Part shown: positions 1-64,000 of the stretch, piece after piece
Position numbering within the stretch: position 1 is the first letter of the stretch
How the letters are laid out: each line of letters begins with the position of its first letter
DNA from: Candidatus Omnitrophota bacterium
GTDB lineage: Bacteria; Omnitrophota; Gorgyraeia; Zapsychrales; Zapsychraceae
Direction of reading: 5' to 3'
Assembly (NCBI GenBank): GCA_050250375.1
Contig: JBFWOS010000002.1
Location: 453,149 to 517,148, forward strand
DNA: 64,000 nt
Made by a program: the position numbers and the translations under genes
The notes under the pieces: generated by a model
What the model was told of the DNA's origin: nothing
What the model saw: the letters and a program-made list of their open reading frames with translations, nothing else
Databases searched by the model: none

Positions 1-187
1 GAAGTCGCGCCATATAGTTTTTTCGGGACGGAAGGGCAGCCAATATTACTCCTGTTTAAAATAATAATATTGTTATTATAAATAAAGTTAATGCGGTTGG
101 GTAATGGTATTCTTATTTTTTTGATCAGGAAGTGGTGCAGGGGTTTAGGGGGCCGGATATACATCTTTTTAGTCTGCAGAATTTCAA

Positions 188-754
188 TTATATGATTCTG
201 TACAGCCACCGTCTGGTCGACTTTTTGTAAAGAACGTAATCTTCACCGAACAGGTCTTCCATGATCTGTTCTTCCCGGGAGACATAGACCCGGTCAAAGA
301 TCAGTAACAGAGTGACCGGTACAAGGAAAAACGGCCAGGTCCCGATCAAAATACCGATCCCCGCGCACACAATCACCCCTCCCACATACATCGGATGCCG
401 GATCGTTTTGTAGATGCCTTCCTGGATGATTTTGACCGGCTGCTCGGCGCAGGATACCGGTGTTGCGGAGCTGATAAATAACTTGCGGGCCCAATAAATC
501 AGCGAACATCCGTCCACGATAAAAAAAAGGCCGATATAGTTGAACGGCGGGGTGACATAATACGCGGGTTTGGTCATAAAATGCAGCAGGATCGCGGTGA
601 AGAGCAGAGTATAGGCGATGTATTGCGGCCTGACCCTGGCCGGGTCAATCAGTGCGGGACGGTGTGTGTTTAATCTGTTCTTGGAAAATTTGATCCGGGC
701 CGCCTTTTTTACGGGTGCGGTCAGTAACGGAAGAACCGGTAAGCAGGTGCACAC
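188..754 (-). CDS. Isoprenylcysteine carboxyl methyltransferase / phospholipid methyltransferase (ICMT/PEMT)-family membrane protein. The start is uncertain: an in-frame GTG at 752-754 or the ATG at 575-577.
   Basis: The C-terminal part reads ...IRHPMYVGGVIVCAGIGILIGTWPFF...DRVYVSREEQIMEDLFGEDY, the typical ICMT/PEMT C-terminal motif region. Several hydrophobic helices precede it. The 188..829 track ORF runs through the tRNA at 770..843, so its 5' part cannot be coding. Confidence 0.55.
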   Translation of the reverse strand: MCTCLPVLPLLTAPVKKAARIKFSKNRLNTHRPALIDPARVRPQYIAYTLLFTAILLHFMTKPAYYVTPPFNYIGLFFIVDGCSLIYWARKLFISSATPVSCAEQPVKIIQEGIYKTIRHPMYVGGVIVCAGIGILIGTWPFFLVPVTLLLIFDRVYVSREEQIMEDLFGEDYVLYKKSTRRWLYRII

Positions 755-769
755 CCTTTGTGTGAGTCT

Positions 770-843
770 TGGAGCGGGTGAACGGAATCGAACCGTCGTA
801 TTAAGCTTGGGAAGCTTACATTCTGCCACTGAATTACACCCGC
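770..843 (-). tRNA. tRNA-Gly (anticodon CCC)
   Basis: A cloverleaf folds from the reverse complement: acceptor GCGGGTG/CACCCGC, D arm ATTC-AGTGGCA-GAAT, anticodon stem TAAGC/GCTTA with loop TTCCCAA (U33, CCC), T arm GACGG-TTCGATT-CCGTT, discriminator U73 and an encoded CCA. Confidence 0.8.
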
Positions 844-906
844 ATATTGAGCATTTTAGGATAACGAGTAAAAATTACAACTAATTTTTTTCATTCCTGT
901 GATGTT

Positions 907-1197
907 CTATTTTTTGAGGATGAAAGATATACGCAGGTCTGCGCCGCAGGCTGTGGCAATTTTCTGAAGCAGGGATACGCTGTAACCCTGGTAATTATTG
1001 CTTTCATACCGTGAAATGGCGGATTTCGTCGTGTGGATTTTTTGGGCTAACTCTTCTTGAGTCAGGTGGGCTTTATGCCGTAATTCGGCGATCTTTTCGG
1101 AAATAACGAGATTTTTATATTCTTCTTCAAAATCTTCCCTGAAATTTTTATTTTCAAGAAGCTTGTCCGCGTATGTTTTGTTTTTACTGGTTTTCAT
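907..1197 (-). CDS. HTH XRE-family antitoxin (HigA-like)
   Basis: The 96-aa product carries the helix-turn-helix LTQEELAQKIHTTKSAISRYES. It lies immediately downstream of the toxin gene and overlaps it by 14 nt. Confidence 0.8.
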   Translation of the reverse strand: MKTSKNKTYADKLLENKNFREDFEEEYKNLVISEKIAELRHKAHLTQEELAQKIHTTKSAISRYESNNYQGYSVSLLQKIATACGADLRISFILKK

Positions 1198-1591
1198 AAT
1201 AACCGCTCTCTTTTATCCGGGATTCATAATCTTTTTTAAATCGGATGGCCTTACGCAATTCTCCGGGATTTACTTTTCGGCCTTTCTTCCGGTAAGCGTT
1301 CGTTATGATGATTCGATGATCCGCACAGAAGAAATTAAAAAAGCGTTCATCCTTGGGTTTAAATTCATAGATTTTTTCTTTCGGGTCAACCAGTCTGAAT
1401 TTTGACTCATCAAAGAGTTTGGCGTATTCGGCCATATATTTGACCAGGGCTAATAATTTGATTTTGACTTGATACTCTGAAGAATCAAAATATTCTTTGG
1501 CCGGCAATTCCCCTTTCTCAGTAAAATAAAATTCAACCTGGAATTTTTCTCCCGTGTAAAGAATATAATCTTCCGGTTTTGGTCTGCTCAT
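1184..1591 (-). CDS. RelE/ParE-superfamily toxin of the HigB / phage Gp49-like type (type II TA toxin)
   Basis: The 135-aa product contains ...IYEFKPKDERFFNFFCADHRIIITNAYRKKGRK..., which resembles the Gp49/HigB-like toxins that precede an XRE antitoxin. The toxin-first order matches HigBA. Confidence 0.7.
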   Translation of the reverse strand: MSRPKPEDYILYTGEKFQVEFYFTEKGELPAKEYFDSSEYQVKIKLLALVKYMAEYAKLFDESKFRLVDPKEKIYEFKPKDERFFNFFCADHRIIITNAYRKKGRKVNPGELRKAIRFKKDYESRIKESGYYENQ

Positions 1592-1608
1592 GAACGACGC
1601 ACCTCAAG

Positions 1609-1626
1609 GTTAGCATATATGCTAAC
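1609..1626. promoter_or_regulatory. Perfect 18-bp palindrome GTTAGCATATATGCTAAC, followed by the ACACGTGT palindrome, just upstream of the higB-like start. Candidate TA autoregulatory operator.
   Basis: Read directly from the sequence. It lies 18-35 nt upstream of the toxin ATG at 1591. Confidence 0.5.
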
Positions 1627-1724
1627 ACGTGTCAATGTTAGACTTCCTGTTCAAGAAAATGGGTTTAAATCGGTTTTGTTTAGGAAAAGGGTTTATTAAA
1701 AGGATTTCTTGGGGGATATTCGTT

Positions 1725-1797
1725 ATTATAAGGAGTTTTAGGATAAAGTCTACACTAATTTGTGTGGGGCGGATCAAAACACCACGCGCGTGGTGTT
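1725..1797 (+). repeat. Copy A of a ~70-bp direct repeat (ttataa..gtttt..agtctacac(t/c)aatttgtg(t/c)gggg(c)cggatcaaaacaccacgcgcgtggtgtt). It ends in the perfect 20-bp palindrome AACACCACGCGCGTGGTGTT at 1778-1797.
   Basis: Near-identical to copy B at 2381-2453. Confidence 0.75.
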
Positions 1798-1842
1798 ATC
1801 GTTCGTCTCACAATGAATGCTGCCTTTTCCGGTGGGTGTCAG

Positions 1843-2317
1843 TCAATCCGAATGAAAACCGATTTTGCGTGTGGGTGAAATTGGCGGCGGTGTCATCAAC
1901 TGCCGGATGGCTTCAAAGACCATCCGGATATCACCGTCGTGTTTCGCCACTTTATTTTCCAGTTCAGCCAGTTTCAACCCAAGTTCTTTATTGGTAACAA
2001 CCATTTCTCTTAGCCGGACAAAAGCGCGCATGATTTGGATATTGACGCGGACGGCCCGTTTGCTTCTGAGAACACTGGAGAGCATCGCCACCCCAGCTTG
2101 AAGTCACAATTTGTGACTTCAAGTTTTTAAACTCCGCGTCGCTCAACTGGAACATAAAATCTTCAGGGAACCGGTTTAGATTGCGTTTAACCGACTGGAC
2201 TAAAACCTTGACTTCAACTTGATAAAGTCTGGCGAGATCCGGGCTAAGCATCACCTTATGACTGCGGACTATGAAAATTTTATGTTCGAGTAATTCTTGT
2301 GGGATAACATCGTTCAT
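1843..2317 (-). pseudogene. ORF6N-domain (KilA-N-like, phage-associated) gene disrupted by an internal deletion and frameshift
   Basis: The N-terminal ORF 1988..2317 gives ...[54 protein letters not shown]. The C-terminal ORF 1843..2091 gives (G)[30 protein letters not shown]... in another frame. The two frames overlap on the same nucleotides (agctggggtggcgatg), so roughly 12 codons are missing. Confidence 0.65.
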
Positions 2318-2380
2318 GTTCCTCCTATGATCAGAGGAAATCGCGGGGGATCAATGTTGACCTGAAATGGACAAGTTCCA

Positions 2381-2453
2381 TTATAAATGGTTTTTTGCTA
2401 TAGTCTACACCAATTTGTGCGGGGCCGGATCAAAACACCACGCGCGTGGTGTT
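2381..2453 (+). repeat. Copy B of the ~70-bp direct repeat, with palindrome AACACCACGCGCGTGGTGTT at 2434-2453
   Basis: Direct sequence match to copy A. Confidence 0.75.
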
Positions 2454-2489
2454 TTGGTCAGCAGAGGTGAAATGTTAAAGAATTATGTC

Positions 2490-3506
2490 TTACTTCTGTT
2501 CATTTTCGTGATGGAGCGCCTCTCCGATCTCTTCCACCGTAAACGTGAATTGGTAGCCGCGGTATTCAGGGGTGTTGCGGATGTTCCGGGGCACTAATTT
2601 TGTTTCCAGCTGTTCATATTGTTCCGGAACCAGGTCAAAGGACAGCGCGCCGGACGGTTTATCGTGTGTTGTGACCAGCACCGTGCCGGCGGGTATTGTG
2701 CATTCAAAGTTTCCAGGCGGCGGAAATTGTCGTTGCGCCGTACCGGTACGGACGGTATCGGCCGGGACTACGTACCGGTCCCCTTTTTTGATGACAAAAT
2801 CGTCCATGTCCAGTTTGGATACACGTTCAAGGGCCAGCGCGATCTCGCGGGCCTGCCGGCGGATGTCGTAAGAATAGGCCTTCAGGTCAAGGGAATTGAA
2901 GTACGCGGCCAGGTTGCCGTAATTCTCCCATCCGCTGTTTTCGCTGATCATTTCGGCCATCTGGTTTCCCAGTTCAAGGTACCCTCTTTTTTTGAGAGTC
3001 CCGCTCAATTCATCCGCCGCTGTGAGCGCCCGGGTGATATTCATGCCCTTGTGAAGTTTCGTCAGCGGATTTTCGAGGATGGTCACACCGATTTCCTGCG
3101 CCTTCTCTTTGTCCCTGAGCGGAAAGACCCTGATCCGCCAATCGCCGGCGCTTGAATCCTCCGTATTGAACGCCGGCACGCCGAATTTCTTCAGGGTGAA
3201 TTCGTTGTCTCTGGGCAAAAGAGCGTCGACATTGATGAGGTATTCCCATTCTTTAAGGCCTTTGCGGTGCAGTTCAACCACGAATGTCCCTGGCAGGGTC
3301 GCCGGATACGTGTGCGAGATTATGATCCTGATCCCCAGTTCTTCCCCCACCGTGTAGGTTGTTTGCGGGGATTCGAGCTTCAGTTCAAACGGTCCGTAGG
3401 AATCGGGTTCAGCGTACGTGCCGGTTAACGGGAAGGCAAACTGAAATAAAAACAGATGGAGAACGAAACAAACGGCGGTTTTGGGAAACGGACGGGTTAA
3501 AATCAT
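2490..3506 (-). CDS. Hypothetical secreted protein (N-terminal signal peptide)
   Basis: A 338-aa ORF with an ATG start and a hydrophobic N-terminus, FVLHLFLFQFAFPLTGTYA. I recognise no family. Confidence 0.5.
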   Translation of the reverse strand: MILTRPFPKTAVCFVLHLFLFQFAFPLTGTYAEPDSYGPFELKLESPQTTYTVGEELGIRIIISHTYPATLPGTFVVELHRKGLKEWEYLINVDALLPRDNEFTLKKFGVPAFNTEDSSAGDWRIRVFPLRDKEKAQEIGVTILENPLTKLHKGMNITRALTAADELSGTLKKRGYLELGNQMAEMISENSGWENYGNLAAYFNSLDLKAYSYDIRRQAREIALALERVSKLDMDDFVIKKGDRYVVPADTVRTGTAQRQFPPPGNFECTIPAGTVLVTTHDKPSGALSFDLVPEQYEQLETKLVPRNIRNTPEYRGYQFTFTVEEIGEALHHENEQK

Positions 3507-3568
3507 GCCTCCATTATATCACACATCATTTCATTACGCGTGTGAGGAAATGGGGTGTTTGAGCGATA

Positions 3569-3994
3569 TTATGATTTTGGGGTGTTTGTTTCGGCTGGAC
3601 GCGGGGCCCAGTTATTGAGGACCCATTGGATGTCGTGGATGCCGTACCAGTCCGGCAGGCTGCCGATGGATGGCGCGAATCCACGAGGGGCTAACGCTTC
3701 AAGCGGGATGAGAAAATTTTCCGGGACAGGCTGAATAATCATCCCCGAAGGTTCCGTCCCCTCACTGAGAACAGACAGATAAATCATGCTCACGGTGTGT
3801 GTGGTGACCCATCCCTGGATGTCGGACAGGATGGAATGTTCATCGGCAAAGGAACGGTCAAGGTCAGCGCTCTGGAGCGTGGCTGGAAAAGCATCTTCGG
3901 AACCGGCACCTGTTTCAAGCATCATGAGGGCCTGCGCCCGGGTGTTGATCAACAGCAGCAAGGTTAAAAATGTGAGCAAAAAAACTTTTCTCAT
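3569..3994 (-). CDS. Hypothetical secreted protein; a truncated paralog of the 4098..4745 product that lacks the PEP-CTERM tail
   Basis: Signal peptide plus shared motifs W(V/F)TT(H/R)TVS(M/T)IYL..., PDW(Y/F)G(I/V)HD(I/V)(Q/E)WVL. It ends about 75 aa early relative to its paralog. Confidence 0.5.
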   Translation of the reverse strand: MRKVFLLTFLTLLLLINTRAQALMMLETGAGSEDAFPATLQSADLDRSFADEHSILSDIQGWVTTHTVSMIYLSVLSEGTEPSGMIIQPVPENFLIPLEALAPRGFAPSIGSLPDWYGIHDIQWVLNNWAPRPAETNTPKS

Positions 3995-4097
3995 GAAACA
4001 AGGTTTTCCAGGTTGAACGATGAAGGAAAAATGAAAACGTATTCTATCAAATGAAATGATGTTGTCAAGACGACAAATTTAAAAGAGTTGAGTTAAA

Positions 4098-4745
4098 TCA
4101 GGCATATTTCCGTTTAAGAAATGCGCCGAGAATCCCGGAGGCAAACAACAAAGCACTGGCCGGTTCCGGGACGGTGGCCGTGATCCCCTGTATCCTTACC
4201 CCAAGGTCCAGGGCGTCATTTTCGTCAAAATTACCGATGACCAGGACCGGTAGAATAGAAATTCCCTCGAAAAAGGCCTCGTCATCCAAGGGATTCTGGG
4301 AAGGTCCGGGCATGCCGACATCTTGCGCGAGGTTAAATTGGACCCAATAATCCCCGGCGGCCAGGACCCATTCCACATCGTGGACCCCAAACCAGTCGGG
4401 CTCATTCCCCTGAGGAATATCAAAAGATTGTCCATAAATGGTGTCAAATGCAAAGGTTGATCCTCCCTCTGGGAGATCTTCGACAATCACGTTAGGAAGT
4501 TCTCCTCCATCTCGAAGAATACCGAGATAGATCGTGCTGACGGTGCGGGTGGTGAACCAGCCTTCCACATCGGTTAATGTGTAATCAAAGTCCAGATGGA
4601 ATTTGGCAAACAAAACAGCCGGGGTGCTTTGGAACTGGTTGTCATTTGGTCCGGGACCAGTGTCAACCAGTACCAGGGCCTGGGCGGATGCCGCGGTGAA
4701 TAGTGTTAAGAGAAGCACAAAAACAGAAACGAAGTTTTTTTTCAT
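4098..4745 (-). CDS. PEP-CTERM sorting-domain protein (putative exosortase substrate)
   Basis: Signal peptide MKKNFVSVFVLLLTLFTAASAQA. The C-terminus VPEPASALLFASGILGAFLKRKYA is a classic PEP motif followed by a TM helix and a basic tail. Confidence 0.75.
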   Translation of the reverse strand: MKKNFVSVFVLLLTLFTAASAQALVLVDTGPGPNDNQFQSTPAVLFAKFHLDFDYTLTDVEGWFTTRTVSTIYLGILRDGGELPNVIVEDLPEGGSTFAFDTIYGQSFDIPQGNEPDWFGVHDVEWVLAAGDYWVQFNLAQDVGMPGPSQNPLDDEAFFEGISILPVLVIGNFDENDALDLGVRIQGITATVPEPASALLFASGILGAFLKRKYA

Positions 4746-4867
4746 GTCAGTCCCCTTTTAGACTTTTAAGCTGGATAAAGTGAAATTATCTTAACAAATT
4801 CCGTTTGGGAGTCAATAGGACAACAACGGACAAGGATGGGCAAAAGAATTACGCGGGTACACGTCCT

Positions 4868-5650
4868 TTATATAAGGCCTGAGCACAATCCCGCGCCGAG
4901 GATGATCAGCATGATCCCGACCAGGATCTGAACGGTATTCAGGGTCACTTTTTTCAAAAGTTTTTTCCCCCAGTAGGCCCCGATGAACGCGGAAATCGTG
5001 GCGGCCAGGACCAGTCCGCCGATATCGGTCATCATTTGAAATTTGGCGGCATAAAAACCGGCCCCGTAAACAGCCAGCCGGCCTAAATCCACCATCACCG
5101 CCAGGACGACATTGGTGCCGATAAATTCTTCCTTGCTGATCCCGGCCTTGATCAGAAACATTGACCGCAGCGCCCCCTGGTTTCCCGACAGCCCCCCGAA
5201 GAATCCCGATAACAGCCCGCCGACGGGCAGGTATTTTTCATCAATGGCCGTTTTCTGAAAGTGCGGACTCAGCTCGAGGGCCGAAAAAATAACAATGATC
5301 AGGCCGACGACCAGCTTGACCAGGGTGATCTCGCGTGTCTGCCCGCCGAATGAATAAGTATGGATCACGGGAAACGCGCTGAAAAAATTCAGCAAAGACG
5401 CCCCGGCCAGGGCCGCTATAATCGCGGGAATACCGAACCGGATCACGATCCGTTTATTGGCCGCGCGGCCGACCAGGAAAATCTTAAAGAGATTATTGGC
5501 GAGGTGAACAACGGCGGTGGCGCCCACCGCGACCGGAACCGGAAAAAACAAAACAAACACGGGCGTGAGGATTGTGCCCAGCCCGAACCCGGAGAAAAGC
5601 GTCAGTCCCGAGGCGACCAGCGCCACGGCGCATACGATTAAATATTCCAT
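4868..5650 (-). CDS. TauE/SafE (DUF81) family sulfite/anion exporter-like membrane protein
   Basis: The 260-aa polytopic membrane protein has two Gly-rich repeat halves (...GFGLGTILTPVFVLFF... and ...GGLLSGFFGGLSGNQGALRSMFL...) typical of TauE/SafE. Confidence 0.7.
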   Translation of the reverse strand: MEYLIVCAVALVASGLTLFSGFGLGTILTPVFVLFFPVPVAVGATAVVHLANNLFKIFLVGRAANKRIVIRFGIPAIIAALAGASLLNFFSAFPVIHTYSFGGQTREITLVKLVVGLIIVIFSALELSPHFQKTAIDEKYLPVGGLLSGFFGGLSGNQGALRSMFLIKAGISKEEFIGTNVVLAVMVDLGRLAVYGAGFYAAKFQMMTDIGGLVLAATISAFIGAYWGKKLLKKVTLNTVQILVGIMLIILGAGLCSGLI

Positions 5651-5676
5651 TTAAATTCTTTCGGATGGTTAATCAT

Positions 5677-6291
5677 TTATTTAATACTGCCGATGAATGT
5701 GAACAATCCCAGTATTCCAAACAAGAATAAACCAAGCATCCCGGCGCACATTGTGAGGTTGCACAGAAAACCAAGCAGAAATAGGGCCACCGATGTTTTT
5801 TGGGAATAGGCCCATCCCATGTTTCCGATTTCCGTTAAACGGATTGTTTTATTCTGAAAATCGGATATGGATGGCGGTATCTGACTCCCGGAAGCGTTTG
5901 AGAGAAAATCTTTGATCGCGCTTTCTTTTAAAGAAAGCAGTTCTGCTTCGGTTTCACTGATCCTATTTCCGGTTTTGTTTCTGGCCGTTTTTCCCTCGTC
6001 ACCGGTTGGTAACTGGGCAAGTTCCGCCTTCAGTTTTTCCAAATCGGATTCCAGACGGGCCGCTCCCTCCTGTGATTCAGGATTGAGGAATGACCGGTTC
6101 TTTAGAATGTTAAACGATTCGGCCGTGAGTTTACGGATATCACTTTTGAGCTGAATGCGTTCCTTGCTGATTTTTATGACCGGGCTGGAATTAATTCCGA
6201 TTTGTCCGAAAAGACCGACCAGAAAAAGAGCCAGGCTGATCCCGGTTGTAACCAGCCAGGAAACCAGTTTTTCTTTTAACGTCATTTCCAT
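5677..6291 (-). CDS. Hypothetical membrane protein (N- and C-terminal TM segments, central coiled coil)
   Basis: A 204-aa ORF. I recognise no family. Confidence 0.4.
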   Translation of the reverse strand: MEMTLKEKLVSWLVTTGISLALFLVGLFGQIGINSSPVIKISKERIQLKSDIRKLTAESFNILKNRSFLNPESQEGAARLESDLEKLKAELAQLPTGDEGKTARNKTGNRISETEAELLSLKESAIKDFLSNASGSQIPPSISDFQNKTIRLTEIGNMGWAYSQKTSVALFLLGFLCNLTMCAGMLGLFLFGILGLFTFIGSIK

Positions 6292-6312
6292 TCAGAAGCC
6301 CGGCTTTTTGGT

Positions 6313-8949
6313 TTAGTCCAGATTTTTCAAGACGTTCTGCAGTTCAGCAATTTCGTGTTCGATCGCCTTCAGCCGTTCCTGCTCTTTTTTGACCACATCG
6401 GCCGGGGCCTTGGCCAGAAAACTTTCATTCGAGAGCCGTTTTTCCAGCGAATCATAATTTTTGTTCAGGGTTTCAATCTGTTTTCGGATCCGTTCTTTTT
6501 CAGCGGCGATGTCAATAAAACTTCCCAGAGGCACAATGCATTTGATCCGGCCCACGATGGCCGTCGCGCAGTTGCTGATCCCGATCCCCTGGCTGATCAC
6601 GGAAATCTTGGAGATATTAGCCCGGGCCTTGATCATCGTCTCATTTTTGAAGATCCGGTCGGAATCTTCTTTGTCCGATTCGATATGGACGGTCAGGGCT
6701 TCTTTCGGGGAGATATTCCACGTGGCGCGGATGTTGCGCACGGCCACGACCAGGTCCATCACGGCCTGCATGTCGGCCTCGACCTGCGCATCAATAACCA
6801 GTTCATCCACTTTAGGCCAGTCCTGCCGGCAGAGCGGTCCCTTCTCTTTATTCAGATGTTCCCAGATTTCCTCGGTGACAAACGGGATAAACGGGTGCAT
6901 CATTTTCAGCGACTCTTCCAGGATCCGCACGATAAGATGCTGGACCGCGGGATCGTCCCACTGGTTCTTGATGATCTCCAGGTACCAGTCGCACAGGTTC
7001 GTCCAGAAAAATTCGTAAATGAGATGTTCGGCCTCGGAATAACGGAAACTCTCGATGGCGGCGCTGACATTTTTCAGGGTTGTGTAGAAACGGGAGACGA
7101 TCCATTTGCTGGCCAGGTCACCTTCAAGGGGAACAAGAAAGCCGGAGGCCGTTGATCTGCTCAGAGGGTCCCCGTCCCTGCTCAAATCCGGCCGGACGTT
7201 CATCAGGATTAACCGGGACGCGTTCCAGATCTTGTTGGCGAAGTTTCGTCCGACTTCAAAGTTGTCTTTAGAGATGTACAGGTCCTGTCCGGAATTGTGG
7301 ATCAGGGAAAACCGCAGCGCGTCCGCGCCGTATTCATCAACGATTTCCAGCGGGTCGATGGCGTTGCCCAGCGACTTGCTCATCTTGCGGCCCTGCGCGT
7401 CACGGACGGTCCCGTGGATAAAAACGTCTTTAAACGGCAGGTCGCCCATGAATTCATATCCGGCCATGATCATGCGCGCCACCCAGAAGAAAATGATTTC
7501 CGAAGCGGTGAACAGCGCGTCACCCGGATAAAAGAATTTCAGGTCATCGTTTTCTTTGGGCCAGCCGAAGGTCGCGAACGGCCACAGCCACGAGGAAAAC
7601 CACGTGTCGAGCACATCTTCGTCCTGACGGAGGATCTGTTTTCCGGAAAGCGTCATCGCCTCTTCCAGATTCTGCGCGGCGTAATGATTGCCGTTTTCAT
7701 CGTACCAGACCGGTATGCGGTGCCCCCACCAGATCTGCCGGGAAATACACCAGTCGCGGATGTTTTCCATCCAGTTCATGTAGACCTTTTCCCAGCGGGC
7801 CGGATGGATTTTAATTTTTCCGTTTTGGACGGCCTCGATGGCCGGCCGGGCCAGCGGTTCCATCCGCACAAACCACTGTTTGGACAGATAAGGTTCGATC
7901 ACGGAACGGCAGCGGTAACAATGTCCGACGGAATGCGTGTGGTCTTCCTGCTTGACAAAGGCCCCGTGTTTTTTCAGGGCGTCCAGGACCCCCTTGCGGG
8001 CGTCAAAGCGGTCCTGCCCTTCAAACGCTCCGGCGTGTTCGTTCATGGTGCCGTCTTCGTTCATCACACGGATAAATTTTAGATTATGCCGGCGTCCCAT
8101 CTCAAAGTCGTTGGGGTCGTGCGCGGGCGTGACCTTGACCGCGCCGCTGCCGAATTTCGGGTCAACGAACTCATCCGCGATGACCGGGATTTCGCGGTGC
8201 AACAAAGGCAGAACAAGAGTCTTTCCCAGCAGGCCTTTGTAACGTTCGTCGTCCGGATGGACCGCGACAGCGGTGTCCCCGAGCATGGTCTCCGGACGGG
8301 TGGTCGCGACCACCACAAACTGGTCCGGGTTGTCTTTAAAAGGATATTTAATGTGCGTGAGCGTGCCCTGTTTTTCCTCGTGTTCGCTTTCTTCGTCGGA
8401 CAAGGCGGTGCGGCAGCGCGGGCACCAGTTGATGATGCGTTCGCCCTGGTAGATCAGGTCTTTGCGGTAGAGTTCAATGAATACTTTTTTCACGGCCTCA
8501 CTGTAGCTGTCGTCCATGGTGAAGGCGGTGCGCGGCCAGTCGCAGGAGGCGCCGATCGCTTTTAACTGGTTGATGATCGTTCCGCCGTACTGCTGTTTCC
8601 AGTCCCACAGCCGCGCGAGCAGTTTTTCCCGGCCGACTTCATGGCGGTTGGTCCCTTCTTTGGCCAGTTGTTTCTCGACGACATTCTGGGTGGCGATCCC
8701 GGCGTGGTCGGTGCCCGGCATCCAGCAGGCCTCAAAACCGTTCATGCGTTTGTAACGGATGATGATGTCCTGCAGGGTGTTATTCAGCGCGTGCCCCATG
8801 TGCAGGATCCCGGTGACGTTCGGCGGCGGGATCGTGATCACGTACGGTTTTTTTCCGCTCGGCACCGCGTGAAAGCAATTGTTCTTTTCCCAGTAATCCG
8901 CCCATTTGGCATCGACGGATTTAAAATCAAAACGTTTATCTAGTTCCAT
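6313..8949 (-). CDS. valS: Valine--tRNA ligase
   Basis: The 878-aa product has the class I HIGH motif (PNVTGILHMGHALN), KMSKS (GRKMSKSLGN) and a C-terminal coiled coil, and aligns by eye to ValRS throughout. Confidence 0.95.
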   Translation of the reverse strand: MELDKRFDFKSVDAKWADYWEKNNCFHAVPSGKKPYVITIPPPNVTGILHMGHALNNTLQDIIIRYKRMNGFEACWMPGTDHAGIATQNVVEKQLAKEGTNRHEVGREKLLARLWDWKQQYGGTIINQLKAIGASCDWPRTAFTMDDSYSEAVKKVFIELYRKDLIYQGERIINWCPRCRTALSDEESEHEEKQGTLTHIKYPFKDNPDQFVVVATTRPETMLGDTAVAVHPDDERYKGLLGKTLVLPLLHREIPVIADEFVDPKFGSGAVKVTPAHDPNDFEMGRRHNLKFIRVMNEDGTMNEHAGAFEGQDRFDARKGVLDALKKHGAFVKQEDHTHSVGHCYRCRSVIEPYLSKQWFVRMEPLARPAIEAVQNGKIKIHPARWEKVYMNWMENIRDWCISRQIWWGHRIPVWYDENGNHYAAQNLEEAMTLSGKQILRQDEDVLDTWFSSWLWPFATFGWPKENDDLKFFYPGDALFTASEIIFFWVARMIMAGYEFMGDLPFKDVFIHGTVRDAQGRKMSKSLGNAIDPLEIVDEYGADALRFSLIHNSGQDLYISKDNFEVGRNFANKIWNASRLILMNVRPDLSRDGDPLSRSTASGFLVPLEGDLASKWIVSRFYTTLKNVSAAIESFRYSEAEHLIYEFFWTNLCDWYLEIIKNQWDDPAVQHLIVRILEESLKMMHPFIPFVTEEIWEHLNKEKGPLCRQDWPKVDELVIDAQVEADMQAVMDLVVAVRNIRATWNISPKEALTVHIESDKEDSDRIFKNETMIKARANISKISVISQGIGISNCATAIVGRIKCIVPLGSFIDIAAEKERIRKQIETLNKNYDSLEKRLSNESFLAKAPADVVKKEQERLKAIEHEIAELQNVLKNLD

Positions 8950-8970
8950 AGGTTCATCTTATTTAGTTAA

Positions 8971-9141
8971 AAGTTTAAGGTGTAAGGTTTAAAGAGATGT
9001 TTTTTGATGGATAGAGAAAGATGAAAAGTAATTCTTTTAGATTGCACTGATTGAATTAACTCCATAAATTTTTTGATACAACTGACTTTTTTTTTTAATT
9101 TCTTCACCATTTTAAATTTTAAACCTTAAACTTTAAACCTT
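8971..9141. repeat. Imperfect ~24-bp inverted repeat (AAGTTTAAGGTGTAAGGTTTAAAG ... TTTTAAACCTTAAACTTTAAACCTT) bracketing the AT-rich valS upstream region
   Basis: The arms at 8971-8994 and 9117-9141 are reverse complements of each other. Confidence 0.5.
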
Positions 9142-9153
9142 CTCCCGTTGTTG

Positions 9154-10707
9154 TTATTCCGCTTTCTGGACGGTCACTTTATATCCGAATATCTGTATCG
9201 TTTCACGGAACTCCGGTTTGTTCCGGATGAAGACCAGTGAATTCTGGTCGGTGAACACCAGGTGCCAGTTGGGAGCGGCCGACAACTGCGCGGTTAAAAT
9301 GGATTTGGAGGCCAGCTTCTTGCTGAGGACCACGATATCGACGTTGTATTGGTTCAGGACCGTCTGCCATTCTTCTGTTCCGGCCAGGAGCCGGTAATAA
9401 GTGTCGTAAATAATATCTCCGAAGGCCGTGTAGCGGCCGTGCATAAAGATTTTATTGTCCGGGTACAGGTCGAACGCCAGGAATCCGCCCCAGTTGATAT
9501 CATTAAAGATATTCCCTTTGAGTTTATTGGCTTTGATAAAATTCGCGGCCCCGTAAGGCTGCATGTCCTTATTGACCCCGTAACCGAACTGGAATTTTTT
9601 CATTTGGGGATGATTGGATGTTAATACCAGCAGGATCAGTCCGAGGGAAACCGCCGCAACCAGGATGCGGTTAGTGAACAATTTTTTCATCCCTTCGGAA
9701 AATTTGGTGTCCGTCAGTAATAGGCTGATTTGCTGGATGATGACGGGCGCCGCCAGGATCGCGAATTCAGCAAAGAAACGGACCATCTTTAGTCCCAAAG
9801 ATGCGGCCATCAAAAAGACCAGCAGATCAAAGATATCGATTTTACGGATCGTGGCAAAGATTACCGCGGTATAAAACGTCAGCGTGAACCAGAACAACGG
9901 AAACAGCTGGTAAGGAAGATCCCTCGGCGGCAGGCATTCCAGCACCCGGTATTTGAGCGCCATATATGTGGCCTCCAGCGGCATGGTAAAAAATTCAAAA
10001 CCGGCCGGAGTGAACACGCAGGCCAGCGCGGACAGCCCCAGGACCGCCCCCAGGTGGTTCACCATTTTCTGGGTCACCGGATGTTTCAGGTTTCCGTCGA
10101 ATAAACTTGGAATATAAAGGGCCATGGCCGCCGCAACCAGATATGTCCCCAGCAGGATCAGGCCGAGCAGGCTCCCGAAATGCAGGTTCGTCCACACAAA
10201 CATCAGCGGGACCACAAACCAGAGGCTTTCCCTCTTCCCTATCTTAAAAGCGTACAGCTGTGTTGATAAATAAGCGATCAGGGCGAACGAAAATACCTGC
10301 GGCCGGACGGTCAGGCGGAAGCGGCACAAAAAAATGGTCAGTAAAAGGATCCAGAACAAAGCGTACACGTTTGCCCCCCGGCAGAGCATGTGTCTCCAGA
10401 TGATCAAAAGGATCAACGCGACCAGCACGGTCTTGACTGTAATCATCCCGGCAAATCCGCTGACCATGTAGATCAGGTACATCACCGGTTCAATCAGCCA
10501 TTCCTGGTTGATGTAAGGCATCCCGGAAACACTGAACGACAGGTGGTCAATGATTTTTAAGGTCGGATTTTCCAGCCAGACCTTTCCATCAATTAACAAG
10601 AGCCACAGGTCGTACGTTTTGATCTTGAACGTCGTCAACAGCCAGGTGCAGGCCATGAGCGTGAGGAACAAGAAACGGTGTGTGTGGGTGTTTTTGGCGT
10701 TTTGCAT
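9154..10707 (-). CDS. Hypothetical polytopic integral membrane protein with at least 10 TM helices and a C-terminal soluble domain
   Basis: A 517-aa ORF with an ATG start. There is no confident family assignment; a membrane glycosyltransferase-like fold is possible. Confidence 0.45.
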   Translation of the reverse strand: MQNAKNTHTHRFLFLTLMACTWLLTTFKIKTYDLWLLLIDGKVWLENPTLKIIDHLSFSVSGMPYINQEWLIEPVMYLIYMVSGFAGMITVKTVLVALILLIIWRHMLCRGANVYALFWILLLTIFLCRFRLTVRPQVFSFALIAYLSTQLYAFKIGKRESLWFVVPLMFVWTNLHFGSLLGLILLGTYLVAAAMALYIPSLFDGNLKHPVTQKMVNHLGAVLGLSALACVFTPAGFEFFTMPLEATYMALKYRVLECLPPRDLPYQLFPLFWFTLTFYTAVIFATIRKIDIFDLLVFLMAASLGLKMVRFFAEFAILAAPVIIQQISLLLTDTKFSEGMKKLFTNRILVAAVSLGLILLVLTSNHPQMKKFQFGYGVNKDMQPYGAANFIKANKLKGNIFNDINWGGFLAFDLYPDNKIFMHGRYTAFGDIIYDTYYRLLAGTEEWQTVLNQYNVDIVVLSKKLASKSILTAQLSAAPNWHLVFTDQNSLVFIRNKPEFRETIQIFGYKVTVQKAE

Positions 10708-10778
10708 GCGGATCGAGGGGGTAGAGATCAGGGACTAGGGACAGCTTTATCCCCAATCCCATATCCCTTGTCCCTTTT

Positions 10779-12347
10779 TTATTTTTTCAAGTCCTTTAAT
10801 AATTTATACTCAATCGCGTCGGTCAGCGCTTCAAAGGAGGCCTCAATGATGTTTTCATGAACGCCGACGGTTGTCCAGGAATCGTGTTCGTCCTGGGATT
10901 CAATCAGGACCCGGACCTTCGCCCCTGTCCCTTCTTTGGTATCAAGCACGCGCACCTTATAGTCGGCCAGGCGCATTTCTTCCAGTTTGGGATAAAATGG
11001 CGTCAGGGCCAGGCGCAGGGCTTTGTCCAGCGCGTCGACCGGACCGTCCCCCTGGACCGCGGCGTATTTTTCTTCGCCTTCAACGCTGAGCCGCACGGTC
11101 GCTTCAGCGAACACCCGTCCGTCCAGGCGTTTCTCGGAGTACGTGCGGAAACTTTCCAGTTTATAAAACGGTTTGTATTTTTTCAGCTGGCGTTTCAGGA
11201 ACAGTTCGAAGGAAGCGTCTGCCGCCTCAAACTGGTAGCCGCCGTGTTCCTTGGCCTGCAATTGTTTCATCAGTTTTTTAGTCTGCGCTGATTTTTTGTC
11301 CAGCACCACATCCATCTGCTGGGCCTTGGTGACGATCGGCATCTTTCCGGCCAGTTCCGAGGTGATGAACCTGCGGTGGTTCCCGACCAGATCAGGGTTG
11401 ATGTGTTCGTAGGCCAGCGGATTTTTCATCATCGCGTCAATGTGCACCCCGCCCTTGTGCGCGAAGGCCGAGTGGCCGATGAACGCGGCGTTGTTCGGGA
11501 TGATGCTGTTGGAAATCTCGCTGATGAAATAACAGGTGTCCATCAGTTTGTCCAGGCTCGATTTCGGGACGCATTCCAGTTTCATTTTGGTCTGCAGGAT
11601 GCCGATGATCGTCGCGAGATTGGCGTTGCCGCAGCGCTCGCCCAGGCCGTTAAATGTTCCCTGGATCTGCATGCAACCGGCCTCAACTGCCGCGATCGAA
11701 TTCGCCACGCCCATTTCCATATCATGGTGGCAGTGGATCCCCAGGTTTACGTCAAAATGATGTTTGATGCTGCTGATAATTTTATAAACTTCACTCGGGA
11801 GCGTCCCGCCGTTGGTGTCGCAGAAAATGATGCAGTCGGCTCCGGCCTCCTGCGCGGTCAGGACGGTCTTAAGCGCGTATTCCGGATTGTTCTTGAACCC
11901 GTCAAAGAAATGTTCGGCGTCGTAGAAGACTTCTTTCTTTTGTTTTTTCAGATAATGGACAGAGTCGTAGATCATCCGGATGTTTTCTTCCAGGGATGTC
12001 TTGATCACATCGGTCACGTGCAGGTCCCAGGACTTGCCGAAGATGCAGATCGTTTTGGTCCCGGACTGGATCAGCGCCCGGATATTGGCGTCTTTGGCCG
12101 TCGGGGTTTTGGCCCGGCGTGTCGAACCGAAGGCCGTGATGACGGCGTTCTTCAGCTTTTTGCCTTTGAAGTGCGCGAAATATTCCTTGTCTTTAGGGTT
12201 GGACCCGGGCCATCCGCCTTCAATATAATGCACCCCCAGGTCATCCAGCTTGTGGGTGATCTTGATCTTGTCGTTAACGGTGTAACTGACCCCTTCCGTC
12301 TGGCTTCCGTCCCGTAAGGTCGTGTCGTATATGATGATCCTTTGCAT
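10779..12347 (-). CDS. cimA: (R)-citramalate synthase / 2-isopropylmalate synthase family enzyme
   Basis: The 522-aa product starts MQRIIIYDTTLRDGSQTEGVSYT (HMGL-like TIM barrel). It has the HxH metal site (GIHCHHDMEMGVANS) and a C-terminal LeuA-dimer regulatory domain. Its length and gene context favour CimA. Confidence 0.8.
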   Translation of the reverse strand: MQRIIIYDTTLRDGSQTEGVSYTVNDKIKITHKLDDLGVHYIEGGWPGSNPKDKEYFAHFKGKKLKNAVITAFGSTRRAKTPTAKDANIRALIQSGTKTICIFGKSWDLHVTDVIKTSLEENIRMIYDSVHYLKKQKKEVFYDAEHFFDGFKNNPEYALKTVLTAQEAGADCIIFCDTNGGTLPSEVYKIISSIKHHFDVNLGIHCHHDMEMGVANSIAAVEAGCMQIQGTFNGLGERCGNANLATIIGILQTKMKLECVPKSSLDKLMDTCYFISEISNSIIPNNAAFIGHSAFAHKGGVHIDAMMKNPLAYEHINPDLVGNHRRFITSELAGKMPIVTKAQQMDVVLDKKSAQTKKLMKQLQAKEHGGYQFEAADASFELFLKRQLKKYKPFYKLESFRTYSEKRLDGRVFAEATVRLSVEGEEKYAAVQGDGPVDALDKALRLALTPFYPKLEEMRLADYKVRVLDTKEGTGAKVRVLIESQDEHDSWTTVGVHENIIEASFEALTDAIEYKLLKDLKK

Positions 12348-12429
12348 AATAATCCTTATTTTTTGATGTAACCCGTGACCGTCTCATTTTGCTGATCCGA
12401 ATCCCCGGTAACAGGCCCCCTCTGGGGTT

Positions 12430-13656
12430 TTATTTAATTTTATCCAGCTCAAACGCTTTATGCAGCGCCTGCGTGGCCTTCTCGGCGGCTTTGGCGTTGA
12501 TGATACACGAAATGCTGATCTCGGATGTTGAAATCATTTCAATATTGACTTTAAGTTTCGCCAGGGTATCAAACATCTTGGCGGCAATTCCGTTATGTGA
12601 ACGCATCCCTGAACCGATGATGGAAACGCGGGCAATATTATCCGTGGATGTGACCTGTCCGGCCTTGATTTTCTTGGCCACATTATTCGAGGCCTCCAGG
12701 GCCTTGGCCAGTTCCTTTTTCGGCACGGTGAAGGAGATGTCCGTCAGTCCGGTGTTCGACACATTCTGGACGATGATGTCGACGTTAACGCCTTTTTTGG
12801 AGATCTCGGTAAAAATACTGGCCGCGATCCCGGTCTGGTCCGGAACGGCGTGAATGGTGATCTTGGCCTCGGATGAATTGCTGGTAATGCCGCGGACGGC
12901 GATATCTTCTATTTTCGGGGTATCTTTGACTATCATGGTTCCTTCCTCCTTGGAAAAGCTTGATCTCACATGGATCGGCACATTAAAACGTTTGGCGACT
13001 TCAATGGAACGGGCCTGCATGACCTGCGCGCCCAGCGAAGCCATCTCGAGCATTTCTTCAAACGTGATGGTTTTAATTTTTCGGGCATCCTTCACCTTGC
13101 GCGGATCGGTGGTAAAGATGCCGGTGACATCGGTATAAATTTCGCAGACCTTGGCTTTTAAGGCGACGGCCAGCGCCACCGCTGTCAGGTCTGACCCGCC
13201 GCGGCCGAGCGTCGTGATTTCATCATCCTCCGTAATCCCCTGATAACCGGCTACGATCACGATCTTGTTCTGCTGATGCGCTTTTTTAATACGCGGCGAT
13301 TCAATGGAAATGACCCGGGCCTTGGTGTGGGACTTGTCCGTCCTGATCCCGACCTGGGGACCGGTAAAGGCAATGGCGTCGAGCCCCAGCGCCTTGATGG
13401 CCATCGCCAGCAGTGCGGATGAAATCTGTTCGCCGGTCGACATCAAAAGGTCCATCTCCCGGTCCGGCGGGTTAGGGCAAAGTTTGAAGGCCATTTCTTC
13501 CAGTTCATCGGTGGTGTCGCCTAACGCGGAAACGACCACGACCAGATTGTTCGTTTTTGTTTTTGAGTCGACGATCCGCTGGGCCACGTTCTTGATCCGG
13601 TCAATATTCGCGACAGAAGAACCGCCGAATTTTAGGACAACAATGTGTTTCTTCAT
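12430..13656 (-). CDS. lysC: Aspartate kinase
   Basis: The N-terminus KKHIVVLKFGGSSV is the amino-acid-kinase fold and there are tandem C-terminal ACT domains. The track start at 13686 is a GTG; an ATG at 13654-13656 with the RBS GGAAGG is the more likely start. Confidence 0.9.
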   Translation of the reverse strand: MKKHIVVLKFGGSSVANIDRIKNVAQRIVDSKTKTNNLVVVVSALGDTTDELEEMAFKLCPNPPDREMDLLMSTGEQISSALLAMAIKALGLDAIAFTGPQVGIRTDKSHTKARVISIESPRIKKAHQQNKIVIVAGYQGITEDDEITTLGRGGSDLTAVALAVALKAKVCEIYTDVTGIFTTDPRKVKDARKIKTITFEEMLEMASLGAQVMQARSIEVAKRFNVPIHVRSSFSKEEGTMIVKDTPKIEDIAVRGITSNSSEAKITIHAVPDQTGIAASIFTEISKKGVNVDIIVQNVSNTGLTDISFTVPKKELAKALEASNNVAKKIKAGQVTSTDNIARVSIIGSGMRSHNGIAAKMFDTLAKLKVNIEMISTSEISISCIINAKAAEKATQALHKAFELDKIK

Positions 13657-13686
13657 CTTAACGTAACTTCCTTTCTTGTCTGACAC

Positions 13687-13745
13687 AAAGTCACAAGGTC
13701 ACAAGTCACACACTCATGTGTCATGTGACGTGTGTCGTGTGACCT
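13687..13745. promoter_or_regulatory. GTCACA/TGTGAC-rich nested-palindrome element in the iPGM-lysC spacer. Candidate attenuator or operator.
   Basis: The sequence is ...aagtcacaaggtcacaagtcacacactcatgtgtcatgtgacgtgtgtcgtgtgaccttt. It has the same composition as the element at 15593-15655. Confidence 0.4.
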
Positions 13746-14948
13746 TTATAAATTTTTCTTAATAAAATATTCAATCATTTCTTCCCCGCTCTTAAACTTG
13801 ATCCCGATTTCCTGCGTGGACGTTTCGGTATAAAGATCCGCGCCGTTGGGCTGAATCCCGTGTCCGTACATCACGAACCCGACCGGTTCATGGGTATGGG
13901 TGCGCAATTCAACCGGAGTCGGATGGTCCGGCAAAACAAGAATGCGGGCATCCGGGTGATTTCCGAAATGGTTCAGAACGGATCCGACAATATGTTTGTC
14001 GACATTTTCGATCGCCTCAATCTTGGCCTTGACGTCTCCGTTATGACCGGCCTCATCCGGGGCTTCAATATGGATGTAGACATAATCATGCCGGGTCAAG
14101 GACTGGATGGCGTATTCGGCCTTGCCTTTGTAATTGGTGTCGTAATATCCGGTTGCCCCGGGCACATCAATGACCTCGAGCCCGGCCAGCCGTCCCAGGC
14201 CATTCACGAGATCCACCGCCGAGATCATTGAGCCGCTAATTCCGAATTTTTCCTTGAACGGAACAAGAATCGGTTTGGTCCCCTGGCCCCACAGCCAGAT
14301 CATCGTGGCCGGATTTTCTTTCAGGTCAACGCGCACCTGGTTGACGGGGTTTTCGGCGAAAATGGTCTTGGACTGTTCCATGATGTCCAGCAGTTTTCCG
14401 GCGAACTGGCCCGCGGGCAGAAATTTTTTAATAGGTTTGTCAATGATATCATGCGGCGGAACCGTCTTGACGGCCAGGAACGCGGGCGGATTCGCGGACT
14501 TGAGCACCATGATATGCCGGTAACTTTTTCCGGGATAAAAGGTCACGTCTTTATCCGTCACCTGGTTCTTAAGCGCTTCAATCAGGATCGCCGCCTCATC
14601 GGTGCGGATGTGTCCGGCGCTGTAATCCTCCATCATTCCGTTCATTTCCGTAATCAGGTTGCAGCGAAACGCGATCTCGTCATCCTTCAGGTCAATGCCC
14701 AGGTTGGCCGCTTCCAGCGGTGAACGCCCGGTCAGGCAGTACTCCGGATTGTAGCCCAGGATGGCCATGTTTCCGACGTCGGAACCGGGCGGGAGTTTAT
14801 CGGGGATGGTCTGCACCAGCCCGCTCATCCCGTTTTTGGCCATGTGGTCCATGTTGGGCGTGCGCGCCACTTCCAGCGGCGTGCGGTTATCCAGGTTTTC
14901 TACCGGATGGTCAAACATACCATCCGGGACGATGACAACATATTTCAT
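13746..14948 (-). CDS. Cofactor-independent phosphoglycerate mutase, archaeal-type (ApgM / alkaline-phosphatase superfamily). It occupies the position of homoserine kinase in the thr cluster.
   Basis: The 400-aa product starts MKYVVIVPDGMFDHP...PNMDHMAKNGMSGL, matching the 2,3-BPG-independent PGM (ApgM) family. It is embedded between thrC/coaB and lysC. Confidence 0.75.
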   Translation of the reverse strand: MKYVVIVPDGMFDHPVENLDNRTPLEVARTPNMDHMAKNGMSGLVQTIPDKLPPGSDVGNMAILGYNPEYCLTGRSPLEAANLGIDLKDDEIAFRCNLITEMNGMMEDYSAGHIRTDEAAILIEALKNQVTDKDVTFYPGKSYRHIMVLKSANPPAFLAVKTVPPHDIIDKPIKKFLPAGQFAGKLLDIMEQSKTIFAENPVNQVRVDLKENPATMIWLWGQGTKPILVPFKEKFGISGSMISAVDLVNGLGRLAGLEVIDVPGATGYYDTNYKGKAEYAIQSLTRHDYVYIHIEAPDEAGHNGDVKAKIEAIENVDKHIVGSVLNHFGNHPDARILVLPDHPTPVELRTHTHEPVGFVMYGHGIQPNGADLYTETSTQEIGIKFKSGEEMIEYFIKKNL

Positions 14949-15592
14949 AATCGGCCTTCCACAATATCAAGCAGTTGATCGACCACCCCGCTGCGGGTGG
15001 TCCCGCTGCTGAGGATCTTGTCCTGTTCAACGACAAATCCCAGATAATTTTGTTCTTTGAGCGTGTTGGCCACCACCAGATCGCAAAAGGCCTCGGTAAA
15101 TAATCCCCGGGTCGACTTGAGAGCGATCTTTTCCGTCATATCCGACTCCAGCTTGAAACCCACGATCAGTGATTTCGGGCTGACCTTGCGGATGGAACGG
15201 ATCAGCTTCGGTAACGGGATCAGGTTCAGGGTGATGTTTGGTTCGTCCGACTTGATCTTTTTTTTCAGCGGGTTTTTGATCGTGTAATCGCTGACAGCGG
15301 CCGCGTGAAAGATCACGTCATAATGTTTTTTTTCTTCAACGAGCTCGTGGCGGATGATCCGCATTAAGTCCGTGTAATATTTAAACGGTTTGACCACGAT
15401 CCCGTTTGATTCCATCCGGCGTTCGACCGGACCTTCAACCAGGGTGACTTTGGCCCCGCGTTTTTTGCATTTGAGCGCGAGGGTCTGCCCCAGTTCTCCG
15501 GTGGAGATGTTGCTGATGACCCGGACATCGTCGATCGGGACCCAGGTGGGCCCGCAGGTGATCAGAACAGATTTATTTTTCAGAGTATTCAT
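14945..15592 (-). CDS. coaB: Phosphopantothenate--cysteine ligase (CoaB domain protein)
   Basis: VLITCGPTWVPIDDVRVISNISTGELGQTLALKCKKRGAKVTLV matches the DFP/CoaB C-terminal domain. The track start at 15616 is a GTG; the ATG at 15590-15592 is the likely start. Confidence 0.7.
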   Translation of the reverse strand: MNTLKNKSVLITCGPTWVPIDDVRVISNISTGELGQTLALKCKKRGAKVTLVEGPVERRMESNGIVVKPFKYYTDLMRIIRHELVEEKKHYDVIFHAAAVSDYTIKNPLKKKIKSDEPNITLNLIPLPKLIRSIRKVSPKSLIVGFKLESDMTEKIALKSTRGLFTEAFCDLVVANTLKEQNYLGFVVEQDKILSSGTTRSGVVDQLLDIVEGRL

Positions 15593-15655
15593 ATTTAGAC
15601 ACAGGATACATGTCACACGTCACATGTGTCGTTGTGACCTGTGACCTTGTGACGT
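15593..15655. promoter_or_regulatory. Second GTCACA/TGTGAC-rich palindromic element, in the thrC-coaB spacer
   Basis: The sequence is acaggatacatgtcacacgtcacatgtgtcgttgtgacctgtgaccttgtgacgtttata. Confidence 0.4.
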
Positions 15656-16714
15656 TTATAGTCCGATTTCTTTCAACACCGCCAGGATATCCGCCTCCAC
15701 CGTCACCGGTTTGCCGATGGCATTGATCGCCGTGTTCGGATCTTTTAATCCGTGCCCGGTCAGCGTGCACACCAGGGTCGCCTCCTGGTCATTCTTAAAA
15801 TATCCGCGTTTGTGCAGTTTTAAAACTCCAGCGACGCTGGCCGCGGACGCCGGTTCGCAAAAGACCCCGCTGAAGGCGGCCAGGATCTGGTAGGCCTCCA
15901 GGATTTCTTCATCCGTCACGGCCTCAATCAAACCGCCGGATTCGTCCCGGGCGGCGACCGCCTGTTTCCAGCTGGCCGGATTGCCGATACGGATGGCGGT
16001 GGCGATGGTTTCCGGTTTTTCGATAATCTTGTTATGCACGATCGGCGCCGCTCCGGCGGCCTGAAACCCGAGCATTTTCGGCAGGCGTTCGCTGAGACTG
16101 GCCTGCTCATATTCGTTGTAACCTTTCCAGTACGCAGTGATGTTGCCGGCGTTCCCGACCGGGATCGCGTGAAAATGCGGCGCGTCACCCAGTGCGTCGC
16201 AGATCTCAAAAGCCGCGGTCTTCTGTCCTTCAATCCGGTAAGGGTTGATGGAGTTGACCAGTTCCACCGGAAAATCATCCGCGATCTTTTTGACCAGGTT
16301 GAGCGCGTCATCAAAGTTGCCCTTGATCTGGATCACCTTGGCCTTGTGGATCATGGCCTGGGCCAGTTTACCGAGGGAAATATTTCCTTCAGGGATCAGG
16401 ACCACGCATTCCATCGTGCCGCTTTTGGCCGCGTACGCGGCGGCGGACGCGGAGGTGTTTCCGGTCGAGGCGCACATCACGACCTTGGCATTTTTTTCCT
16501 TGGCCATGGAGATCGCCATAGTCATCCCCCGGTCTTTGAATGAACCCGTCGGGTTAAGCCCTTCGTATTTGAGATACACATTCAGGCCGGTGCGTTTCGA
16601 CAAATCTTCGGAATAGATCAGCGGGGTGTTGCACTCCATCAGGCTCACAATGTTTTCATCTTTGATCTTCGGTAAAAATTTCCGGTATGTCCGGATCAGT
16701 CCCTGGTAACTCAT
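15656..16714 (-). CDS. thrC: Threonine synthase
   Basis: The 352-aa product has the PLP-lysine motif NPTGSFKDRGMT. Its start codon overlaps the hom stop by 1 nt. Confidence 0.9.
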   Translation of the reverse strand: MSYQGLIRTYRKFLPKIKDENIVSLMECNTPLIYSEDLSKRTGLNVYLKYEGLNPTGSFKDRGMTMAISMAKEKNAKVVMCASTGNTSASAAAYAAKSGTMECVVLIPEGNISLGKLAQAMIHKAKVIQIKGNFDDALNLVKKIADDFPVELVNSINPYRIEGQKTAAFEICDALGDAPHFHAIPVGNAGNITAYWKGYNEYEQASLSERLPKMLGFQAAGAAPIVHNKIIEKPETIATAIRIGNPASWKQAVAARDESGGLIEAVTDEEILEAYQILAAFSGVFCEPASAASVAGVLKLHKRGYFKNDQEATLVCTLTGHGLKDPNTAINAIGKPVTVEADILAVLKEIGL

Positions 16715-18024
16715 TATAATTTCTCCATCCGGATCGCCACGGGTTTGCTTTTGACGCTGGCGAGTTTTTCGATTTTGTTTAACGCGCTTCGCAGGGCCTT
16801 TTCTGTGGTGTAATCGGTCAGCATGATAACCGGGACGGCCTTTAAATCAAGGTCATGCGCCTGCTGCGTCACTGAATTGATCCCGATCCCCGCGCGGCCC
16901 AGGATCCCGGTGACCTGCGACAGGACCCCCGGTTTATCGGCGGCCAGGATGCGGATATAAAATTTTGTTTCGATATGGTCGATGGTCTTCAGCCGGATCC
17001 CTTTGGCCTGCGAGTAACGGTTGCAATACAGCGGGTTGTTCGGCGCGTTCACGGAATTGATCAGGTCGGCGATCACCCCGCTCGCGGCGGCCATCTGCCC
17101 GGCGCCTTCCCCGGAGATCATCACATTGCCTAACGGTTCGGTGTTCAGATAAAACGCGTTAAAAATGCCGTGCACGGTAGACAAAGGATGGCTCTTTGAG
17201 ATCAGCGTCGGATGAACGCGGACTTCCAGGTTGCCTTTGGATTCTTTGGCAATCGCCAGCAATTTGATCGACAAATCAAGGCTTTCGGCATAGGTGATAT
17301 CAATATGGGAAATGTCCGTGATCCCTTCCGTATAGATTAATTTGACCGGAAGCATTTTGCCGAACGCGAGAAAAGTCAGGATGGCCAGCTTATGGGCCGT
17401 GTCCATCCCGTTGACATCCAGCGTCGGGTCGGACTCGGCGTACCCCCTGGCCTGCGCGTCTTTCAGGGCCTCGGCAAACGAACAATGCCGGGTGGTCATC
17501 TCATCCAGGATAAAATTGCACGTCCCGTTGATGATCCCGTACAGGCCTTTAAATGAGTTTCCGGCGATGGTCTCGGAAATTGTTTTGATGATCGGGATGC
17601 CGGCGCCGACCGCGGATTCAAAATAGATGTGCCGGCCGTGTTCCTGGGCCAGTTTGAATAATTCCAGTCCGTGATTGGCGATCAGGGCCTTGTTGGCCGT
17701 GATCACATCCTTGCCGTTTTTCAGGGCGCGTTCAACAATCTGTTTGGCCGGCTGTTTCCCGCCGATCAGTTCAATGACCAGATCGATTTTCGGATCGTCC
17801 AGGATATCGTTAAAATTTTTGGTCCGTTTGACCGCGCCCATTCCGGCCGTGCTTTTTTTATGGATGCTGCGGTCGCAGACCGCTAAAAGATGAAAATCCG
17901 CGCCGTATTTTTCTTTGTAGACGCTTTTGTTTTTTTTCAGGATCTGGGCGACCCCCTGGCCCACCACACCGTAACCGATCAGTCCGATATTGATGCGGTC
18001 GAAATTATTTCGCGGATTAGTCAT
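16714..18024 (-). CDS. hom: Homoserine dehydrogenase
   Basis: The 436-aa product has an N-terminal NAD-binding motif IGLIGYGVVGQGV, a catalytic domain and a C-terminal ACT domain. Confidence 0.9.
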   Translation of the reverse strand: MTNPRNNFDRINIGLIGYGVVGQGVAQILKKNKSVYKEKYGADFHLLAVCDRSIHKKSTAGMGAVKRTKNFNDILDDPKIDLVIELIGGKQPAKQIVERALKNGKDVITANKALIANHGLELFKLAQEHGRHIYFESAVGAGIPIIKTISETIAGNSFKGLYGIINGTCNFILDEMTTRHCSFAEALKDAQARGYAESDPTLDVNGMDTAHKLAILTFLAFGKMLPVKLIYTEGITDISHIDITYAESLDLSIKLLAIAKESKGNLEVRVHPTLISKSHPLSTVHGIFNAFYLNTEPLGNVMISGEGAGQMAAASGVIADLINSVNAPNNPLYCNRYSQAKGIRLKTIDHIETKFYIRILAADKPGVLSQVTGILGRAGIGINSVTQQAHDLDLKAVPVIMLTDYTTEKALRSALNKIEKLASVKSKPVAIRMEKL

Positions 18025-18403
18025 GGGGTGCTCCGTCAGAATTTTTAAAGAAGGCGATCAGTTTGTCCAGCACGACCGTGGCTTCCGTGTTCAGGTTATC
18101 AAACTCGAGCCGGGTTTCATAGATCATGTTCTTGACCTTTTCATTGCTGCCTCGCACGACCCCTTCAAGGATGGTGGTCCCGGTTATAAACGGGGTGTTG
18201 AGTTCGACCCCCATCCGGATTCCGATCTCAAACGGCTGGGCTGTGATAAAACACATCCCGCCCTGGCTGATATTTTTCAGCTGGGTGAGTTCCGTCTTGT
18301 TTTCCGGCGTCCTGACGTCAAAATAACGCAGCAGGAAGTTCTTTTTAAACCTCTTGTACCTGCGTTTTTCCGAAAAATCGTCCTGTTTTTTCTTGGGAAG
18401 CAT
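18017..18403 (-). CDS. PilZ-domain protein (putative c-di-GMP receptor)
   Basis: The 128-aa product contains EKRRYKRF...LKNISQGGMCF, the RxxxR ... (D/N)xSxxG PilZ signature. Its 3' end overlaps the hom start by 8 nt. Confidence 0.65.
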   Translation of the reverse strand: MLPKKKQDDFSEKRRYKRFKKNFLLRYFDVRTPENKTELTQLKNISQGGMCFITAQPFEIGIRMGVELNTPFITGTTILEGVVRGSNEKVKNMIYETRLEFDNLNTEATVVLDKLIAFFKNSDGAPHD

Positions 18404-18521
18404 GTTGTGCTCCTTTTGTAATCAACATGAGCGGGGACCGGTGATCTGTAATCCGTGACCTTTTCCTGTCAGGTCCCTGGTCCCGTGTTGATGGGTCCCT
18501 TTAATCCTATTTATAGAAATA

Positions 18522-18595
18522 TCGGAGCGGTGAGATTCGAACTCACGACCACTTGTACCCCATACAAGTGCGCTAGCCAGCTGCGCTACGCCCCG
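18522..18595 (-). tRNA. tRNA-Pro (anticodon GGG)
   Basis: The cloverleaf has acceptor CGGGGCG/CGCTCCG with one G-U pair, D arm GCGC-AGCTGGCTA-GCGC, anticodon stem CTTGT/ACAAG with loop ATGGGGT (U33, GGG, G37), T arm GTGAG-TTCGAAT-CTCAC, C1:G72 and A73 as expected for tRNA-Pro. CCA is not encoded. Confidence 0.75.
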
Positions 18596-18764
18596 GATAT
18601 GGAAAAAATTGAACGCAAAGTCTAAAATAAATCATATGTAACTATATATTATTATTTCTTTTAATACGAGGCATAATTATACAGTAAATGAATAAAATCG
18701 CAAAGTAAAAATCCAGCTTTAAAAAATATTAAATTCTTTAAGAATTCCGGTAAATTTATATATA

Positions 18765-19424
18765 ATGGAGACAATGCGATCTCCGATTTTTCCTGTTTTC
18801 CGTCTTTTATTGTTGACCATCCTCCCCATGGGCGGGTTTTTGTTGAATTGTAACCCGGTTCATGCGCAGGAATCCGCTTCCCTATCCGAACGGCAAAAGC
18901 AGGTTGAGGCCTATCTGACTGAATTTGCCGCGGCGGAATTCAGGGCGGTTTATCCCCGGATTTACCAGGCATTAATCAATGCCCTGAACAAACTGCCGGA
19001 AGAAGTCTTTGTGGATGTTACTGACCGGGCGTCACCGGTCATCTTTATCAATTCGATTACCAGCGGGATCGCCCGCTACGCCAATTCCAAGGAGTTCTAT
19101 TTTAACGACGGTGATCTCCCGGCCCTTCAGGACGGTTTTTATCTGGTGATCCTGGGAGATGAATTGAATAATTCCGAACATGTCGGGGCGATTGAAGGGG
19201 TTATCCTGCATGAACTGGCCCATGATTTTCTCAAACATCTGCGGGCGCCGAAACATAACTGCGAGATGGAGCGTGAAGCGAACCGGCTGGTCAAAAGCTG
19301 GGGGTACGCGAAGGAATATGAGCAGGCGTCTGAAGCGTTCGGGGCCAAACATCCCGGTGACAGCCCCTGCGCGGATTATTTCCGCAAACAGGAAGAATTA
19401 AAGAATCAAAGCCAATCACAATAG
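18765..19424 (+). CDS. Small secreted protein with an HExxH motif (putative zinc metallopeptidase-like)
   Basis: The 219-aa product has a signal peptide (LLLLTILPMGGFLLNCNPVHA) and the motif VILHELAHDFLKH. It converges on the 3' end of the 4821-aa gene. Confidence 0.45.
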   Translation: METMRSPIFPVFRLLLLTILPMGGFLLNCNPVHAQESASLSERQKQVEAYLTEFAAAEFRAVYPRIYQALINALNKLPEEVFVDVTDRASPVIFINSITSGIARYANSKEFYFNDGDLPALQDGFYLVILGDELNNSEHVGAIEGVILHELAHDFLKHLRAPKHNCEMEREANRLVKSWGYAKEYEQASEAFGAKHPGDSPCADYFRKQEELKNQSQSQ

Positions 19425-19484
19425 TGGAGTCCCACAAAGAGCGAACATCTCGCCGAAGCCGAACTCCCCTATCTTTTTGTTTTT

Positions 19485-22400
19485 TCAACGGATAAATGCA
19501 AGGTCGCGGGCGGAGGCGGAAGAAAGTTTCTGCCGGGTTATCTTTTCCATCGGGTAATCAGCGGACGACGGAGTCTTTTGCGGAACAGGTTTGCTCACCG
19601 CATCGGCCGGAGTTTCATCCGGCGTATTCAATCCTAACAGCAGGTACAGATTTGTCACCGGCGTGATATTGATGATCACCGGCTGGATCCCGTTGATCTG
19701 AGCGGGAATCATTGGCATCAGCCCGTTTTCGAACCGGATGTGTTCCCCCGTTTCTTCCAGACGCATATTTTTTGTATTAAAGTCGACCCCGCCCAGGTCT
19801 TTGGAAGTCATCGCTTCATCTGACCGGACCGTTTTCTTGAGTGCATCCGCCAGATCCCCGACGGTTGCGAACGATTTATGCCGGATAGTCAGGTGAGATG
19901 GCACAAAATCGACATCATGCCCTTCATAACCGATCTGAACAGTGACAGTAGTCCCCAGGAATTCAGCCATGGAGTTAAACGAAACGCTGATCCCTTTTTC
20001 CCTCAACTCGGCTGAGATTTTTGCCTGCGTGGCAGGTTTATACAATTCTTCCTGTTCGGATAAGACATCCGGAGTTGCCCCGTTTAAGTATTCGAGCAAA
20101 ACTTTATCGGCCGTCATCGCCTGGTCGGCAAACAAAAGATTTAATTCAACCGGGCTCACCAGGTGGTTGGCTTTCAACCAGATGTAAAAGGTCTGGTTGA
20201 CGACCGGCGCATCGTTCGGCTGTTCGAAATTGTTTGAAATTCCGGCAAACCGCAGGGATTCACCCAGGTCACGGATCAGCGCGCGGTTATTGATTTTCTT
20301 GAAAACCTCATGGACCATCGCCAGATTCAGCTGGACGATTTGTTCCTCAGTCAGGGAAACTTCCCAGACGGTATAGGCCAGTGCGGCGAGGATGTCCGTT
20401 TCGGAAATCTTGGAATGATCCAGGATTCCGGCCCGTTCATAATAATATTTTCGCATCAAGGTGACCCCGGGATCAAACAGGATTTCTTTTCCTTCCTGGT
20501 CGAGATAACTGCGGGTGGCATGTTCCAGATGAAAGACCGGCAGGGTGTGTGACGCGCCCCGGATCACGGCAATCTTTTTTCCGGGATATTGGATGTGCAG
20601 GTCACGGATCTGTTCGGTCAAGGCCATATCACGGCGGTAATGCAGGTCAGCGATGGATTGGATGGTTTCCTTAAAATGTTCAATGGCCGCGTCAGGGTCT
20701 CCGGTAAGGTTACGGACGGATTGAACGAGTTCCCGGTTCAATCCCAGCAATTGTTCCTTCCAGCCGGCTTGCGGCGCGCGCGATCCGGCAATGATCTTTC
20801 CGCTGTTTTCGATGGCCTTCAGGATAGTCCGCGGGGATTTGAACAGCGGGTCAGGAGTCTTGAACGATTGCAGCAACTGATCGGCGGTCATCCCGTTTTG
20901 GTCGGCGACGTTTTGATACTCCCGGCTCAAGGCGGATCCCTCGTCAATTTCTTCAAGAACAATAATATCCGCGGCCTGGACCGAATCGCGGATCTTGTCC
21001 CGGTGTCTGGCCATGGTCAGGTGATTGCCGTAAACAAAATGGACACTGTCCCGGTCTTCGGCCTGCATCGCGGAATCCGGATAATACGGCGGTACATTCA
21101 GCAGTTTATTGGCCAGATCGATGAGCGCGGCCTGGTTTAAATTTTTTCGTAATTGGATCAGATTGATAAAGGCGTCGGCCAGCCGGACAAACTCGGGAGA
21201 ATCACCCGCTTCCTGCTGGTCGGCAATGTCCTGCCCGGTAATCGCACGCGGACGTTCAGGATCATTGGTCTGAATAAGAAAATGGAAAAGTTCTCCGCGG
21301 GCCAGATTTTTCAGATACCGGCGGAACAACCGTTCGTTCGGCTGCAGGACCGTCATCCAGTGGTGCAGAAATTCACGGAATGGATCGCCGTTCAGGGAGG
21401 CGGAACGCTGGGTCGTCATAGCGCCGAAACGGTAAAGCTGCGCGGCCCGGCGCTGAATATCTTTGTCTTTGTTGTCGATCATGTTCGTAAACAGATAATC
21501 CAGTTCCGCTGCGATCAGAACCGGGCTGACGCGGTTCTTCCGTCCGTTTGACTCTTCCTTAAAGGCCGCGGCTGTCGAAACAACATTACGTTCCAGGTCC
21601 TGGAGGTTTTCGGCCAGCATCGACTGGTCGTCCCCAATCCCCAGTTCTTTCATGAACGCATTGAAGATCAGTTTGGCCAATCCCCGGAGATAAAAATCGC
21701 TGTTGAGATAAAATTTGAGTCCGGTCGCGTTTACGTGCTGCAGGGAAACGACCGTTTGGACGGATTCCGACCACCGGCCTTCTTCATCACGTTCAAAAAG
21801 AGGCAGAGTCTCGGTCGTGACCTTTAAAGGTGTTTTGGAGTTGCGGGTATTAAAATGGACCGTAAATACTTCTGCAAACCGGACAGAACGGTTAAAGTGG
21901 TTCTGCGCCTCTGAATCTGTTTTGAGTTTGTCCGGATTCTCTGTATAAATGATGACCCGGTCGATCTTTCCGGCTTTATTGGTTTTCCGGAAGGAATAGT
22001 CTTGCTGATAAGATTTCTGCACCGCGGTCATGACCGGGACAATGACGGATTCATAAAAATCGGCGGATTGAGATATTGTGGCGCGCGCGATTTCTCCCAT
22101 CATCGCATGATCTTTGATGCGTCCGTCGGCATCGAAAGTTACGACCTTGCCGGCGGCTTCAACGGATAATTCACCTTCGGACGCCAGCTGAATAGAGGCG
22201 ATATTCCGGGCAATATGGTCGACCATAAAATATCCGTCCTGCTTGAATTTATGGACAATGATCTCGCGCCTGTCCGCGTCCGGCCCTTCGCTGGCCTCGT
22301 AGATTTCCGCCTTGCGGATGCCCAGGGCGTTGGCCAGTTTCACGACCGCTTCCGTCGGGTTCATCCCGAGGCTGGTCAGCTCCATCACCATGATATTGTT

Positions 22401-25400
22401 TCGGGTGGCGATCGCTTCGATTTCGGCGTAAAGTTCTTTTTTGATCGCATCCATCGGGTCAACAAATTCGACAGTTTCTCCGGTCTTAATGTCCGGGTGA
22501 TTGCTGGCCGTGACTTTTCCGTTTTCATCCAGACGGACCAGAAAGTTGGACCAGGTGACGGCGCGCTGAACAGCCCCGCTGCGGTACCCGAGATCGTCCC
22601 CGCGGTTGTAGATTCGTCCTTCATCCGGATCGAGGTTAGCGCCGATGGTAATTCCTTTTATATCGGACTTGACCACATTGCCGTTGTTGATCACCAATGT
22701 GCCCAGCTTTTGTGTGCCGTCTTCGTTCAGGATTTCGATGGTCTCGTTGACCTGGGTCCGGGTGCTGGTCCGGATGACGGATCCATCGGTCTTTTTCAGG
22801 GTGATCTCGCGCAATTCACGGACGGTCAATAAATGTTTCAGCATCGCCTCCTTGGTGGAGCCCTTGACGCCGCCGAAGTTAACACTCATCCCGCTGACGG
22901 CGAGAATCCCTTTGGCGGCCAGTTTTGCCTCCATCCCTACAAAGGCGTTGTTGGAGCCTTCAATAATGATCAGCGGATCGCGTCCGGCGACATCGCCTTT
23001 ACCGCGCAGCAAGTCAATGGTTTTATCGTTGATCACCCCGCCCATCGCCGCCGGCACGAGCAGATCAATATCAACGATTTCCTTATTAAGGATATCCGTT
23101 CCGGCCAGATGCTCAACACCTATCCGTTCCGGCATCCATTGAAGGACGTTGCGGTCTCCCGGCTGGACATTGTTTAAATTTTGTAATTCTTCAAGGGTGA
23201 ACCCTTCGGGTTTGTAGACCGTCCCGTTGATGTCGGAAATGGCAACGACAATGTATCCCTCCCGGGCCAGTTTCAGGGCGATGGATCCGCCGACATCACC
23301 GGCCCCGATGACCGCCACTTTCAGTTTGGAAGGATCGAGCCCTTTGTAATTGATGATGGCCTGGATGCTGCTGAGGGTCGAATGTCCGGTCACGGCCAGG
23401 TCCACATGCGAGATCGCGCCGACACGGGCAGAACCGCCGGTCACCGCGCTGCCGATAATTTTCTGGATTTCGTCCGCCAGCTGTCCGGTGAACACTTTTT
23501 CCGGAATAAATAATCCGTTCTCGCGGCCGTTCGGTAAGGCCAGGATCAGCCGTTCGCGCATGCGTTCCATCAGGGAATCTTTAAGGAATAGGCTGCCGTT
23601 TTCGACCTCGATTTCTTTAAGGGCGCGTCCGTATTGGGCCAATGTCAGGCTGTAAAGGTCAACGCCGTGGGCCCGGAGCAGTTCGATTTCGTTTTTTAGA
23701 TGGTCCGTGTATCGTTTGATGATCCCGGCAATGATTGTTTCCTGGTTGGCGGAAGACATACCGACATCCGGGCCGCCGTCATAAACTTCCATCAGTCCGA
23801 CGTCGACCATGGCCGTCGCCCAGGCCTTGAGCAGGGTGTCCTTGAGCGGGAGCGCATCCTGGCTGACGCCGAAATAAGTCTTGGCCCCGGCGTAGCCGAT
23901 CCCGGCCAGGACATTTTTGGAATACTGCGAAACAGAGAGATTATTCAAATCGTTGTAAGCGCCTTTCATGATATCAAAGGCCACTTCATCCACATTGCGT
24001 TTGAGCGGATCATTGGCCCGGGCCACCGGCTCGGCGTAACGGATGCCGCCTTTGGTGTGGTCGGCCTTGCTGATGTCGACCAGCTGGGTGATCGCGTAAA
24101 AACGGTCTGGCAGATAAATAAAGATAATTTCTTTTTTGATTTCAATCCCGGTCATTTTGACGCCGTCGAAACGCAGCGCGATCGCCTCATTTTTTTCGCG
24201 CATGTTTATATCCGCGTTGGTCTGTTTGATCAGTTTGATCCCGCGTTCAAATAAAACCGTTAACCATCGGGTTTCGGCGCGTTCCAACATCCCCCGGATT
24301 TCTTTCTCCTTAACGTCCTGGTAAACAAAGCCGATCATGGCCCGCGCGATATCTGGATGGGCGACTAATTCTTTTCTGGCCTCAATGCTGTCGAACACCG
24401 GGCCCTTCCCCTGTTTGGATTCATAATGCGAAAGGATTTCCAGGAACTGCGTCGTTCCCAGCAGGATATCCCGCCGGGCCGCGGCGACATCCGGGATGGC
24501 CTGGTCCAGTCCGGAGCGGTTCATTTTTTGTTCGCGTTGGTCATGGATGTAACGGACAGCTTCGGGGTTTGTTTCCCGTTTTTTAGAGGCGGCCGCTTTA
24601 CCCAATCCCTGTTCTTCGATGGTTCCGGCTGTTTGTTCAGCCTCCGGCATTTGATCATCGGCGATCCCGATGCGTGAATAGAGGCTGGGTAATTGATGGC
24701 GCTGGAAGATCGACGGTGCTCCCTGCCGGACCTGCCGGTCATGGGCCTTTTCCGCGGCCACGGCCTGTCCGATGCTGATATCATAGGTCCCGCGTTTGGC
24801 GGATTCAAAACGGATATTCCCGTACCCGTCTTCGGTTTCCGACTCATTTTGTTCCTCAAGCCTTCCGAGCGCGTTAAAAATATAATGTTTGCCGTCCAGG
24901 GTAATCCCCAGGTCGCTGGCCACCACCAGGCGTTTGATGGCAATCTTCCGGGCCAGGTACGGCGGAAAGAAATAACCCTCGCGGTTCAGATGATCAATGA
25001 CATCGCTGATCACCTGGATAATATATGTGTCTTTAGAGTGTTCCAGCCGCTCTTTTTTGGCGGAGATCAGGTCGGCGATTTTTCTGGCGGCCTGGGCCGG
25101 TGTGAATCCCCGTCGGACGAGTTCCAGGACCATGGTGTTCATCCGGAAAGCGATCCCGGCAATATCGTTGTAAGCGGTCTCCTGGATTTCATCCAGAGGG
25201 TTAATAAACCTGACCGGCAATCCCGCCGGCAGTCCGGGATGATTGCTCTTGACGATGACATTGTCCTGGTTCTGGACGACCAGGTAATTTCCCCAGATAA
25301 CCGTGCGCTGGAGATTGGTCACCCGGTAATTTAAATCAATGCCGTGGCTGTGGACCCGTCCGGTGTTGATGTCAACCGACATGCCGACCACAAGATCCGG

Positions 25401-28400
25401 GATATTCGAACCGACCACGCGGCCGTTTTCGATGATCAGCTGGCCAGAGGCGGATTCACCGGTCAGGTCAACCTGTTCATTGATGACCGGGTTAGACTCA
25501 GCAACGATATCGGATTTCTCAGTCCTTAAAATGTAACGCTGTAATTGTTCAGAGGTAAAGCGGTGTTTGATAAAATCTTCTAGCCAGGACCCGTAGGCGC
25601 CGCCGAAACCGATGCTGGTGGACTTCAAAGCGAGTATGCCTTTTTCCGCGAGTTGTTTTTCAAACCCTTCAAATGAGTTAAAACCGGCTTCCAGATAAAT
25701 CAGCGGTTGACGTCCCGGCTGGTCGTTGTTCCCGCGCATTTTTGCGATATTGTTCGGGTTGACCGTCCGGCCCGGTGCGGCGGAAATAAAAATATCCAGG
25801 TCCACCTGGTCTTTGTCCAGGATCGCGCCGTTCGACAGATGCTGCACCCCGTTTTCTTCCGGCAGCCATTTCGTCACATTACGCTGGTTAATGTTGATGG
25901 ATTCCAGCCGCTGTAATTCAACGGTGCTGAAACCTTCCGGGTTGTAGACGGTGCCGTGGATGTCTTCAATCGCGACGACCTTGTAACCCAGGCGGGTCAG
26001 CATCAAGGCCAGCGAACCGCCGGTGGTCGCGCCTTTGATCCCGATTTTGGTCCCGTGTTTTTCCAGTTTCAAATAATCAATGATGGCCTCGACACTCATG
26101 GCCGTGCTGTACGCGGCCAGTGACCATTCTTTGAGGGAAATATCGTCTTCCTTTGTCAGCAGTCCGGTCGTTGCCGCGCCGATGGTGCGCGCGAGATCAT
26201 CTTTTAATTTTGAATTGAACAGTTTGACCAGGGATGTGCCGCCGTTCTGTCGTCCCAGCGGGGCGAGCGCCACCACCCGCTGGCGCAGGACATCGATCAG
26301 CGGTTCCTGTAAAAATTTTCCGCGGACGGTCCCCTGTTCCAGATCAGCCAGCAGACCGCCGTATTCCGTGGTGGTCAGGGAGCTGAGATTCTCGCCGACC
26401 TTGGATTTAATCATCTCCAGTTCATATTGCAGGTGCTGGAGGTAACGCTGGTTGATGGCTTCCGACAAGGTGTTTTGATCTTTCGCTGTCATGCCCGATT
26501 CGGTCCCGATCACGTAACGCGAAGCCAGCCCGGCATCGACCATCGCCGTCGCGAACCCCTTTAAATGTCTTGATTTGATATTGACCGCGTCCGGATGGAC
26601 CACCAGCACGGTTTTCGCCCCGGCGTACGGGGTCTGGGTGATCGTGTTGCGGTAATATTTGGAACGCGAGATCAGGTCGGTTTCCGTGTAGGCGTCTTTA
26701 AATATCTCAAACGCAGCCCGGTCGGATACGACAAATTTTCCGTGTTTGGTTCTTTCCTGCGGAATTTTGTACCTCAACCCGCCTTCCGCCAGATCACCCT
26801 TGCCGTCTTCATGGTCCACGATCTGGGTGATCGCGTAAAAATAACCGGCCTTATAAGTGAAGACGACCGCTTTCACCTGGGGGTCTTTGGTCAGGGATTC
26901 ACCATCAAAGACCACGGCCACCGGATCATCTTCTTGCCGGAGCACTGAATCAATGCTGGTTGACTTTATATTTTTAAATCCCAGTTCAAATAAAAGGCGC
27001 AGCCACAGCGTTTTGGTCTTTCCGATTTCAGCCAACACCTCGGCTTCAAGATTTTTGTCCGTCAGGTAACGGTTCAGGACAGCGGCGACCGCCGGGTTTT
27101 CCGCCAATTCTTTGCGGGCGGCGATGCCGTCGAACAATTTACCACCCTCCTTGTGCCCGAATATTTCTAGAAACTGGGTCGCGGCCAGTAAGACGTCGCG
27201 GCCGGCCGGAGTCACCAGGTCTTTTAATGCAGTGTCCAGACCGCTGCGGTTTTCCCTTTGATGACGGATATCGCTGATAAAAAGTTTTTCCGATTTGAAT
27301 TTATCGCCCGCCATATCCGGCGGACGTGAATCGTCTTCACCCAGCATCGCGAAATCCGGGGCATAGATCCGGGCGGCATCGGTGATGGAGATTTCCTGGC
27401 CGTCCTGCGTGCGGACCAGGAATTCATAACCGTCCTGGTGCGGGATGATTTGTAACAGGGCCAGGTTTGTCATTTCTTCGGTGTTGGCGCGCCGGATATC
27501 AATGCTCGTAAAAGGATGCATCTTACTTTTGTAAGCCTGGTAAAAATCATCCGGGAGCATATAAAGTCTTTTAGCCATTCCGGAAGCGGCCGGTTTGATC
27601 TCCGTCTGGATCACTTCCGGGCGCAGCGGATCAGCCACGATCTTGACGGACATCGCCTGCAGCATGGCCTGGCGGTTCACGAGCCACATGAATACCTCTT
27701 TAATAAAATCAAGTTCCACTTGCTGGGTCGGCAGTTTGTCTTTCGGGAATCCGAGAAAGGCCTGGGTGACTTCCTCTTTGTTCTTTAAAGTATAGGTCTG
27801 CACATCAAAATCACGGCTTAACGCGGCCAGGATTTCATAGATCAACTTTGGTTCGATCGGTGTATACCGTCTGGAATTATCGGACAACCAGAGGCTGAAC
27901 ATGCGGATGGGTTTTGGCGGATGACCAATATCATAAAATCCGGTAATACCGTTGTAATCAATATCCTTGTGGTTCGGGCTCAGGACCATGAGCATCTGTT
28001 CAATCGCTTCAATGTTCGCATGCAGTTCCCTGGCGGAGTATTCCCGGTCTTTGTCGATGCGGGACAGCATGGCCTGGTCCGCGGGCGTGACATTGATCCG
28101 TTCATTCGTCCGGTCGATGACGATTGAGAAATCTCCGTCACGGATGAACAATTCGGTGGCCTTGTCGTTCGTTTCATTTTTGATCCAGCCGAAGACCCGG
28201 TCATCCCCCCCGGCGGCCAGGATTTTACGCTGCAGGGTCCGGCGCGCGGACCGTCTTTGATCCGCCGTCCCGACCATGGCTTCATCCAGCAACGGTTCTT
28301 CCAGGACAACGATCCGGCGGATGATGGATGCGTCGAAGAAATGCCCGCCGACCGCGTGGATGGCGGTCGGTTTCATCCCGTCATTGAAGCGGTCAAAAAT

Positions 28401-31400
28401 TATTTCATTAGCGTCACCGAAAACATCTTCAATCAATAACCGTGATCCCCACAGCAACGCGACTTCAGAGGCTTCATCCGCGCGGTAAAAATCCGTGAGT
28501 TCGGCGAAAGAATTAAAATATCTTTTTGTGTACGGGCGTGACGGGTTCGCGTTGAACAGGTTAAACGGCAGGGCCAGTTCTTTGTTGTAAATCATATTTC
28601 TTAATTGGGGGTCCATCGGGCCGGCGGCTGTTTCAATCAGGTCGATGAACCGGCCCCAGTCAATCGAGTTGCCGATCAGATAAATCAGAGTCGCGAAAAA
28701 TCCGTTCGGGTAGTCCAGTTCCAGGCTGTCAACCGGCGCGTTCAGCCAGATCGTGGTGGTGCCGGCTCTGGGTGAAATGGTCAGGTGCTGGCGCAAACGG
28801 TTTGAGCGCTGCGCGAAAAACTGGATCAGGTTGTTTGAATCGTACGGCCGGCCGAAACGGTTTAAGGCCTCGACCATCATGAGGACCATCTGTTCGTCCA
28901 GTTCGGGAGAAATTCCTTTCTTTTTAACAAACTCGTCCCAATTATCCAAAAGCCGTTTCAGGTCCAGCGTATCACCCAGGGCAAAGGCCACAAACGACGG
29001 GTTCACGTGTAATAACCGGCCCAAATACCGGGTGTAATCACCCAGCATTGCTCCGTCGGCGCTGACGAATTCGACCGCGCCCAGCCCGATCGGGATATCT
29101 TCCACTTCATATTGGGCTTTGGAAAACGTGATGAAATAGACGTCTTTGGTCAGGCCGGCGGGTGTCAATAATGTCCCGCGGTTGCCTTCTCCTTTAGAAA
29201 TTATGATATCTGCCTTGTCCCAGGCCCGGACAAAATCCGGGGTGGCCCGGCGCAGGTCGGTCCCTCTGGTCTTGGACCCGCTTGAAATGACCCTGATCTG
29301 TCCGCTCGTTGCGTGTTTCCCAAAATATTGTTTGACTTCATCCAGGTACAATAAGGTCTTAATGTCATCGGCGGTGACATCGTTGTCCGCTTCCACGGCC
29401 TTTCCGACCAGGGTCACGGAGTGCCCGCCTTTGAGGATGAACAGGATCAAAGGCAGGTCATAAATATATTCAATGATGTTGTCAAAGAGATAAACCACAT
29501 TCTTCGGTTCCTTCTCCATCAATTCGGCGACCAGCCGGGACGTATCCCGCTGATGATACAAGATATCTTCATTCAGGTAGGACTGGATATATTCTTCAAG
29601 CGAACGCGGGTCGCCTTCCAGGATCCGTCGACGGAATTCGGTTGAGCTGGTGATGTTCCCCTTAAGAGCGAGTTCGACCGCGCGTAATCCCCTTTCATAC
29701 CCCCCGCGGCTTTGCTCGACATAGGCCTGCAGTTGCGGCAGGAATTCCAGGGCGATATCGAGGGCCTTGGTTTTATAATTCGACATCGGTTCACGCACGT
29801 TCGCCAATTCTTTAATATAGTCGTAGCCGACCTCTTCGATTTCACGCAGGGTCAGCTGGTTCAGACTCTCCCGGGACAGGAAGTTGTCCAGCATTTGGCG
29901 CGCGTTGCCGGCCGGTCTTTTTCCATGCCTGAGCGCGATTTCAAGATAACCCCTTAGATGTTCCTGGACCCTCTTGCGCACCATCGGATCGCCGTATAAA
30001 CGGCGGCCGGGAAGGTAATCACCGGGTTCCTGGACAAAGATCGGGCTGACCGGGTCCGTCCGCAGGAACGCTCGCAAAAATCCGTCATCGTTGTCCGTGG
30101 TGGTATCGGCTTCCATCGCCTGGTCGGCATGAATGATCACCCGGGCCTCGTCTAATAAACGCGTTCGGTCCAGGTAGGTCCGGCCGATCTTTTTTCCATC
30201 CACCTTGACCGAGACCCTCTTGGGGTCGCGTTTGCCGATGTTGAGCAGTCCCTGGACGGTTGTGCCGGGTTCGACAAAATAAACCCGCGCCTCTTTTCGT
30301 TCGTTGGTGATATTGATTTTAAATTTTGTTTTATGGCGGATGTCTTCTTTAATTAACGCAACGACGCGTGTTAACTGCCGGGCGGCCGCGGCATCCGGTG
30401 TCTCTGCGGAAAGGAGCCGGATGGATGTCTGAATTCGTTTCGCGGCGCGGATGAGTCCCGGTTCCACGTGCGCCAGGTCAAAATATTCCTGGTTGAGTTC
30501 CGTTAACAGGTCACGCGCTGAGATGTATTCACCTTCTTTAATTAATAATCCGATGCCTTCGATCCGCTGGGTGATGTCGTCGTCGCGGAATTCCAGGAAC
30601 AGGCTGGTCGCGCTGACCTTCAGGTGAGCGGCGATCCGGTCGATGTCTTTTAAGCGTTTGTCCAGCTGGGCAATGACGCCCTGCAGGTGGGCCTCGGCCC
30701 GTTTAAAATCGTCAGCCTCAATGAGCGTGATCACCGGAGCCAGGTCAATGGTGGCAAAGATTTTAGGGACGACAAATCCCCTGCCTGTCCACTGCTGAAG
30801 TTCACGCAGTTTTTCGATCATCACTTCCCTGTTATGCTGGGACAGGGGTGTTTTGCGTCCGCGTTCTTTGCGCTGGTCGGCTTCTTTTAATTTCTTCGCG
30901 TAATAGGTCAGGTCCGTTTTGTTTTTCAATACGACCATGTACTGCGCCAGTTCCGAAGCGATCTTTTTGACCTGGCCGTCAAACGCCTTGCGCAGTCCCC
31001 GGTACGGCACGTCGCTCCAGACCATCTGTTTGGGAAAATGGATATTCGCGGTCAGGCTTTCCACGCGTGATTTGATGTCGTCTTTGATCTCGCCCGCTTC
31101 CAGTTTTTGTCCCGGGGTCAGCCGGCTGATCACATCTTTTAAATCCTTCAGGTCCTGCGTGATATTTTTGTACCGTTCGAGTGTGACCAGATAATGCAGG
31201 CTGTACAGGCCGGTCAGTTCATCAATTTTTTCCAGCGCCTGGGCAATCTCGCCGCGGTTGGCTTGTAAACGGATCTGGTCAAGCCGGGTGTGCACATTGA
31301 TCGGCCGTTTCTGGCGGACCAGCACGGTCGGTTCATCCTGGCCGTCTTTTTCATCCACATCAATATCAAAAGTTCCGAGCCGGTAGGTCCTGACCCGGTT

Positions 31401-33950
31401 CCCGAGCCAGTCATTGGTCTCAAATGATTTTCGCAATTGTTGTCCGCGCAGCCGCTGGATGCGGTATTCCAGTTCGATCTCAAGGGCATTGGCGCTGTTG
31501 ATCGCACCTTCCAGCGCGTTTAACGCCGGCACCGGATGGCGGATGCCGTCGCGGGAGTTTCCGGTCAGGAGCATTCCGGCAACGAGGATTTGGACCTTGA
31601 TCAACAAGCGTTTGTTGCGGATCGAATCGAGATTCAGACGGCTTAGTTCCGCCTTATTTTTACGGATGTCCGCCAGTTCAATCATGCGCGACAATTTGCG
31701 GCGGTTGTCTTTTAATTCTTTGAGGGCCTGGCTGTAAAATTCGTAAGACTCACCGGAATGGATCTTCACCGGCATGTCGGAATAAAGATTTCTTAACTGG
31801 TTGACCAGCATCTGCTCGCGCAGTTCAACCGCCTGATATTGTTCCGGGGTAGACGCTTCACGGCGTTGGGCGATGATCTGTTCCAGTTCCCCGTACAGGA
31901 TGCCTAACTGCTGGCGGATCTCGATCGAGGCGCGGCGTTCGGTCTCGCGTTCATTCTCTTCGCGTTCCGGGACTTTCCCCCACGCGGGGACCCTGATCTC
32001 CAGCCGGTCTTCCGTTGACATCATGGCCTGGTCCGAGTGGTCGATATTCAGGCTGATCGCGGCCAGCAGGTTTGACAGGCGCATGTGGACCAGTTCCGCC
32101 AGTCCCACCCGCTTGAGCAAATCATTCCCGACGGCATCCGGCAGTTCCAGATAAAACCCGGTGAATTGCCGTTTGATGACGGTCAACTGCGGCGCCTGTT
32201 CAGCCGGCTGCGCGGTTGAATCCGCGCGGAAAAGCGGGACCGTTTTTAATTCCCCGGCAAGATGCTGCTGGATTTCCCGGATTGAATCGACATCCGCGTC
32301 CGCGGCCGGTTCGTCCGGATCGTGTTCCCAGAGCGTGATGACATCCGCGCTGACGGTTTGTCCCCGAGCGTTTAAAAATTCTCCGGATTTGAAGATGTCC
32401 GGTTTATAGGTTTCATCCGCGATGGTGATGCGGTCGATCATTTTTAAAATCCCGTTTAGAAGTGATTTCTTTTTGGCGGAGGATAATAAAGCAGAATCAC
32501 CGCCGGTGGGAAATAATTTTTGTCCGCCGTAAACGACCTCAATGTGGACTTCATTGGCCATGGAATACATGTTGAACTGGCCGAACTGGTCTTTGGTTTT
32601 ATTCCGCAGTTTCCCGGCGACCAGCGTCAGGATGATGTTAAACGCGGTGTCGTGCGGGAATTGGGCCAGCAGTTCACTCCGGAAAAAGACTTTGATATTC
32701 TTGGCCGGGTCCTCTGAGGCGATCTTTCTGGCCGCCTCAATGTGAAATTCCAGATCATCTTCGTTGACGAAAATGGCCTGGTCCGCGCTCTGCAGTCCGG
32801 CATAAGTTGAGACCGTTTTAAATTCTCTGGTCGCGGCGGCTTTCTGTAGGGCGTCGGTCAAGCCGGTCTCGAGTTTTTTCTCCGACAGCTGGGCCATGTC
32901 CACCCCGCCCGAAAAGTACCGGCGAGGAATCGTCTCGTGGCTGACCGCGTCAATATCTTCTTTAATGTAATCAAACACGCCGCGTTTGAAGGCCGCGATG
33001 TACTGGTTATAAATTTTTTCCTTGATATCTTTTTCCGCGAGGTCAACCCCGCTGATCTTGTTCTGGTCGACATAAATCCGGCCGAGCACGCTCTCTTTCA
33101 GGTTCTTCTTGTACCACGCGGCGAGGATCAGGGAATGGAACATCTGGCGCAGCGGGGCGAAATTTTTTCCTTCATTGATTTCCCGTTCGATTTCCGGGAT
33201 CAGGACCTCCCGGACAATATCACTGTTAACGCCGGTGCGGATCGTTTCATCCGTTGCGGCCGGCGCGTCCATGGCGGAATGGTGTTCCAAAGCGAGGTAA
33301 TCTTCTTCCAGCATGACTTTAAGGTGGCTGTCGGAAACAAAGACATGGTTGTCGTTGACAAAGACTTTGGCCCGTTCCGGCACAATCCAAATTTTATTAA
33401 AGGTGTTGAGCGGGATATCGGTGGTCCCGAATTGGCTCTGTGCTTTGCGGTAGACACGGTCCCAGAATTTTTTTCCCAGTTCGTCTTCCGGATAAAGCAT
33501 TGAGGCGCTGAGCTGTTTTAACAGGTAATCCTGCGCGAGCATGTCCCGGCCCATCGCGGTCTGGCTGAGCGGCTGGGCGATGATGCGGTCTTTTTCATAA
33601 GGCGAAAGGTTGACCCACATCTGGTCTTCCGGCACGGTCAGCGCGGCAAAGAAATAATTGATCAGTTTTTGGGATTCAGTCCTGAAGGCCTCTCCGGCCA
33701 GGCGGTCATCCCCGGTATCAATGAGGAAATCCACGTTTAAAGGATCGGCTGTGTCAATGCGCATCCCCGTGATAATCGCGGGGGTAAAGACGGCGCTGGT
33801 CTGGACCATCAGCCCGGGCTGGGGCAAAAGCACCATCTGGGCATAGGCCAGCTGCGGGGCGATCATGTTCAGGCAGAAACACACGATCACGGACCAGATC
33901 ACGCACCGGCGGCTTAAACGTTCAAGAGTTTGTTTGAATGGTTTACTCAT
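19485..33950 (-). CDS. Giant secreted multidomain protein (4821 aa): signal peptide, shared N-terminal module, DUF89-like domain, two ~900-aa tandem units each carrying a Glu/Leu/Phe/Val-dehydrogenase-like domain, and a shared C-terminal module
   Basis: A single uninterrupted ORF with an ATG start, a signal peptide ending ...LAYAQ and no internal stops over 14.4 kb. The domain calls rest on motifs: PYAGAKTV versus GGAKGG, NAD-binding [36 protein letters not shown], and the DUF89-like SKGEGNRG. Confidence 0.85.
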   Translation of the reverse strand: [4821 protein letters not shown]

Positions 33951-34001
33951 AGTTCTAAATACGGGACAAAAAAACGGCCCGTTAAAATGACAAAATCATA
34001 G

Positions 34002-34050
34002 AACTAAAGTTATGTTTGGAATTTTCTTTCGATTGGGGAATTTGGAATCA
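34002..34050 (-). promoter_or_regulatory. Bipartite upstream motif shared with the 2429-aa gene. On the gene strand it reads TGATTCCAAATTCCCCAATC-N17-ATAACTTTAGTT.
   Basis: Both boxes recur, 20/20 nt and 12/12 nt identical with 16-17-nt spacing, at 50416-50463 upstream of the second giant gene. Confidence 0.5.
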
Positions 34051-34134
34051 GATCATTTTCAGATCTGAGTATGAAATAAGTATATTATATATATATACCC
34101 TTGTCAATTTTTAATACAGGGGAATTTTTTTCGG

Positions 34135-34878
34135 TTACGGCAGGAATTGGGCCCATTGTTTTTCGACTGTTTTGGCGTCCGTTTTTAAACCAAGGGCCAT
34201 TTCCCGGGAAATCTTGTCCGGGAAAATATCCTCTTCGCCTTTTTCCAGGGACTCAAGGATATTGTTGACCAGTTGGGCGGGTGATGTTTTTTCCAGCTGA
34301 AGGTCTTTCGTCATCTCGGTGTCGGTTGCCCCGGGATAAACACCGGTGACGATTGTTCCGGCGGCAGCCAGTTCACCGCGGAGGCTTTGGGTCAGCGAAT
34401 GCACCGCCGCTTTGGTGGCCGAGTACGTCCCTAAGGCCGGGATCCCGACCAGTCCGGCGACCGAGGAAATATTGATGATCTGTCCCCCGCCGTTCCTTTT
34501 TAAAACCGGCTGAAAGGCGCGCACCATATTTAATAATCCGAAATAATTGACCTCCATTTCTCCCCGGGCGGAACGCATGTCCGGCGCGCCGACGAGCGCG
34601 GCGTAATCGGCCCGTCCCGCGTTATTGATCAGCACGTTGACATCCAGGGCGGCAGCCGCGGCAGCCAGGACTTCACTTTCGTTGGTGACGTCCAGGCGAA
34701 CGGGTTTGATCCGTTCCGGTGCAAGCGCGGTCAATTCTTTAAGGGATTCGATGTTCCGGGCCCCCGCGTAGATTTTTTTGACGCCCCGTTTGATCAATTC
34801 TTCCGCAAAGGCCTTGCCGATCCCGCGGTTGGCCCCGGTGATCAGGACGATTGAACCTTGGATATTAAATTTTTTCAT
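34135..34878 (-). CDS. Short-chain dehydrogenase/reductase (SDR) family oxidoreductase
   Basis: It begins at the internal ATG (MKKFNIQGSIVLITGANRGIGKAF, the TGxxxGxG Rossmann motif) and has the YxxxK site (YSATKAAVH). The upstream 145 codons of the 34135..35313 track ORF are an R/P/G-rich antisense shadow of the ada-like gene. Confidence 0.85.
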   Translation of the reverse strand: MKKFNIQGSIVLITGANRGIGKAFAEELIKRGVKKIYAGARNIESLKELTALAPERIKPVRLDVTNESEVLAAAAAALDVNVLINNAGRADYAALVGAPDMRSARGEMEVNYFGLLNMVRAFQPVLKRNGGGQIINISSVAGLVGIPALGTYSATKAAVHSLTQSLRGELAAAGTIVTGVYPGATDTEMTKDLQLEKTSPAQLVNNILESLEKGEEDIFPDKISREMALGLKTDAKTVEKQWAQFLP

Positions 34879-35717
34879 GAGGCATTCCTTTCTGAAAAGG
34901 CTGATTCCCAGCCGTTGATGACGGATTTTCGGTCGGCGCCCCAGCGGTAACCGCCGGTCTCGCCTGTCTCTTTGATCACGCGGTGGCAGGGGATGATGTA
35001 AGCGACCGGGTTTTTTCCGATGGCTGACCCGGCTGCCCGGGCCGCCCGGGGGTTGCCGGCCATGGCCGCGATGTGCGAATAACTCACGAGTTGTCCGCGG
35101 GGGATCTTGAGCAGGGCCTCCCAGACCTTGATCTGAAAATCGGTCCCCCTGATCTGAAGCCGGATCGGTTGTCCGGGAATAACCTGTTGATTGAAAAATG
35201 CCTGAACCGTTTTGGCCTGATTCCCCGGCTCTTCTGCCAGCCGCGCGAGTGTCCAGCGGGCTTTTAATTCTTTCAGCGCGCCGGTCCGGTTCGTCACAAA
35301 ACTCAAATGGCAAATGCCTTTGCAGGTTTCAGCCAGCAAAAATTCGCCGAACGGGCTGGGATAAAAACCGTACTGAATGCGGGTGTCCTTCCCTTTGTTT
35401 TTGAACTGCCCCGGGCTCATGGCCTCGATCTTTACAAACAGGTCGTGCAGCCGGCCCGGACCGCTCAGGCCCACATCGTAGGCGGTGTCGAGGGTGGATT
35501 GGCCTTCTTTCAAAAGTCTTTTGGCGTGTTCAATGGTGAGATACTGGACAAACGCCTTGGGGCTTACCCCGGCCCAGTCTTCAAACATGCGCTGGAAATG
35601 AAATTTGCTCAGGCGGACCTGCCGGGCAACCTCCTCCAGGGAAGGCTGCTGCCGGTAATTTTCTTTAAGATATCGGATCGCCGTCTCAATGCGGGCGTAA
35701 GGAGTAACTTCGTTCAT
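34875..35717 (-). CDS. AraC-family HTH fused to methylated-DNA--protein-cysteine methyltransferase (Ada-like regulator/repair protein)
   Basis: The N-terminus has an AraC-type HTH (...SLEEVARQVRLSKFHFQRMFEDWAGVSPKAFVQYLTIEHAKRLL...). The C-terminus has the MGMT active site IPCHRVI. Its stop overlaps the SDR start (ATGA). Confidence 0.8.
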   Translation of the reverse strand: MNEVTPYARIETAIRYLKENYRQQPSLEEVARQVRLSKFHFQRMFEDWAGVSPKAFVQYLTIEHAKRLLKEGQSTLDTAYDVGLSGPGRLHDLFVKIEAMSPGQFKNKGKDTRIQYGFYPSPFGEFLLAETCKGICHLSFVTNRTGALKELKARWTLARLAEEPGNQAKTVQAFFNQQVIPGQPIRLQIRGTDFQIKVWEALLKIPRGQLVSYSHIAAMAGNPRAARAAGSAIGKNPVAYIIPCHRVIKETGETGGYRWGADRKSVINGWESAFSERNAS

Positions 35718-35837
35718 GGAGATCACTATAACTCAAAACCGCGAATCCTCCAATCCGATTCTTGCGGTGCGGAAAAATTTCTAATGGTCAAATCATTCCT
35801 GATCTTATCGGATGGGGATGTTCTGCTTTGGTCAAGA

Positions 35838-38144
35838 TTATGCGGACTGCGGTAACTTCACCGTAAAAGTCGTTCCGTCCCCCACCGTGGATTTCACTTC
35901 AATAGTACCGCCATGATTCTTGATGATTTCATAACAGATGCTCAACCCCAGCCCCGTTCCCTGTCCGATGGGCTTGGTCGTAAAAAACGGATCGAAAATT
36001 TTCTTTACGGTCTCGGGAGCGATGCCGGTCCCCGTGTCCGTGATGTCCACGCAAACATGCCGGTCCTCCGCGTACGTTTTGATGTGAATCTTTCCCTTCC
36101 CAACGATCGCGTGGCAGGCATTCACCAGGATATTGAGAAACACCTGGCCCAGCCGCTGCGGGTAACAGCGAATGGCCGGCGTGTCGCCGTAGTCTTTGCT
36201 CAGCTCGGCTTTGTATTTTATTTCGTTGTGCACGATTTTTAAAATGTCTTCGATGACCTCTTCGATTTGGGCGGTTTCCATGGAGGCGTCATGGTCGTCC
36301 CGGGAAAACACCCTTAAATCCAGCACGATTTTTTTGATCCGTTCCAGGCCCTGGGACGATTGCTTCAATAATTCGGTGATGTCGCCCCTGATGAAGTCCA
36401 GGCCGGTTTCCCGTTCGAATTTGTTGAGCGCGTCCACCGTCAACCGGGCCTTGCCGATGTCCCCGGCCTCAATGTGTTTTTTGATGTCATCAACGACCTG
36501 AAGGATTTTTGTGTAGACCTGAACATATTCTTTGAGCGCGTCCATGTTGGAACTGATGAACCCGACGGGGTTATTGATCTCATGGGCCACCCCTCCGGCC
36601 AGTATGCCGACCGTAGCCATCTTGGAAGACTGGATCAGCTGGGCCTGGGTGGTCTTGAGCTGGTTAAAGGCCGTTTCGAGCGCTTCCTGCGAGTGTTTGC
36701 GTTCGGTGATGTCACGGTCGACGCCGCGGTAACCGGCCAGGCCGCCAGTGGCATCGAGGACCGGGACCGCAAATGTTTCGATGATGACATTCCGGCCGTC
36801 TTTGTGCGCCTTGCGGTTGAGGAAACCCTGAAGAGTTTCTTTGCGTCCGAAGGCGTCGAACGCGGCCTTGCGCAGCGCTTCTTTTTCCCCGGACAAAAAG
36901 AAATCATAAAAAAAACGGCCCAGCACTTCATCAGGGGCATACCCCAGGATTTTTTCGACCAGCGGGCTTGAATATGTATACCGGCCCTGCGCGTCCACTT
37001 CCCAGATCCAGTCCCCGGTGTTGGCCGCGATGTCTTTAAAGCGTTTCTGTTCATTTTCGAGCACGGCGATGGAAACCGTGGACTTTTTTAATTGGTGCAC
37101 CATCGTGTTGAAGGCCAGGCCCAGGTCGCCGATTTCATCTTTGGAAACAACCTTCACCTCCGTTTCCAGGTTGCCCCGGGCGACCGTTTCGCTCGCGCGC
37201 GCCAGGGATTTGATCGGCCGCAGGATATTGGTCGTCAGGATCAGGGCCAGGATACCGATGATCAAAATCGAGGCCAGGACGATCAGGGTCAATTGTTTTT
37301 TCATCTGGTGAATAATGCTGTAGACCTCGTCTTTGTCCTGGATGATCCCCAGCCGCCAGCCCTCGACGCGGTACTCCTGGCTGCCGTCCAGGGTGGTATA
37401 AAAACAGATTTTGTCCGTCTTGTCTTCGTCCGTGAACTCAATGATCCCGGACGGACGGGCGAGCAGTTTGTCTTGTAGGCCGTCGGGTTTGATCTTGGAC
37501 AGGATTTTTTCCTTGTCCGGGATGGAGACGATTTTCCCGTTGGCGTCCGTGATGAAGACAAAGCCGGTGTTGCCGATCCTGATTTTGTCCGTGACCTCCC
37601 AGATCCGCTCCAGCCCGATTCTACCCGCGAGCACGGCGATGACCTCGCCGTCCTTGCCGAAGACCGGGGCCGTGACCACCATCACGAATTTGGTGGGGTG
37701 CGTGATGACGTGCACCGGCGAAAACATTATTTTTCCCTTCAGCGCGGCCTTAAACCAGGCTTTGTGCCGCCAGTCTCCCCGGAAATCATATTTCAGGGTG
37801 GCCAGGATGACGCCGCTCGGGTCGATGAGTGAGATGTCGTCAAAGGCCCGGAACAGGTCGGCCAGCTTCTGCATCTCCCGGGTCTTGTCCTCCAGCGAGA
37901 CGTCGGTTGAACTGATCAGGTGGCTGCCGGCCAGCAGGCGGATATGCTCGACGGCATCGGAGATCTCCGTGTCGACGATGATCCCCAGCGTTTCGATGAG
38001 GTTCGACGCCCCCTGCGTAATGACGTCAAGGGTATTGTCTTTTTCCTGCCGGTAAAACAGATAAGAAACGGTCAGCAGCGGCACAAAGGCCACGACCAGA
38101 AAGAAGATGATGATCTTGGTGTACAGGCTTTTTTTTAGAAGCAT
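35838..38144 (-). CDS. Sensor histidine kinase (N-terminal TM, periplasmic Cache-like domain, HAMP, PAS, HisKA, HATPase_c)
   Basis: The 768-aa product has a PAS domain (DWIWEVDAQGRYTYSSPLVEKILGYAPDEVLGRFF), an H-box HEINNPVGF and a G2 box GTGLGLSICYEI. Confidence 0.85.
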   Translation of the reverse strand: MLLKKSLYTKIIIFFLVVAFVPLLTVSYLFYRQEKDNTLDVITQGASNLIETLGIIVDTEISDAVEHIRLLAGSHLISSTDVSLEDKTREMQKLADLFRAFDDISLIDPSGVILATLKYDFRGDWRHKAWFKAALKGKIMFSPVHVITHPTKFVMVVTAPVFGKDGEVIAVLAGRIGLERIWEVTDKIRIGNTGFVFITDANGKIVSIPDKEKILSKIKPDGLQDKLLARPSGIIEFTDEDKTDKICFYTTLDGSQEYRVEGWRLGIIQDKDEVYSIIHQMKKQLTLIVLASILIIGILALILTTNILRPIKSLARASETVARGNLETEVKVVSKDEIGDLGLAFNTMVHQLKKSTVSIAVLENEQKRFKDIAANTGDWIWEVDAQGRYTYSSPLVEKILGYAPDEVLGRFFYDFFLSGEKEALRKAAFDAFGRKETLQGFLNRKAHKDGRNVIIETFAVPVLDATGGLAGYRGVDRDITERKHSQEALETAFNQLKTTQAQLIQSSKMATVGILAGGVAHEINNPVGFISSNMDALKEYVQVYTKILQVVDDIKKHIEAGDIGKARLTVDALNKFERETGLDFIRGDITELLKQSSQGLERIKKIVLDLRVFSRDDHDASMETAQIEEVIEDILKIVHNEIKYKAELSKDYGDTPAIRCYPQRLGQVFLNILVNACHAIVGKGKIHIKTYAEDRHVCVDITDTGTGIAPETVKKIFDPFFTTKPIGQGTGLGLSICYEIIKNHGGTIEVKSTVGDGTTFTVKLPQSA

Positions 38145-38153
38145 CTTTAACCG

Positions 38154-39197
38154 TTACGGTTTGATTTGCTTGAGCAGATGGAATATTTTTAAATATTCCC
38201 CTTCCGTCTCTCCCAAATCCAGGATATATTCCCCTCTTTGCAGAACATCCTTCGGGGGAGAGATGACCGGGTTCTCGAGAATCTCCTTGTTCAGGTAAGG
38301 TTCCGCCTCGATCGTGACCGGGTAGAAAAACATGTTGGAGTTGCGGGCGACATTCTCGGGTTTCATGAGAAAATTGATCAGCTGATAAGCCTCTTCCCTG
38401 TGAGGGCTGTCGATGCTGATGACAAGGTTGTCCAGGCCAAAGCTGAAGCCTTCTTTCGGATAGACATATTTAATATCGTCCCGGTCCCCGGCGTAGGTCA
38501 TCATGTCTCCGTTGTAGGTCTGGGCGATCCACCATTCGCCGCTCATCACTTTTTCGAGATTGCCGATCGTGTCGCCGAATTGCACGCCGTTGGCTTTAAG
38601 GAGCAGGGCGTTTTCCTGGACCTTCTTCAGTTCCTGGGGATCGGTTGTGTTGACTGAGAAACGGGAATATTTTAACACCGCGCTCATCGCGTCGCGGTTG
38701 TCATCCATAAGAGCGATTTTATCTTTGTATTTCGGGTCCCAGAGCACCGACCAGCTGTCGACATCCGCCGGGACAAATTTGGTGTTGATGGCCAGGCCCG
38801 CCGCCCCCCAAAGGCCGGCCACGACCGAATATTTGTTTTTCGGGTCATACGGAGGGTTCCTGAATTGTTTTTTGATGTGCTGCGTGCCGGTTATTTTGGA
38901 CAGGTCCAGTTCCTCAAGCAGCCTGGATTCGATGAGGACCGGGATCGTTTCATCCGACGCCAGGATCACGTCAAACCCGCCGGGCTCGGACTGGATCTCG
39001 GAGAGCATCATGTCCTTGGTTTCGTATTCCCGCAGGATCACCTTGACCCCGGTCTGTTTTTCGAAATCATCCAGGATCGCCTGGTCCGTGTATTCATACC
39101 AGTTGTAAAAGTACACCGCTTTTTCCCCCTGGGCAAAGCCGGGGTGGGTGAACAGCGAAAAGAGTAAAAGCCACAGGAAACAGGACAGTTTTCTCAT
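38154..39197 (-). CDS. Periplasmic solute-binding protein, PotD/PotF (polyamine) family
   Basis: It has a signal peptide and type II SBP-fold motifs, and lies immediately downstream of the sensor kinase. Confidence 0.65.
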   Translation of the reverse strand: MRKLSCFLWLLLFSLFTHPGFAQGEKAVYFYNWYEYTDQAILDDFEKQTGVKVILREYETKDMMLSEIQSEPGGFDVILASDETIPVLIESRLLEELDLSKITGTQHIKKQFRNPPYDPKNKYSVVAGLWGAAGLAINTKFVPADVDSWSVLWDPKYKDKIALMDDNRDAMSAVLKYSRFSVNTTDPQELKKVQENALLLKANGVQFGDTIGNLEKVMSGEWWIAQTYNGDMMTYAGDRDDIKYVYPKEGFSFGLDNLVISIDSPHREEAYQLINFLMKPENVARNSNMFFYPVTIEAEPYLNKEILENPVISPPKDVLQRGEYILDLGETEGEYLKIFHLLKQIKP

Positions 39198-39464
39198 CAG
39201 TCGGCCTCCTTGCCGTGTTTTAAAGGGGACATTTTTTCGTAAATGCGCTATTTTGTTATACTTCGAATTGCGGGACTATACAACGGTTAAATCAGAAAAC
39301 TGGCGGCAGGAAAATTGCATAACTTAACAAGATACAAGAAACAAACAAATTCCAATGAACAAGTTTCAAACAAAAAATATTGGTTTGGTTTTTGGGATTT
39401 GGTTATTTTTTGATATTTGTGTCTTGTCTTTAGTAACTTTCTCTATTGATTAAGTCCGATTGTT

Positions 39465-40091
39465 TTATGCCCCCGGATCAGAACTTAATAAGTTTTCATA
39501 TGTGTCATTATGAACAACCTTTTCATTCGATTCTTTTAGGCTTTTATAATACTTCAGGGCTTCTTTTTGATCAAATGCAGTAGAATTTTCATTTGAATAA
39601 TAAGAGAATAAATCATTTGCTGCGAACGTACAGCCGTTTTTAAAAGCTTGGTTAAACCAATAGATCATTTTTTCTTGATCGTGCGGGACTCCTTTAGCGC
39701 ATTGATAACAAAGGCCTAACCAACGCATAGCCTTTTCATCTCCCTTGTCCGCATCCCGCATAAAAAGATCAAAGGCTTTTTTGTAGTAGCTGTTTGATAA
39801 GTTGTTATCTTTTGTTGAGTTTTTAATATTATTCGATTCGAGTGAAGGATCATATATCAGGCCAAGAAAATAATGGGCTTCGGCAAAGTCTTGGGCTGAA
39901 CTTCTTTCAAACCAGAGAAGGGCTATTGAAATGTCTGGAGAAACACCATTCCCAACTAAGTAGGCCTCACCGATCACGAATTGAGCTTTGGGGTTCCCTT
40001 CCTCTGCAAATGGTAAAATGATTGAGAGGGACTCCTTAAATTTATTTTCTGCATATAATTTAAAACCGTCTTGGAATGAAGGAGTATTCAT
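39465..40091 (-). CDS. Sel1-like repeat protein
   Basis: Repeated AxxxxGxxYxxGxGVxxD Sel1 motifs (e.g. AQFVIGEAYLVGNGVSPD, AMRWLGLCYQCAKGVPHD). Confidence 0.7.
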   Translation of the reverse strand: MNTPSFQDGFKLYAENKFKESLSIILPFAEEGNPKAQFVIGEAYLVGNGVSPDISIALLWFERSSAQDFAEAHYFLGLIYDPSLESNNIKNSTKDNNLSNSYYKKAFDLFMRDADKGDEKAMRWLGLCYQCAKGVPHDQEKMIYWFNQAFKNGCTFAANDLFSYYSNENSTAFDQKEALKYYKSLKESNEKVVHNDTYENLLSSDPGA

Positions 40092-40189
40092 ATTGTTTTA
40101 TCTCAGTTCCAGATCCACCAACGCTCCATCCACAGGCTTTGTTGAGACGCCGGACTTGGTGTGCAGGTCTTTAATGGCCTTTTGACAAT

Positions 40190-41086
40190 TTAGTCGACTC
40201 CGGTGCCACTTAATCTTTTCAACTCAATATGGGCAAATTGTTTGTCTTCATCATTACATGCCAAATCGATACAAATTTTCTGATACATTTCAATTGCTTT
40301 TGGCACTTCATTATTTGCTACATACGCAAAAGCTAAATTAAAATATGCATCAATATAATCAGATTGTAAATTAATTACCTTTTTAAAAAAAATTATCGCT
40401 GTCTTATAATCTGCATTTTCATATGAACATAAACCCATGTTAAAATTCGCTTCTACATGATTTGAGTTTTTTTCTAAGATATGGTGAAGATATTTTTCTG
40501 CTGTTTCAAATTTTTTAATTCCAATATATATTTTAGCTAACCCAATGTACGAATTGTAATTGTCAGCAGAAATCGTTATAGATTCTTTATAGTCATTTAT
40601 TGCAGCATCATAATTATAAGTACAATAATTTGACCAAGCTCTATTGGAATAAGCCATAGAATTATTAGGGTCTATCTCGATGGCTTTGGTGTAATCCTTT
40701 AAACTTTTGTCATATAATTTTAACTTAGAATATGTTAAACCCCGATTGATGTAGGAATTGACATGCTGAGGACTGAGCTCTAGGGCTTTCGTATAATCTG
40801 AAATAGCTTCATCAAAAGAATTAATTATTCTATAAACGTTTGCCCGATTATAGAATGCTTCATAAAAAGGCACACTAATTCTTATTGAACTTGTATAATC
40901 TGCGATTGCTTTTTCATATTCTTCTAGATCAGCATAAGAGTTTCCACGATTATAGTATATATCCCCATTGCTGGCATCAATCTCAAGAGCCTTGGTATAG
41001 TATGTAATGGCTTTAACATGACACCCATTAATGCGGTAATTATGAGCTTCTTCACAATATTTTTCGATTAGTTCTTCAGAATTCAT
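40190..41086 (-). CDS. Tetratricopeptide (TPR) repeat protein
   Basis: About 8 tandem 34-aa repeats of the form AIxxYxKAIEIDPNNxxAYxNRG. Confidence 0.75.
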   Translation of the reverse strand: MNSEELIEKYCEEAHNYRINGCHVKAITYYTKALEIDASNGDIYYNRGNSYADLEEYEKAIADYTSSIRISVPFYEAFYNRANVYRIINSFDEAISDYTKALELSPQHVNSYINRGLTYSKLKLYDKSLKDYTKAIEIDPNNSMAYSNRAWSNYCTYNYDAAINDYKESITISADNYNSYIGLAKIYIGIKKFETAEKYLHHILEKNSNHVEANFNMGLCSYENADYKTAIIFFKKVINLQSDYIDAYFNLAFAYVANNEVPKAIEMYQKICIDLACNDEDKQFAHIELKRLSGTGVD

Positions 41087-41127
41087 AGTTACAATTTATC
41101 TTTTAATGGCCTTATTTTTTTGTAAAG

Positions 41128-41190
41128 TTCCGGGGACACGTGCTTAATTATTGCGCGACTATTTTTCTAATTGGGTACGTGTCCCCGGAA
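41128..41190. repeat. Perfect 14-bp inverted repeat TTCCGGGGACACGT ... ACGTGTCCCCGGAA with a 35-nt spacer and a following T-run on the + strand
   Basis: Read directly from the sequence. It lies between the 75-aa ORF and the TPR gene. Confidence 0.5.
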
Positions 41191-41201
41191 TTCCACTTTT
41201 T

Positions 41202-41429
41202 TCAAACATTAATTTCATACTTCCGTGACAGCGCGTCGCCATTCACGGCATTGAGAAACGCTTTGAGTTTTTTGTTGGGGATATTGATTTCGGTCACTTT
41301 GTCGTGCGTGGCGTCTTCGAAGATGATGTTGATGCACCGCTTCCCCTGTTCATCCGGGTAATGTTTGACATACATCCGGAACTCACTCCCGAATTCGCTC
41401 CATTCGATGATTTCGTTTAATTTGGACAT
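41202..41429 (-). CDS. Hypothetical small protein (75 aa)
   Basis: An ATG-start ORF with plausible, non-repetitive composition. No family recognised. Confidence 0.35.
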   Translation of the reverse strand: MSKLNEIIEWSEFGSEFRMYVKHYPDEQGKRCINIIFEDATHDKVTEINIPNKKLKAFLNAVNGDALSRKYEINV

Positions 41430-41521
41430 CTTTATTGCCCTTTCTAATATTCATCTTTAAGGGGTTTTGTCTTTGAGGTTCTTTCAAATTAGCGCGCTGT
41501 TCCGTATCTTTTAATAATAAA

Positions 41522-42469
41522 CTATTTTGGCGTACATCGTTTAAAACGAAATGCGATCTCTTCAATGATAATTTCTAACGTATCACTGTCAATGACTCTA
41601 TACTTTGGGTCATTTTCGATTGTTGAATTGGGTAAATAAAAGCCTTCTTCAAAACATCCACTAGGACCACAAAAAATGACAGAATATTTACTATCCTCAG
41701 ATCTATTGATGGCAATTCCAAAATCATGCGAGCAATCCGTCTTCCAGAAACCAATGTAGGGGTGTTTTTTTTTCCATTTAAGAGTAGTTGTAATAGTCTC
41801 TGAGTTTTCATGAAAGCCTACCTCACCGCGTGCCAATCGACCGTTCATGATTTTCTTTTGAGAAACAATTTTTCCGGTCTCATCATATTCACTTAATACG
41901 CCGGTATATTCACCATTTTGTTTAGAAATAAGAGCGCCATTTTTATCATATTCTTCAAAGTTAGTGAGTTTTAATTTTTTAATATCAAATTTCCTGAATA
42001 ATTTTCCATTTGGATGATATTCTTTTCTATATCCATCTCCATAATAGTAAGAGGATTCATATTTTAATGTACCGTCCAAGAAATATCTCCAAACTCGTTG
42101 AGTTTTACGATCAGGCATTCCATTCTCAAAATTATGCTCATGCTGTAATGTGCCGTCTTTATTAAATTTTTGAACGAGCCCTTCAACGATATCATCTTTA
42201 TAATTATATGTTTGTTCCAAGTTACCATTGGCCGTATATTGTTTCAGTGTGCCTTGTTTTTTTCCGTCAACATACATAACTTCTTGATACAAGTTTCCAT
42301 TTTCATGATACCTTTTTGATGGGCCATGTCTCTTGCCGTCTTTATAAGTTCGTTCGTACTGCATTTGACCGTTCGGAAAGAATTCTTTACGAATCTCGGT
42401 TTCTTGGGCGTGAACGGTTACTTGTAGTAGCAAAGCCCAAAAAAATGTGGTAAATAGTATTTTTTTCAC
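41522..42469 (-). CDS. MORN-repeat / YwqK-like repeat lipoprotein-like secreted protein
   Basis: It has a signal peptide and repeated YxxGKxxGxxxxYxxNGxL units. Confidence 0.6.
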   Translation of the reverse strand: MKKILFTTFFWALLLQVTVHAQETEIRKEFFPNGQMQYERTYKDGKRHGPSKRYHENGNLYQEVMYVDGKKQGTLKQYTANGNLEQTYNYKDDIVEGLVQKFNKDGTLQHEHNFENGMPDRKTQRVWRYFLDGTLKYESSYYYGDGYRKEYHPNGKLFRKFDIKKLKLTNFEEYDKNGALISKQNGEYTGVLSEYDETGKIVSQKKIMNGRLARGEVGFHENSETITTTLKWKKKHPYIGFWKTDCSHDFGIAINRSEDSKYSVIFCGPSGCFEEGFYLPNSTIENDPKYRVIDSDTLEIIIEEIAFRFKRCTPK

Positions 42470-42562
42470 TCTAACCTTCTATGGATTTTTATGGTGGTGT
42501 ATTTTTTATAGTCTTGATTATACGACCAATCGCGGATAATTCCTAGTCTGATTTCACGGGTT

Positions 42563-42700
42563 TTAACGCGCCAGGGTGAGTTTGGGGGCGGCGGGGATTT
42601 TTTCGTTTGGTCCGGCATGGCCCAGGATAAACGGCATTAAAGGAACGGGTTTGAAGTCGATGATGACCTCAAGAGTCAGACCTCTTCGACTTTTCCCAAG
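42563..42700 (-). pseudogene. Orphan 3'-terminal fragment of a giant-protein gene. It encodes only the shared C-terminal module (...[36 protein letters not shown]).
   Basis: 42563-42662 is about 90% identical at the nucleotide level to the last ~100 nt (43041-43140) of the 2429-aa gene. The protein motif PVIIDIRPV -> EVIIDFKPV is retained further upstream, but there is no N-terminal body. Confidence 0.6.
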
Positions 42701-43001
42701 TGGAATATAAAAGGGCTGGAAAAAAAGCCATTTGTTCTTCACGAAAAGACTCCTGAATAAATCTTTCATTCAGTTTCTTAAGTAATTCTTCTTTCGTTAA
42801 ATCAGGATGGCGGCGTTTTATTTCTCCGGAGACGCGCGAACGCGCCAGATCATGCAGTTCAAATGCCAACTGGATTCTTTGGTAGGGTTTAAGCCGGCGC
42901 AGGTATTGACGCTGCTGAGTGCTTGATTCGTGTCTATCCATAAATACCTCTACGTGTTTAACTGATAAACCTATAATACTGTCTTTTTCTGTTTTAGACA
43001 A
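42669..43001 (-). CDS. Hypothetical small charged protein (110 aa)
   Basis: An ATG-start ORF lying between the 2429-aa gene and the orphan fragment, and overlapping the fragment in another frame. No family recognised. Confidence 0.35.
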   Translation of the reverse strand: MSKTEKDSIIGLSVKHVEVFMDRHESSTQQRQYLRRLKPYQRIQLAFELHDLARSRVSGEIKRRHPDLTKEELLKKLNERFIQESFREEQMAFFPALLYSTWEKSKRSDS

Positions 43002-43040
43002 GACTGAAAAAATATTCCAGGTTTTATTTTAAATGAATAA

Positions 43041-46000
43041 CTATCGCGCCAGGGTAAGTTTGGGGGCGGCGGGGGTTTCTTCGTTTGGTCCGGCATGGCC
43101 CAGGATAAACGGCAGGTACAGGACGGGGCGGATGTCGATGATGACCGGGAAGTATCCGCCGATGTGCATGAGTTCCAGCGGCTGTTCCTGGATGGGCAGC
43201 GGGATGCCGAAGTCATCACGTTTGATCTGTAAATCCAGCCAGCGCGGGTTTAAGTCGATCCCCCCCACGGACTTGATCGTCTGTTCTTCGGCGGACATCA
43301 TGTGGTCCTTTTTGGGATCGGACGTCCGGACGTGGGCCAGGACTTCCGGGTTGAGGACATTTTCCGGGATCTTGCCGTCAATCAGGCGCCTGAGGTTCAG
43401 CATGGCGCGCGCGATCTTGAATTGCCTGACCTTCCAGACGGCGGCGGCCGTGTGGCCGGACAGTTTGACATTGGTGAGCTGTTCCCCCTCATCGTTGACA
43501 AACCGGCGCTGGCTTTCCCCTTCGTCGTTTAAGACGTCCAGCCGGATCTGAACGCCGGGGTGTTCGATGGCGTAATGGATCAGCGCGTTTTCATCCACCT
43601 GGAATTTGCTCGCGTTGATCAGGACGCGCACCGGGCCTTCTGCGTCCAGACCGAATTGCTGCAGGGCCTCTTCGTTCACCCATTCGACATTGCGCTGTTT
43701 GGAGGAATCGTCCAGGGTGGTGACAATATTACTGCGCCGGAAGAAATCCATTTTGTCGGCGTAGGCCGGCGCTTTCATGCCGGGCCCGTACACCTTGCGG
43801 CGGTTGTCGGCGATCTGGCTGAACGCGTCATGTTTGGCCTCCAGGTCGCGGGTGTCCATGCTTTCGGTATCAATCAGGAGATTAACGCCGAAGGCCAGCG
43901 CCCGTTTCGCCAGGGCTGTCCCGATGCGCCGGATGCCGTGCACGCCGAACGTCTGACGGGCGAGGCCCGTCTGAAGGACGTTGCTATCCTTAATAAAAAT
44001 CTGGTCCGCGTCAATCACGACCCCTTTGACCTTTTCCTTGTCCCGCAGGCTTTTGTAGGCCTTGTCCGACGGTGTTTTCAGGATATAATCGGACGACCGC
44101 ACCAGTTCCGATTCCTCCACGAGTTTTAAATTGATCGAGATCCCTTTGATCTCGGAGTTTTTTATGATCGTCTGGATCAGGTCCTGGATCCGCCGGCGTG
44201 TGGATTCGCTCAGTTGTTCATATTCTTTGCGCAACACATAAATGGTGGCGGCCTGGTGGATGACGGCGGTTTCCAGCAGGTTGACCCCGGCGGTCTGCAG
44301 TCCCAGGATCCCGATCGTGGTGTGGATGCCGGCTTCGTCGTTCTGCCCGATCTGGTCGTGGTAAACGGTTGAATCGGGCGACACGCCGGTCTTGGCGTAT
44401 TTTCCGGAGCGGCCGAATTCAAACATCTCGTCCAGTTTCAGGGCTTTTTTGAGCAGCATGTACCACATGATGTGGGCCGCGTTGAGGCGTTCTTCGTTTG
44501 TCTTGGGCTTGACGCCCGAGAGTTTGACCGAGCCGGGTGTTTGTTCGAAGGAGACAAGCTGTCCGTAAACGCCGTCTAACGCCAGGGCGATATTCTGTTC
44601 GGCCACGGCGATGGTCGTCGGGCCGGGCGCGGTCGTGACCACGGTCTGGTGGCGGGTCGCCGCGTCCAGGTCGATATTGTGTTCGGCCGTGGCAAATAAG
44701 ACCAGGCCTTTCAGGTCGGCCTTTTCAAAGAAGGCGTCGTCAAAGCGGGTGTTGCAGTAACCCACGCAGAAGTCGTAGTCTTTCTGCGAGACGATCTGTC
44801 CGACGTTCGGGTCAATCCCGGCGATCAGACGCCCGTCTTTCTCAACGACCTCGGACTCGCTGCCGATGATGTCAAAATTGATATCGGAGAAATTGTCGCG
44901 CAGGGCCTCGATCATGTCCGGGTTGAGCGGTTCGACGACAAGAACGTTTGTCTTCCCCCTCTGCGAGGTCATCCGTTTAAATTTGAGTCCGGCCAGGGTG
45001 ACGTCGGTTTCTTTGTGGTACAGCACGTGGCCGTTTAAGATATTATGCGGGACCTGGAAGTTCATCAGCCGTTCCAGATTGTCCAGGGCGCGCTGAACTT
45101 TAAGCCGGCGGACCTGCGGAACGGCGGCGGCGGTGTGGCCGGCCACTTTGATATTGGGCAGCGGATTGTTCGACGCGTCCCTGAAGCGCTGGTGGGCGTC
45201 GCCTTTTTCTTCCTGGTTCACCACGTCCAGGCGGACTTCGACGTCCGGACGGTCCCGTAAATAATGCAGCAAGGCCTCTTCATCGATCAGGTTTTTGACC
45301 TGGCTGACAATGGCGCGCACGTCGCCCTTGGCGGACACGCCGAATTGTTCCAGTTTTTCGGCGTCAATCCACGATTCCGTTTCCGTGGTTAAAGGTGTTA
45401 AGGTCGTAATGATATTGCTCTGCTGCATGAAATGATCAAGGTCAACAAAAACGGCCCTTTGCTGTTCCGGGCCAGCGTCCCGCAGCATGAAAAATGACAG
45501 GCTGTTGAGGAAGTCGATTTTTTCCGTATACATCGGACGGGTGGATTCCCTTTGGTTGATCAGGGCGGTCGCGCGCAGGGCGATCACCCGCTGGGCCACG
45601 GCCTTTCCGATGCGTCCCAGCCCCTGTATCCCGACTTTCAAACCGGCCAACGAAAGTGAAAGCGTGGCCGGGTCTTTGATAAAAATGGTCTGCGGGTCGA
45701 CGTCGATCGGGTGCGCGTCCAGGAAATCACTTAAAGTCCTGTTCTGCCGGGCGGCCGGGGTGGCGATGGTGTAATCGGACACTTCCACCAGCACTTCTTT
45801 GGGCAGCGGTTTGATGGAGATTTTCATATCGTATTTACGTTTATTTTCTTCCATCGTTTTGATGAGGGATTGAAACCGCTCTTTGGCGGTTTCGTCCAGA
45901 TTTTTGTATTCATCTTCATCAACATAAATGGTGGATAATTCATGGGTGATGGCCATCTCGATGAGCCGTTCACCGACGGAATCAAGGCCCAGGATCCCCA

Positions 46001-49000
46001 GGCTGGTGTGGATGTCGGCCTCTTTGTTCTGCCCGAGCTGGTCGTGGTAGACGGTGGCCTGCGCGCCCACACCCGTGCGCACGTAACGTCCCTTGGTGGC
46101 GAAGGTGAACATTTCATTGAGTTTGAGCGACTGCTGCAGGAGCCGGTACCAGATGATCTGCGCTTGGGCATCGGGGTCCGCGCCGGTTTCCCGGACCAGA
46201 TCCGTCATGCGGCCGGTGGCCAATGTTTCTTCGGACAAGACCTTGCCCGCGTAAATGGAATCCAGCATCAGGCCGATATTTTGTTCCGCGACGGCCACGG
46301 TGGTCGGGCCCGGGGCGTTGGTCACAACGATGTCGTTGCGGCTGGCCGCGTCCAGGTCGATGTTATGAACGCCGGTGGAAAACAGGATCAGTCCCTTAAT
46401 TTCGGATGTGTCAAAGAATTCTTGGTCAAAGGTCTCGTTCACGTACCCGAGGACATAGTCGTAATGTTTGGCCTTGACCAGATCTTTGAGTTTGCCGCGC
46501 ACGCCGGGGATCCAGTTGGCCGTGTCGTCTTCGACAATCTCGGAGTCCGGCTGGATGATGTCGAAGTCCACATTCCCCATCTTTTTATGCAGCATGGAAA
46601 TGATGTCCGGGCCGATGGGTTCAACAACAAGAATGCGCGCCCGCGGATTGGGGACTTTTAAGACCAGGAATTTGAGGCCGTGCATGGTTGTCTCTGTGAC
46701 TTCGAGTTTCGGCCCGCTGACCATCCGATCAATTGTGTCATCGGTGTGCGGGATCCCCATCGAGGTCAAGACCTTGGCGATCCGGTGGCTGGACAGGCGG
46801 TACTGGTTCGGATAAGGAAAAATGTCCGGCAGCTGATTGGTGTCCATGCGCCATTTTACGGAATTCCAGAAATCCGGCTGAAACAAATCGCCGTGGATTC
46901 TTGTAAATTCTTTCTGGAATATTAACGGGATTTTCAGTTCCGCGAACAGTAAACCCGGATACACCCGGAAACGGTTTTTGCTGTCTTCCCTGGCCGGCAG
47001 TGTGACGACCGGCGGCTGGACCTTGCGGTAACTGGGGGCTGTGCGGAATTCTGTTTCTTCAATGCGGCCCAGGCCGGCATTGTTCATATAAACGACCCGG
47101 CCCCAGGACGTGATCCCGAAATGCCTCAGCGACATGTCTAAAGGGAAAATCCCCATCGACGCCAAATGTTTGATGTTCCAGCCGATTTTAATCAGGATAT
47201 CCAGCTGGGCGGCCGCATCGCTCTGGGCCCAAATGTCGGCAACCGGCGTGATATGCCGCTGCGCGAACATATTGATAAATGTGATGTGCGTTTCATCCAC
47301 AAAAATATCGGCGCCGGCCTCGCGTTTGAGCAGATCGACCAGTTCCGGGTCTACCATCGAAATGGGAAAACGCACATTCGAATACGCCCAGGAATCCAGC
47401 AGCTGCCCGTGCCGGTTTGATTTATGGATATCGCGGTAGGTATCCACGATATGCCCCCGGTTGGGTGCGTTATCCCTGATCACTTTAATGACGATGGGTG
47501 ATCCGGGTACCGCCATGGTGATCGACTGGTCCCCGTCCCCCAGATATTGAAGCCTGTTTCCGCTTTGTTCCATTTGTTCGTACAGTTCACCGAGATAGAT
47601 TTGCTGGGAACGCTGCGTGAGCCCGACTAGGTCGTAAATCTGCGCGAGGCTGACTTCCGGGAAAATGTCGGCGATGAAACGGATGACCTCCGGAAAATCC
47701 GGCGCGTTGATCATGAACGACGAACGGGTCGAGGACAGCAAAAGGTTTTTTGAGGTTAAATAATCGGTGACGACCGCGTCGATGACGACGCCGTTGTTCG
47801 GGTGTTTCAGCGCGATGATCAGCGGCACCGGTTTGTCATTGGTCAGAAAACGGCCGACCACGTACGCGGCCTTGTTGCGGTAAAACAGGGGTTTAAGGAC
47901 TTCAATCCCTTTGATCTCGACGTCCGCAGGCAGATGGGACAGCTGTTCCTCCAGCATCGCCGCGGTGATTTCGATATCCGTATCAGGGGTTTCGTACAAA
48001 TCCCGCAGGTCAAAGTCGTTGAGGATGGCCTGCACCGTCTCGCGCAGCGCCTGCGGTCCCTGGTACGGGTGCTGATGAATGACCTTGTCCGCAGGTGTCC
48101 GGATCCCGGAAACGGGTGTTGTCTTGTAATCTTTACGTAAAGGAAAATATGTCAGCCGGCTCATGACGGAATCCAGGAAACTTAACAGCAGGTCCTGTTT
48201 GTAATAGTCCTCCTGCGTTTCATAGTTGTGGCGAAGCATTGTGCGGATTTCGTCCCAGATGTGGACGTCGTCGATATATTCGCCCAGGATCATGCCGATG
48301 ATCTGGGTGGTCTGGTTGCTGATGCTTTCCTGCATTTCAAGCCGCATCTGTGAATAAATCAGGTTGCCGCGCCAGTCTTTATCACGGAAGAAAATCCGGG
48401 CCTTGTCCGTGGTCCGTTTAAAATGCAGGTAATATTCTTCAAAGCTGTGCTGGAATTCCGTGACGGCGGCGTTGAGGGTGGTCTCGTACGGTCCGGCCCG
48501 GTAATCCAGGATTGTTTTTTTGCTGTAATCGGCGCGATGGCGCAGGATAAATTTAAACATCTGTTGGCGCTGGTCATCGGTCAGATCATTCTGCGCGCTT
48601 AAGGAAGATTGGTTCCAGTCGCTGGGCGTGATGGTGTTGTACGCGCCGAACACAAAATGGACATGTTCGGTTTTATCCGGATTGTCGATGAACCATTCCA
48701 TTTCCCGGGCGAGTTCGTCGCGTTGCGGATGCGAAAACAAGTCGCGCGGCACCAGGACAAAGACCGGTTTGTCTTCGGTCGCGCGGGACGTGACGGCTTC
48801 CAGCAGTTTTTCGGCCGGGACATTGTCTTCCGTAAAAAATTCCTGGAAGCTCTCCTGCCAGGTGGACAGGCCGGAGACGGCGGCCAGCGCGGGATAACTG
48901 TGCTGCCAGGTGTCGAACCCGAGCAGGTACCCCCCTTCATATCCGGACAGCGGGATCCGGTCGATGAAATCATAAACGGTCATGGCTTTTTGGCGGATCA

Positions 49001-50330
49001 TCTCAAATCCGTCAAGATTGGTCCCGTAGAATTCGTTTCTCAAATTCCGCAACTCTTCCGTTAGGTTCACCGGATGCAGGATTTTGATTTGTTTCCTCGC
49101 GATCATCTGGCGCAGGGTGTCGTCTGATAAAGGTGCTGCCTCGTCTTCGCCGGACAACATGGCGGTGTCCGCGTTGGCCCCGATGTCGTATAAATCGGCG
49201 GTGACCTTAAAGAGCCGGGTATTCTGCGCGGAGTAATCATTAAGCATGGCCTGGTCCCCGGGGGTCAATGCGGCCGGGTCGCCGGTCAGGACGCGTAAAT
49301 TCCGCTGCTGGACGGGAAGCAGCCCGCCGGAAAAATATTGCCGGGGTAACACCTTGTGACTGACCGGGTCGACGTCTTCTCGGATAAAATTATACACCCC
49401 CACTGTAAAGGCCTTCATATACTGCTCATAGATTTTAGCGTTGAGCGTTTCATCCGCCGAGTCAATGCCCCGGATTTTATTGCGGTTCACATACGTCTGG
49501 GCCAGCAGGCTTTTTTTCAGCGTCATTTTATACCAGGTGGCAAGGATCATGGCGTGATACATCTGGCGCAGCGGGGCAAATGTCTTGCCGTTGTTCACTT
49601 CCTTTTCAATTTCCGGGATGATGTGTTCCCGGATCAGGCCGGTCAAACGCTGGTCGTCTTTGACGGCTGATTCATCCGTCGGCCGGGCGGCATCCAGGTA
49701 ATCCTTTTCCAGCATGACGGTCAGGTGGCTTTGGATCACGTAAGCGCCCTGGGTGTGTTCGTACACCACCGCGTTGTCCGGAACGATCCAGATTTTATGC
49801 AGGAAATCATTAATATCCATTTCCGGCGCATTGGTCTCTTTCAGCGCTTTGGACCAGAAGGTCCGGCCGGGCTCCTGGTCGGGATGCAGGAGCGACGCCG
49901 TTAATTGTTTCAATAAATAGTCCTGGCTTAACAAATCCCGCCCCATCCCGGTCCGGCCCAGCCCTTCGGCCACCATCCGGTTTTGTTCGTGGGGTGATAA
50001 ATTGACCCACATTTCATCTTCGGGGACGGTTAAGGACGCTAAAAAATATTTGATCAGCCGGGCGGATTCATCCTGGAATTCGGCGCGGCCGTAGGGGTCG
50101 CCGCCGGCCTTGATCATAAAATCAAAACGCAAAGGGTGTTCGGGGTTAAGGATGATGCCGGTCAGCAGGGCGGGTGTGTAATTTTCCGTCGGTGTGATCA
50201 GGGTTCCGGGCACGGGCAGGTGGCTGGTCTGGGCAAGAAGTACAGACGGCGCCGCGAGTTGTATTAAGAAGACAAACGCGGTGGCGCAAACCAGGGCTTT
50301 AAATCCGAATTGTCGCGAAGAACGTGCCAT
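43041..50330 (-). CDS. Giant secreted multidomain protein (2429 aa): signal peptide, shared N-terminal module, full-length AceK-like isocitrate dehydrogenase kinase/phosphatase homolog, two tandem D-isomer-specific 2-hydroxyacid-dehydrogenase-like units, and the shared C-terminal module
   Basis: An ATG start with signal peptide ...SVLLAQ. The AceK-like segments include [16 protein letters not shown]..., [21 protein letters not shown] and [10 protein letters not shown]. The 2-Hacid_dh motifs are [33 protein letters not shown] and GHTAAAV, each present twice. Confidence 0.85.
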   Translation of the reverse strand: [2429 protein letters not shown]

Positions 50331-50415
50331 GAGTTAAACCTGTCCGTTTTTATGGATCACAGTCAACAAAAATAATCCGTTCACGGTTATTTTTGATTTG
50401 TTTTTGCACAGTTTT

Positions 50416-50463
50416 AACTAAAGTTATTATTGCAAACTGGAAGGATTGGGGAATTTGGAATCA
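50416..50463 (-). promoter_or_regulatory. Second copy of the bipartite giant-gene upstream motif (AACTAAAGTTAT ... GATTGGGGAATTTGGAATCA on the + strand)
   Basis: It matches 34002-34050. Confidence 0.5.
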
Positions 50464-50501
50464 ATATTGAATTGATATAAGAATATATTGTTTTAATATT
50501 A

Positions 50502-51614
50502 TTGTCAAATAATATTCTAAATTCCCCCGCTTTTATTTATAATAGCTTCATGACTACTTCCGTGTCGAACTCCAGTCTTCAGGAACTGATCAGCCAGATC
50601 AGCTCCATTTATCTTAAGGCGCAGGACGATTCTAAAAAACAGGTCAACCAGATCATTGTCGAGGCGTACTGGCAGATCGGCCGGCGGATCGTTGAGGTCG
50701 AACAGAAAGGCCGGCAGCGGGCGGTTCAGGGGGACGAACTCCTGATCAACCTCTCCAGAGCATTGAGCGAAACGTTGGGAAGCGGGTTTTCCATCACCAA
50801 TCTGCAATACATGCGGCAGTATTTCCTGGCTTACCCAAAACACCACGCGCGTGGTGATTTGCCCTGGACCCATTACCGCACCCTGCTGACGGTCAAAGAT
50901 CCGGAATTGCGGGCCTATTACGAAAAACAGGCCAGCACACACCAGTGGAGCAGCCGTGACCTGGACCGGTATTTAAAGCTGGACAAAGTGGAGCGGGAAC
51001 GTATTGCTTTGTCCGGTTCTAACCCAAAAGAGACGTCTGACCCGGAACCTGCTTTTGAGATTGTCCGGGGTCCCTTATACACTTATTCCCTGACCAATGC
51101 ACCGATGGGTCCATCCATTCAAAGCCCTTTGATGGTGGACTGCGGTTTTCAGATCTTTAAAGAAATGACTTTCAAAAAGATCGGCCCGCTCAAGAGCGGG
51201 GATCTCGTTTCCTGCAAAAAAACGTCCGATGATTTTCAGCTACGCAAGACCGACCTCCCTCCCGGCCGGCTTTATGTTTACAAGGCCCTGGTGGAACGGG
51301 TGGTTGACGGCGACACGCTCCTTTGCCTGATCGATGCGGGCTTCCACAATTGGACCCGCCAGCGTCTGCGTCTTCGCAACATCAACACCCCGGAAATCAA
51401 CACCCCCCGCGGCCAAAAGGCCAAGGCGTTTGTACAGGAATCCCTCACCCATTGCGAGTTTGTGATTGTCAAAACCTACAAGACCGATAAATATGACCGG
51501 TATCTCGCGGATGTCTTTTATCTGAACGGCGTGAAATATCCCGACGTGGTGGCCGAAGAAGGACGATTGCTCAACCAGGATTTGGTTGAGAACAATCTTG
51601 CAAGTTTGTATTAA
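50502..51614 (+). CDS. Fusion of a YhcG-type N-terminal domain (DUF1016_N) with a staphylococcal-nuclease-like (SNase/thermonuclease) domain. The start is uncertain: TTG at 50502 or ATG at 50550.
   Basis: The N-terminus (...QYFLAYPKHHARGDLPWTHYRTLLTVKDPELRAYYEKQASTHQWSSRDLDRYL) matches the YhcG N-domain. The C-terminus (VVDGDTLLCLIDAG...RLRLRNINTPE...PRGQKAKAF....DKYDRYLADVFY) matches the SNase fold motifs DGDT / R(L/I)xGIDxPE / DRYGR. Confidence 0.6.
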   Translation: MSNNILNSPAFIYNSFMTTSVSNSSLQELISQISSIYLKAQDDSKKQVNQIIVEAYWQIGRRIVEVEQKGRQRAVQGDELLINLSRALSETLGSGFSITNLQYMRQYFLAYPKHHARGDLPWTHYRTLLTVKDPELRAYYEKQASTHQWSSRDLDRYLKLDKVERERIALSGSNPKETSDPEPAFEIVRGPLYTYSLTNAPMGPSIQSPLMVDCGFQIFKEMTFKKIGPLKSGDLVSCKKTSDDFQLRKTDLPPGRLYVYKALVERVVDGDTLLCLIDAGFHNWTRQRLRLRNINTPEINTPRGQKAKAFVQESLTHCEFVIVKTYKTDKYDRYLADVFYLNGVKYPDVVAEEGRLLNQDLVENNLASLY

Positions 51615-51623
51615 ATAAATTCT

Positions 51624-52628
51624 TTATTCGGCTTTGGATTTTCTTGTCATTAAATTCGCGACGGCTTCGGCGGGTTCTTTGCCTTTGTAGAGGATGTTGT
51701 AGATTTCTTCGGTGATCGGCATTTCGATTTCATATTTTTGGGCGAGTTTGAAGGCGCTCTTGGCGGTCTCCACTCCCTCGGCGACCATGTCCATGGAATT
51801 GAGGATTTTATCGATGGGTTTGCCCCGGCCGATCTGTTCCCCGACGGAGCGGTTGCGGCTGTCGGGACTGGTGCAGGTCGTCACCAAGTCGCCCAGTCCG
51901 CTTAACCCGTTAAATGTTTTGGCCTTGGCCCCCATCGCTTTTCCCAGCCGGGAAATCTCGGTCAGTCCCCGGGTCAGGATCGCGGCCTTGGTGTTGGACC
52001 CGTAACCCAGCCCGTCACACACCCCGCAGGCCAGCGCGATCACGTTCTTCAGGCTGCCGCCGAGTTCCACCCCGGCCACGTCCGGGTTGGTGTAAATCCG
52101 GAAGGTCTGGGAATGAAAAATGGCCTGGAGTTTCTTGGCGATCGACATGTTTTTGCAGGCGATGACCGCGGTGGTCGGGATCTTTTTCGCCACTTCAACG
52201 GCGATGGTCGGTCCGGACAGGACCGCGATGTTATTGCGTTCGAGCTCCCGTTCAATGATCTGGGAAATACGCAGCAGGCTGTCGTGGTCGAATCCCTTGG
52301 TCACGCTCAGGATGATCTTGTCGGTCAGGTCGACCTTGGTTTTTTTGATCTGTTTGAGGACATCCGCCGTGAATTTTGACGGAACGGCAAAGACGATGAT
52401 TTCACAATGGGCCAGGGCCGCGGCCAGGTCGGCTTCCGGCGTGATTAATTTGGCCAAACGGACTCCGGGCAAAAATTTGGAGTTGTAGCGGTTCTTTTTC
52501 ATCTGGCGGACATAATCCGGAAACGGTCCCCAGAGGTTGACCGGGTAATTGTTGCTGGCGAGGTGAACGGCCAGGGTCGTCCCCCAGCTGCCGTCGCCAA
52601 TGATGCTGATCGTGTTTACTTTAGTCAT
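51624..52628 (-). CDS. gpsA: NAD(P)H-dependent glycerol-3-phosphate dehydrogenase
   Basis: The 334-aa product has the N-terminal Rossmann motif ISIIGDGSWGTTLAVHLA and a typical GpsA C-terminal domain. Confidence 0.9.
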   Translation of the reverse strand: MTKVNTISIIGDGSWGTTLAVHLASNNYPVNLWGPFPDYVRQMKKNRYNSKFLPGVRLAKLITPEADLAAALAHCEIIVFAVPSKFTADVLKQIKKTKVDLTDKIILSVTKGFDHDSLLRISQIIERELERNNIAVLSGPTIAVEVAKKIPTTAVIACKNMSIAKKLQAIFHSQTFRIYTNPDVAGVELGGSLKNVIALACGVCDGLGYGSNTKAAILTRGLTEISRLGKAMGAKAKTFNGLSGLGDLVTTCTSPDSRNRSVGEQIGRGKPIDKILNSMDMVAEGVETAKSAFKLAQKYEIEMPITEEIYNILYKGKEPAEAVANLMTRKSKAE

Positions 52629-52732
52629 AAATTCAGTCCAATCGCTGTTAACCCGTTAAAATTATACACAGGTTTTATTCGACTTAAAGTGAATTTCACG
52701 AAAATTTAAAACGGCCGAAAATCGGCCCCGGA

Positions 52733-54598
52733 TCATTTGTTGACTTGGAAAAGGACGAACGTTTCGTTTTCGTGGCGTTTGATGAGGGCGGAATTGCTGT
52801 TTTTCGGGGCGGCAAAACGGGTAAAAACAATGTAATCCGCCTTGTATTTGGCCAGGCCGTTGACGATGGCCGACTGCAGCGGTCCGTCGGGGATGACCTT
52901 AAAATGTTCGATGTCGGAGATCCGCTGTTTCCACTCTTTGAGGGCCGCGTAATCAAAACCGACAATCCCGCAGTCCCGGTAAGACACGATGATCTCGCGT
53001 TCCGACCCGATGCGGAAACCGCCCATTTCCATGTTGTGCGGGACCATCAAGAGCGCGTCCTTGGGCGTGTTCTGTTTAACAAACTGTTGCATCTCCTCCC
53101 AGTTGCGCTGCAGCTGCCAGAACCCCCCGCCTTTGGTGGTGATCCGGACATAATGGTAATGCAGGATTCCGAAATAAACCAGCATCACGGCCAGCGGGAT
53201 CAGCAGAAAACAGACCCTGGCGCACTTTACCGCCCCCTGTCCTTTCCTGAACGATAAAATCCCGTACAGGAGGCTTAAGCTCAGCGCACTGCCGGCCAGG
53301 AATTTCAATTTGCTTCCGGATAAATCAAAGTGCCGGTAAAGGACATAATACAGGACGGCAACCAGCGCGATATCCACGAGGCTGATCCATCCGATCTTCT
53401 CATCCGAATGACCGGTGACCACCGGTTCGCGGCGGCGGACCGCAACTGCCAGGGCCGTGACCGCCAAAATCAAGACGCCGATGATGTCCTTAAAACACAG
53501 CAGCATAAACAGGACCGCGGCCCAATACGCCTGGCTCAGGTTCTGCCCTTCCATTTTGCGTCCGATCCACACCGTCGTGTATCCCATCAGGATGAAATTC
53601 AGATACTGGGTGTTGCGGATGAGGTTCAGGTCGATGATAAAACGGCTGGGCACGTTGTATGAAAAAATGAAAGAAATAACCAGCAGTCCGAAAGCGCCCA
53701 GACAAACCGCCTGCGATTGTTTTGACTGACGGAACGGTTCGTTGAAGATTAGATTGAACAGATACAGGGCCATCAAAAACAGGTACGGTCCCAGGGCGAA
53801 CAGCGCTGTGGCGAAACCGGAAAAGACTTCCGTCAGCGGCCTGGTCTGGAATAGAAAATTCTGCGGGCAGGCCAGCATAAAGAGTTCCTGCCAGCCGTCG
53901 TAGAAACCGGGTGCGGCCTCGGGTCGGCTGAGTTTGTTCTGAATCATCCAGACCAGAAACGGCAGCGCGCTCATCACAAAAGCCGCGGAGGAAATCAGCA
54001 GTTGTTTAAAGCGCCGGTCCAAAAGCAGGTACAGACAAGCGTACATCATCGGAAACAATGCGTACAGGGCGTTAAAGTTGGCGGCGGCGCCGAACAGGAC
54101 GGCCGCGAGCACAGTCCGGTCCCTGTAAAGATAATAGATCCCGGCCATGATGACGGCCAGGGCGAATTCCTGGTGCGAAAAGGTGCGGTACAAAAATTCC
54201 TCGGTCCTCCCGATTAGAAATGACATCAGGACGGCGCTCACCCCAATCAAGGTGCTGCCCGAGACATGCCTCCACAATTTCAGGGAAAAGAAAAACAGGA
54301 AATAACGGCTGAGCAGATAAAGAAAAAGATAAGCCGCCGGGACCTGCTCGACACGGATGATTTTTGCCAAAAGCGGATAAAGATACGAGGTGAAATTTTT
54401 GGCCAGGCTCTCGACATAATAATCACCTTGGTAAAGTTCAGGATCAATAAGGTGTTTTAATAAGGGGATTTCAAGCGCCTGGTCGTCCCAGGCGTAGATG
54501 TAGCGGTTGGTCAGTAAAAACAGGGCCAGGATTATTCCGGTCAGAAGCCACTGGTTTTGGAAGAACTGTTTGAAATTATTTCCAGACAAAGACTTCAC
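52733..54598 (-). CDS. Large polytopic membrane protein, possibly a GT-C-type glycosyltransferase (partner of the adjacent GT2)
   Basis: The 621-aa product has at least 12 TM helices and a C-terminal soluble domain. It overlaps the upstream GT2 gene by 23 nt. Confidence 0.45.
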   Translation of the reverse strand: MKSLSGNNFKQFFQNQWLLTGIILALFLLTNRYIYAWDDQALEIPLLKHLIDPELYQGDYYVESLAKNFTSYLYPLLAKIIRVEQVPAAYLFLYLLSRYFLFFFSLKLWRHVSGSTLIGVSAVLMSFLIGRTEEFLYRTFSHQEFALAVIMAGIYYLYRDRTVLAAVLFGAAANFNALYALFPMMYACLYLLLDRRFKQLLISSAAFVMSALPFLVWMIQNKLSRPEAAPGFYDGWQELFMLACPQNFLFQTRPLTEVFSGFATALFALGPYLFLMALYLFNLIFNEPFRQSKQSQAVCLGAFGLLVISFIFSYNVPSRFIIDLNLIRNTQYLNFILMGYTTVWIGRKMEGQNLSQAYWAAVLFMLLCFKDIIGVLILAVTALAVAVRRREPVVTGHSDEKIGWISLVDIALVAVLYYVLYRHFDLSGSKLKFLAGSALSLSLLYGILSFRKGQGAVKCARVCFLLIPLAVMLVYFGILHYHYVRITTKGGGFWQLQRNWEEMQQFVKQNTPKDALLMVPHNMEMGGFRIGSEREIIVSYRDCGIVGFDYAALKEWKQRISDIEHFKVIPDGPLQSAIVNGLAKYKADYIVFTRFAAPKNSNSALIKRHENETFVLFQVNK

Positions 54599-55280
54599 GG
54601 AGATTTTCCCACATGTAAGCCGCTCCCCACTTCAGGACCTGCAATTTGGCTACCCCGCCCTCCCGGGCCGGTTCATCGCCGGGGATCTCGGTAATCTTCA
54701 GATTTCGTTTGGCGGCGCGGATCGACAAAAGCGGTTCCCAGCTCACAACGGTCCGGAACAGTTTTTCTTCAAAGGCGTAACTTTCATCCTTGTCGAGGTC
54801 CAGTTCCTGGATCAGGTCTTTGCGGTAAATCCGGTAAATCACCATCGCGTCGTGGTAACGGTGTCCGTGCAGCAGGCTGATCGAGGTGGAAAACATCCAG
54901 TTCCCGAACGAGGTGACCGGTGTGTCGTCGTAACTTTTGGCGCCCGCCGCATACCGGGAGACAATAACCATGTCGTACCCTTTTTTAAATGTTTCAATCG
55001 CCCGGGGGATCAGTTCGGGGATGGAATTGCCGTCAGGGCTGAACGTGAGGATGACGTCCCCTTTTACATGCGGCAGGCATTCCATGTAGGCGTGGCGCAT
55101 GCCCATCTTTTTTTGGATGACCACGTCATAGCCCTGTTCACGGGCGTATTCGACCGTTCCATCGGTGGACTGGCCGTCCACCACCAGGATCTGGTCGACC
55201 CATGCACGGTCGACTTTCGGCATGATCTCTTTCATGCCGGTGATTTCATTCAAGGTTGGAACAACGAGCGTTATCTTCAT
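54576..55280 (-). CDS. Family 2 glycosyltransferase (polyprenol-phosphate sugar transferase-like, DPM1/ArnC-type)
   Basis: The N-terminus MKITLVVPTLNEITGMKE...VVDGQSTDGT is the GT-A DxD-type N-terminus. Confidence 0.75.
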   Translation of the reverse strand: MKITLVVPTLNEITGMKEIMPKVDRAWVDQILVVDGQSTDGTVEYAREQGYDVVIQKKMGMRHAYMECLPHVKGDVILTFSPDGNSIPELIPRAIETFKKGYDMVIVSRYAAGAKSYDDTPVTSFGNWMFSTSISLLHGHRYHDAMVIYRIYRKDLIQELDLDKDESYAFEEKLFRTVVSWEPLLSIRAAKRNLKITEIPGDEPAREGGVAKLQVLKWGAAYMWENLREVFVWK

Positions 55281-55320
55281 AATAATAAAACATTATACCG
55301 TCTGTTTATTAAAGTGGAAG

Positions 55321-55350
55321 GTTTAATTTTGATAAAAGCGGCCGAAGGAT
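55321..55350 (-). terminator. Rho-independent terminator downstream of the tRNA cluster (stem GCGGCC...GGCCGC followed by UUUUAUC on the minus strand)
   Basis: The hairpin is gcggccgaaggattatgggccgc, with a T-run on the transcript strand. Confidence 0.55.
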
Positions 55351-55408
55351 TATGGGCCGCCAAATTCATCTGAATGTGGTGAGTTTCACCAGTTTGCCTT
55401 TGGCAAAA

Positions 55409-55482
55409 TGGAGCGGGCGATGAGAATCGAACTCACGTATCTAGCTTGGAAGGCTAGTGTTCTACCACTGAACTACGCCCGC
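55409..55482 (-). tRNA. tRNA-Gly (anticodon TCC)
   Basis: The cloverleaf has acceptor GCGGGCG/CGCCCGC, anticodon loop CTTCCAA, T loop TTCGATT, U73 and an encoded CCA. Confidence 0.85.
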
Positions 55483-55581
55483 AAAAATTTCTGAAGAGAT
55501 TTTTGCGACGCTCGTTATAAACCTTCCGGTTCATGACGGCCCGCAAGAATTCACGATGAGGATTTTTTCCTTTGGAAAAAA

Positions 55582-55666
55582 TGGTGGGCAGTGGAGGATT
55601 CGAACCCCCGAAGGGAAACCCAACAGATTTACAGTCTGTCCTCGTTGACCGCTTGAGTAACTGCCC
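55582..55666 (-). tRNA. tRNA-Tyr (anticodon GTA), type II with a long variable arm
   Basis: It has acceptor GGGCAGT/ACTGCCC, a 3-bp D stem, anticodon stem ACAGA/TCTGT with loop CTGTAAA, a variable-arm hairpin GGGTTTCCC, A73 and CCA. Confidence 0.8.
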
Positions 55667-55765
55667 AAAGTACTGATAAAGAACTCTAACAAAGTTTAAC
55701 TAAATAATAAGCAGTAAGTTGAAGAATCAATCCGCAACTTACTGCTTGCCGTTAACTTCTTAGAA

Positions 55766-55841
55766 TGGAGCTGGCGAGAGGCTTCGAACCCCCGACCTGC
55801 TGATTACAAGTCAGCTGCTCTACCAACTGAGCTACGCCAGC
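55766..55841 (-). tRNA. tRNA-Thr (anticodon TGT)
   Basis: It has acceptor GCTGGCG/CGCCAGC, D arm GCTC-AGTTGGTA-GAGC, anticodon stem GCTGA/TCAGC with loop CTTGTAA, T loop TTCGAAG and CCA. Confidence 0.75.
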
Positions 55842-56115
55842 AAAGCTGAAATTTATCGTATAATTTCAAAAAATCTCTGAAAACGAGTCCTATTTATACC
55901 AGATTTATAGTGGGCTGTAAAGAATGTTTTTTTGAGTTTTGGATATACAAGACATTGGACGATTGGTTGATATGACGCAACAATTTAAGAGAGACTTGGT
56001 TCGATGGGTTTCTTTTTTATAATTCGTTTTTAGGGTTTTAAGTGAATTTTATTGAGAAAAATGTACGTTAAAGAAAAGGCCACCACAGATGTGGTGGCCT
56101 TTTCTGGGGCAGTTT

Positions 56116-56442
56116 TTATTTACCCTCTGTCCATAATTTTTGCAGTTTTGCCCGGAAGTCTTCTTTAGACTTTGCTTGGGCAATTGTTGACTGCCAACAA
56201 ACACCCATGGCTTCCAAGGTGGCGTCAGCGACCTTGTCCATCATCGGTCCCCACGCTTTTTGGATCTTGGGTTTAAGGATATCCACCTGGACTTGCTGGA
56301 CGGCTTGTTTAAACGCCTGGTTCCACATGTCAACCCCGCATGAAAAAGGGTCTGCGCTTGTGGTCGGACATTTTCCTTGAGCGGTTTGTGAGCTTGTTTC
56401 GCAGCAAGCATCTTGTTCTGATGTGTTACATTGATTTCCCAT
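56116..56442 (-). CDS. Hypothetical small Cys-rich protein (108 aa)
   Basis: The N-terminus is CNTSEQDACCETSSQTAQGKCPTTSADPFSCG and the rest is helical. No family recognised. Confidence 0.35.
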   Translation of the reverse strand: MGNQCNTSEQDACCETSSQTAQGKCPTTSADPFSCGVDMWNQAFKQAVQQVQVDILKPKIQKAWGPMMDKVADATLEAMGVCWQSTIAQAKSKEDFRAKLQKLWTEGK

Positions 56443-56542
56443 TTTATTTCTCCCTGTTAAAAATAGTTTTGTTTATGTACCGTACGGTACAGAAAATATA
56501 TACCATTCGGTACACTTTGTCAATGATTTTTAAGGGGTAAAA

Positions 56543-57148
56543 TCAGCGGGGTTGTTGAAATGATTTCAGGAAAAGTAAAATGTGTTTGACGGAATTTTTG
56601 AACGAAGAAGTGTCTTTTTGGATTTTTGAAACCAGCATCCCTCCCTGCATGGTGACAAAACACAGTTCAGCGAGTGCCTGAGGGTCAGCGGTCGGTTTCA
56701 GCCGGCCTTGGGATTTAAGACGCGTAAAAAATTCAGCCACAGGCTGGATGGACAAATTGAAAATACGGTTGATTTCTTGGCGGATAACTTCATCATCGGC
56801 GGTTAATTCGTATCCGATGGTCGCCATAGGACAGCCCCGTTCACAGCAGATATGGTCCTGGTATTGAATAAAAAAAGTAAACCATTTTTCGAGATCTTTC
56901 CAAGAATTGATGTCATATTTGACAGGCAACTGCCGGTTGCAGAATTTTTCACAAAAATCCTTGATGACGGCGGCAATCAGATCTTCTTTATTTTTAAAAT
57001 AATGATAAAACTGGCTTTTTCCTGTGCCCGATTTGGCCAGGATTTCTTCGACACCTGTGGCGTTGACACCTTGTTTGTGAAACAACTCAAAAGCTGTCTG
57101 GATAATTTTGGATTGGGTTTTTTGACCCCTGGGTTGAAGATTTGACAT
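56543..57148 (-). CDS. TetR/AcrR-family transcriptional regulator
   Basis: The N-terminal HTH TAFELFHKQGVNATGVEEILAKSGTGKSQFYHYF has the TetR-typical signature. Confidence 0.85.
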   Translation of the reverse strand: MSNLQPRGQKTQSKIIQTAFELFHKQGVNATGVEEILAKSGTGKSQFYHYFKNKEDLIAAVIKDFCEKFCNRQLPVKYDINSWKDLEKWFTFFIQYQDHICCERGCPMATIGYELTADDEVIRQEINRIFNLSIQPVAEFFTRLKSQGRLKPTADPQALAELCFVTMQGGMLVSKIQKDTSSFKNSVKHILLFLKSFQQPR

Positions 57149-57213
57149 AGTTCAATTGTACTATGTAGAACCTGATCGTCAAGAGTGTATCGCCTTTGAT
57201 CTGGGTTTCGTCA

Positions 57214-60200
57214 TTAAGGGGTATAGGCGCTTAAGGTTAAAATGCCCGTGTCGTCTTCCTTAATATACGGGGATTGGCTGCGGATGGAGATTTCCGGATT
57301 GTCCTCATCCTGCGCCGGATCGGCGATTCCCAGCAGGAGCGGGAGATTATTCACGGGGATGATCTGGAAGATCACCGGGGCAAAACCGTCCAGGGGCATG
57401 GATTCCAGTTCCCGCAAAATGAGCGGATCCAGCGGAACGGTCATGTTGATCCCCTTCCCTCTTTTTTCGATAATCAAATCGGCCGGGTTAAGATCGATCC
57501 CCCCGACCCTTTCGCTGGTGGCGGTTGGAGTCACATCTTCCGCTACGATTTGCGGCGGGATATCCGTTGCGGCGACGACCGCCGGCGTTTCGATGTCTGT
57601 GACCGGCGATACAGTAGTTCCGGCCGGCAATTCAGTCCCTCTCAAATCGTTCTGGTATTTCGTGTACAGGGTCGGCAAATCCGTTTCAAAATTAAAGCGG
57701 TAACTGCTGCGCATGCGGACATCGTCATCGGGATCTTCCTGAACGTTCCAGACGCTGGCGCCGATGGCTTTATAAAAATTCTGCTGGCGGGTGACCGCCG
57801 GTCTATTCCAGAAATTATAGGACCACCAGGCGGATGTCACATTCCCCTGGGTTTTTTCGGCGATGTTGGTAAATGTCCGGTGGAGCAGCCAGCTGGCGGC
57901 CTGTGTTCCCTGGAATTCCGGGGCAACCACAAAATCACTCATGTAAACGGCATTGCCGTTGCCGTTATATTGGACGATGGCATAACCGACCGGTTCATTG
58001 TTCGTATCCAGCAGGACAAAACTGTAATCATCCATATTGCTGCGGTTTTCGATGGGGTTTAAACGGAAGCGCATGATCTGCCCGTTTAAAACCCGGTATT
58101 TCTGGTTGCTCAACAGCATTTCTTTGGTCAGCGGCGCGATGCGGATTTGCTGATTATTAATCGTCTGGACATCGGCCAGGACCGCGTTGTCGCTTTGCCC
58201 TAAAGCCGTCTGGTCCAGTCCGGCGATTGCCTGGTTTAAGTCGTTGCTCAGGTCCTCCATGCTTTCATAATTTTCATTCGGATTGGCGAACAGGGCCTTT
58301 TCAACGATCGCCCAGATACTGGCCGGCATGTCATTCTGAGGTGTCCCGTCAAAAGTCGTTGTTCCTCTGAATTCCGCGGGATTAACCGGCGCGAGGGTCA
58401 TGGTCTCTTTATTCAGCATTGCATCGTTAATCGTGGCCCTGGCCCGGGAAAATGTATTGAGCAGGATTTCTCCGATGACGATCATATCCCGGTACTTGAT
58501 GCCGGCCTGCAGAGACCTGACGTCGGTCTTGTCGAGGTCCATTTTTAAGGTGTCCCAATCGATCAGGCGCGGACGGCCGGTTGTTTCATCAATGATAATA
58601 TTTTCCGTATGGAGATCCCCGTGAAACGCCCCGTACGTCGTGGAGATGTAAGCGATTTCCCGGGCGACCTCCGCCAGAATCCTTAATCGTTCCCCCCGGT
58701 CAGTGACGGCATCAAAATGGGTGCCGCGGATGAATTGCATTTCGATCATATTCGGTTGCAGCGAAATATTGTCTTCCAGATTGGCGTTGGGCATGGCGAC
58801 GAATTGTTTGACCCGTTCGTCATTACGGACGGCCAGAAAGAATTCAAGCAGGCTGATTTTATCCATTGAGATAATATTGTCTAACAAAAACTGGCTGAAA
58901 AATTTGATGGCCAGCGGTTCGCTTTCCGTCCCGTCCGCCCTGATCTCCACGCCACGGAATACCGGCTTGAGCAGGTCCGCGGCAATAATTTCCTCCAGCC
59001 GGTAATCTTTTCCTTTAACCCGGATGACCACCGGGCGCCGGTCAACGATGACCTGTTTTAATTCGTCCAGCAGCTGCTGGGAGCGGTCCCCGAAGAAATC
59101 ATCCACATTGATCTCGACCTGTTCACCGGTTGATGCCAGGACAGCATTGTCGGATGTGGCCAGACGCACGCCGGCCTCAAAAAACGGCAGGGCGTTCGCC
59201 GCGTCGTACTGCTGAACAACAATCTGCTGACTGAGCGCGGTATCGTTGGTGATCTCAACCGTTGTCCGGGTGCCGGTCACTCCGTCCTCTTCGGTTGCCT
59301 GACGCGCGGCCGGGCTGACGGCCCGCCCGTTCAGGTCCGATAAAACCGTCGGAGCTGAATCAATGTACACCCGCAAAAGGCTCTGGTATTGTCTGAGGAA
59401 TTCATTCCGTTGCCGGTTGTCCCGGCTGACGTCTGCCAGCCGCTGGCGGACCTGTTCGAGAAAACGCGCGATCGGCGCCTCAATCGGACGGGTTTCACCC
59501 GGGGTGTCTCCGGTTAAATCACTGATCAGTGTCTGCAGCGCGCCTGTCAGGAAACTGTAATTCCGGCGCTGGAATTCCCTGAATTCTTCTTCGACAAAAC
59601 GTTCGGACACGCCTAATGTGTCGGGATCAACGCGGGATGAATCCTGGTTGACGATGCCGGAACGCAGACCGCCGGTCACCGGGTCAACCCCGCTTTCCAC
59701 CATGAACGTGACGCCTTTGGGCTGAACAGGCCGGGTCAATTCACGGACGACCCGCAGATTGTTATTATCGAGCGACCCGAACTGCAGTTCCATCCCACCG
59801 GAAAAATATTTACGCGGGATCAGTTCCTGGGAGACGGGATCAAATTCTTCCTTGATGTAATTGTAGACGCCGACCTTGAACGCCTCGAGGTATTGATCGT
59901 AAATTTTCTGTTTGATTTCCTTGTCAGCCACATCAACCCCGCCGGTCTTGCTCTGGTCCAGGTAAATCCGTCCCAGCAGGCTCTCTTTCAGGTTGCGTTT
60001 GAACCAGGTCGCCAGGATCATGGAATGGTAGACCTGGCGCAGGGTGGCGAAATGTTTGCCTTCGTTGACTTCTTTTTCGATGGCCGGGATCAGGATCTCC
60101 CGGATGATCTCGGCCGTCACGGTCCTTTGTTCCCGCGTCTGTTCATCGGTAGCGGCTTCGGATTGTTTGAGATTTTTATTCTGGTCGAATTCGGTGTGGG

Positions 60201-60891
60201 CGATGTAATCCTGTTCCAGCATGACCTTCAGTTTGCTTTCGACCACAAAGGCCGTGTCGCCGTTTTCATAAACCACCGCGTTGTCCGGGACGATCCAGAC
60301 TTTGATGAACGTATCCAGCTGGAGTTCGGCGGAACCGTATTTCCGGACGATTTTCTGCCGGACATCGTTCCAGAAATGTTCCCCCAGCTTATCTTCCGGG
60401 TACATCATGGAGGCCGTCAATTGTTTGAGCACATAGTCCTGGGCCAGCAGGTCGCGCCCCATTTCCGTGACGCCGAATTTGTCCGGGATGATCCGCTGTT
60501 TTTCAAAAGGCGACAAATTGACCCACAGGTCTTTTTCCGGAATGGTTAATGAGGCCAGAAAATATTTGATGAGCCGGTTGGACTCTTCATACAAAAAGGA
60601 ATCCACGGTCTTTTCATCCCCTGTTTCCAGGATAAAATCAAAACGCAGCGGATTGTTGGGATAAATGCGCAGTCCCTTGATCAGGGTCGGATTGTAGAGA
60701 TTGCTGGTCTTGACCATCTGTCCCGGGGTGGTCAGGTGGAGCGCAGACAACCATGGTTGCGGTCCCGGCCGTTCTTGCGCGTAAGTATATTGAGCCGGCA
60801 CAGTCAGGCCAAAACCGATCATGAAAATGATCAGCGCTGTTACCAGGCGTGAGCCTCTGGATGATTGCCGTTTTTGTAGCCACTGAAACAT
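57214..60891 (-). CDS. Giant secreted multidomain protein (1225 aa): signal peptide, shared N-terminal module, RIO/Kdo/APH-type protein-kinase-like domain, GNAT acetyltransferase-like domain, and the shared C-terminal module
   Basis: An ATG start with signal peptide ...QYTYAQ. The kinase catalytic-loop and metal-binding motifs are [14 protein letters not shown] and LIDWD. The GNAT motif is [17 protein letters not shown]. The C-terminal module is GGIDLNP...[17 protein letters not shown]. Confidence 0.85.
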   Translation of the reverse strand: [1225 protein letters not shown]

Positions 60892-61048
60892 GATTAATAT
60901 CCCCGATCCGTATATACTACTAATATTATTCAGATAGCCTAAGTATAATACAAATTATGAATTGTCGCAAAGGTTGGTTTGCAATGATTTCGGGCCGGTT
61001 TTTGGGCCGGAAGAGGATTGGTGTGTTTATGGATGTGACGGATTGAGG

Positions 61049-62212
61049 CTATTTGGCGGCAGGGTCATTCTGATAAACGAGTTTTCCCTGTTTATCGTAG
61101 ACTTCACTGTAGGTCAGTTCCCCCAGATCGTAGATATTCTTGCTGCGTAATTTTCCGTTCGGATAATATTCCCTGACGATGCTGGATTTCTGGTCATCGT
61201 TGGACTCGATGATTTTTTTGAGCGTTCCGTCATCGTAAAATTCTTTGGTGACGCCGATCAGCTGGTTTTCCCTGAAGGTGGCGTCAACCAGGATTTGCCC
61301 GGCCTGGTTAAAGGCCTTGGTCGGTCCGTCCAGTTTATCGTATTTGTACTGGCCGGTGCCGCGCAAGGATCCGTCCTCATGATAAGTTGCGACCTCGCCC
61401 AGCCGGTTGCCTTTGACATAATGTTCTTTGCTTTTCAATTGGCCGGACGGATAGAATTCCTTGGATTGGCCTTCCAGCAGGCCGTCTTTAAAGTTCTGGA
61501 TCAGTTTCCATTCCCCGTTCTTGTAATATTCACGGACGACCCCGTCCAGTTTGCCGTCTTTGTAATTCTGCAGTTTCTGCATTTTTCCATCGCGGAAATA
61601 TTCGCGGTGGGCGCCATGCGGTTCTCCGTTTTGGAACCCCCTGACGCTGAGGACTGTCCCGTCCGAGAAATAACTTTTCGTGAGGCCGTCCAGTTTTCCG
61701 TTCTTGAATTCTTCCTCGCGCATGAGGGCCTTATTTTCATAATACGTTTTAAAGGTTCCGGTTTTTAAATCATTTATGTGCTGGCCGGTGATGCTGATCT
61801 CACCGTTAGGATGGTAGGACGTGTAAGGGCCGTCCAGTTTTCCCTCTTTGACGTTAACCAGTTCTTTGAGCGCGCTGGTGTCGTAATACTCGCGGATTTC
61901 TCCGTCCAGCTGGTCATTTTTGTGCTGGCCGTCCAGGTGCATGACCCCGTTGGGATAGAACTTTTTGAACGGTCCTTCTTTTTTTCCATCGCTGTAATTG
62001 AAGATGCGGTTGATGCTCCCGTCCGCATAGTATTCCGTGGACAAACCGTCCCTTTTGGCATCTTTGTAATTTTCTTCAAGCCGGACATTTCCATCGGGGA
62101 ATTTCTGGATGAACATGCCGTTTCGCGGGGGCCGGTTTTCGCATCCGGCCGCAATGCAGACCAGGCCGGATAGGATCAGACCGATAAGATATTTTGTCTT
62201 GGGTGCGTACAT
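61049..62212 (-). CDS. MORN-repeat / YwqK-like lipoprotein
   Basis: It has a lipobox (LVCIAAGC) after the internal ATG at 62210-62212 and about 14 tandem repeats of the form DGxxxxYYxNGxLxxxxxYxxGKL. Confidence 0.6.
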   Translation of the reverse strand: MYAPKTKYLIGLILSGLVCIAAGCENRPPRNGMFIQKFPDGNVRLEENYKDAKRDGLSTEYYADGSINRIFNYSDGKKEGPFKKFYPNGVMHLDGQHKNDQLDGEIREYYDTSALKELVNVKEGKLDGPYTSYHPNGEISITGQHINDLKTGTFKTYYENKALMREEEFKNGKLDGLTKSYFSDGTVLSVRGFQNGEPHGAHREYFRDGKMQKLQNYKDGKLDGVVREYYKNGEWKLIQNFKDGLLEGQSKEFYPSGQLKSKEHYVKGNRLGEVATYHEDGSLRGTGQYKYDKLDGPTKAFNQAGQILVDATFRENQLIGVTKEFYDDGTLKKIIESNDDQKSSIVREYYPNGKLRSKNIYDLGELTYSEVYDKQGKLVYQNDPAAK

Positions 62213-62213
62213 G

Positions 62214-62678
62214 TTAACTGATAAATGACCAACTGATCTTGCCGTCGGACTTTCCAACGGTAATCAGCAATTTCGGTTTTGAGATTGAATCGATAAAAGT
62301 TTTATTGACCGGGTAAAATTCAACCGCCCAGGTTGACTCATCGAGTTTTTTCAAGTTCGGTTTCATAAGGTAATATTCTGTTTCATAACCGCGGAAGATC
62401 ACTTCGCTCTGCGCGATCACAACGGCTTCAGATTCGGAAATACCGTCGATTTTTTCGACCTTGAACTGATACGCGTGCATGATCTTGAACTTGTCGGCGG
62501 TCACATCGGGTTTATCTTTGGCCGACGGATTTTCATCCGGTGCTGACGGTGTATACGGGGAGTGTTGATCCAAGAATGCGGTTACTGGTGTATATCCGGA
62601 AAATTGCGATGTAACGCTGCAGCCAGAGAAAATCATTAATAAAAAAAATAAATTTATCCTGTTGGGGAGTCGATGCAT
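62214..62678 (-). CDS. Hypothetical lipoprotein
   Basis: Signal peptide with lipobox (LLMIFSGC) after the internal ATG. No family recognised. Confidence 0.4.
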   Translation of the reverse strand: MHRLPNRINLFFLLMIFSGCSVTSQFSGYTPVTAFLDQHSPYTPSAPDENPSAKDKPDVTADKFKIMHAYQFKVEKIDGISESEAVVIAQSEVIFRGYETEYYLMKPNLKKLDESTWAVEFYPVNKTFIDSISKPKLLITVGKSDGKISWSFIS

Positions 62679-62928
62679 GGTTTCCTTTTTTCGCGCAAGA
62701 AAATACAGCCGCACAATGTTTATCGTCACATTAGTATAAATTTGACAACTGTTTAAATATACCGGTCAAATATTGCTATAGTGTAAAATATTACCAACCG
62801 GCTGTCAATATGACATAAGTGTACAGACTCAGACAGTGAACAAGCCGTAAATTCGCTATTTTTATTCAGAATTTTGGATATAATGTACATAATACGCCGT
62901 GAGCCGTATGGATTAAACCTTTCAGAAT

Positions 62929-64000
62929 ATGTTATCACAACTAACCATTAAAAATTTTGGGCTGATTGATGAGGTCTCCCTTGATCTTCAAAAAGGACTG
63001 AATGTCCTGACCGGTGAGACCGGGGCCGGGAAATCGATTCTTATTGAAGCCCTGCGGGTTGCCCTTGGCGGGCGGATCACCGCGACCCATGTCCGTGATC
63101 CCCAGAAAGAATGTGTGATTGAAGCCGTTTTCGACCTGGCCGAGGCCGCGGGGATCAACCGGGATGTGGTCGGTGAATTCTTCAGTGACGGTGAACCCCA
63201 GCTGATCATCCAGCGGGTCTACCAGGCCGACGGCCGGGGCAAGATCAAGATCAACGGTCTGACCGTGACCGCCGGCCAGTTGAAAACAGTCGGCCAGCAG
63301 CTCATTGATTTCCACGGGGCGCATGACCACCAGATGCTCCTCTCCCCCGAATGCCATATCCGGATGCTGGACCGGTTGATTGATTTCGGTGAAAGCCTCG
63401 GGCAATACCGACAGCAATACCAGGAGTATGAACGTCTCAGCCGCCAGCAGCGGGAAATCCAGAATCTGGCCCAGTCCAGGGAACGGGAACTGGATATGCT
63501 CAACCACCAGGTCACCGAACTCGGACAGGTCCCGCTGGAAGAACAGGATTACGAACAGGTCAAGAGTGACGTGGCCAAGATTGACAATATGGAACGCCTG
63601 AATGAATGCCTGGGACAGTTGCTGGATATCTTTGATAATTCTGAATACGGGATCAGCCGCAAAACGCAGGAACTCTTTTCCCCCATGCGGGTCCTCAATA
63701 ATATCGACGAGTCGACCGCTGATCTGATGGCGGAACTTACCGGACTGCAGGCCCAGGGAGATGATTTGTTGGCCCGTCTGAATGATTACGCCTCCAGCCT
63801 CTCTTTTGATTCGAAAGAGGCGGATGAAGTCCACCGCCGGGATGACATCTACGATGACCTTCTGCGCAAATACGGTCCGGGAATCGGGGATGCCAAAATA
63901 TTTTATGAAAATGCCCGGGAACGGCTGGACCTTTTATCCAACCTGGAACACAATGATGTCAAACTTAAAGAAGCGATCGAACAGGTCAAAAAAGACCTGG
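62929..64000 (+). CDS. recN: DNA repair protein RecN (5' part; runs off the window)
   Basis: It starts MLSQLTIKNFGLIDEVSLDLQKGLNVLTGETGAGKSILIEAL, the SMC-like N-terminus with a Walker A motif. It is not in the ORF track because no stop falls within the window. Confidence 0.9.
   Translation, partial: MLSQLTIKNFGLIDEVSLDLQKGLNVLTGETGAGKSILIEALRVALGGRITATHVRDPQKECVIEAVFDLAEAAGINRDVVGEFFSDGEPQLIIQRVYQADGRGKIKINGLTVTAGQLKTVGQQLIDFHGAHDHQMLLSPECHIRMLDRLIDFGESLGQYRQQYQEYERLSRQQREIQNLAQSRERELDMLNHQVTELGQVPLEEQDYEQVKSDVAKIDNMERLNECLGQLLDIFDNSEYGISRKTQELFSPMRVLNNIDESTADLMAELTGLQAQGDDLLARLNDYASSLSFDSKEADEVHRRDDIYDDLLRKYGPGIGDAKIFYENARERLDLLSNLEHNDVKLKEAIEQVKKDL

Follow-up and report, generated by a model that had tools for sequence, protein, structure and literature searches.

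In this study, we analyzed a giant gene on the minus strand (19485..33950, from the ORF list and its translation) of a 64,000-nucleotide stretch of DNA (hereafter the window) from an uncultured bacterium of the Omnitrophota; its 4821-residue product contains two duplicated modules related to the Glu/Leu/Phe/Val (ELFV) amino-acid dehydrogenases. Judging from sequence, the two anciently duplicated modules would constitute a cis-encoded pair of an active and an inactive partner, a pseudo-heterodimer within a larger protein of a family that we define here as head-cargo-tail, a reading to which we assign a probability of roughly 55%. The intact and the degenerate unit are equally conserved, which suggests that the enzyme pair is built in. 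All features described below lie on the minus strand. An exact copy of the protein is present in the NCBI assembly GCA_050181705.1 (contig JBFXCX010000001.1) and in the Logan assembly of SRR27751816.

Duplication, family placement and fold of the modules

Comparison of the two halves of the protein by BLASTP gave a single alignment of residues 2224–3034 with residues 3134–3948 (314 of 822 positions identical, 38%; E = 3e-177), a similarity that is far above chance. The first-pass annotation had described two tandem repeats of ~900 residues, and the duplication is borne out, but the blocks do not abut: the repeat unit is ~815 residues with a period of ~910, and a charged, non-repeated linker of ~100 residues (3035–3133; 24552..24848), recognized from the translation and lying outside the alignment, separates module 1, the degenerate copy (24849..27281), from module 2, the intact copy (22107..24551). 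The range 22823–27248 previously given for the repeat leaves out the final ~240 residues of unit 2. The peptide strings quoted earlier were all found in the translated ORF. A self-comparison at the nucleotide level had been proposed for defining the boundaries. A dot plot of that kind would be blank, since blastn of the gene against itself found no nucleotide repeat; the duplication is seen at the protein level only, and it is protein BLASTP that defines its limits.

The placement of both units in the ELFV family was upheld by PF00208 (ELFV_dehydrog), which, with the units scored singly, matched unit 1 at 49.1 bits (E = 8e-13) and unit 2 at 87.2 bits (E = 1.9e-24), each above the gathering cutoff of 23.4 bits. 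The N-terminal substrate-binding/dimerisation domain model PF02812 (cutoff 25.3) scored 15.4 bits in unit 1 and had no match in unit 2. Profile comparison by hhalign gave a catalytic-domain match of 99.8% spanning GDH residues 82–190, and a profile of the module family's catalytic domain (A5) ranked LeuDH, TrpDH and PheDH structures in the PDB ahead of GDH (LeuDH 3vpx, E = 5.6e-7, and 1leh, 3.9e-6; best GDH, 3e-3). The Rossmann domain of unit 2 matched Thermotoga maritima GDH at E = 4e-13 (phmmer). The best NCBIfam match, GdhB_Halo, covered the Rossmann part only and, with 90 bits where the cutoff is 620, fell below the GDH equivalog level, and Bac_GDH-type models of Pfam and NCBIfam gave no sequence match at E ≤ 1. 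The PROSITE signature PS00074, which we take to be [LIV]-x2-G-G-[SAG]-K-x-[GV]-x3-[DNST]-[PL], matched four of four control GDHs but nothing in the giant protein; the loop of unit 2 (I-GY-AG-A-K-T-Y) has two mismatches to it.

The AF2 model of the module superposes with an entire GDH chain; its input alignment included ordinary GDHs, which favours a GDH-like appearance. The modules form a divergent branch within the superfamily of Glu/Leu/Phe/Val amino-acid dehydrogenases. Each has a complete two-domain ELFV core with four additions, together ~400 residues per module: a helical bundle at the N-terminus, a helical insertion between the domains, an all-beta insertion, and a helical/hairpin cap at the C-terminus. 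The all-beta insertion (residues 584–697 of unit 2; 22461..22802), delimited by the secondary structure of the AF2 model, where pLDDT exceeds 90, is missing from ordinary GDHs and from distant module relatives (P0009 and P0012–P0015 skip HMM positions ~600–697).

Residue patterns and conservation of the two units

Active-site geometry was deduced from alignments rather than from model coordinates. Domain I of unit 2, the substrate/catalytic domain (residues ~3253–3399; 23754..24194, from profile A5 against the PDB), contains K3300 (24051–24053), K3345 (23916–23918), K3357 (23880–23882) and D3395 (23766–23768). In gap-free HMMER alignments to LeuDH, K3345, K3357 and D3395 are the equivalents of LeuDH K68, K80 and D115, so that in this register both the carboxylate-binding Lys (K113 in GDH, K68 in LeuDH) and the catalytic Asp (D165/D115) are kept; the register at the Asp is ambiguous, as in the hhalign comparison with GDHs the loop is displaced by seven residues and N3402 lies opposite the GDH Asp. 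In addition, K3300 and S3698 correspond to the GDH-specific K89 and S380, and the residue at the position of LeuDH L40 is a GDH-like Lys. The Rossmann domain (3515–3703; 22842..23408, from Pfam and phmmer) has a canonical GxGxxG, GAGDVG, at G3549–G3554 (23289–23306). With its catalytic residues and GAGDVG kept, unit 2 looks competent and most likely functions as an NAD(P)-dependent amino-acid dehydrogenase. Its substrate is probably glutamate-like, since it retains the Lys and Ser of GDH type, which bind a side-chain carboxylate.

Alignment of unit 1 to unit 2, pairwise and by HMM, identified E2389, R2434, K2446 and E2484 (26499..26786) as the equivalents of these four key residues, and the proposed check against GDH and LeuDH gave a split outcome, with the catalytic residues kept in unit 2 and three of the four changed in unit 1. 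The exception is the catalytic loop Lys (GDH K125, LeuDH K80), which both units retain (K2446 and K3357, respectively) and which is invariant in all module sequences that align across the loop (13 of the 17 tabulated). The loops themselves read PYAGAKTV and GYAGAKTY with the Lys retained, as had been reported, but they are not degenerate: AGAKT[YV] matches the LeuDH loop (NLGGGKTVIIG; GGGKTV), in which K-T-[VY] after the Lys is normal for that ELFV branch. The earlier observation that only the second unit has a clean GxGxxG was correct. In the dinucleotide-binding domain of unit 1 (residues 2611–2791, the PF00208 stretch 388–568 of the unit; 25578..26120) the motif is GA-TTGG: one residue is deleted where the second Gly would stand, and it is this Gly that in Rossmann folds permits close approach of the pyrophosphate. 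Unit 1 is most likely a non-catalytic partner, with a putative structural or regulatory role.

This division between the units extends to other genomes. The order degenerate then intact is identical in all three orthologous genes found (L003, L004 and L005), which are syntenic. Second-position units (unit 2 of the giant protein, P0001, P0005b and P0006b) and the single unit of P0007 keep K/K/K/D and GAGDVG, whereas first-position units, including P0005a and P0006a, have E or Q (at the position of GDH K89), R, K and E, and in every one of them the second Gly of GxGxxG is deleted (GA-TTGG, GA-AMGA). First and second units formed separate clades with congruent branching in a neighbour-joining tree, indicating that the duplication is older than these species. 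Comparison of L004 with L005 gave dN/dS ratios of 0.043 (unit 1) and 0.050 (unit 2), indicating strong purifying selection on each, with unit 1 no less conserved than unit 2.

Potentially, the pairing follows from the confinement of the modules to a giant polypeptide. If, like free ELFV enzymes, the modules would function only as oligomers assembled through domain I, a module fixed within such a chain could not easily find partners; a cis copy on a flexible linker of ~100 residues would supply the oligomer partner, and with that partner in place one active site of the pair could decay. A cis partner is not obligatory, as P0007 and P0017 each have a single module.

Protein layout and alternative readings

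The 4821-residue protein is most likely a modular Omnitrophota protein in which a signal-like segment and a conserved head precede variable enzyme modules, the ELFV pair being one such cargo block, and a conserved tail closes the chain. The signal-like N-terminus (residues 1–38; 33837..33950), noted previously and evident on inspection of the sequence, has a basic n-region, a hydrophobic core and AYA|Q as putative cleavage site, the A-Q of which is unchanged across the three window paralogues. In a Kyte-Doolittle scan it was the sole clear hydrophobic segment; a second window above threshold, at residue 1059, has K and D within it, and the scan detected no convincing internal TM helix. The head (residues ~39–390, ending ...PRRYFSGG; 32781..33836) is 44–51% identical to the N-termini of the 2429- and 1225-residue ORFs of the window, and it is also common to P0005, P0006, P0007 and P0017. 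A head HMM matched the giant protein at E = 2.5e-225, with the signal-like N-terminus and a ~350-residue head ending in YFSGG present. The head had no Pfam or PDB match, and its homologs, at least 1020, are nearly all hypothetical proteins of Omnitrophota. The tail (residues 4707–4821, ...GGVDFN...PVIINITPV..LLLGL...; 19488..19832) is 34–43% identical to the C-termini of both window paralogues (BLASTP); its consensus, GG[IV]D[LF]N...PVIxxIxPV..L..LG, was found in the giant protein by BLASTP and by a tail HMM that also matches P0005, P0006, P0007 and P0017. A further cargo module of the giant protein is an ARMT1-like damage-control phosphatase domain (residues 1368–1619; 29094..29849; PF01937, E = 8.6e-29).

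Both paralogues have the same layout. The 1225-residue protein (57214..60891), recognized from its translation, Pfam, and head and tail similarity, has an APH-like kinase and a GNAT domain. According to Pfam, the 2429-residue protein (43041..50330) has AceK and tandem 2-hydroxyacid-dehydrogenase modules, which are 41% identical to each other over 565 residues and have the glycine motifs GLGRIG and GIRRIG; this tandem supports the intact/degenerate ELFV pair as a repeated design.

A less probable reading takes the two units for pseudoenzymes, or for ligand-binding modules without catalysis, on a surface protein that is exported; the ELFV fold would then be reused outside the cell, with an amino acid, 2-oxo acid or nucleotide as its ligand, for example in sensing or host adhesion. 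The N-terminus resembles a cleavable Sec signal, with its AxA site, and there being no convincing internal TM helix, the protein may be exported to where NAD(P) is absent, which would count against catalysis by unit 2. Most long Omnitrophota proteins are likewise predicted to be membrane-targeted or secreted in published surveys (bioRxiv 10.64898/2026.06.07.730766), and the PS00074 mismatches, the PF02812 scores under the Pfam cutoff and the ~400 additional residues per module point the same way. The first-pass annotation had also favoured a binding module or pseudoenzyme, which suits unit 1 (E, R, K and E, with GxGxxG lost) but not unit 2, since retention of all its tested catalytic and cofactor residues, invariant in its orthologues, would be unexpected for binding alone. 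The LeuDH-like loop is a further argument against this reading, as is the fusion of distant module relatives to enzymes that would use the product of the module (P0011 combines it with acetate-kinase-like, PTA, 4Fe-4S and TPP-enzyme domains), which argues for a catalytic module family. In addition, head-family proteins carry domains dependent on cytoplasmic cofactors (PGK, PGI, NUDIX, AceK, kinase and GNAT), making a signal-like segment alone a weak guide to the site of the chemistry.

It is rather unlikely that an export or delivery system carries the modules as its cargo, the giant protein being a secreted polyprotein that would be cut at the recurrent D-x-A-M junctions and whose enzymes would use the NAD(P) of a host or prey cell. 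Consistent with such a system are the signal-like N-terminus, the framing of variable cofactor-dependent enzymes by head and tail in the three paralogues and the at least 1020 homologs, and the D-x-A-M motif, which occurs 10 times (0.6 expected) at module junctions and is enriched across the family directly C-terminal of the head (120 members); Omnitrophota have also been proposed to be host-dependent or predatory (PMC10066038). However, cleavage and export are predictions from sequence features, housekeeping-type cargo such as PGK and PGI would be unusual for effectors, and internal TM helices occur in the orthologues P0005 and P0006, though their positions do not agree. Delivery would be compatible with an active/inactive pair as the explanation for the modules themselves.

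Least probable is that both units are active with differing substrates or cofactors, unit 1 using Arg and Glu for Lys and Asp and binding its cofactor non-canonically: unit 1 may still be catalytic given the conservative, charge-keeping K-to-R and D-to-E changes, the retained K2446, the equally strong purifying selection and a Rossmann domain that still scores 49 bits against PF00208, but the joint alteration of three of four key residues, the E or Q at the K89 position and the Gly deletion shared by every first-position unit argue against it.

Comparison with known systems

The active/inactive pair that we favour differs in several respects from free ELFV enzymes. Small hexameric GDHs (Pyrobaculum islandicum 1v9l, Thermotoga maritima 1b26/2tmg) are ~415 residues compared with ~815 in the module, are without its four extra elements, have the loop GGAKGG rather than AGAKT[YV], and are free homohexamers, whereas the modules are a tandem pair embedded in a 4821-residue chain and their catalytic-domain sequence does not reach the PF02812 cutoff. 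Leu/Phe/Trp dehydrogenases (1leh, 3vpx, 1c1d, 5b37) are also without the extra domains and giant-protein setting, and the Rossmann domain of the module, like the Lys at the L40 position in unit 2, is nearer to GDH. Large bacterial GDHs are free homotetramers with ACT-like N-terminal domains. The 180-kDa enzyme of Mycobacterium smegmatis (PDB 7a1d) is only 17% identical to the module and, unlike the modules here, does not occur as a tandem within a longer chain.

The setting resembles that of the giant "multi-enzyme" proteins of Omnitrophota (West-Roberts et al., 2023 preprint; a 2026 complete-genome preprint), which share with the present protein the phylum (by homolog names), an N-terminus with a signal or TM segment, a single chain tiled with numerous unrelated enzyme domains, and within-chain domain repeats too diverged for a nucleotide repeat. 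Those catalogues start at ≥10,000 residues, compared with 4821 here, and the portions consulted of the two preprints make no mention of ELFV modules, head/tail framing, D-x-A-M or intact/degenerate pairs.

The proposed roles of units 1 and 2 are like those of Thermus thermophilus GdhA, which is catalytically inactive and regulatory, and its catalytic paralogue GdhB (PMC9570180), and chains of PDB 3aoe, a T. thermophilus GDH, were among the top structural matches of the module. The Thermus subunits are separate polypeptides of ~420 residues in a 4:2 hexamer, whereas here the two units are fused 1:1 in one chain, within which they would associate. GdhA/GdhB provides a precedent for an inactive ELFV partner.

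The tandem ELFV modules and their fold

Comparison of the two halves of the 4821-residue giant protein (ORF 19485-33950, minus strand) by BLASTP revealed that residues 2224-3034 (unit 1; 24849-27281, minus strand) and 3134-3948 (unit 2; 22107-24551, minus strand) form a single alignment with few gaps, in which 314 of 822 positions (38%) are identical (E 3e-177). The units are separated by a linker of ~100 residues (3035-3133) that is charged and not part of the repeat. The duplication that the first-pass annotation had placed at 22823-27248 is therefore real, but it extends further, as the last ~240 residues of unit 2 were missing from that range. Self-comparison of the giant gene at the nucleotide level, which had been suggested as a means of defining the repeat, gave no internal repeat (blastn, word 11); the tandem copies are thus neither of recent origin nor an artefact of assembly, and the duplication is old and detectable at the protein level only. 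That the gene itself is real is evident from the identical protein encoded in two further assemblies, GCA_050181705.1 (NCBI) and an independent Logan assembly, together with orthologues under strong constraint.

Scored alone, each unit exceeded the PF00208 (ELFV_dehydrog, for Glu/Leu/Phe/Val dehydrogenase) cutoff of 23.4 bits, with 49.1 bits for unit 1 and 87.2 bits for unit 2. PF02812, the model for the N-terminal ELFV domain, gave 15.4 bits in unit 1 and no score in unit 2, and that domain of the units appears too divergent for the Pfam model. A profile of eight modules matched a profile of 14 ordinary glutamate dehydrogenases (GDHs) with an hhalign probability of 99.8% (E 1.5e-27), and the aligned span (residues 162-581 of unit 2 against GDH residues 82-392) included both ELFV domains. 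An AlphaFold2 model of unit 2 based on a 26-sequence alignment reached a pLDDT of 92.2 and a pTM of 0.89, superseding one from a three-sequence alignment (pLDDT 59, GDH core <50), and nearly all of its best 50 Foldseek matches in the PDB were GDHs, with target-normalised TM scores of ~0.6. A GDH-like model was favoured by the ordinary GDHs within the AlphaFold2 alignment; the sequence-profile results are independent of it.

Among the ELFV dehydrogenases, the modules define a branch that is both divergent and enlarged. According to the model of unit 2, each has four extra elements beyond the ELFV core: an N-terminal helical bundle (unit residues 1-110), a helical insertion (~267-366), an all-beta insertion (584-697) and a C-terminal helical cap with a terminal beta-hairpin (699-814). 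Assignments of the module as a GDH proper and as a 180-kDa GDH were rejected, since it did not match the equivalog model of the former or the family models of the latter. The intact second units of orthologues in other genomes (proteins P0005 and P0006, loci L004 and L005) contain an additional 50-85 residues within the Rossmann domain at HMM positions ~504-508 (residues ~4417-4499 in P0005 and ~2175-2226 in P0006), an insertion that is absent from the window's unit 2.

Active-site residues of the two units

A family profile was needed for the structure comparison, as the catalytic domain of unit 2 alone returned only noise from the PDB (phmmer). The best matches of the catalytic-domain profile were leucine dehydrogenases (LeuDHs; 3vpx, E 5.6e-7, and 1leh, 3.9e-6), followed by TrpDH and PheDH, with GDHs no better than 3e-3. 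No gap interrupted the HMMER alignment to 1leh in the key region, and residue counts along this alignment gave the literature numbering, the module's "sKN", "aGaKT" and "GPDVG" corresponding to K68, K80 and D115, respectively. In the hhalign comparison with GDHs the Asp loop was shifted by seven residues, with N3402 opposite the GDH Asp, so that some ambiguity at the catalytic Asp remains. We prefer the D3395 register because the LeuDH alignment is ungapped, was reproduced against four structures and recovers the numbering K68/K80/D115 exactly.

In that register, the residues of unit 2 are K3300 (GDH K89), K3345 (GDH K113/LeuDH K68), K3357 (GDH K125/LeuDH K80), D3395 (GDH D165/LeuDH D115) and S3698 (GDH S380), and its GxGxxG motif is GAGDVG (3549-3554). 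The GDH-specific positions are K89 and S380, which bind the side-chain carboxylate in C. symbiosum GDH. The counterparts in unit 1 are E2389, R2434, K2446, E2484 and S2788, and its glycine motif is GA-TTGG, the second Gly being deleted.

These assignments divide the earlier view that both units are pseudoenzymes or binding modules: unit 1 is indeed degenerate, whereas unit 2 has the full catalytic set and a conserved GAGDVG. The loop that had been read as degenerate in both, AGAKT[YV], is unlike the GGAKGG of GDH, yet it resembles the GGGKTV of LeuDH and is within the range of the family. A strict PROSITE-type family pattern had no match in this loop and matched the control GDHs. Two pseudoenzymes would gain weight as an explanation from the signal-like N-terminus of the giant protein (a basic n-region, a hydrophobic core and AYA|Q, with no further clear hydrophobic segment), as an exported protein would be without NAD(P), but a pure binding role is disfavoured by the fully conserved catalytic set of unit 2.

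Conservation of the pair and its possible role

Only 12 proteins, including the giant protein, were identified at E <= 1e-30 when 1.84 billion representatives were searched exhaustively with HMMER. This search found the orthologues, whereas a word-indexed one had returned P0001 as the sole close relative. Two modules are present in P0005 (5136 aa) and P0006 (3302 aa), and one each in P0007 (1915 aa) and the partial P0001 (a fragment). The full module was found at just three loci in a scan of 185,579 species-representative genomes, two of the three being labelled Candidatus Omnitrophota, and the branch was found in only four genomes among ~185,000 species representatives; in a scan of metagenome contigs, the matches listed were ordinary GDHs only. 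Each of the three loci (L003-L005) has two units, followed downstream by the genes that also neighbour the giant gene in the window (10779-18024, minus strand); these encode a homoserine dehydrogenase, a PALP enzyme, DFP, a metalloenzyme-type phosphoglycerate mutase, an aspartate kinase and a LeuA-like synthase. The order of these neighbours is kept across the four genomes, which argues that the giant gene resides stably in the chromosome rather than being a mobile insertion.

In every orthologue the second unit is intact and the first is degenerate, with Q or E, R, K and E at the key positions and no GxGxxG. A neighbour-joining tree placed the first units apart from the second units, with congruent internal branching, and the single module of P0007 grouped with the intact clade. 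Between the two closest genomes dN/dS was 0.043 for unit 1 and 0.050 for unit 2; the former value indicates that unit 1 is not decaying and that its altered state is maintained by selection. Our results demonstrate that the giant protein contains the complete ELFV fold twice, with the second copy intact and the first degenerate, and that this arrangement is conserved. Unit 1 could be catalytically active too, as its substitutions conserve charge.

The arrangement we favour is one in which unit 2 would be an NAD(P)-dependent amino-acid dehydrogenase, its substrate probably glutamate-like, and unit 1 its non-catalytic partner. Free ELFV enzymes are obligate oligomers via domain I, as is known from the hexamers of GDH and the oligomers of LeuDH and PheDH, and in the giant protein a partner for unit 2 may be supplied by the cis copy on a flexible linker. 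Support for a cis partner comes from a second tandem pair in the window, in the paralogous 2429-aa ORF (43041-50330, minus strand), whose D-2-hydroxyacid dehydrogenase modules (residues ~1212-1775 and ~1775-2336; 41% identical over 565 aa) belong to another obligately dimeric family. There, the glycine motif is intact in the first module (GLGRIG) and degenerate in the second (GIRRIG), the opposite order to that of the ELFV pair. Further support is the natural precedent of an inactive ELFV partner in the T. thermophilus GdhA/GdhB hetero-hexamer (PMC9570180), the structure of which (PDB 3aoe) was among the structure-search matches.

Distant relatives of the ELFV module also occur in multi-enzyme fusions. 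In P0011 (2232 aa) the relative is fused to acetate-kinase-like, phosphotransacetylase, 4Fe-4S and TPP-enzyme domains, a combination that could lead from an amino acid to ATP in one chain; this fusion would be chemically sensible only if the module yields a 2-oxo acid, which supports a catalytic role for the module. Those in P0009 (1519 aa) and P0012 (1250 aa) are fused to a Zn-dependent alcohol dehydrogenase and a glucosamine-6-phosphate isomerase/6PGL-type domain, respectively.

The head-cargo-tail family and comparison with known proteins

The giant protein is one of three paralogues within 64 kb that have in common a signal-like N-terminus, a ~350-aa head (44-51% identity; residues ~39-390 in the giant protein) and a ~70-aa C-terminal tail with GG[IV]D[LF]N...PVIxxIxPV; in the giant protein, the conserved tail comprises the last ~115 residues. 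Their cargo is unrelated: an ARMT1-like damage-control phosphatase domain (29094-29849, minus strand; residues 1368-1619; PF01937, E 8.6e-29) and the two ELFV modules in the giant protein, AceK and the two 2-hydroxyacid dehydrogenase modules in the 2429-aa protein, and an APH-like kinase and a GNAT domain in the 1225-aa protein (57214-60891, minus strand). Pfam gave no significant match in seven unannotated cargo stretches of the giant protein that were scanned individually (covering residues 641-1276, 1633-1889, 1959-2200 and 3947-4711) or in its tail. For the head, which has no Pfam or PDB match, at least 1020 homologues were found; those homologues with a source name are nearly all labelled Omnitrophota hypothetical proteins, and their annotated cargo includes PGK, PGI, a Cys/Met PLP enzyme and NUDIX. 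Elsewhere in the window, a low-GC stretch (39465-42469; GC 0.345 at 40-42 kb versus ~0.53 elsewhere) encodes Sel1-repeat, TPR-repeat and MORN-repeat proteins, with a second MORN-repeat ORF at 61049-62257. A PEP-CTERM sorting motif (PF07589, E 1.3e-4) at the end of a small ORF (4098-4745, minus strand) hints at an exosortase-type surface-protein system in the genome.

The module junctions of the giant protein are marked by D-x-A-M(-L/M/V/T), of which there are 10 copies (residues 640, 1276, 1632, 1889, 1958, 2199, 3947, 4292, 4609 and 4711) versus 0.6 expected in shuffles. The motif is usually directly downstream of a predicted beta-strand, and it follows both unit 2 (DHAM at 3947) and the P0001 module. 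Among 120 head-family proteins (P0165-P0284), [DEN]xAM occurred 58 times versus 18.8 expected, and 32 of these were at residues 350-400, directly behind the YFSGG of the head. D-x-A-M may be a junction, docking or processing site, and the giant protein could be a processed, exported polyprotein with D-x-A-M junctions. The topology of the giant protein is not reliably readable, as internal TM-like helices are found in P0005 (residues ~2549 and ~4826) and P0006 (~2867) and not in the giant protein, and these inconsistent positions imply different membrane sides for the ELFV pair in different species. The location problem is general to the family, given that its cargo includes ATP-, NAD- and acetyl-CoA-dependent domains. 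If the signal-like N-terminus truly exports these proteins, it has to be explained why they contain modules that depend on NAD(P), ATP and acetyl-CoA, and the answer bears on the lifestyle of these ultra-small, probably host-dependent bacteria.

Two paralogous proteins encoded within the 64-kb window show the same pattern in dehydrogenase families that are unrelated, which suggests a rule. We consider it improbable that the ELFV pair is one case of a general build rule of the head-cargo-tail family, combining cis pairs with a frame for export, anchoring or processing. Under such a rule, obligate-oligomer enzymes would be inserted as cis-duplicated pairs, with one active site kept and the other copy decaying into a dedicated partner. 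In that case, the head, the tail and the junction motif could serve to export, anchor or process the protein, and would put or free whole sets of cofactor-dependent metabolic enzymes at the membrane, at the cell surface or in a host cell.

Neither the head/tail family nor the junction motif was found described in searches of the literature, and the same holds for ELFV modules in Omnitrophota giant proteins. Omnitrophota giant proteins are described, in the accessible portions of the published catalogues, as many tiled enzyme domains that follow signal or TM segments and are often repeated and diverged, the catalogues starting at proteins of at least 10,000 aa (West-Roberts et al. 2023 preprint; 2026 preprint). 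Those portions make no mention of ELFV modules, intact/degenerate pairs, head/tail framing or a junction motif. Our findings highlight a head/tail family that is very large, specific to Omnitrophota and marked by a recurrent junction motif, and provide a concrete, testable case of a giant multi-enzyme protein housing a normally oligomer-only enzyme via cis duplication. The pairing rule and the large head/tail family would raise the weight of the finding if confirmed. As it stands, it is not a new category, but combines known kinds, with an ELFV dehydrogenase carried as part of a multi-enzyme protein of Omnitrophota.

Follow-up and report, generated by a model that had tools for sequence, protein, structure and literature searches.

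Ordinary D-2-hydroxyacid dehydrogenases (2-HADHs) are dimers. The two dehydrogenase-like units described here find their best matches, in structure as in sequence, among the glyoxylate/hydroxypyruvate reductases (GRHPR/GhrB type; PDB entries 5aov, 6bii, and 2dbq), with which they share a fold of two domains, the succession of motifs (catalytic-domain signature, GxGxxG, LDV..E, xH), and the His and Glu of the active site. The units differ from them in being ~219 residues longer, with a half-Rossmann insertion, in lying in tandem within one chain, and in having Lys for the catalytic Arg together with a one-residue deletion. D-3-phosphoglycerate dehydrogenase (SerA) resembles the units in adding extra domains to a 2-HADH core, but its extras are C-terminal ACT/ASB domains rather than an in-loop insertion, and it keeps the catalytic Arg. 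In SerA, the αB'–βA' loop of the partner subunit puts a basic residue into the active site (PMC6303947). [quoted passage not shown] CtBP is eukaryotic and has the full Arg-Glu-His triad, and neither it nor AN has a specific sequence relationship to the units or a kinase-like fusion; the likeness is one of proposed working principle only. Closer are ten single-unit "long" 2-HADHs (P0244–P0247, P0251, P0253–P0255, P0257, P0260), which lie within other large multidomain proteins, share with the tandem units both insertions (42 aa and ~130 aa) and a T-V-x-H-D/N-Q-L motif, and form their sister clade in our tree; unlike the tandem units they keep Arg-Gly, occur as a single copy, and lack an AceK fusion. 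The last relevant system is AceK, the bifunctional isocitrate dehydrogenase kinase/phosphatase of E. coli (3eps, 3lc6, 4p69).

The window, a stretch of 64,000 nucleotides from a Candidatus Omnitrophota contig, contains an intact 7.3-kb ORF of 2,429 aa at positions 43041–50330, identical to a protein of an NCBI Candidatus Omnitrophota MAG (P0001); it and all features described below are on the minus strand. An N-terminal module (residues 1–400; 49131–50330) opens with a signal-peptide-like hydrophobic segment, MARSSRQFGFKALVCATAFVFLIQLAAPSVLLAQ. More than 1,000 large proteins share this module, from Omnitrophota/Omnitrophica wherever a source is named, and searches of Pfam, NCBIfam, and PDB sequences with it returned zero matches. 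At the other end lies a C-terminal module of ~85 aa (residues 2346–2429, GGIDLNP...PFILGHAG...; 43044–43295), which accompanies the N-terminal one in 118 of the 119 top homologues. Between these two phylum-specific modules, which may serve in anchoring or targeting and whose "cargo" domains are very diverse across the family, the protein studied here carries an AceK-like/2-HADH cassette. Opposite-strand ORFs of the region had no Pfam match, and an Rfam search of the region gave no match.

The 2-HADH region consists of two tandem copies of a rare long form of the D-2-hydroxyacid dehydrogenase fold, each combining a catalytic domain with a Rossmann NAD(P) domain. The initial annotation had placed a duplication at residues ~1225–1760 and ~1795–2325 (43358–46658 for residues 1225–2325), and this is borne out: family profile boundaries put unit 1 at residues 1229–1776 (45003–46646) and unit 2 at residues 1793–2337 (43320–44954), and BLASTP aligns the two with 224/547 identities (41%), 62% positives, and four gap positions (E = 7e-150), far above chance. 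The same hairpin motif precedes both copies, as a conserved GLKFLVLKV before unit 1 (46653–46685) and GLKFKRM before unit 2 (44967–44999). The catalytic-domain signatures and C-terminal boxes read from the sequence are present verbatim in each unit, as NAPGPTTVAVAEQNIGLML (residues 1338–1356) and TAPGPTTIAVAEQNIALAL (1900–1918), and as AGHTAAAV and SGHTAAAV. Scanned singly, both units exceed the Pfam gathering cut-offs of 25.1 bits for 2-Hacid_dh_C and 24.6 bits for 2-Hacid_dh, with scores of 68.6 and 45.9 bits for unit 1 and 36.4 and 35.9 bits for unit 2. An AF2 model of unit 1 (pLDDT 81.9, pTM 0.85) has the glyoxylate/hydroxypyruvate reductases 5aov, 6bii, and 2dbq as its top PDB matches in Foldseek (E ~1e-17, target TM 0.72–0.80). 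The duplication predates the spread of the gene into Omnitrophota, Proteobacteria, and Planctomycetota.

That the units owe their size to insertions, as had been proposed, also holds. Compared with nine canonical enzymes of ~320 aa, each has ~219 inserted residues, most of them in two insertions of 42 aa and 132 aa. The shorter one follows the catalytic-domain signature (unit 1, residues 1357–1398, 46137–46262; unit 2, residues 1919–1960, 44451–44576). The longer lies in the loop ahead of the first strand of the NAD domain (unit 1, residues 1422–1553, 45672–46067; unit 2, residues 1984–2115, 43986–44381), and contains a family motif (ATVYHDQLGQN in unit 1, STVYHDQIGQN in unit 2) as well as a duplicated half-Rossmann segment whose glycine motif is degenerate (GILGLDSVG and GILGLQTAG, respectively). 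It repeats part of the first half of the Rossmann domain, matching the NAD domain in hhalign with a probability of 96.9% (E = 1.9e-10).

The unit pair belongs to an older cassette and makes up half of it; the other half derives from AceK. The window protein aligns over both AceK domains (E ~1e-40), with a homologue of the regulatory domain at residues 628–923 (47562–48449; PF20423, 1.8e-45) and one of the kinase domain at residues 938–1174 (46809–47519), where comparison with AceK reveals a degenerate catalytic center and a different glycine-rich loop; the NCBIfam score reaches 296, where the cut-off is 488. K949 (K336 of AceK) and D1065 (D457) are retained, and H1070, N1083, and A1085 stand in place of N462, D475, and D477. 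D457, N462, D475, and D477 ligate the catalytic metals of AceK; D457A and D477A abolish phosphatase activity, and D477A abolishes Mg/Mn binding (PMC6591243). In all nine fused or related AceK-like domains N462 is replaced and D457, D475, or D477 is changed as well, as against 41 stand-alone AceKs with all four residues in 41/41 and K336 in 40/41. The AceK-like domain has lost the metal-binding residues of AceK, although the His and Asn at former ligand positions could in principle still bind metal. The tandem pair is always fused to such a domain, in both domain orders (P0241 versus P0242 and P0243). The initial annotation had left the units unlinked to this upstream domain, the chief pointer to their function.

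The neighborhood of the fusion gene also recalls AceK. In 13 proteobacterial loci an isocitrate lyase gene lies within ~2 kb, and tblastn places a malate synthase gene alongside in 12; at the thirteenth (L002/L018), split malate-synthase genes are called. These fusion genes adjoin malate synthase and isocitrate lyase genes, like aceK in the aceBAK operon of E. coli. No isocitrate lyase or malate synthase gene was found near the ORF in the window or at the other Omnitrophota-type locus (L004).

The catalytic Arg, which orients the substrate, is the most conserved active-site residue of 2-HADHs, since only a guanidinium can bind the substrate through two atoms (PMC6303947). Of the Arg-Glu-His triad, both units of the window protein keep the Glu (E1707, 45210–45212; E2270, 43521–43523) and the His (H1732 in GHTAAAV, 45135–45137; H2293, 43452–43454), and both have Lys in place of the Arg (K1679, 45294–45296; K2242, 43605–43607), within loops reading SQVKN and NASKF that are one residue shorter. 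Arg is found in none of the 33 tandem units of 17 proteins (30 Lys, one Gln, two Gly), as against Arg-Gly in 10/10 single-unit long relatives and 9/9 canonical enzymes; since its absence is common to all 33, the loss is of long standing in the clade rather than a sign of one copy decaying. Nor is a basic residue required there, because the two units of P0242 carry Gln and Gly instead. With the Arg lost, a catalytically crippled AceK copy attached, and glyoxylate-shunt genes adjacent, the units resemble a component of some metabolic regulator not yet described more than they do an ordinary enzyme. Our tentative first choice is that the pair could serve a non-phosphorylating regulator of the glyoxylate shunt as its module for binding NAD(P)(H) and a 2-oxoacid.

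Possible too, though somewhat less likely, is that the units still work as dehydrogenases and have had their active site rebuilt, with Lys in place of Arg and the guanidinium coming from the Arg of a YVRTG motif at the start of the large insertion (R1418 in unit 1, 46077–46079; K1980 in unit 2, 44391–44393). In that case the tandem would form an obligate pseudo-dimer, its units completing each other's sites, and its substrate would belong to the glyoxylate node, for example glyoxylate or hydroxypyruvate. The His and Glu are present in 33/33 tandem units, GxGxxG in 31/33, and the Lys in 30/33; the YVRTG position is Arg in 31/33 and Lys in 2/33, and is mostly Gly in the ten relatives with a canonical Arg, so that a new conserved Arg appears exactly in the clade that lacks the old one. 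YVRTG lies in a loop that extends, in ordinary 2-HADH dimers, into the pocket of the partner subunit, and partner αB'–βA' loop residues, including the extra Arg/Lys of SerA types, enter the active site (PMC6303947). Among the sister single-unit forms, two are joined directly to glycerate-kinase domains (DUF4147 + MOFRL), as expected of hydroxypyruvate reductases, and glyoxylate reductase is the best NCBIfam match, at 118 bits far below the equivalog cut-off of 455. The conserved Lys, the invariant His-Glu, and the new Arg agree no less well with a remodelled enzyme that is still active than with a sensor. Against this, Lys occupies the catalytic-Arg position in no characterised 2-HADH (PMC6303947), and P0242 (both units) and unit 2 of P0243 (Gly) lack even the Lys. 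At the position of the glycine that binds the substrate carboxylate (Gly73 equivalent), all first units have Gly but all second units Ala, the GxGxxG is broken in the Omnitrophota unit 2, the anticorrelation of Arg and YVRTG amounts to a single evolutionary split, and the fused AceK-like partner is itself catalytically degenerate.

Improbable is a third reading, in which the first unit works as a normal 2-HADH while the second is decaying and now has a secondary, structural role. It takes up the early picture of a canonical first and a degenerate second unit, which is not supported, Arg being lost from both. The motif readings behind that picture were accurate: unit 1 has GIQGLGRIG (residues 1567–1575; 45606–45632), an intact GxGxxG, and unit 2 has GVHGIRRIG (residues 2129–2137; 43920–43946), in which the second Gly is Arg (R2134). 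Together with the Gly/Ala difference and the lower Pfam scores of unit 2, they favor this view. However, unit 1 likewise lacks the catalytic Arg and also the supporting Asn (SQVKN), and unit 2 shows no decay, being nearly as well conserved as unit 1 between the two Omnitrophota-type proteins (56% versus 61% identity). Those two are the only proteins with the GIRRIG change; in the other 15, from as many genomes, unit 2 retains GxGxxG (GLGRIG or GFGRIG), His, and Glu. The Gly/Ala asymmetry is older and conserved, and makes some division of labor between the copies plausible. A fourth view, of the cassette as an inert evolutionary relic or as nothing but a structural spacer in a large Omnitrophota scaffold protein, would fit the loss of canonical catalytic residues from both halves and the diversity of cargo, but is very improbable given 78 alignment columns at least 94% conserved over 33 units from at least three phyla, the conservation of both the fusion and its shunt-gene neighborhood, and an ORF unbroken over its whole length.

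Under the regulator reading, the two units would pack as an intramolecular pseudo-dimer, an arrangement that structure prediction does not support: the tandem AF2 model has a pLDDT of 79.5 yet a pTM of only 0.52. If the protein is exported, as its N-terminus may indicate, there would be little point in its sensing NAD(P)H. The fusion family is rare, and we found no description of it. As regulators, the units would bind NAD(P)(H) and a small 2-oxo or 2-hydroxy acid from the glyoxylate node, turn over little of it if any, and relay redox or metabolite state to the AceK-like domain. That domain may act by binding, rather than phosphorylation, at the TCA/glyoxylate branch point; isocitrate dehydrogenase is a plausible target, though a guess. 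In Omnitrophota, the whole cassette would have been inserted between the N- and C-terminal "bookend" modules of the phylum.

The 2429-aa ORF on the minus strand of the window (43041–50330; 7.3 kb) harbours two units resembling 2-hydroxyacid dehydrogenases (2-HADHs), in the residues (1225–2325) where the initial annotation had placed a tandem pair. Direct BLASTP of one unit against the other, used instead of a whole-protein self-BLAST that gave only the identity match, finds 224 identities in 547 positions (41%; 62% positives, four gap positions, E=7e-150). A profile made from family members sets the borders at residues 1229–1776 for unit 1 and 1793–2337 for unit 2. Scanned separately, both units score above the Pfam gathering cut-offs of 25.1 and 24.6 bits for 2-Hacid_dh_C (PF02826) and 2-Hacid_dh (PF00389), with 68.6 and 45.9 bits for unit 1 and 36.4 and 35.9 bits for unit 2. 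Sequence models and fold agree on family membership: in both units a Rossmann NAD(P)-binding domain splits the catalytic domain. An AlphaFold2 (AF2) model of unit 1, built on a 10-sequence alignment (pLDDT 81.9, pTM 0.85), has a GRHPR-like fold, its best PDB matches being the glyoxylate/hydroxypyruvate reductases 5aov, 6bii, and 2dbq (E ~1e-17, target TM 0.72–0.80). The NCBIfam equivalogs for these reductases, NF009714 and NF011938, are matched below cut-off (118.3 versus 455 bits and 69.9 versus 492). A model of the tandem, run to probe assembly as an intramolecular pseudo-dimer or NAD-domain dimer, reached good local confidence (pLDDT 79.5) but a pTM of only 0.52, and so gives the pseudo-dimer no clear support. 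Plus-strand ORFs overlapping the units have no Pfam match, and the region has no match in Rfam. The unit-to-unit alignment, the Pfam scores, and the modelled fold thus confirm the tandem 2-HADH duplication, and the motifs quoted in the initial annotation all occur verbatim in the ORF.

The large insertions that had been proposed from the sequence are likewise real. Aligned to nine canonical enzymes of ~320 aa, each unit has ~219 extra residues, mainly a 42-aa piece after the AVAEQN helix and a 132-aa piece in the loop that joins the inter-domain helices to the first NAD-domain strand; a 19-aa insertion follows the second Rossmann strand, and several short pieces account for the remaining excess. 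A foreign origin for the 132-aa insertion can be rejected, since it has no separate Pfam family and aligns with the NAD-binding domain of the very unit that carries it, over that domain's first half (profile–profile probability 96.9%, E=1.9e-10). It is modelled in unit 1 as strand-helix-strand repeats and has a degenerate glycine motif (GILGLDSVG). Y-V-R-T-G and A-T-V-Y-H-D-Q-L/I-G-Q, the motifs best conserved in the family, open this insertion (window 46026–46088 in unit 1 and 44340–44402 in unit 2, minus strand), at a place where model confidence is low.

The 2-HADH catalytic triad is Arg230/Glu259/His277. The Arg, the most conserved residue of the active site, is held by Asn227 and Gly231, and a Val-Gly pair binds the substrate carboxylate (PMC6303947). 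Alignments show that units 1 and 2 retain the Glu (E1707, E2270) and His (H1732, H2293) but carry Lys in place of the Arg (K1679, K2242), so the full Arg-Glu-His triad, which the initial annotation proposed to check, is absent from both. Where canonical enzymes have the loop N-T-A-R-G-P, unit 1 has S-Q-V-K-N and unit 2 has N-A-S-K-F; both loops are one residue short and contain no Arg, and anchoring the alignment on the Asn puts the Lys exactly at the Arg position. Across 33 units from 17 proteins (the window protein, four database proteins, and twelve genome loci), this position is Lys in 30, Gly in two, Gln in one, and Arg in none, and every unit keeps the His and Glu. An intact GxGxxG is found in 31 of the 33 (GLGRIG in unit 1 here); the other two, unit 2 of each of the two Omnitrophota-type proteins, have GIRRIG, in which Arg takes the place of the second Gly. 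The carboxylate-binding Gly is present in every unit 1 (S-T-G here) and is Ala in every unit 2 (A-T-A here), in 17 of 17 proteins. A canonical unit 1 beside a degenerate unit 2 had been implied. The GIRRIG of unit 2 is confirmed, but unit 1 also lacks the catalytic Arg, and because the Arg is lost in both copies of the tandem clade, both are non-canonical. What stands of the original description is therefore a pair of 2-HADH-fold duplicates with insertions, neither of them canonical. The GIRRIG loss is recent and lineage-specific, added to an old asymmetry between the copies.

In the main alternative to the sensing role proposed below, the units would still work as enzymes, their active site having been rebuilt, which we consider rather doubtful. 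In its favour, the replacing Lys is conserved in its turn and the His-Glu pair never varies. The Arg of the YVRTG motif is found in 31 of 33 tandem units, is mostly Gly where the canonical Arg remains, and may be a relocated arginine; the motif lies in the loop that in ordinary dimers reaches the active site of the partner, with a basic residue in SerA (PMC6303947). Against it, neither unit of P0242, one of the database tandem proteins, has a basic residue where the Arg would be, and the substrate glycine is absent from every unit 2.

The same ORF carries an AceK-like domain (residues 628–1174; window 46809–48449, minus strand) with both AceK Pfam domains, regulatory (PF20423, 1.8e-45) and kinase (PF06315, 5.8e-37). 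These residues match Escherichia coli AceK structures over their full length (PDB 4p69, E=2.8e-40) and score 295.6 bits against the NCBIfam AceK equivalog NF002804, below its cut-off of 488. Asn462, Asp475, and Asp477 ligate the catalytic metals of AceK; the D457A and D477A mutations abolish its phosphatase activity, and D477A abolishes Mg/Mn binding (PMC6591243). Compared with E. coli AceK, the domain keeps K336 and D457 and has His for N462, Asn for D475, and Ala for D477. In a control set of stand-alone AceK homologues (500–630 aa), D457, N462, D475, and D477 are kept in 41 of 41 and K336 in 40 of 41, whereas N462 is lost in all nine fused or related domains, together with D457, D475, or D477. 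Since these residues are lost in the fused clade and kept in stand-alone AceKs, the domain is predicted from its sequence to be catalytically impaired, and this impairment is particular to the fused clade. The domain thus resembles a pseudokinase/pseudophosphatase. P0003, a 1923-aa protein from an Omnitrophica MAG, joins an N-terminal module shared with the window protein to an AceK-like domain without 2-HADH units. Its AceK-like domain has degenerated further still (K336 to Glu, D457 to Asn), and its architecture indicates that the pseudo-AceK domain is reused in other fusions. A literature search for AceK as a pseudokinase found nothing relevant, and another found no paper in the library searched that combines "AceK" with "2-hydroxyacid dehydrogenase."

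Relatives of this protein are scarce: a profile search of 1.84 billion cluster representatives returned only 19 at E≤1e-30. Five of these have the tandem (one is a fragment), and AceK domains are present in every complete tandem protein. The fusion exists in two orders: AceK precedes the units in the window protein and P0241, and follows them in P0242 and P0243. Both reversed-order proteins have hydrophobic, signal-like N-termini. The remaining relatives have single "long" units within other large multidomain proteins, two directly preceding glycerate-kinase domains, and these single units retain Arg-Gly at the catalytic position. Neighbour joining groups the tandem units in one clade, with the single-unit forms as its sister, and unit 1 orthologues are slightly nearer to one another than to unit 2, which implies that the duplication is older than the spread of the gene. 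Scanning one genome per GTDB species, we found 15 tandem loci, in Desulfopila sp. IMCC35006, Desulforhopalus, other Desulfobulbales, Gammaproteobacteria MAGs, one Planctomycetota MAG, and a second Omnitrophota-type MAG. The fusion gene is one intact ORF in 11 loci (L005–L016 except L009, which is cut by a contig end) and is split by frameshifts in L001, L002/L018, L003, and L017, with the malate synthase gene also split in some. Real pseudogenes at the split loci (L001–L003, L017, and L018) were considered and rejected; given that the gene is intact in 11 other loci, the splits are probably assembly errors. Public databases name these proteins automatically, as "AceK regulatory subunit," "bifunctional isocitrate dehydrogenase kinase/phosphatase," or "hypothetical." The tandem long-form pair is a rare and apparently undescribed variant of a known enzyme family, with a partnership that is conserved and suggestive.

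An isocitrate lyase gene adjoins the fusion gene in 13 distinct proteobacterial loci, usually at 0.2–2 kb, and at 12 of the 13 tblastn also places a malate synthase gene beside it. At the thirteenth (L002/L018) tblastn finds the lyase alone, and gene calling finds split malate-synthase genes; the L005 stretch is too short to tell for these counts. This adjacency resembles the E. coli aceBAK arrangement. The other neighbours of the fusion gene differ between loci. On one Desulforhopalus chromosome (L008), a 490-aa protein with an N-terminal HTH_3 domain (13340–14812, minus strand) sits between the fusion gene and the malate synthase and isocitrate lyase genes and may be a local transcription regulator of the cluster. 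Neither shunt gene was seen at the Planctomycetota locus (L016) or the second Omnitrophota-type locus (L004), and none lies near the gene on the 20-kb contig of the reversed-order P0242. A scan of the immediate neighbours of the 2429-aa ORF also found no shunt genes; the window neighbours are MORN, TPR, and Sel1 repeat proteins, a solute-binding protein, a histidine kinase, a DUF1016/nuclease protein, and a glycerol-3-phosphate dehydrogenase, none of which gives a clue to the role of the ORF.

In Omnitrophota the AceK-plus-tandem cassette is flanked by two further modules. The 2429-aa ORF starts with a module of ~400 aa (residues 1–400, signal-peptide-like at its start; window 49131–50330, minus strand) and ends with one of ~85 aa (GGIDLNP...PFILGHAG...; window 43044–43295, minus strand), a "bookend" architecture common to more than 1000 large proteins, those with a source name being from Omnitrophota/Omnitrophica. 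Both modules occur at the expected ends in 118 of 119 top matches, and the N-terminal module is 38%–53% identical to those of the listed large proteins. The middles of these proteins differ widely and include phosphoglucose isomerase, phosphoglucomutase, phosphoglycerate kinase, PEP carboxykinase, isocitrate lyase, malate synthase, and acyl-CoA dehydrogenase. Neither module matches Pfam, NCBIfam, or PDB sequences, and our literature search on the module family found nothing beyond a note of glycolytic-enzyme domains in giant Omnitrophota genes, in a preprint that leaves the localisation of the proteins unsure (10.1101/2023.11.21.568195). The proteobacterial fusion proteins carry neither module, which argues that the cassette is the older entity.

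Three large ORFs in the window (2429, 4821, and 1225 aa) share the N-terminal module, the paralogous copies lying at 32754–33914 and 59746–60738, minus strand. The 4821-aa ORF (19485–33950, minus strand) has an ARMT1-like damage-control phosphatase domain and two Glu/Leu/Phe/Val-dehydrogenase stretches, and is mostly without Pfam match. A 105-nt direct repeat (42564–42668 and 43042–43146, 87% identical) copies the 3' end of the 2429-aa gene. Its lower copy ends a 68-aa ORF (42563–42769) whose tail repeats ...PFILGHAGPNE.IPAAPKLTLAR, and a 110-aa ORF between the copies (42669–43001) has an Rv0078B-related antitoxin domain; repeat and intervening ORF suggest an insertion beside the end of the big gene. 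Just downstream, a stretch of low GC (~39400–42500; 34.5% over 40001–42000 versus ~53% elsewhere) encodes the MORN-repeat, TPR, and Sel1-repeat proteins and may be a foreign island.

We infer the function of the tandem units from these sequence features. The two units would pair as a pseudo-dimer, bind NAD(P)(H) and a small 2-oxo or 2-hydroxy acid, and serve chiefly to sense on behalf of the AceK-derived domain. That domain would bind, and not phosphorylate, a target at the glyoxylate branch point. As a joint claim, a pseudo-dimer sensing module steering a non-phosphorylating AceK-derived domain is a tentative account, somewhat short of probable. It is unlikely, though worth stating, that the cassette is a TCA/glyoxylate branch-point regulator made wholly of former enzymes, a kinase-dead AceK binder under an arginine-less 2-HADH pseudo-dimer that reads NAD(P)H and a shunt metabolite. 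Such a regulator would offer a non-covalent alternative to the AceK phosphorylation switch, and its carriers would be Desulfobulbales, certain Gammaproteobacteria, one Planctomycetota MAG, and Omnitrophota. Among the carriers of the fusion, Desulfopila sp. IMCC35006 has a record under a strain name instead of as a MAG; it may therefore be culturable, in which case the question would be testable.

Phosphorylation of isocitrate dehydrogenase by AceK, which controls the glyoxylate shunt, is what textbooks give as the first example of protein phosphorylation in bacteria. In the fusion, an AceK homologue without its catalytic metal ligands is permanently joined to two arginine-less dehydrogenase-like units, and its position next to the isocitrate lyase and malate synthase genes is conserved in sulfate reducers and in other bacteria. 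Whether the units sense or catalyze, the names "bifunctional isocitrate dehydrogenase kinase/phosphatase" and "AceK regulatory subunit" are probably misleading. Active units would be the first 2-HADHs demonstrated to dispense with the canonical arginine, with an arginine possibly supplied by the partner unit. If the fusion is a regulator, it would provide a second, non-phosphorylating control of the glyoxylate branch point and a bacterial case of paired pseudoenzymes.

Follow-up and report, generated by a model that had tools for sequence, protein, structure and literature searches.

In Bacteroidota, the T9SS CTD (Por_Secre_tail; TIGR04183/TIGR04131) is a globular, Ig-like β-sandwich of about 60–100 aa that lies strictly at the C-terminus of Sec-exported proteins with diverse cargo, and it is found in tens of copies per genome within a single phylum. 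The giant RTX adhesins of the T1SS (LapA-like, with an N-terminal retention module) are huge and modular proteins with a conserved N-terminal module, and they bear an unstructured and uncleaved signal of about 50–60 aa at the extreme C-terminus. The PEP-CTERM/exosortase, LPXTG/sortase and GlyGly-CTERM/rhombosortase systems use tripartite C-terminal tags (short motif, TM helix and basic cluster) that occur on signal-peptide proteins in multiple copies per genome; the dockerins of the cellulosome are C-terminal modules of about 60–70 aa on diverse enzymes, with cohesins as their receptor domains; and in MARTX and polymorphic toxins conserved N- and C-terminal flanks surround variable, shuffled enzyme modules, with short inter-module motifs as candidate processing sites and displaced orphan C-terminal fragments adjoining the gene. 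The Omnitrophota are widespread, ultra-small and probably predatory or episymbiotic bacteria, known for proteins of record size. The window analysed here, a stretch of 64,000 nucleotides from a member of this phylum, encodes three giant proteins of 4821, 2429 and 1225 aa (giants 1, 2 and 3), all on the minus strand and with housekeeping genes as neighbours, which have in common a homologous end module of about 55–60 aa, here termed the tail. The features discussed are located in Table 1.

Table 1. Features of the three giant proteins and of the adjoining orphan fragment, in window coordinates (the arrow marks a cleavage-like site).
Feature	Position	Strand	Description
Giant 1	19485..33950	-	4821 aa: predicted signal peptide, head, about 13 modules, tail
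Giant 1, predicted Sec signal peptide and head	32904..33950	-	Signal peptide aa 1-37 (...LAYA↓Q); head aa 38-349, ending YFSGG
Giant 1, junction motif DEAMT	19806-19820	-	5 residues upstream of tail core
Giant 1, tail core	19632..19793	-	aa 4720-4773; tail HMM 116 bits
Giant 1, post-tail spacer	19488..19631	-	48 aa, Pro/Ser/acidic-rich
Giant 2	43041..50330	-	2429 aa: predicted signal peptide, head, AceK kinase/phosphatase, two D-2-hydroxyacid dehydrogenases, tail
Giant 2, predicted signal peptide and head	49323..50330	-	Signal peptide aa 1-33; head aa 34-336
Giant 2, tail core	43098..43265	-	aa 2356-2411, GGIDLNPRWLDLQIKRDDFGIPLPIQEQPLELMHIGGYFPVIIDIRPVLYLPFILG; tail HMM 114 bits
Giant 2, post-tail spacer and terminal motif	43044..43097	-	HAGPNEETPAAPKLTLAR
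Orphan tail fragment	42564..42668	-	105-nt direct repeat reaching a stop codon; 87% identity to 43042-43146
Giant 3	57214..60891	-	1225 aa: predicted signal peptide, head, kinase-like domain, GNAT acetyltransferase, tail
Giant 3, predicted signal peptide and head	59794..60891	-	Signal peptide about aa 1-38 (...YTYA↓Q); head to aa 366
Giant 3, tail core	57328..57504	-	aa 1130-1188; tail HMM 108 bits
Giant 3, post-tail acidic spacer	57217..57327	-	37 aa

The tail has the consensus GG(I/V)D(L/F)N…PVIxxIxPVxxLxxxLG, and an acidic spacer comes after it. In giant 2 it forms the C-terminal end of the ORF, where the minus-strand translation of positions 43097-43268 is VGGIDLNPRWLDLQIKRDDFGIPLPIQEQPLELMHIGGYFPVIIDIRPVLYLPFILG. 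Pairwise BLASTP comparison of the three tails gave 34–43% identity (E = 2e-7, 3e-5 and 6e-8), and an HMM built from the three sequences, when scanned against all six frames of the window, returned three full matches (108–116 bits) and, at 42566-42769(-), a partial copy (E 4e-7); all further matches had E > 4. The conserved C-terminal module proposed for these proteins in an initial annotation of the window is therefore real, its coordinates were right to within a few codons, and the divergent acidic/Pro stretch said to follow it is present, for example in giants 1 and 3. The partial copy, listed there as an orphan fragment, also exists; since it is a direct repeat that copies the last ~35 codons of the gene for giant 2, it was rejected as an independent fourth member of the family and is attributed to local duplication of the 3' end of that gene.

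The initial annotation had described the three proteins as otherwise unrelated. This proved incorrect: their N-terminal ~350–400 aa are common to all three, at 44–51% identity (E 1e-92 to 1e-107), and consist of a predicted Sec-type signal peptide and an N-terminal head of about 330 aa that ends in the motif ...PRxYFSGG. Every complete member of the family starts in the same way: a basic n-region comes first, then a hydrophobic core and a cleavage-like site ...(Y/F/H)A↓Q, the signal peptides having been called by eye. Between head and tail lies the cargo, which in giant 1 includes an ARMT1-like phosphatase, two Glu/Leu/Phe/Val dehydrogenase modules and unknowns, with D-x-A-M junction motifs between them. 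The motif D-x-[AS]-M occurs 11 times in giant 1 against 1.0 expected, a number reached in 0 of 1000 shuffles, and its copies flank the recognisable modules; it takes the form D-x-A-M-L in the giants of the window and A-S-S-P-V in other lineages. The cargo domains include dehydrogenases that depend on NAD(P), kinases that depend on ATP, GNAT, response regulators, PGM and GGDEF. Paralogues have only head and tail in common, and orthologues are conserved over their full length. Similarity between the window giants and every other retrieved protein is confined to head and tail, and full-length orthologues of the window giants were sought among the retrieved proteins and none was found.

Exhaustive profile searching with the tail, counted as 50%-identity clusters, yielded 5,671 cluster representatives with a cut-off of E <= 1e-3, of which 2,408 remained at E <= 1e-10, with homologues scoring up to 104 bits. 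The pattern GG(I/V)D(L/F)N...G.xP(V)I(I)xIxP...LLG lies less than 80 aa from the C-terminus, in a single copy, in all three giants and in 143/143 newly retrieved database proteins, and in the latter the distance from the end of the tail to the C-terminus is 1–79 aa (median 19). The strict C-terminal placement claimed at the outset thus held throughout, and internal copies in many unrelated proteins, for which these same 143 sequences were inspected, were absent. All 80 retained genomic tail loci belong to Omnitrophota-type MAGs, and several genomes hold 3–5 such loci each. Searching with the head gave at least 1,275 matches; it is present in 48 of 54 tail proteins of at least 1000 aa, and head and tail occur together in about 34 of the 36 complete genomic genes (30 directly, and 4 more if frameshifts or gaps are allowed). 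Apparently headless tail proteins, considered as a sign that the tail is an independent tag, proved in most cases to be truncated or to come from genes that frameshifts or runs of N had interrupted. The tail is nearly always coupled to signal peptide and head, and so it is one end of a two-ended scaffold and no free-standing tag. The family is, then, real and large, strictly C-terminal, single-copy within each protein, restricted to one phylum, multi-copy per genome and coupled to the head. The chance that it reflects fortuitous similarity, low complexity or an artefact of assembly or annotation is negligible: it has thousands of homologues, giant 3 was assembled identically from an independent sequencing run, and orthologues are conserved from end to end.

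No named sorting domain was found when seven isolated tails and the full giants were compared with Pfam and NCBIfam at E <= 10, nor did the tail profile match any PDB sequence, and no description of the tail or of the head/tail pair was found in the literature. The PEP-CTERM model (PF07589/TIGR02595) matched 0/7 isolated tails at E <= 10, in a scan for which the PEP-CTERM protein at 4098-4745, correctly recognised in the initial annotation (PF07589, 22.3 bits against a cut-off of 20.7), served as positive control. The tail lacks both a TM helix and a basic end, as judged from hydropathy and from the charge of the end region: its best 19-aa window has a mean KD of 1.3–1.6 and contains 1–3 prolines plus Asn, Asp or Arg, and of 176 tails 80% carry a net negative charge in the segment behind LLLG, with a hydrophobic run of at least 15 residues there in none (0/176). 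The tail is therefore very probably not a PEP-CTERM, LPXTG or T9SS-CTD signal, in line with the initial annotation, and in place of the tripartite arrangement of PEP-CTERM, LPXTG and GlyGly-CTERM tags it offers a long, extended stretch with an acidic end. It is like the T9SS CTD in size, in its strictly C-terminal place on Sec-type proteins with diverse cargo, in its many copies per genome and in its restriction to one phylum, but it is predicted to be extended and non-globular, the models TIGR04183, TIGR04131 and PF18962 gave no tail match at E <= 10, T9SS cargo has no common N-terminal head, and PorV, PorU, SprA or other T9SS machinery is not encoded in the window. The giants share with T1SS adhesins their size, modularity and conserved N-terminal module, and their tail has the length, position and predicted lack of structure of a T1SS signal; T1SS substrates, however, have no Sec signal peptide and carry RTX GGxGxD nonapeptide repeats before a poorly conserved signal, whereas the Omnitrophota tail is strongly conserved and no HemolysinCabind/RTX Pfam match was obtained in the giants. 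The tail resembles a dockerin in size, in its position on diverse enzymes and in possible docking to a receptor domain, but it has no PF00404 match at E <= 10 and its motif is single in the alignment, in contrast to the duplicated Ca-binding F-hand, and the head, its candidate receptor, belongs to the same polypeptide chain. An autotransporter (T5SS) differs in having a β-barrel of about 250–300 aa where the conserved tail has about 60, and again Pfam gave no match. That the tail might nevertheless be a diverged member of one of these named families (PEP-CTERM/exosortase, LPXTG/sortase, GlyGly-CTERM, T9SS CTD, dockerin or autotransporter) is suggested by its C-terminal position and by the PEP-CTERM protein in the genome, but is highly improbable given the lack of any HMM match at E <= 10 and of a TM helix, the acidic end and the predicted non-globular character.

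The tail, invariably terminal and almost always accompanied by the head, thus probably belongs to a protein-sorting or docking system that has not been described before. The reading favoured here, tentatively and at slightly less than an even chance, sees in the tail a linear signal for sorting or docking within an Omnitrophota-specific head-cargo-tail architecture. The order is a predicted Sec-type signal peptide, the ~330-aa head, a variable stretch of one to many modules (in the main enzymes of cytoplasmic type and signalling domains, split by short junction motifs), the ~55–60-aa tail and a short acidic spacer. Such proteins would be exported via Sec with cleavage of the signal peptide, and a phylum-specific conserved component of the envelope would then read the tail in an extended conformation, so fixing the final location of the protein across or onto the outer membrane, or in a surface assembly. 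This sorting logic would resemble that of the T9SS CTD or the T1SS signal, with homology to neither. Of the sorting tag envisaged in the initial annotation, the conserved, strictly C-terminal, single-copy module survives, with its many copies per genome in one phylum and no named match; the free-standing nature of the tag and a link to sorting machinery do not. In favour of the sorting reading are the terminal position and single copy of the tail, the size and single-phylum distribution of its family, the signal peptides, the constancy of both ends around a variable middle, the extended shape predicted for the tail, and the lack of matches in Pfam, NCBIfam and the PDB. Several considerations weigh against it. 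Conservation of the tail is far above that of unstructured signals of the T1SS type, and the cargo enzymes need cytoplasmic cofactors, which is odd for periplasmic or extracellular proteins. Nor was a receptor or machinery found: no sortase, exosortase or secretion gene linked to the tail is present in the 64-kb window or in 80 related loci, although co-occurrence of such genes had been suggested as worth pursuing. ORF clustering over the 80 loci yielded nothing beyond artefacts, in the form of shadow ORFs antisense to the coding regions of head and tail, and synteny among close relatives (menaquinone genes, response regulators and an MBOAT). T9SS and exosortase substrates are likewise genetically unlinked to their machinery, and in this respect the missing linkage is in keeping with a sorting signal.

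A further difficulty for an envelope receptor is that, with head pairing nearly obligate, the partner of the tail could equally be the head. AF2 modelling of the tail alone, from a 48-sequence alignment, gave an extended, proline-punctuated and non-globular peptide with almost no secondary structure (pLDDT 66.7, pTM 0.27) and no Foldseek match, which makes a globular CTD unlikely; confidence in the model is moderate, and a small fold may be formed in context. The invariant residues of the tail alignment are Gly, Pro and Asn, which fits a peptide taking up its conformation on a partner. It is possible, if on balance unlikely, that the tail serves the head domain as its ligand, docking either in cis, with loop closure or auto-inhibition, or in trans into the head of the next protein (compare donor-strand exchange and cohesin-dockerin pairing), to give chains or an enzyme-displaying surface coat. 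The frequent co-occurrence of head and tail in long proteins and complete genes is consistent with this, as are the extended tail with its hydrophobic, β-prone and proline-flanked segment (PVIINITPV), the long β-hairpins in the confidently modelled head, and the lack of a separate receptor gene in the 80 loci. Against it, full-length AF2 modelling of P0105 did not place the tail confidently (pLDDT 31–61, though only 10 alignment rows covered the tail), and some head-bearing proteins (P0019, P0076, P0122 and P0124) are complete yet have no tail, so the head works without it. Profile–profile comparison of tail and head with hhalign (probability 1%) likewise counts against docking, and on the same comparison a domain swap, with the tail resembling part of the head, was rejected.

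The tail might instead be a pro-peptide or a quality-control tag at the C-terminus, cut off behind the invariant Gly-Gly with which it begins; its role would be to maintain export competence or to set the time at which the protein matures. The protease might be a double-glycine peptidase of the C39 type, or a tail-specific protease with a PDZ domain that reads the terminal phi-S-x-L-N-COOH motif recurring among tails, and giant proteins of Omnitrophota commonly contain C39 peptidase domains (bioRxiv 10.1101/2023.11.21.568195; 10.64898/2026.06.07.730766). This is improbable, however, because double-glycine leaders of C39 substrates are N-terminal with a recognition helix upstream of the GG, whereas the module described here is C-terminal with its conservation downstream of the Gly-Gly, and no peptidase linked to the tail occurs in either the window or the 80 loci.

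The nature of the cargo raises one more possibility, that head and tail are membrane-interacting translocation elements of a two-ended effector-delivery scaffold. By analogy with the conserved flanks of MARTX and the B-moieties of AB toxins, they would carry enzyme modules into a host or prey containing ATP, NAD and acetyl-CoA, and the junction motifs would be processing sites that free the modules. This would fit the presence, on proteins with signal peptides, of signalling domains and of cytoplasmic-type enzymes that depend on cofactors, and equally the strongly enriched junction motifs and the swapping of cargo between paralogues. Published work proposes a predatory or episymbiotic way of life for Omnitrophota and suggests that their giant proteins are cleaved (bioRxiv 10.1101/2023.11.21.568195; 10.64898/2026.06.07.730766). 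The head itself has no PDB match by profile sequence search, and its top Foldseek matches are ClyA-family pore-forming toxins, none of them significant (prob <= 0.08). The scaffold reading is judged rather unlikely. The likeness to MARTX and polymorphic toxins extends to the conserved flanks, the inter-module motifs and the displaced fragment beside giant 2, but the giants have neither glycine-rich MARTX repeats nor a cysteine protease domain, their cargo consists of housekeeping-type enzymes with no recognisable toxins, and processing is putative. More speculatively, and with success that must be thought doubtful, these ideas can be combined into a hitherto undescribed, phylum-wide delivery or assembly system with two ends, in which a novel-fold head and an extended tail bracket exchangeable enzyme arrays whose junction motifs are processed, and which after export would form head-to-tail surface polymers or be translocated into host or prey as secreted polyproteins.

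The head and tail modules bear on how the giant proteins of Omnitrophota are targeted and on what they do. Both are very large and unnamed (at least 5,671 50%-identity clusters for the tail and at least 1,275 matches for the head), and as a pair they enclose a hypervariable enzyme cargo in proteins that bear signal peptides; at the least they are worth curated family models. Should the tail prove to be a signal for sorting or docking, it would provide a sequence handle with which to list, for any Omnitrophota genome, the "effectorome" that is exported or lies at the surface, it would point to envelope machinery specific to the phylum, and it would sharpen the paradox, already noted in the literature, of ATP- and NAD-dependent enzymes that are apparently outside the cytoplasm. 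A two-ended delivery system, if true, would explain how ultra-small, host-dependent bacteria deploy giant multi-enzyme proteins.

The C-terminal module (the tail) is common to all three giant minus-strand proteins of the window, as the initial annotation had proposed. The quoted tails are present, pairwise BLASTP gave 34–43% identity over 68–85 residues (E = 2e-7, 3e-5 and 6e-8), and a three-sequence tail HMM run over the six reading frames returned the three giants alone at 108–116 bits, together with one partial copy (E 4e-7) and nothing further better than E = 4. An independent sequencing run gave an identical assembly of giant 3; chance or artefact is scarcely credible as a source of the tail. 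With every other retrieved protein, the giants have only their ends in common.

The partial copy, an orphan fragment downstream of giant 2, was rejected as an independent family member in favour of a local duplication of the giant 2 end. It forms a 105-nt direct repeat with 87% identity to the last ~35 codons of giant 2, the duplicated segment stopping exactly at the stop codon, and the arrangement looks like the result of an insertion that left an orphan tail behind. Comparable orphan tail fragments are also seen at the related genomic loci L051 and L012.

Features of the window and of related proteins bearing on the head–cargo–tail genes
Feature	Position	Strand	Remarks
Giant 1	ORF 19485-33950	minus	4821 aa; ends in quoted tail
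Giant 2	ORF 43041-50330	minus	2429 aa
Giant 3	ORF 57214-60891	minus	1225 aa; ends in quoted tail
Tail of giant 2	43097-43268	minus	translation VGGIDLNPRWLDLQIKRDDFGIPLPIQEQPLELMHIGGYFPVIIDIRPVLYLPFILG; 18 codons upstream of giant 2 stop
Partial tail copy	42566-42769	minus	orphan fragment
Direct repeat copies	42564-42668 and 43042-43146		orphan copy and giant 2 3' end
Small ORF, 110 aa	42669-43001	minus	Rv0078B-like antitoxin domain; between repeat copies
MORN_2-repeat protein	41522-42469	minus	directly downstream of giant 2; signal-peptide-like N-terminus
MORN_2-repeat protein	61049-62257	minus	upstream of giant 3, adjoining
DUF1016 N-terminal + staphylococcal-nuclease-like gene	50502-51614	+	divergent, directly upstream of giant 2
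PEP-CTERM protein	4098-4745		positive control
Antisense shadow ORF	43033-43551	+	
Junction motif copies, giant 1	aa 640, 1276, 1632, 1889, 1958, 2199, 3947, 4108, 4292, 4609, 4711	minus	
Junction motif copies, giant 2	aa 359 and 388		
Tail C-terminus KLTLAR	43044-43061		window example
Tail C-terminus …ISALN			database proteins P0001, P0002, P0131

Ten relatives came from a word-indexed search with the three tails and sharpened the consensus to GGIDLNP..L.LQIKRD.NG.PLP...QPI....I.GF.PVIINITPVTNLPLLLG; an exhaustive HMMER search of 1.84 billion representatives with a 19-sequence profile gave 5,671 matches at E <= 1e-3 and 2,408 tail proteins at the stricter cut-off of E <= 1e-10. Scanning one genome per species confirmed 247 tail sites. 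All 80 retained loci, of which several genomes give three to five each, come from MAGs titled Omnitrophota or Omnitrophica, Ca. Zapsychrus, or auto-binned 'uncultured Planctomycetales' or 'bacterium'. The module has no name, forms a very large family and is restricted to Omnitrophota. It is also strictly C-terminal, as the initial annotation had noted, and single-copy: each of 143 newly listed proteins (143/143) bears one tail, ending 1–79 residues (median 19) from the C-terminus, and it is therefore not a module found internally in many unrelated proteins.

No Pfam-A or NCBIfam model, among them those for PEP-CTERM, LPXTG, T9SS CTD and related sorting domains, matched the tail in full proteins or in seven isolated tails at E <= 10, and its profile retrieved nothing from PDB sequences at E <= 1. 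The window's real PEP-CTERM protein was detected. The initial annotation was right both about that protein and in setting the tail apart from PEP-CTERM, LPXTG and T9SS CTD; it is very improbable that the tail belongs, in diverged form, to a known sorting family. Signals for sortase, exosortase and rhombosortase comprise a motif, a transmembrane helix and a basic tail, and the layout here is the opposite. The tail fails all the membership tests run for named C-terminal signals, yet behaves like that general class. The head/tail pair is not described in the full-text literature searched, including two preprints on Omnitrophota giant proteins, which discuss C39/S8 peptidase N-termini, dockerins, transmembrane helices and signal peptides (bioRxiv 10.1101/2023.11.21.568195; 10.64898/2026.06.07.730766).

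Within the tail, Gly-Gly, Asn, Gly and two Pro are invariant. Cleavage at this Gly-Gly might remove the tail as a pro-peptide or quality-control tag, a reading that we consider quite improbable. The hydrophobic stretch …PVIINITPVTNLPLLLG has a mean Kyte-Doolittle value of 1.3–1.6 and contains one to three prolines and polar residues, and is therefore not a transmembrane helix. The spacer that follows (median 27 aa) carries a net negative charge in 80% of 176 tails, contains a hydrophobic run of >= 15 in none of them, and often ends in ...phi-S-x-L-N. In many tails the acidic spacer is followed by a terminal motif (E/Q)-phi-S-x-L-(N/Q)-COOH, which may be recognised separately, for instance by a PDZ-type protease. 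When the giant 2 tail was modelled alone with AF2 (48-sequence alignment), the chain was extended, with secondary structure almost absent (pLDDT 66.7, pTM 0.27), and no Foldseek match.

The initial annotation had taken the giants to be otherwise unrelated, and this is contradicted by their N-terminal 350–400 aa, which are common to all three at 44–51% identity (E 1e-92 to 1e-107). Each begins with a basic n-region, a hydrophobic core of 15–19 residues and a ...(Y/L)A|Q site, which on inspection reads as a classic Sec signal peptide. Next comes a head of ~330 aa, ending in ...PRxYFSGG; the window contains exactly three heads, every one on a tail-bearing protein. The head has no Pfam-A or NCBIfam match in full proteins, and its profile found nothing among PDB sequences at E <= 1. 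The head, too, defines a very large family: at least 1,275 of 8,000 candidates examined matched it, overwhelmingly labelled Omnitrophota, with ribosomal protein S9, PGK, PGI, NUDIX, ankyrin and RecJ among the cargo annotations of the listed matches. Complete head-bearing proteins without a tail exist, some with a hydrophobic helix at the end. In an AF2 model of a compact family member, the 564-aa database protein P0105 (120-sequence alignment), the head is confidently predicted as a helical bundle with long beta-hairpins, at pLDDT 84–97 over most of residues ~40–320, and the tail is poorly defined (pLDDT 31–61). Where the tail starts, GGIDLN bears a weak resemblance to a GG(V/I)D segment in head alignment columns 293–314 (giant 3 aa 311–332, LDQSKTGGVDVADKEIKQKIYD), a likeness that is not significant (hhalign probability 1%).

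A signal peptide and this novel head accompany the tail in nearly every case. The head stands at the start of 48 of 54 tail-bearing database proteins of >= 1000 aa, and short 'headless' tail proteins have the appearance of N-terminally truncated fragments. Among loci picked by the tail alone, 30 of the 36 tail-bearing frames with a complete 5' end have a head; in four of the six exceptions (L012, L028, L034, L069) it lies directly upstream in a gene broken by a frameshift or N run, the other two being an orphan fragment (L051) and an ambiguous case (L005). The head might be the docking site of the tail, in cis or in trans, for head-to-tail assembly, though this seems rather unlikely. Orthologues are conserved over their full length (83% and 66%), and paralogues, within and between genomes, have only head and tail in common: the L029 pair shows 55% and 42% identity, respectively, with unrelated middles, and L003 and L015 show 68% and 52%. 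Head and tail bracket variable, shuffled cargo. Tandem pairs of such genes are often seen (L029, L034, L059), and because the copies keep near-identical signal peptides and heads around cargo that differs in part or entirely, an origin by duplication and later exchange of cassettes is suggested.

The middles of the giants match enzymes of cytoplasmic type: an ARMT1-like phosphatase and two Glu/Leu/Phe/Val dehydrogenases in giant 1, AceK and two D-2-hydroxyacid dehydrogenases in giant 2, and a GNAT acetyltransferase next to a kinase-like domain in giant 3. When 30 complete relatives with head and tail (from loci L003–L076) were surveyed with Pfam, cytoplasmic-type domains turned up again (response regulator, HEAT, UDPGP, PGM, ROK, Ser/Thr kinase, GGDEF, methyltransferase), most cargo being unannotated. 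A short motif, D-x-[AS]-M(-L), parts the modules, with 11 copies in giant 1 against 1.0 expected (0/1000 shuffles reach 11); copies border the enzyme modules that can be recognised, and others lie directly behind the head and directly ahead of the tail, in one case in giant 1 five residues upstream of it. Other lineages have A-S-S-P-(V/I/L) at the junction before the tail. The junction motif could mark sites of processing, or else joints made by recombination. There is a paradox here: the cargo depends on cytoplasmic cofactors (NAD(P)-dependent dehydrogenases, ATP-dependent kinases and AceK, GNAT, response regulators, PGM, UDPGP, GGDEF), yet every protein has a Sec-type signal peptide. The paradox of exported proteins whose cargo needs ATP and NAD would be resolved if these were MARTX-like scaffolds for delivering effectors, in which head and tail serve translocation and processing takes place at the junction motifs; we regard this scheme as unlikely.

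The window contains no sortase, exosortase or secretion genes. The neighbours are housekeeping genes (among them ValRS, citramalate/isopropylmalate synthase-like, aspartokinase, phosphoglycerate mutase, threonine synthase-like, homoserine dehydrogenase, GpsA), together with a sensor kinase, TPR, Sel1 and MORN-repeat proteins and a TetR regulator. Clustering of all ORFs from the 80 loci revealed no recurring partner gene: the two largest clusters consist of shadow ORFs lying antisense to the coding regions of head and tail, and the rest reflect close-relative synteny. Long shadow ORFs like that in the window recur at L024, L049 and other loci; they arise as artefacts because the strand opposite them encodes a conserved protein region, and annotation could mistake them for genes.

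The reading that we favour, with somewhat less than even confidence, makes the tail a linear signal for sorting or docking: the head–cargo–tail protein would first be exported by Sec, and an envelope component specific to the phylum would then read the tail in extended form. The earlier proposal of a sorting tag on unrelated cargo stands as regards a C-terminal, single-copy element, does not stand as regards relatedness, the cargo proteins sharing a head, and is conjectural as to sorting. The tail would be analogous in logic to T9SS CTDs and T1SS C-terminal signals, and belongs to no known family; that the whole head–cargo–tail system is categorically new seems rather unlikely. The family is large and undescribed, and it occurs in a phylum, Omnitrophota, in which exported giant proteins with several enzymes pose a puzzle.

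What the first reader, a model, noticed from the sequence alone, without database searches (positions are those of the whole stretch)
46778..48743. Complete AceK (isocitrate dehydrogenase kinase/phosphatase) homolog embedded in the 2429-aa secreted protein, with the kinase Asp motif replaced
Residues ~530-1185 track E. coli AceK from the regulatory domain through the kinase domain to the C-terminus. Examples: LFYRNKAAYVVGRFLT versus ELFYRNKAAWLVGKLIT; GIFPLDMSLRHFGITSWGRVVY versus [35 protein letters not shown] versus FRDIPPPRYP; HGDLFQPDFWNSVKW versus HADLFRADYWRALQN. Where AceK has the metal-binding and catalytic ...VVFYDYDEI..., this protein has ...VVYMNNAGL.... That predicts loss of phosphotransfer. 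AceK is normally a cytoplasmic, stand-alone ~580-aa enzyme found in a narrow range of bacteria. Finding it as an internal domain of an exported giant protein is, to my knowledge, not described.
Basis: partly seen in the sequence, partly recalled or inferred. Interest (0 to 1): 0.85.

Follow-up and report, generated by a model that had tools for sequence, protein, structure and literature searches.

The report
Dead AceK cassette in exported Omnitrophota protein
A 2,429-residue protein of an uncultured Omnitrophota bacterium carries a complete but catalytically disabled copy of the metabolic switch enzyme AceK; the copy is part of a whole 1,700-residue protein that other bacteria encode next to their glyoxylate-shunt genes, here placed inside a phylum-specific frame that looks built for export.

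Summary
Residues 613-1184 of the 2,429-aa ORF (43041-50330, minus strand) match both AceK Pfam domains and the E. coli AceK crystal structures. An AlphaFold model superposes on AceK at TM 0.83-0.87.

The phosphotransfer machinery is lost:
- N462 is H, D475 is N, D477 is A, E478 is G.
- The Gly-rich loop is deleted.
- K336 and D457 remain.

1. The embedded unit is larger than AceK. Residues 613-2336 (pseudo-AceK plus two 2-hydroxyacid-dehydrogenase-like units) are colinear, at 38-40% identity, with about 38 stand-alone ~1,700-aa proteins. These come from MAGs labelled Pseudomonadota or Desulforhopalus. In 5 of 6 loci examined they sit beside malate synthase and isocitrate lyase. They share the degenerate signature: K336 41/41, H462 41/41, A477 40/41.
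2. The cassette lies between an N-module with a signal-like start and a ~60-aa C-module. The same two modules frame more than 1,000 Omnitrophota proteins that carry other cytoplasmic enzymes. Two more such proteins lie in this window.

Most likely this is a phosphotransfer-dead module that still binds nucleotide, retargeted by the frame. Export and the biochemical role are inferred. I rate it a new variant of known kinds, interest about 0.7.

The parts
43041..50330 (-). Whole gene: 2,429-aa protein. Order of parts: signal-like start, N-module, unassigned region, pseudo-AceK, two 2-HADH-like units, C-module.
   Evidence: ORF list and translation. An identical protein is in NCBI as an Omnitrophota MAG protein on a 1,006,043-bp contig. 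A full-length ortholog, P0002, is 50% identical.
50229..50330 (-). Residues 1-34: signal-peptide-like or signal-anchor start. MARSSRQFGFK is followed by a hydrophobic stretch ending in LLA-Q.
   Evidence: It is the only Kyte-Doolittle-19 window above 1.6 in the protein. Across the family the n-region has a median of 3.5 K/R and 0 D/E, and 112 of 120 members have at least one K/R before the hydrophobic stretch. AF2 models it as a helix, residues 3-26. No dedicated signal-peptide predictor was available.
49122..50228 (-). Residues 35-403: N-module of the Omnitrophota frame family.
48495..49121 (-). Residues 404-612: unassigned region between the N-module and the cassette.
   Evidence: No Pfam or PDB sequence match. 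It is 40% identical to P0002. It is absent from the stand-alone ~1,700-aa family, whose proteins begin at the AceK-like part.
47541..48494 (-). Residues 613-930: AceK regulatory-domain homolog.
   Evidence: PF20423, E 1.8e-45. The AF2 model matches AceK crystal structures over both domains.
46779..47540 (-). Residues 931-1184: AceK kinase-domain homolog, degenerate (pseudokinase/pseudophosphatase).
   Evidence: PF06315, E 5.8e-37. Residue map. It is 50% identical to P0002 in this domain, as conserved as the rest of the protein.
47070..47147 (-). Residues 1062-1087, FPLDMSLRHFGITSWGRVVYMNNAGL: catalytic loop and metal-binding segment. D1065 is kept; H1070, N1083, A1085 and G1086 replace N462, D475, D477 and E478.
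   Evidence: Alignments to E. coli AceK. H at position 462 in 41 of 41 and A at 477 in 40 of 41 members of the cassette family.
47472..47537 (-). Residues 932-953: shortened Gly-rich loop (DGDQSITMAV) and retained ATP-anchoring Lys K949 (in VIKVIRD).
   Evidence: The K336 equivalent is conserved in 41 of 41.
44991..46748 (-). Residues 1195-1780: first expanded D-2-hydroxyacid-dehydrogenase-like unit. GLGRIG is intact. The canonical R-G dipeptide is replaced (SQVKN). Glu and His are kept.
   Evidence: PF00389 and PF02826. Best NCBIfam match is glyoxylate reductase, E 4.5e-34 but far below its cut-off. PDB alignment to 2cuk. The motifs are conserved in P0002.
43326..44990 (-). Residues 1781-2335: second 2-HADH-like unit, 41% identical to the first. 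Its nucleotide motif is degenerate (GIRRIG).
   Evidence: Self-comparison, E 2e-151. Motifs.
43044..43325 (-). Residues 2336-2429: C-module of the frame family (GGIDLNPRWLDLQIKRDDFGIPLPIQEQPLELMHIGGYFPVIIDIRPVLYLPFILG plus a tail).
   Evidence: C-module HMM, E 3.4e-36. Present in 120 of 120 family members examined. No Pfam match.
19485..33950 (-). Paralog of the frame family, 4,821 aa. Same N- and C-modules; cargo includes an ARMT1-like and a Glu/Leu/Phe/Val-dehydrogenase domain.
   Evidence: BLASTP: N-module 44% identity (E 8e-95) and C-module match. Pfam.
57214..60891 (-). Paralog of the frame family, 1,225 aa. Same N- and C-modules; cargo has weak matches to APH-like kinase models, plus a GNAT acetyltransferase domain.
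   Evidence: BLASTP: N-module 45% identity (E 2e-92) and C-module match. Pfam; the APH and TCAD9 matches are below their gathering cut-offs.

Best explanation
SHOWN
- The flagged stretch encodes a complete AceK fold that has lost its phosphotransfer chemistry but keeps the ATP-anchoring lysine. It is a pseudo-AceK.
- It is not a lone inserted domain. Residues 613-2336 (pseudo-AceK plus two tandem, expanded 2-hydroxyacid-dehydrogenase-like units) form one cassette, colinear with a family of stand-alone ~1,700-aa proteins.
- In MAGs labelled Pseudomonadota or Desulforhopalus, those stand-alone proteins are encoded beside malate synthase and isocitrate lyase, roughly where aceK sits in the E. coli ace operon.
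- In this Omnitrophota genome the whole cassette lies between a phylum-specific N-module with a signal-like start and a ~60-aa C-module. The same two modules frame more than 1,000 other proteins that carry diverse cytoplasmic enzymes.

INFERRED
- The pseudo-AceK part no longer phosphorylates or dephosphorylates isocitrate dehydrogenase. It more likely acts as a nucleotide- or metabolite-binding regulatory or docking module for the attached NAD(P)-type dehydrogenase-like units, at the isocitrate/glyoxylate node.
- The N/C frame takes the protein across, or anchors it to, the cytoplasmic membrane.
- The substrate, the partner protein and the final location are not established.
For: AceK identity:
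- Pfam, NCBIfam and PDB matches.
- AF2 model with pLDDT 84.5 and pTM 0.83. Foldseek top hits are E. coli AceK 6k5l and 3eps, E ~1e-36, TM 0.83-0.87, over both domains.

Loss of chemistry:
- Residue map, set against mutagenesis and structural data in PMC3747045 and PMC6591243.
- The degenerate state is conserved. K336 is K in 41/41, position 462 is H in 41/41, position 477 is A in 40/41. Position 457 is S, T or A in 39/41.

Purifying selection:
- P0001 and P0002 are 50% identical in the kinase-like domain, against 44% in the N-module.

Cassette:
- 38-40% identity over ~1,720 colinear residues with 38 stand-alone proteins.
- Malate synthase and ICL are adjacent in L083, L084, L085 (also a monomeric IDH), L086 and L088, but not in L087.
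- In another long protein, P0179, AceK, malate synthase and ICL are fused in one chain.

Frame:
- N- and C-modules are present in 120/120 top relatives.
- At least 581 N-module loci occur in species-representative genomes. Those listed are labelled Omnitrophota or 'uncultured Planctomycetales', with several per genome.
- There are three copies in this window.

Export-like start:
-.
Against: - No biochemical test exists for any member.
- K336 and D457 are retained here, and His/Asn could in principle bind a metal, so residual or altered catalysis is not excluded for this particular protein.
- The window holds no ICL, malate synthase or IDH gene. A survey of 176 complete Omnitrophota genomes found the glyoxylate shunt absent by KEGG orthology, while IDH was present in 165/176 (10.64898/2026.06.07.730766). 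The cassette's usual partners may therefore be missing in this organism.
- ATP- and NAD(P)-dependent modules have no obvious cofactor supply outside the cytoplasm, which argues against simple secretion.
- The signal-peptide call rests on hydrophobicity and charge only.
- The N-module model has only moderate confidence.
Confidence: 0.6

Rival explanations
1. Same cassette, but not exported. [quoted passage not shown] The cassette would then do in the Omnitrophota cytoplasm what the stand-alone family does in other bacteria, as part of a membrane-tethered set of metabolic proteins.
For: - All cargo types in the family are classic cytoplasmic, cofactor-dependent enzymes or regulators, such as PGI, PGM, PGK, PEPCK, acyl-CoA dehydrogenases and response regulators.
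- West-Roberts et al. themselves caution that an extracellular prediction for glycolytic domains may be a topology error.
- The hydrophobic stretch is long for a cleaved signal peptide and is modelled as a helix, residues 3-26.
Against: - The positive charges lie before the hydrophobic stretch, and no charged residue follows it for ~40 residues. By the positive-inside rule this predicts N-in, C-out.
- An A-x-A-like site follows the hydrophobic stretch in the members inspected.
- There is no second hydrophobic segment that could bring the chain back into the cytoplasm.
- The genome also has ordinary, unframed cytoplasmic enzymes close by, including iPGM, aspartokinase and homoserine dehydrogenase.
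Confidence: 0.25
2. Delivered effector. The N/C frame is a phylum-wide delivery device, and the cassette acts inside a host or prey cell, where ATP, NAD(P)H, IDH, ICL and malate synthase are available. There it would bind or divert the isocitrate/glyoxylate branch point.
For: - The family is large, multi-copy per genome, often arranged in tandem, and has highly variable cargo between conserved ends.
- The phylum is inferred to be epibiotic or predatory (PMC10066038).
- The shunt partners are reported absent from complete Omnitrophota genomes.
- Conserved ends flanking variable effector domains are the layout of MARTX toxins (from my own knowledge, not tested here).
Against: - No secretion-system gene lies next to this gene or next to its ortholog.
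- Pfam finds no pore-forming, RTX or protease domain.
- No host is known for this organism.
- Nothing shows translocation.
Confidence: 0.15
3. Still an enzyme. It would be an atypical AceK that transfers phosphate using K949, D1065 and a His/Asn metal site, as some kinases lacking canonical residues do.
For: K336 and D457 equivalents are retained in this protein and in P0002. His and Asn side chains can bind Mn2+ or Zn2+ (general chemistry).
Against: - D477A and D477K abolish phosphatase activity under standard assay conditions. D477A binds neither Mg2+ nor Mn2+, D477K binds no Mg2+ and only one Mn2+, and D475A binds Mg2+ only weakly (PMC6591243).
- Mutations in the D457/N462/D475 triad abolish kinase activity (PMC3747045).
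- The Gly-rich loop is deleted.
- D457 is S, T or A in 39 of 41 family members and N in P0003, so selection does not maintain a catalytic base.
Confidence: 0.08
4. Artefact or decaying gene: an assembly chimera, or a fusion on its way to becoming a pseudogene.
For: The source is a metagenome-assembled genome. A 478-bp insertion with a duplicated gene end lies just downstream.
Against: - The reading frame is uninterrupted for 7.3 kb.
- The same architecture occurs in a second genome at 50% identity, with every domain conserved.
- The gene's GC content (0.554) is close to that of flanking chromosomal stretches (0.52-0.55).
Confidence: 0.02

Closest known systems
E. coli AceK, isocitrate dehydrogenase kinase/phosphatase (PF20423 + PF06315; PDB 3EPS, 3LCB, 6K5L)
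   Same: Same two-domain fold (TM 0.83-0.87). It is alignable over nearly the full length of AceK, the ATP-anchoring Lys is retained, and there is an insert at the position of the substrate-recognition loop.
   Different: - About 22-25% identity; below the NCBIfam equivalog cut-off.
- N462, D475, D477, E478 and the Gly-rich loop are lost.
- It is an internal part of a 2,429-aa protein rather than a ~580-aa stand-alone enzyme.
- There is no ace operon in the window.
Unnamed ~1,700-aa 'pseudo-AceK + tandem 2-hydroxyacid dehydrogenase' proteins from MAGs labelled Pseudomonadota or Desulforhopalus (e.g. NCBI MDJ0805864.1; auto-annotated as AceK or 'AceK regulatory subunit')
   Same: Colinear end to end with residues 613-2336 at 38-40% identity. 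Same domain order and the same degenerate signature (K336, H462, A477).
   Different: - Those proteins have no signal-like start, no N-module and no C-module.
- They lie beside malate synthase and isocitrate lyase.
- Most have Ser at position 457, where this protein keeps Asp.
- I found no paper describing them.
Long multi-enzyme proteins of Omnitrophota ('Archaeovorins' and 'multi-enzyme metabolic clusters'; bioRxiv 10.1101/2023.11.21.568195 and 10.64898/2026.06.07.730766)
   Same: Same phylum. They also carry central-metabolism enzyme domains in long proteins with signal peptides or TM helices, and raise the same puzzle of cytoplasmic enzymes predicted to lie outside the cell.
   Different: - Those studies treat proteins of 10,000 aa or more, with many TM helices, HEAT/TPR repeats or dockerins.
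- This protein is 2.4 kaa with a single hydrophobic segment.
- It belongs to a family defined by specific N- and C-modules that those papers do not describe, and AceK is not mentioned in them.
MARTX toxins (analogy of layout only; from my own knowledge)
   Same: Conserved N- and C-terminal regions flank a variable set of enzyme-like modules.
   Different: Pfam detects no RTX repeats, no cysteine protease domain and no sequence similarity. No type I secretion genes lie nearby.
Pseudokinases in general (e.g. Toxoplasma ROP5, which appears among the weak Foldseek hits)
   Same: The kinase fold is kept, the metal-binding and catalytic residues are lost, and the Lys that contacts nucleotide is retained.
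   Different: The lineage is different (AceK-type). No binding partner is known.

Membership tests
AceK (isocitrate dehydrogenase kinase/phosphatase) | Both Pfam domains (regulatory PF20423, kinase PF06315) above their gathering cut-offs, in order | tested here: met
   155.9 bits against 25, and 128 bits against 29.3
AceK (isocitrate dehydrogenase kinase/phosphatase) | AceK three-dimensional fold | tested here: met
   AF2 model with pLDDT 84.5. Foldseek to 6k5l and 3eps gives TM 0.83-0.87.
AceK (isocitrate dehydrogenase kinase/phosphatase) | NCBIfam equivalog score (NF002804 cut-off 488 bits) | tested here: not met
   295.6 bits
AceK (isocitrate dehydrogenase kinase/phosphatase) | Catalytic triad D457 / N462 / D475 | tested here: not met
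   D, H, N. The role of the triad is described in PMC3747045.
AceK (isocitrate dehydrogenase kinase/phosphatase) | Second metal site and phosphatase residues D477 / E478 | tested here: not met
   A, G. Mutant data are in PMC6591243.
AceK (isocitrate dehydrogenase kinase/phosphatase) | ATP-binding elements: K336 and the Gly-rich loop G320-M323 | tested here: inconclusive
   K336 is kept (K949). The loop is shortened by 3 residues and lacks the Gly.
AceK (isocitrate dehydrogenase kinase/phosphatase) | Binds and (de)phosphorylates isocitrate dehydrogenase | not testable with these tools
   This needs a biochemical assay. The loop at the position of the substrate-recognition loop is modelled with low confidence (model residues 503-519).
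Stand-alone ~1,700-aa pseudo-AceK / tandem 2-HADH family | Full-length colinear homology (pseudo-AceK, then two 2-HADH-like units) | tested here: met
   38-40% identity over ~1,720 residues to 38 proteins
Stand-alone ~1,700-aa pseudo-AceK / tandem 2-HADH family | Shared degenerate signature: K at 336, H at 462, A at 477 | tested here: met
   41/41, 41/41 and 40/41, counting this protein
Stand-alone ~1,700-aa pseudo-AceK / tandem 2-HADH family | Free-standing protein beside malate synthase and isocitrate lyase | tested here: not met
   Here it is embedded in a 2,429-aa protein. The window has no ICL, malate synthase or IDH homolog. The neighbourhood is present in 5 of 6 stand-alone loci.
Omnitrophota N-module / C-module framed proteins (unnamed) | Signal-like start plus the conserved ~370-aa N-module | tested here: met
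   HMM E 1.6e-153. Charge and hydrophobicity pattern.
Omnitrophota N-module / C-module framed proteins (unnamed) | Conserved C-module (GGIDLN...LPxLLG) near the C-terminus | tested here: met
   HMM E 3.4e-36. Both modules are present in 120/120 relatives.
Omnitrophota N-module / C-module framed proteins (unnamed) | Restricted to Omnitrophota, with several copies per genome | tested here: met
   Source names. Three copies lie in this window. The label 'uncultured Planctomycetales' on some MAGs was not resolved.
D-isomer-specific 2-hydroxyacid dehydrogenases | Catalytic and NAD-binding Pfam domains (PF00389, PF02826) | tested here: met
   72.9 and 83.9 bits, two stretches each
D-isomer-specific 2-hydroxyacid dehydrogenases | GxGxxG nucleotide motif and the Arg-Glu-His catalytic set | tested here: inconclusive
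   Unit 1 has GLGRIG; unit 2 has GIRRIG. In both units the canonical R-G is replaced (SQVKN, ASKFQ), with a Lys one position away. Glu and His are kept. All equivalog scores are far below their cut-offs.
Archaeovorin / dockerin-type giant Omnitrophota proteins | 10 kaa or longer, with many TM helices, HEAT/TPR repeats, glycosyltransferases or dockerins | tested here: not met
   2,429 aa, one hydrophobic segment, and none of those Pfam families
MARTX-type toxins | RTX-type repeats, cysteine protease domain, type I secretion genes | tested here: not met
   No such Pfam hits. No such neighbouring genes.

The most novel reading that the evidence does not exclude
The N-module/C-module pair would be an undescribed, phylum-wide delivery frame of Omnitrophota. 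It would take complete cytoplasmic proteins captured from other bacteria, here an entire glyoxylate-shunt-linked pseudo-AceK/dehydrogenase protein, and export them to the cell surface or into host or prey cells. There the dead AceK would dock on isocitrate dehydrogenase or its partners and redirect carbon flow for the benefit of the nanobacterium.
Probability: 0.15. Interest if true: 0.9.

Novelty: new variant of a known kind. Interest (0 to 1): 0.7.

Why it matters

- A conserved, catalytically dead AceK lineage, fused to dehydrogenase-like units and encoded where aceK normally sits, points to a second, non-phosphorylating way of handling that branch point. This can be tested directly in Desulforhopalus-like bacteria.
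- The Omnitrophota version shows that whole proteins of this kind are taken up as cargo in a very large, unannotated family with conserved ends and a signal-like start.
- That family bears on an open question: why do these tiny, probably host-dependent bacteria encode so many cytoplasmic enzymes in proteins that look exported?
- It also warns that orthology-based metabolic reconstructions of the phylum may miscount enzymes hidden inside such proteins.

Tried and rejected
- The word-indexed protein search with the AceK region alone returned only 18 ordinary ~580-aa AceKs and missed all long relatives. The exhaustive search was needed.
- The N-module, the unassigned region 404-612 and the C-module gave no Pfam, NCBIfam or PDB sequence match, even at permissive thresholds.
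- The AlphaFold-database fold library was not available, so no comparison with predicted structures was made.
- I looked for cargo-less family members, with the C-module directly after the N-module. None was found within the fetched flanks of 80 loci. Instead, 14 showed the end of an upstream family gene.
- A regex test of whether phosphoglucomutase cargo in relatives keeps its active-site Ser motif gave 5 of 15 positive. It was too crude to interpret.
- Synteny between this gene and its ortholog P0002: none.
- I first placed the lost catalytic Arg of the 2-HADH units from a HMMER alignment. The comparison with P0140 suggests the alignment may be off by one residue, so I leave that feature inconclusive.
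- I considered and rejected membership in the Archaeovorin or dockerin-type giants, and in MARTX.
- I rejected an assembly artefact.
Full report
**1. What is at the coordinates**

The minus-strand ORF 43041..50330 encodes 2,429 residues. The flagged stretch corresponds to residues ~530-1185.

- Pfam finds AceK_regulatory at 628-923 (E 1.8e-45) and AceK_kinase at 938-1174 (E 5.8e-37). It also finds two sets of 2-hydroxyacid-dehydrogenase domains downstream.
- The NCBIfam AceK equivalog aligns to residues 626-1182 over profile positions 16-577 of 582. Its score of 295.6 bits is below the 488-bit cut-off.
- phmmer against PDB sequences gives E. coli AceK at E ~1e-40 over nearly the whole chain.
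- With a profile built from ordinary AceKs, the homologous span is residues 613-1184.

**2. The active site**

I took E. coli aceK from NC_000913 and aligned it with the query, its relatives and ordinary AceKs. Published work defines the key residues (PMC3747045 and PMC6591243):
- D457, N462 and D475 form the catalytic triad.
- K336 and K461 contact ATP.
- D477 and E478 serve the second metal and the phosphatase reaction.
- G320-M323 form the Gly-rich loop.

The query has K949 (K336) and D1065 (D457). The other positions are changed: R1069 for K461, H1070 for N462, N1083 for D475, A1085 for D477 and G1086 for E478. The Gly-rich loop has a 3-residue deletion. Among ~110 proteins shorter than 700 aa, 85 have K-D-K-N-D-Y-D-E at these positions.

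Under standard assay conditions, D457A, D477A and D477K abolish phosphatase activity. D477A binds neither Mg2+ nor Mn2+, D477K binds no Mg2+ and only one Mn2+, and D475A binds Mg2+ only weakly. Mutations in the triad abolish kinase activity. Loss of phosphotransfer is the reasonable prediction.

**3. The fold is kept and conserved**

An AlphaFold2 model of residues 600-1189, built with 22 aligned sequences, has mean pLDDT 84.5 and pTM 0.83. Foldseek against the PDB returns only AceK entries at the top (6k5l, 3eps, 3lcb, 4p69; E ~1e-36 to 1e-28; TM 0.80-0.88). Ordinary protein kinases follow far behind. The only long low-confidence stretch, model residues 503-519, lies where AceK has its substrate-recognition loop.

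The full-length ortholog P0002 (2,439 aa, from another MAG) is 50% identical in the kinase-like domain and 42% in the regulatory domain. The N-module is 44% identical and the dehydrogenase-like units 56-60%. The dead domain is therefore under purifying selection.

**4. The embedded unit is a whole protein, not just AceK**

The exhaustive HMMER search found 647 AceK-like representatives. One of the closest, P0140 (1,704 aa), aligns with the query from residue 617 through both dehydrogenase-like units: 38% identity over 1,734 columns.

A search with P0140 found 38 further clusters of 1,679-1,728 aa (plus two shorter clusters of 977 and 1,526 aa) with the same Pfam architecture. The few source names given are Gammaproteobacteria, Pseudomonadota or Desulforhopalus MAGs, and contigs reach 6.4 Mb. 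Query residues 613-2336 are colinear with all of them at 38-40% identity, essentially end to end. They have no signal-like start, no N-module and no C-module.

In 5 of 6 loci examined, the gene lies next to malate synthase and isocitrate lyase:
- L083, L084, L086 and L088 have both genes adjacent.
- L085, from Desulforhopalus, has the order gene, malate synthase, ICL, monomeric IDH, all on one strand.
- L087 lacks them.

Across the 41 members, including the two Omnitrophota proteins:
- Position 336 is K in 41.
- Position 462 is H in 41.
- Position 477 is A in 40.
- Position 457 is S, T or A in 39.
- Position 475 is N in 21 and D in 19.

The active site was therefore already dead in the stand-alone family. 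Asp at 457 in the query is not a sign of maintained catalysis.

**5. The frame**

The first whole-protein search returned more than 1,100 significant hits among the 8,000 candidates scored. The best 120 are 1,339-4,134 aa. Most share only ~12-20% of the query and carry other cargo:
- glucose-6-phosphate isomerase, phosphoglucomutase, phosphoglycerate kinase, PEP carboxykinase;
- isocitrate lyase, malate synthase, aldolase;
- acyl-CoA dehydrogenases, AMP-binding enzymes;
- response-regulator receivers, GGDEF domains and others.

A scan of species-representative genomes found at least 581 N-module loci. The 80 listed are labelled Omnitrophota, 'uncultured Planctomycetales' or unnamed bacterium MAGs, often several per genome. 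In 14 of the 80, the C-module of another family gene ends just upstream, so the genes form tandem arrays. No cargo-less member was seen within the fetched flanks.

This window holds two more members:
- 19485..33950 (4,821 aa; ARMT1-like and Glu/Leu/Phe/Val-dehydrogenase domains);
- 57214..60891 (1,225 aa; GNAT acetyltransferase domain, plus weak sub-threshold matches to APH-like kinase models).

**6. Location**

The protein has one hydrophobic segment, residues ~7-34. Nothing else exceeds the usual Kyte-Doolittle threshold. The C-module peaks at 1.45 and is proline-rich.

Across the family the start has a median of 3.5 Lys/Arg and no acidic residues. A long uncharged stretch follows, ending in motifs such as A-x-A-Q or Y-A-Q in the members inspected. 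This is the pattern of a Sec signal peptide or an N-in signal anchor.

I had no dedicated predictor, so export remains an inference. The cargo types argue against a simple extracellular job. West-Roberts et al. raise the same caveat for glycolytic domains in much longer Omnitrophota proteins.

**7. AceK-like domains in other long proteins**

Of the 150 best representatives, 21 are 1,000 aa or longer.
- Many keep the full catalytic set, for example P0141, P0146 and P0247. P0143, P0168, P0203 and P0207 keep most or all of it.
- Others are degenerate: P0003, P0147, P0162 and P0258.
- P0139 is a tandem of two intact units.
- P0179 (4,875 aa) carries AceK, malate synthase and isocitrate lyase in one chain.
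- P0168 and P0203 combine AceK with a histidine-phosphatase domain.
- Only P0001, P0002, P0003 and P0203 have the N/C frame.
- Several others share a signal-like start and a different extreme C-terminus ending in ...QAA...SAA or ...VQA. I did not pursue this.

**8. The dehydrogenase-like units**

The two units are 41% identical to each other (E 2e-151). Each is about 560-590 aa, because ~200 residues lie between the catalytic and NAD-binding parts.
- The best named relatives are glyoxylate/hydroxypyruvate reductases, far below equivalog cut-offs.
- Unit 1 keeps GLGRIG; unit 2 has GIRRIG.
- Both lack the canonical R-G dipeptide (SQVKN, ASKFQ), with a Lys one position away, and both keep the Glu and His.
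- These features are conserved in P0002.

Whether the units are active is open.

**9. How it most likely works**

*Shown:*
- A dead-site AceK fold that is under selection.
- Membership of a cassette family tied by gene neighbourhood to the glyoxylate shunt.
- Insertion of that cassette into the Omnitrophota frame.

*Inferred:*
- The pseudo-AceK part binds nucleotide (the Lys is invariant) and serves as a sensor or docking module rather than a catalyst. It would be coupled to NAD(P)-type 2-oxoacid reductase-like units at the isocitrate/glyoxylate node.
- The frame retargets it to the envelope or beyond.

Evidence against a housekeeping shunt role in this organism:
- No ICL, malate synthase or IDH gene lies in the window.
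- A survey of 176 complete Omnitrophota genomes reports ICL and malate synthase in 0/176 by KEGG orthology, and IDH in 165/176.
- However, ICL and malate synthase domains do occur inside framed proteins of some Omnitrophota: P0032, P0051 and P0100.

The rivals are a cytoplasm-facing tether, a delivered effector, an atypical active enzyme and an artefact. They are weighed in their own sections.

**10. Comparison with the literature**

- Full-text searches found no paper that links AceK with pseudokinases in this sense, or with 2-hydroxyacid-dehydrogenase fusions.
- The two Omnitrophota giant-protein preprints and the Nature Microbiology survey do not mention AceK or the N/C modules.
- Databases annotate these proteins automatically as AceK or 'AceK regulatory subunit'. 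For a protein lacking the catalytic residues, that label is misleading.
- I therefore rate the finding a new variant of known kinds: the AceK family and enzyme-bearing long Omnitrophota proteins.

**11. Limits**

- Only the 64-kb window of this genome was available.
- Taxon labels are those of the depositors.
- The neighbourhood statistic rests on six loci.
- The N-module model has moderate confidence.
- No experiment exists for any member.

Noticed in passing
window 42564-43146: The last 105 nt of the giant gene (43042-43146) are repeated at 87% identity 478 bp downstream (42564-42668). A 68-aa ORF there ends ...PFILGHAGPNEKIPAAPKLTLAR, almost the same as the gene's own C-terminus. Between the copies lies a 110-aa ORF (42669-43001) with a marginal Pfam match to Rv0078B-related antitoxin (27.9 bits against 27.1). 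It looks like an insertion into the gene's 3' end that brought or kept a replacement end.
   Followed up: partly
window 19485-33950 and 57214-60891: Two further members of the same N-module/C-module family lie on the same strand. Their cargo differs: ARMT1-like plus Glu/Leu/Phe/Val-dehydrogenase domain in one, and a GNAT domain plus weak APH-like kinase matches in the other.
   Followed up: partly
window ~39400-42500: A low-GC stretch (0.345 at 40-42 kb, against ~0.52-0.55 around it) encodes Sel1-repeat, TPR and MORN-repeat proteins. A second MORN-repeat protein lies at 61049-62257. It may be acquired DNA.
   Followed up: no
P0179 (4,875 aa, from the representative library): One polypeptide carries AceK (residues 979-1636), malate synthase (1668-2305), isocitrate lyase (2364-2892) and an aldo/keto reductase. 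This is the gene content of the E. coli aceBAK operon fused into a single chain.
   Followed up: partly
P0141, P0143, P0146, P0162, P0168, P0179, P0207, P0253, P0258, P0261: Other long AceK-bearing proteins lack the N/C modules. They start with signal-like sequences and share a different extreme C-terminus ending in ...QAA...SAA...VQA or ...TAA. This hints at a second conserved frame or C-terminal signal.
   Followed up: no
L003-L082 (N-module loci in other genomes): In 14 of 80 loci, the C-module of another family gene ends within ~400 bp upstream of the N-module, so these genes often form head-to-tail arrays. One 64.9-kb contig (JAGOSC010000005.1) holds at least three.
   Followed up: partly
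P0032, P0051, P0100 compared with 10.64898/2026.06.07.730766: Isocitrate lyase and malate synthase Pfam domains occur inside framed Omnitrophota proteins, while a KEGG-based survey reports the glyoxylate shunt in 0 of 176 complete genomes. Either the genomes differ, or orthology thresholds miss enzymes embedded in long proteins.
   Followed up: no
L087 (GCA_029260765.1, contig JAJDCP010000087.1): The most divergent stand-alone cassette protein, P0324, lies on a 64% GC contig without malate synthase or ICL. Its neighbours include a long HEAT-repeat protein and an ARMT1-like gene. The organism was not identified.
   Followed up: no
P0139 (1,228 aa): A tandem of two complete AceK units, both with intact catalytic residues.
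   Followed up: partly
query residues 332-336 and 2356-2359 (window 49323-49337 and 43254-43265): The conserved part of the N-module ends in the invariant YFSGG, and the C-module begins with GGID. This raises the possibility that the two modules are halves of one domain split by cargo insertion.
   Followed up: no
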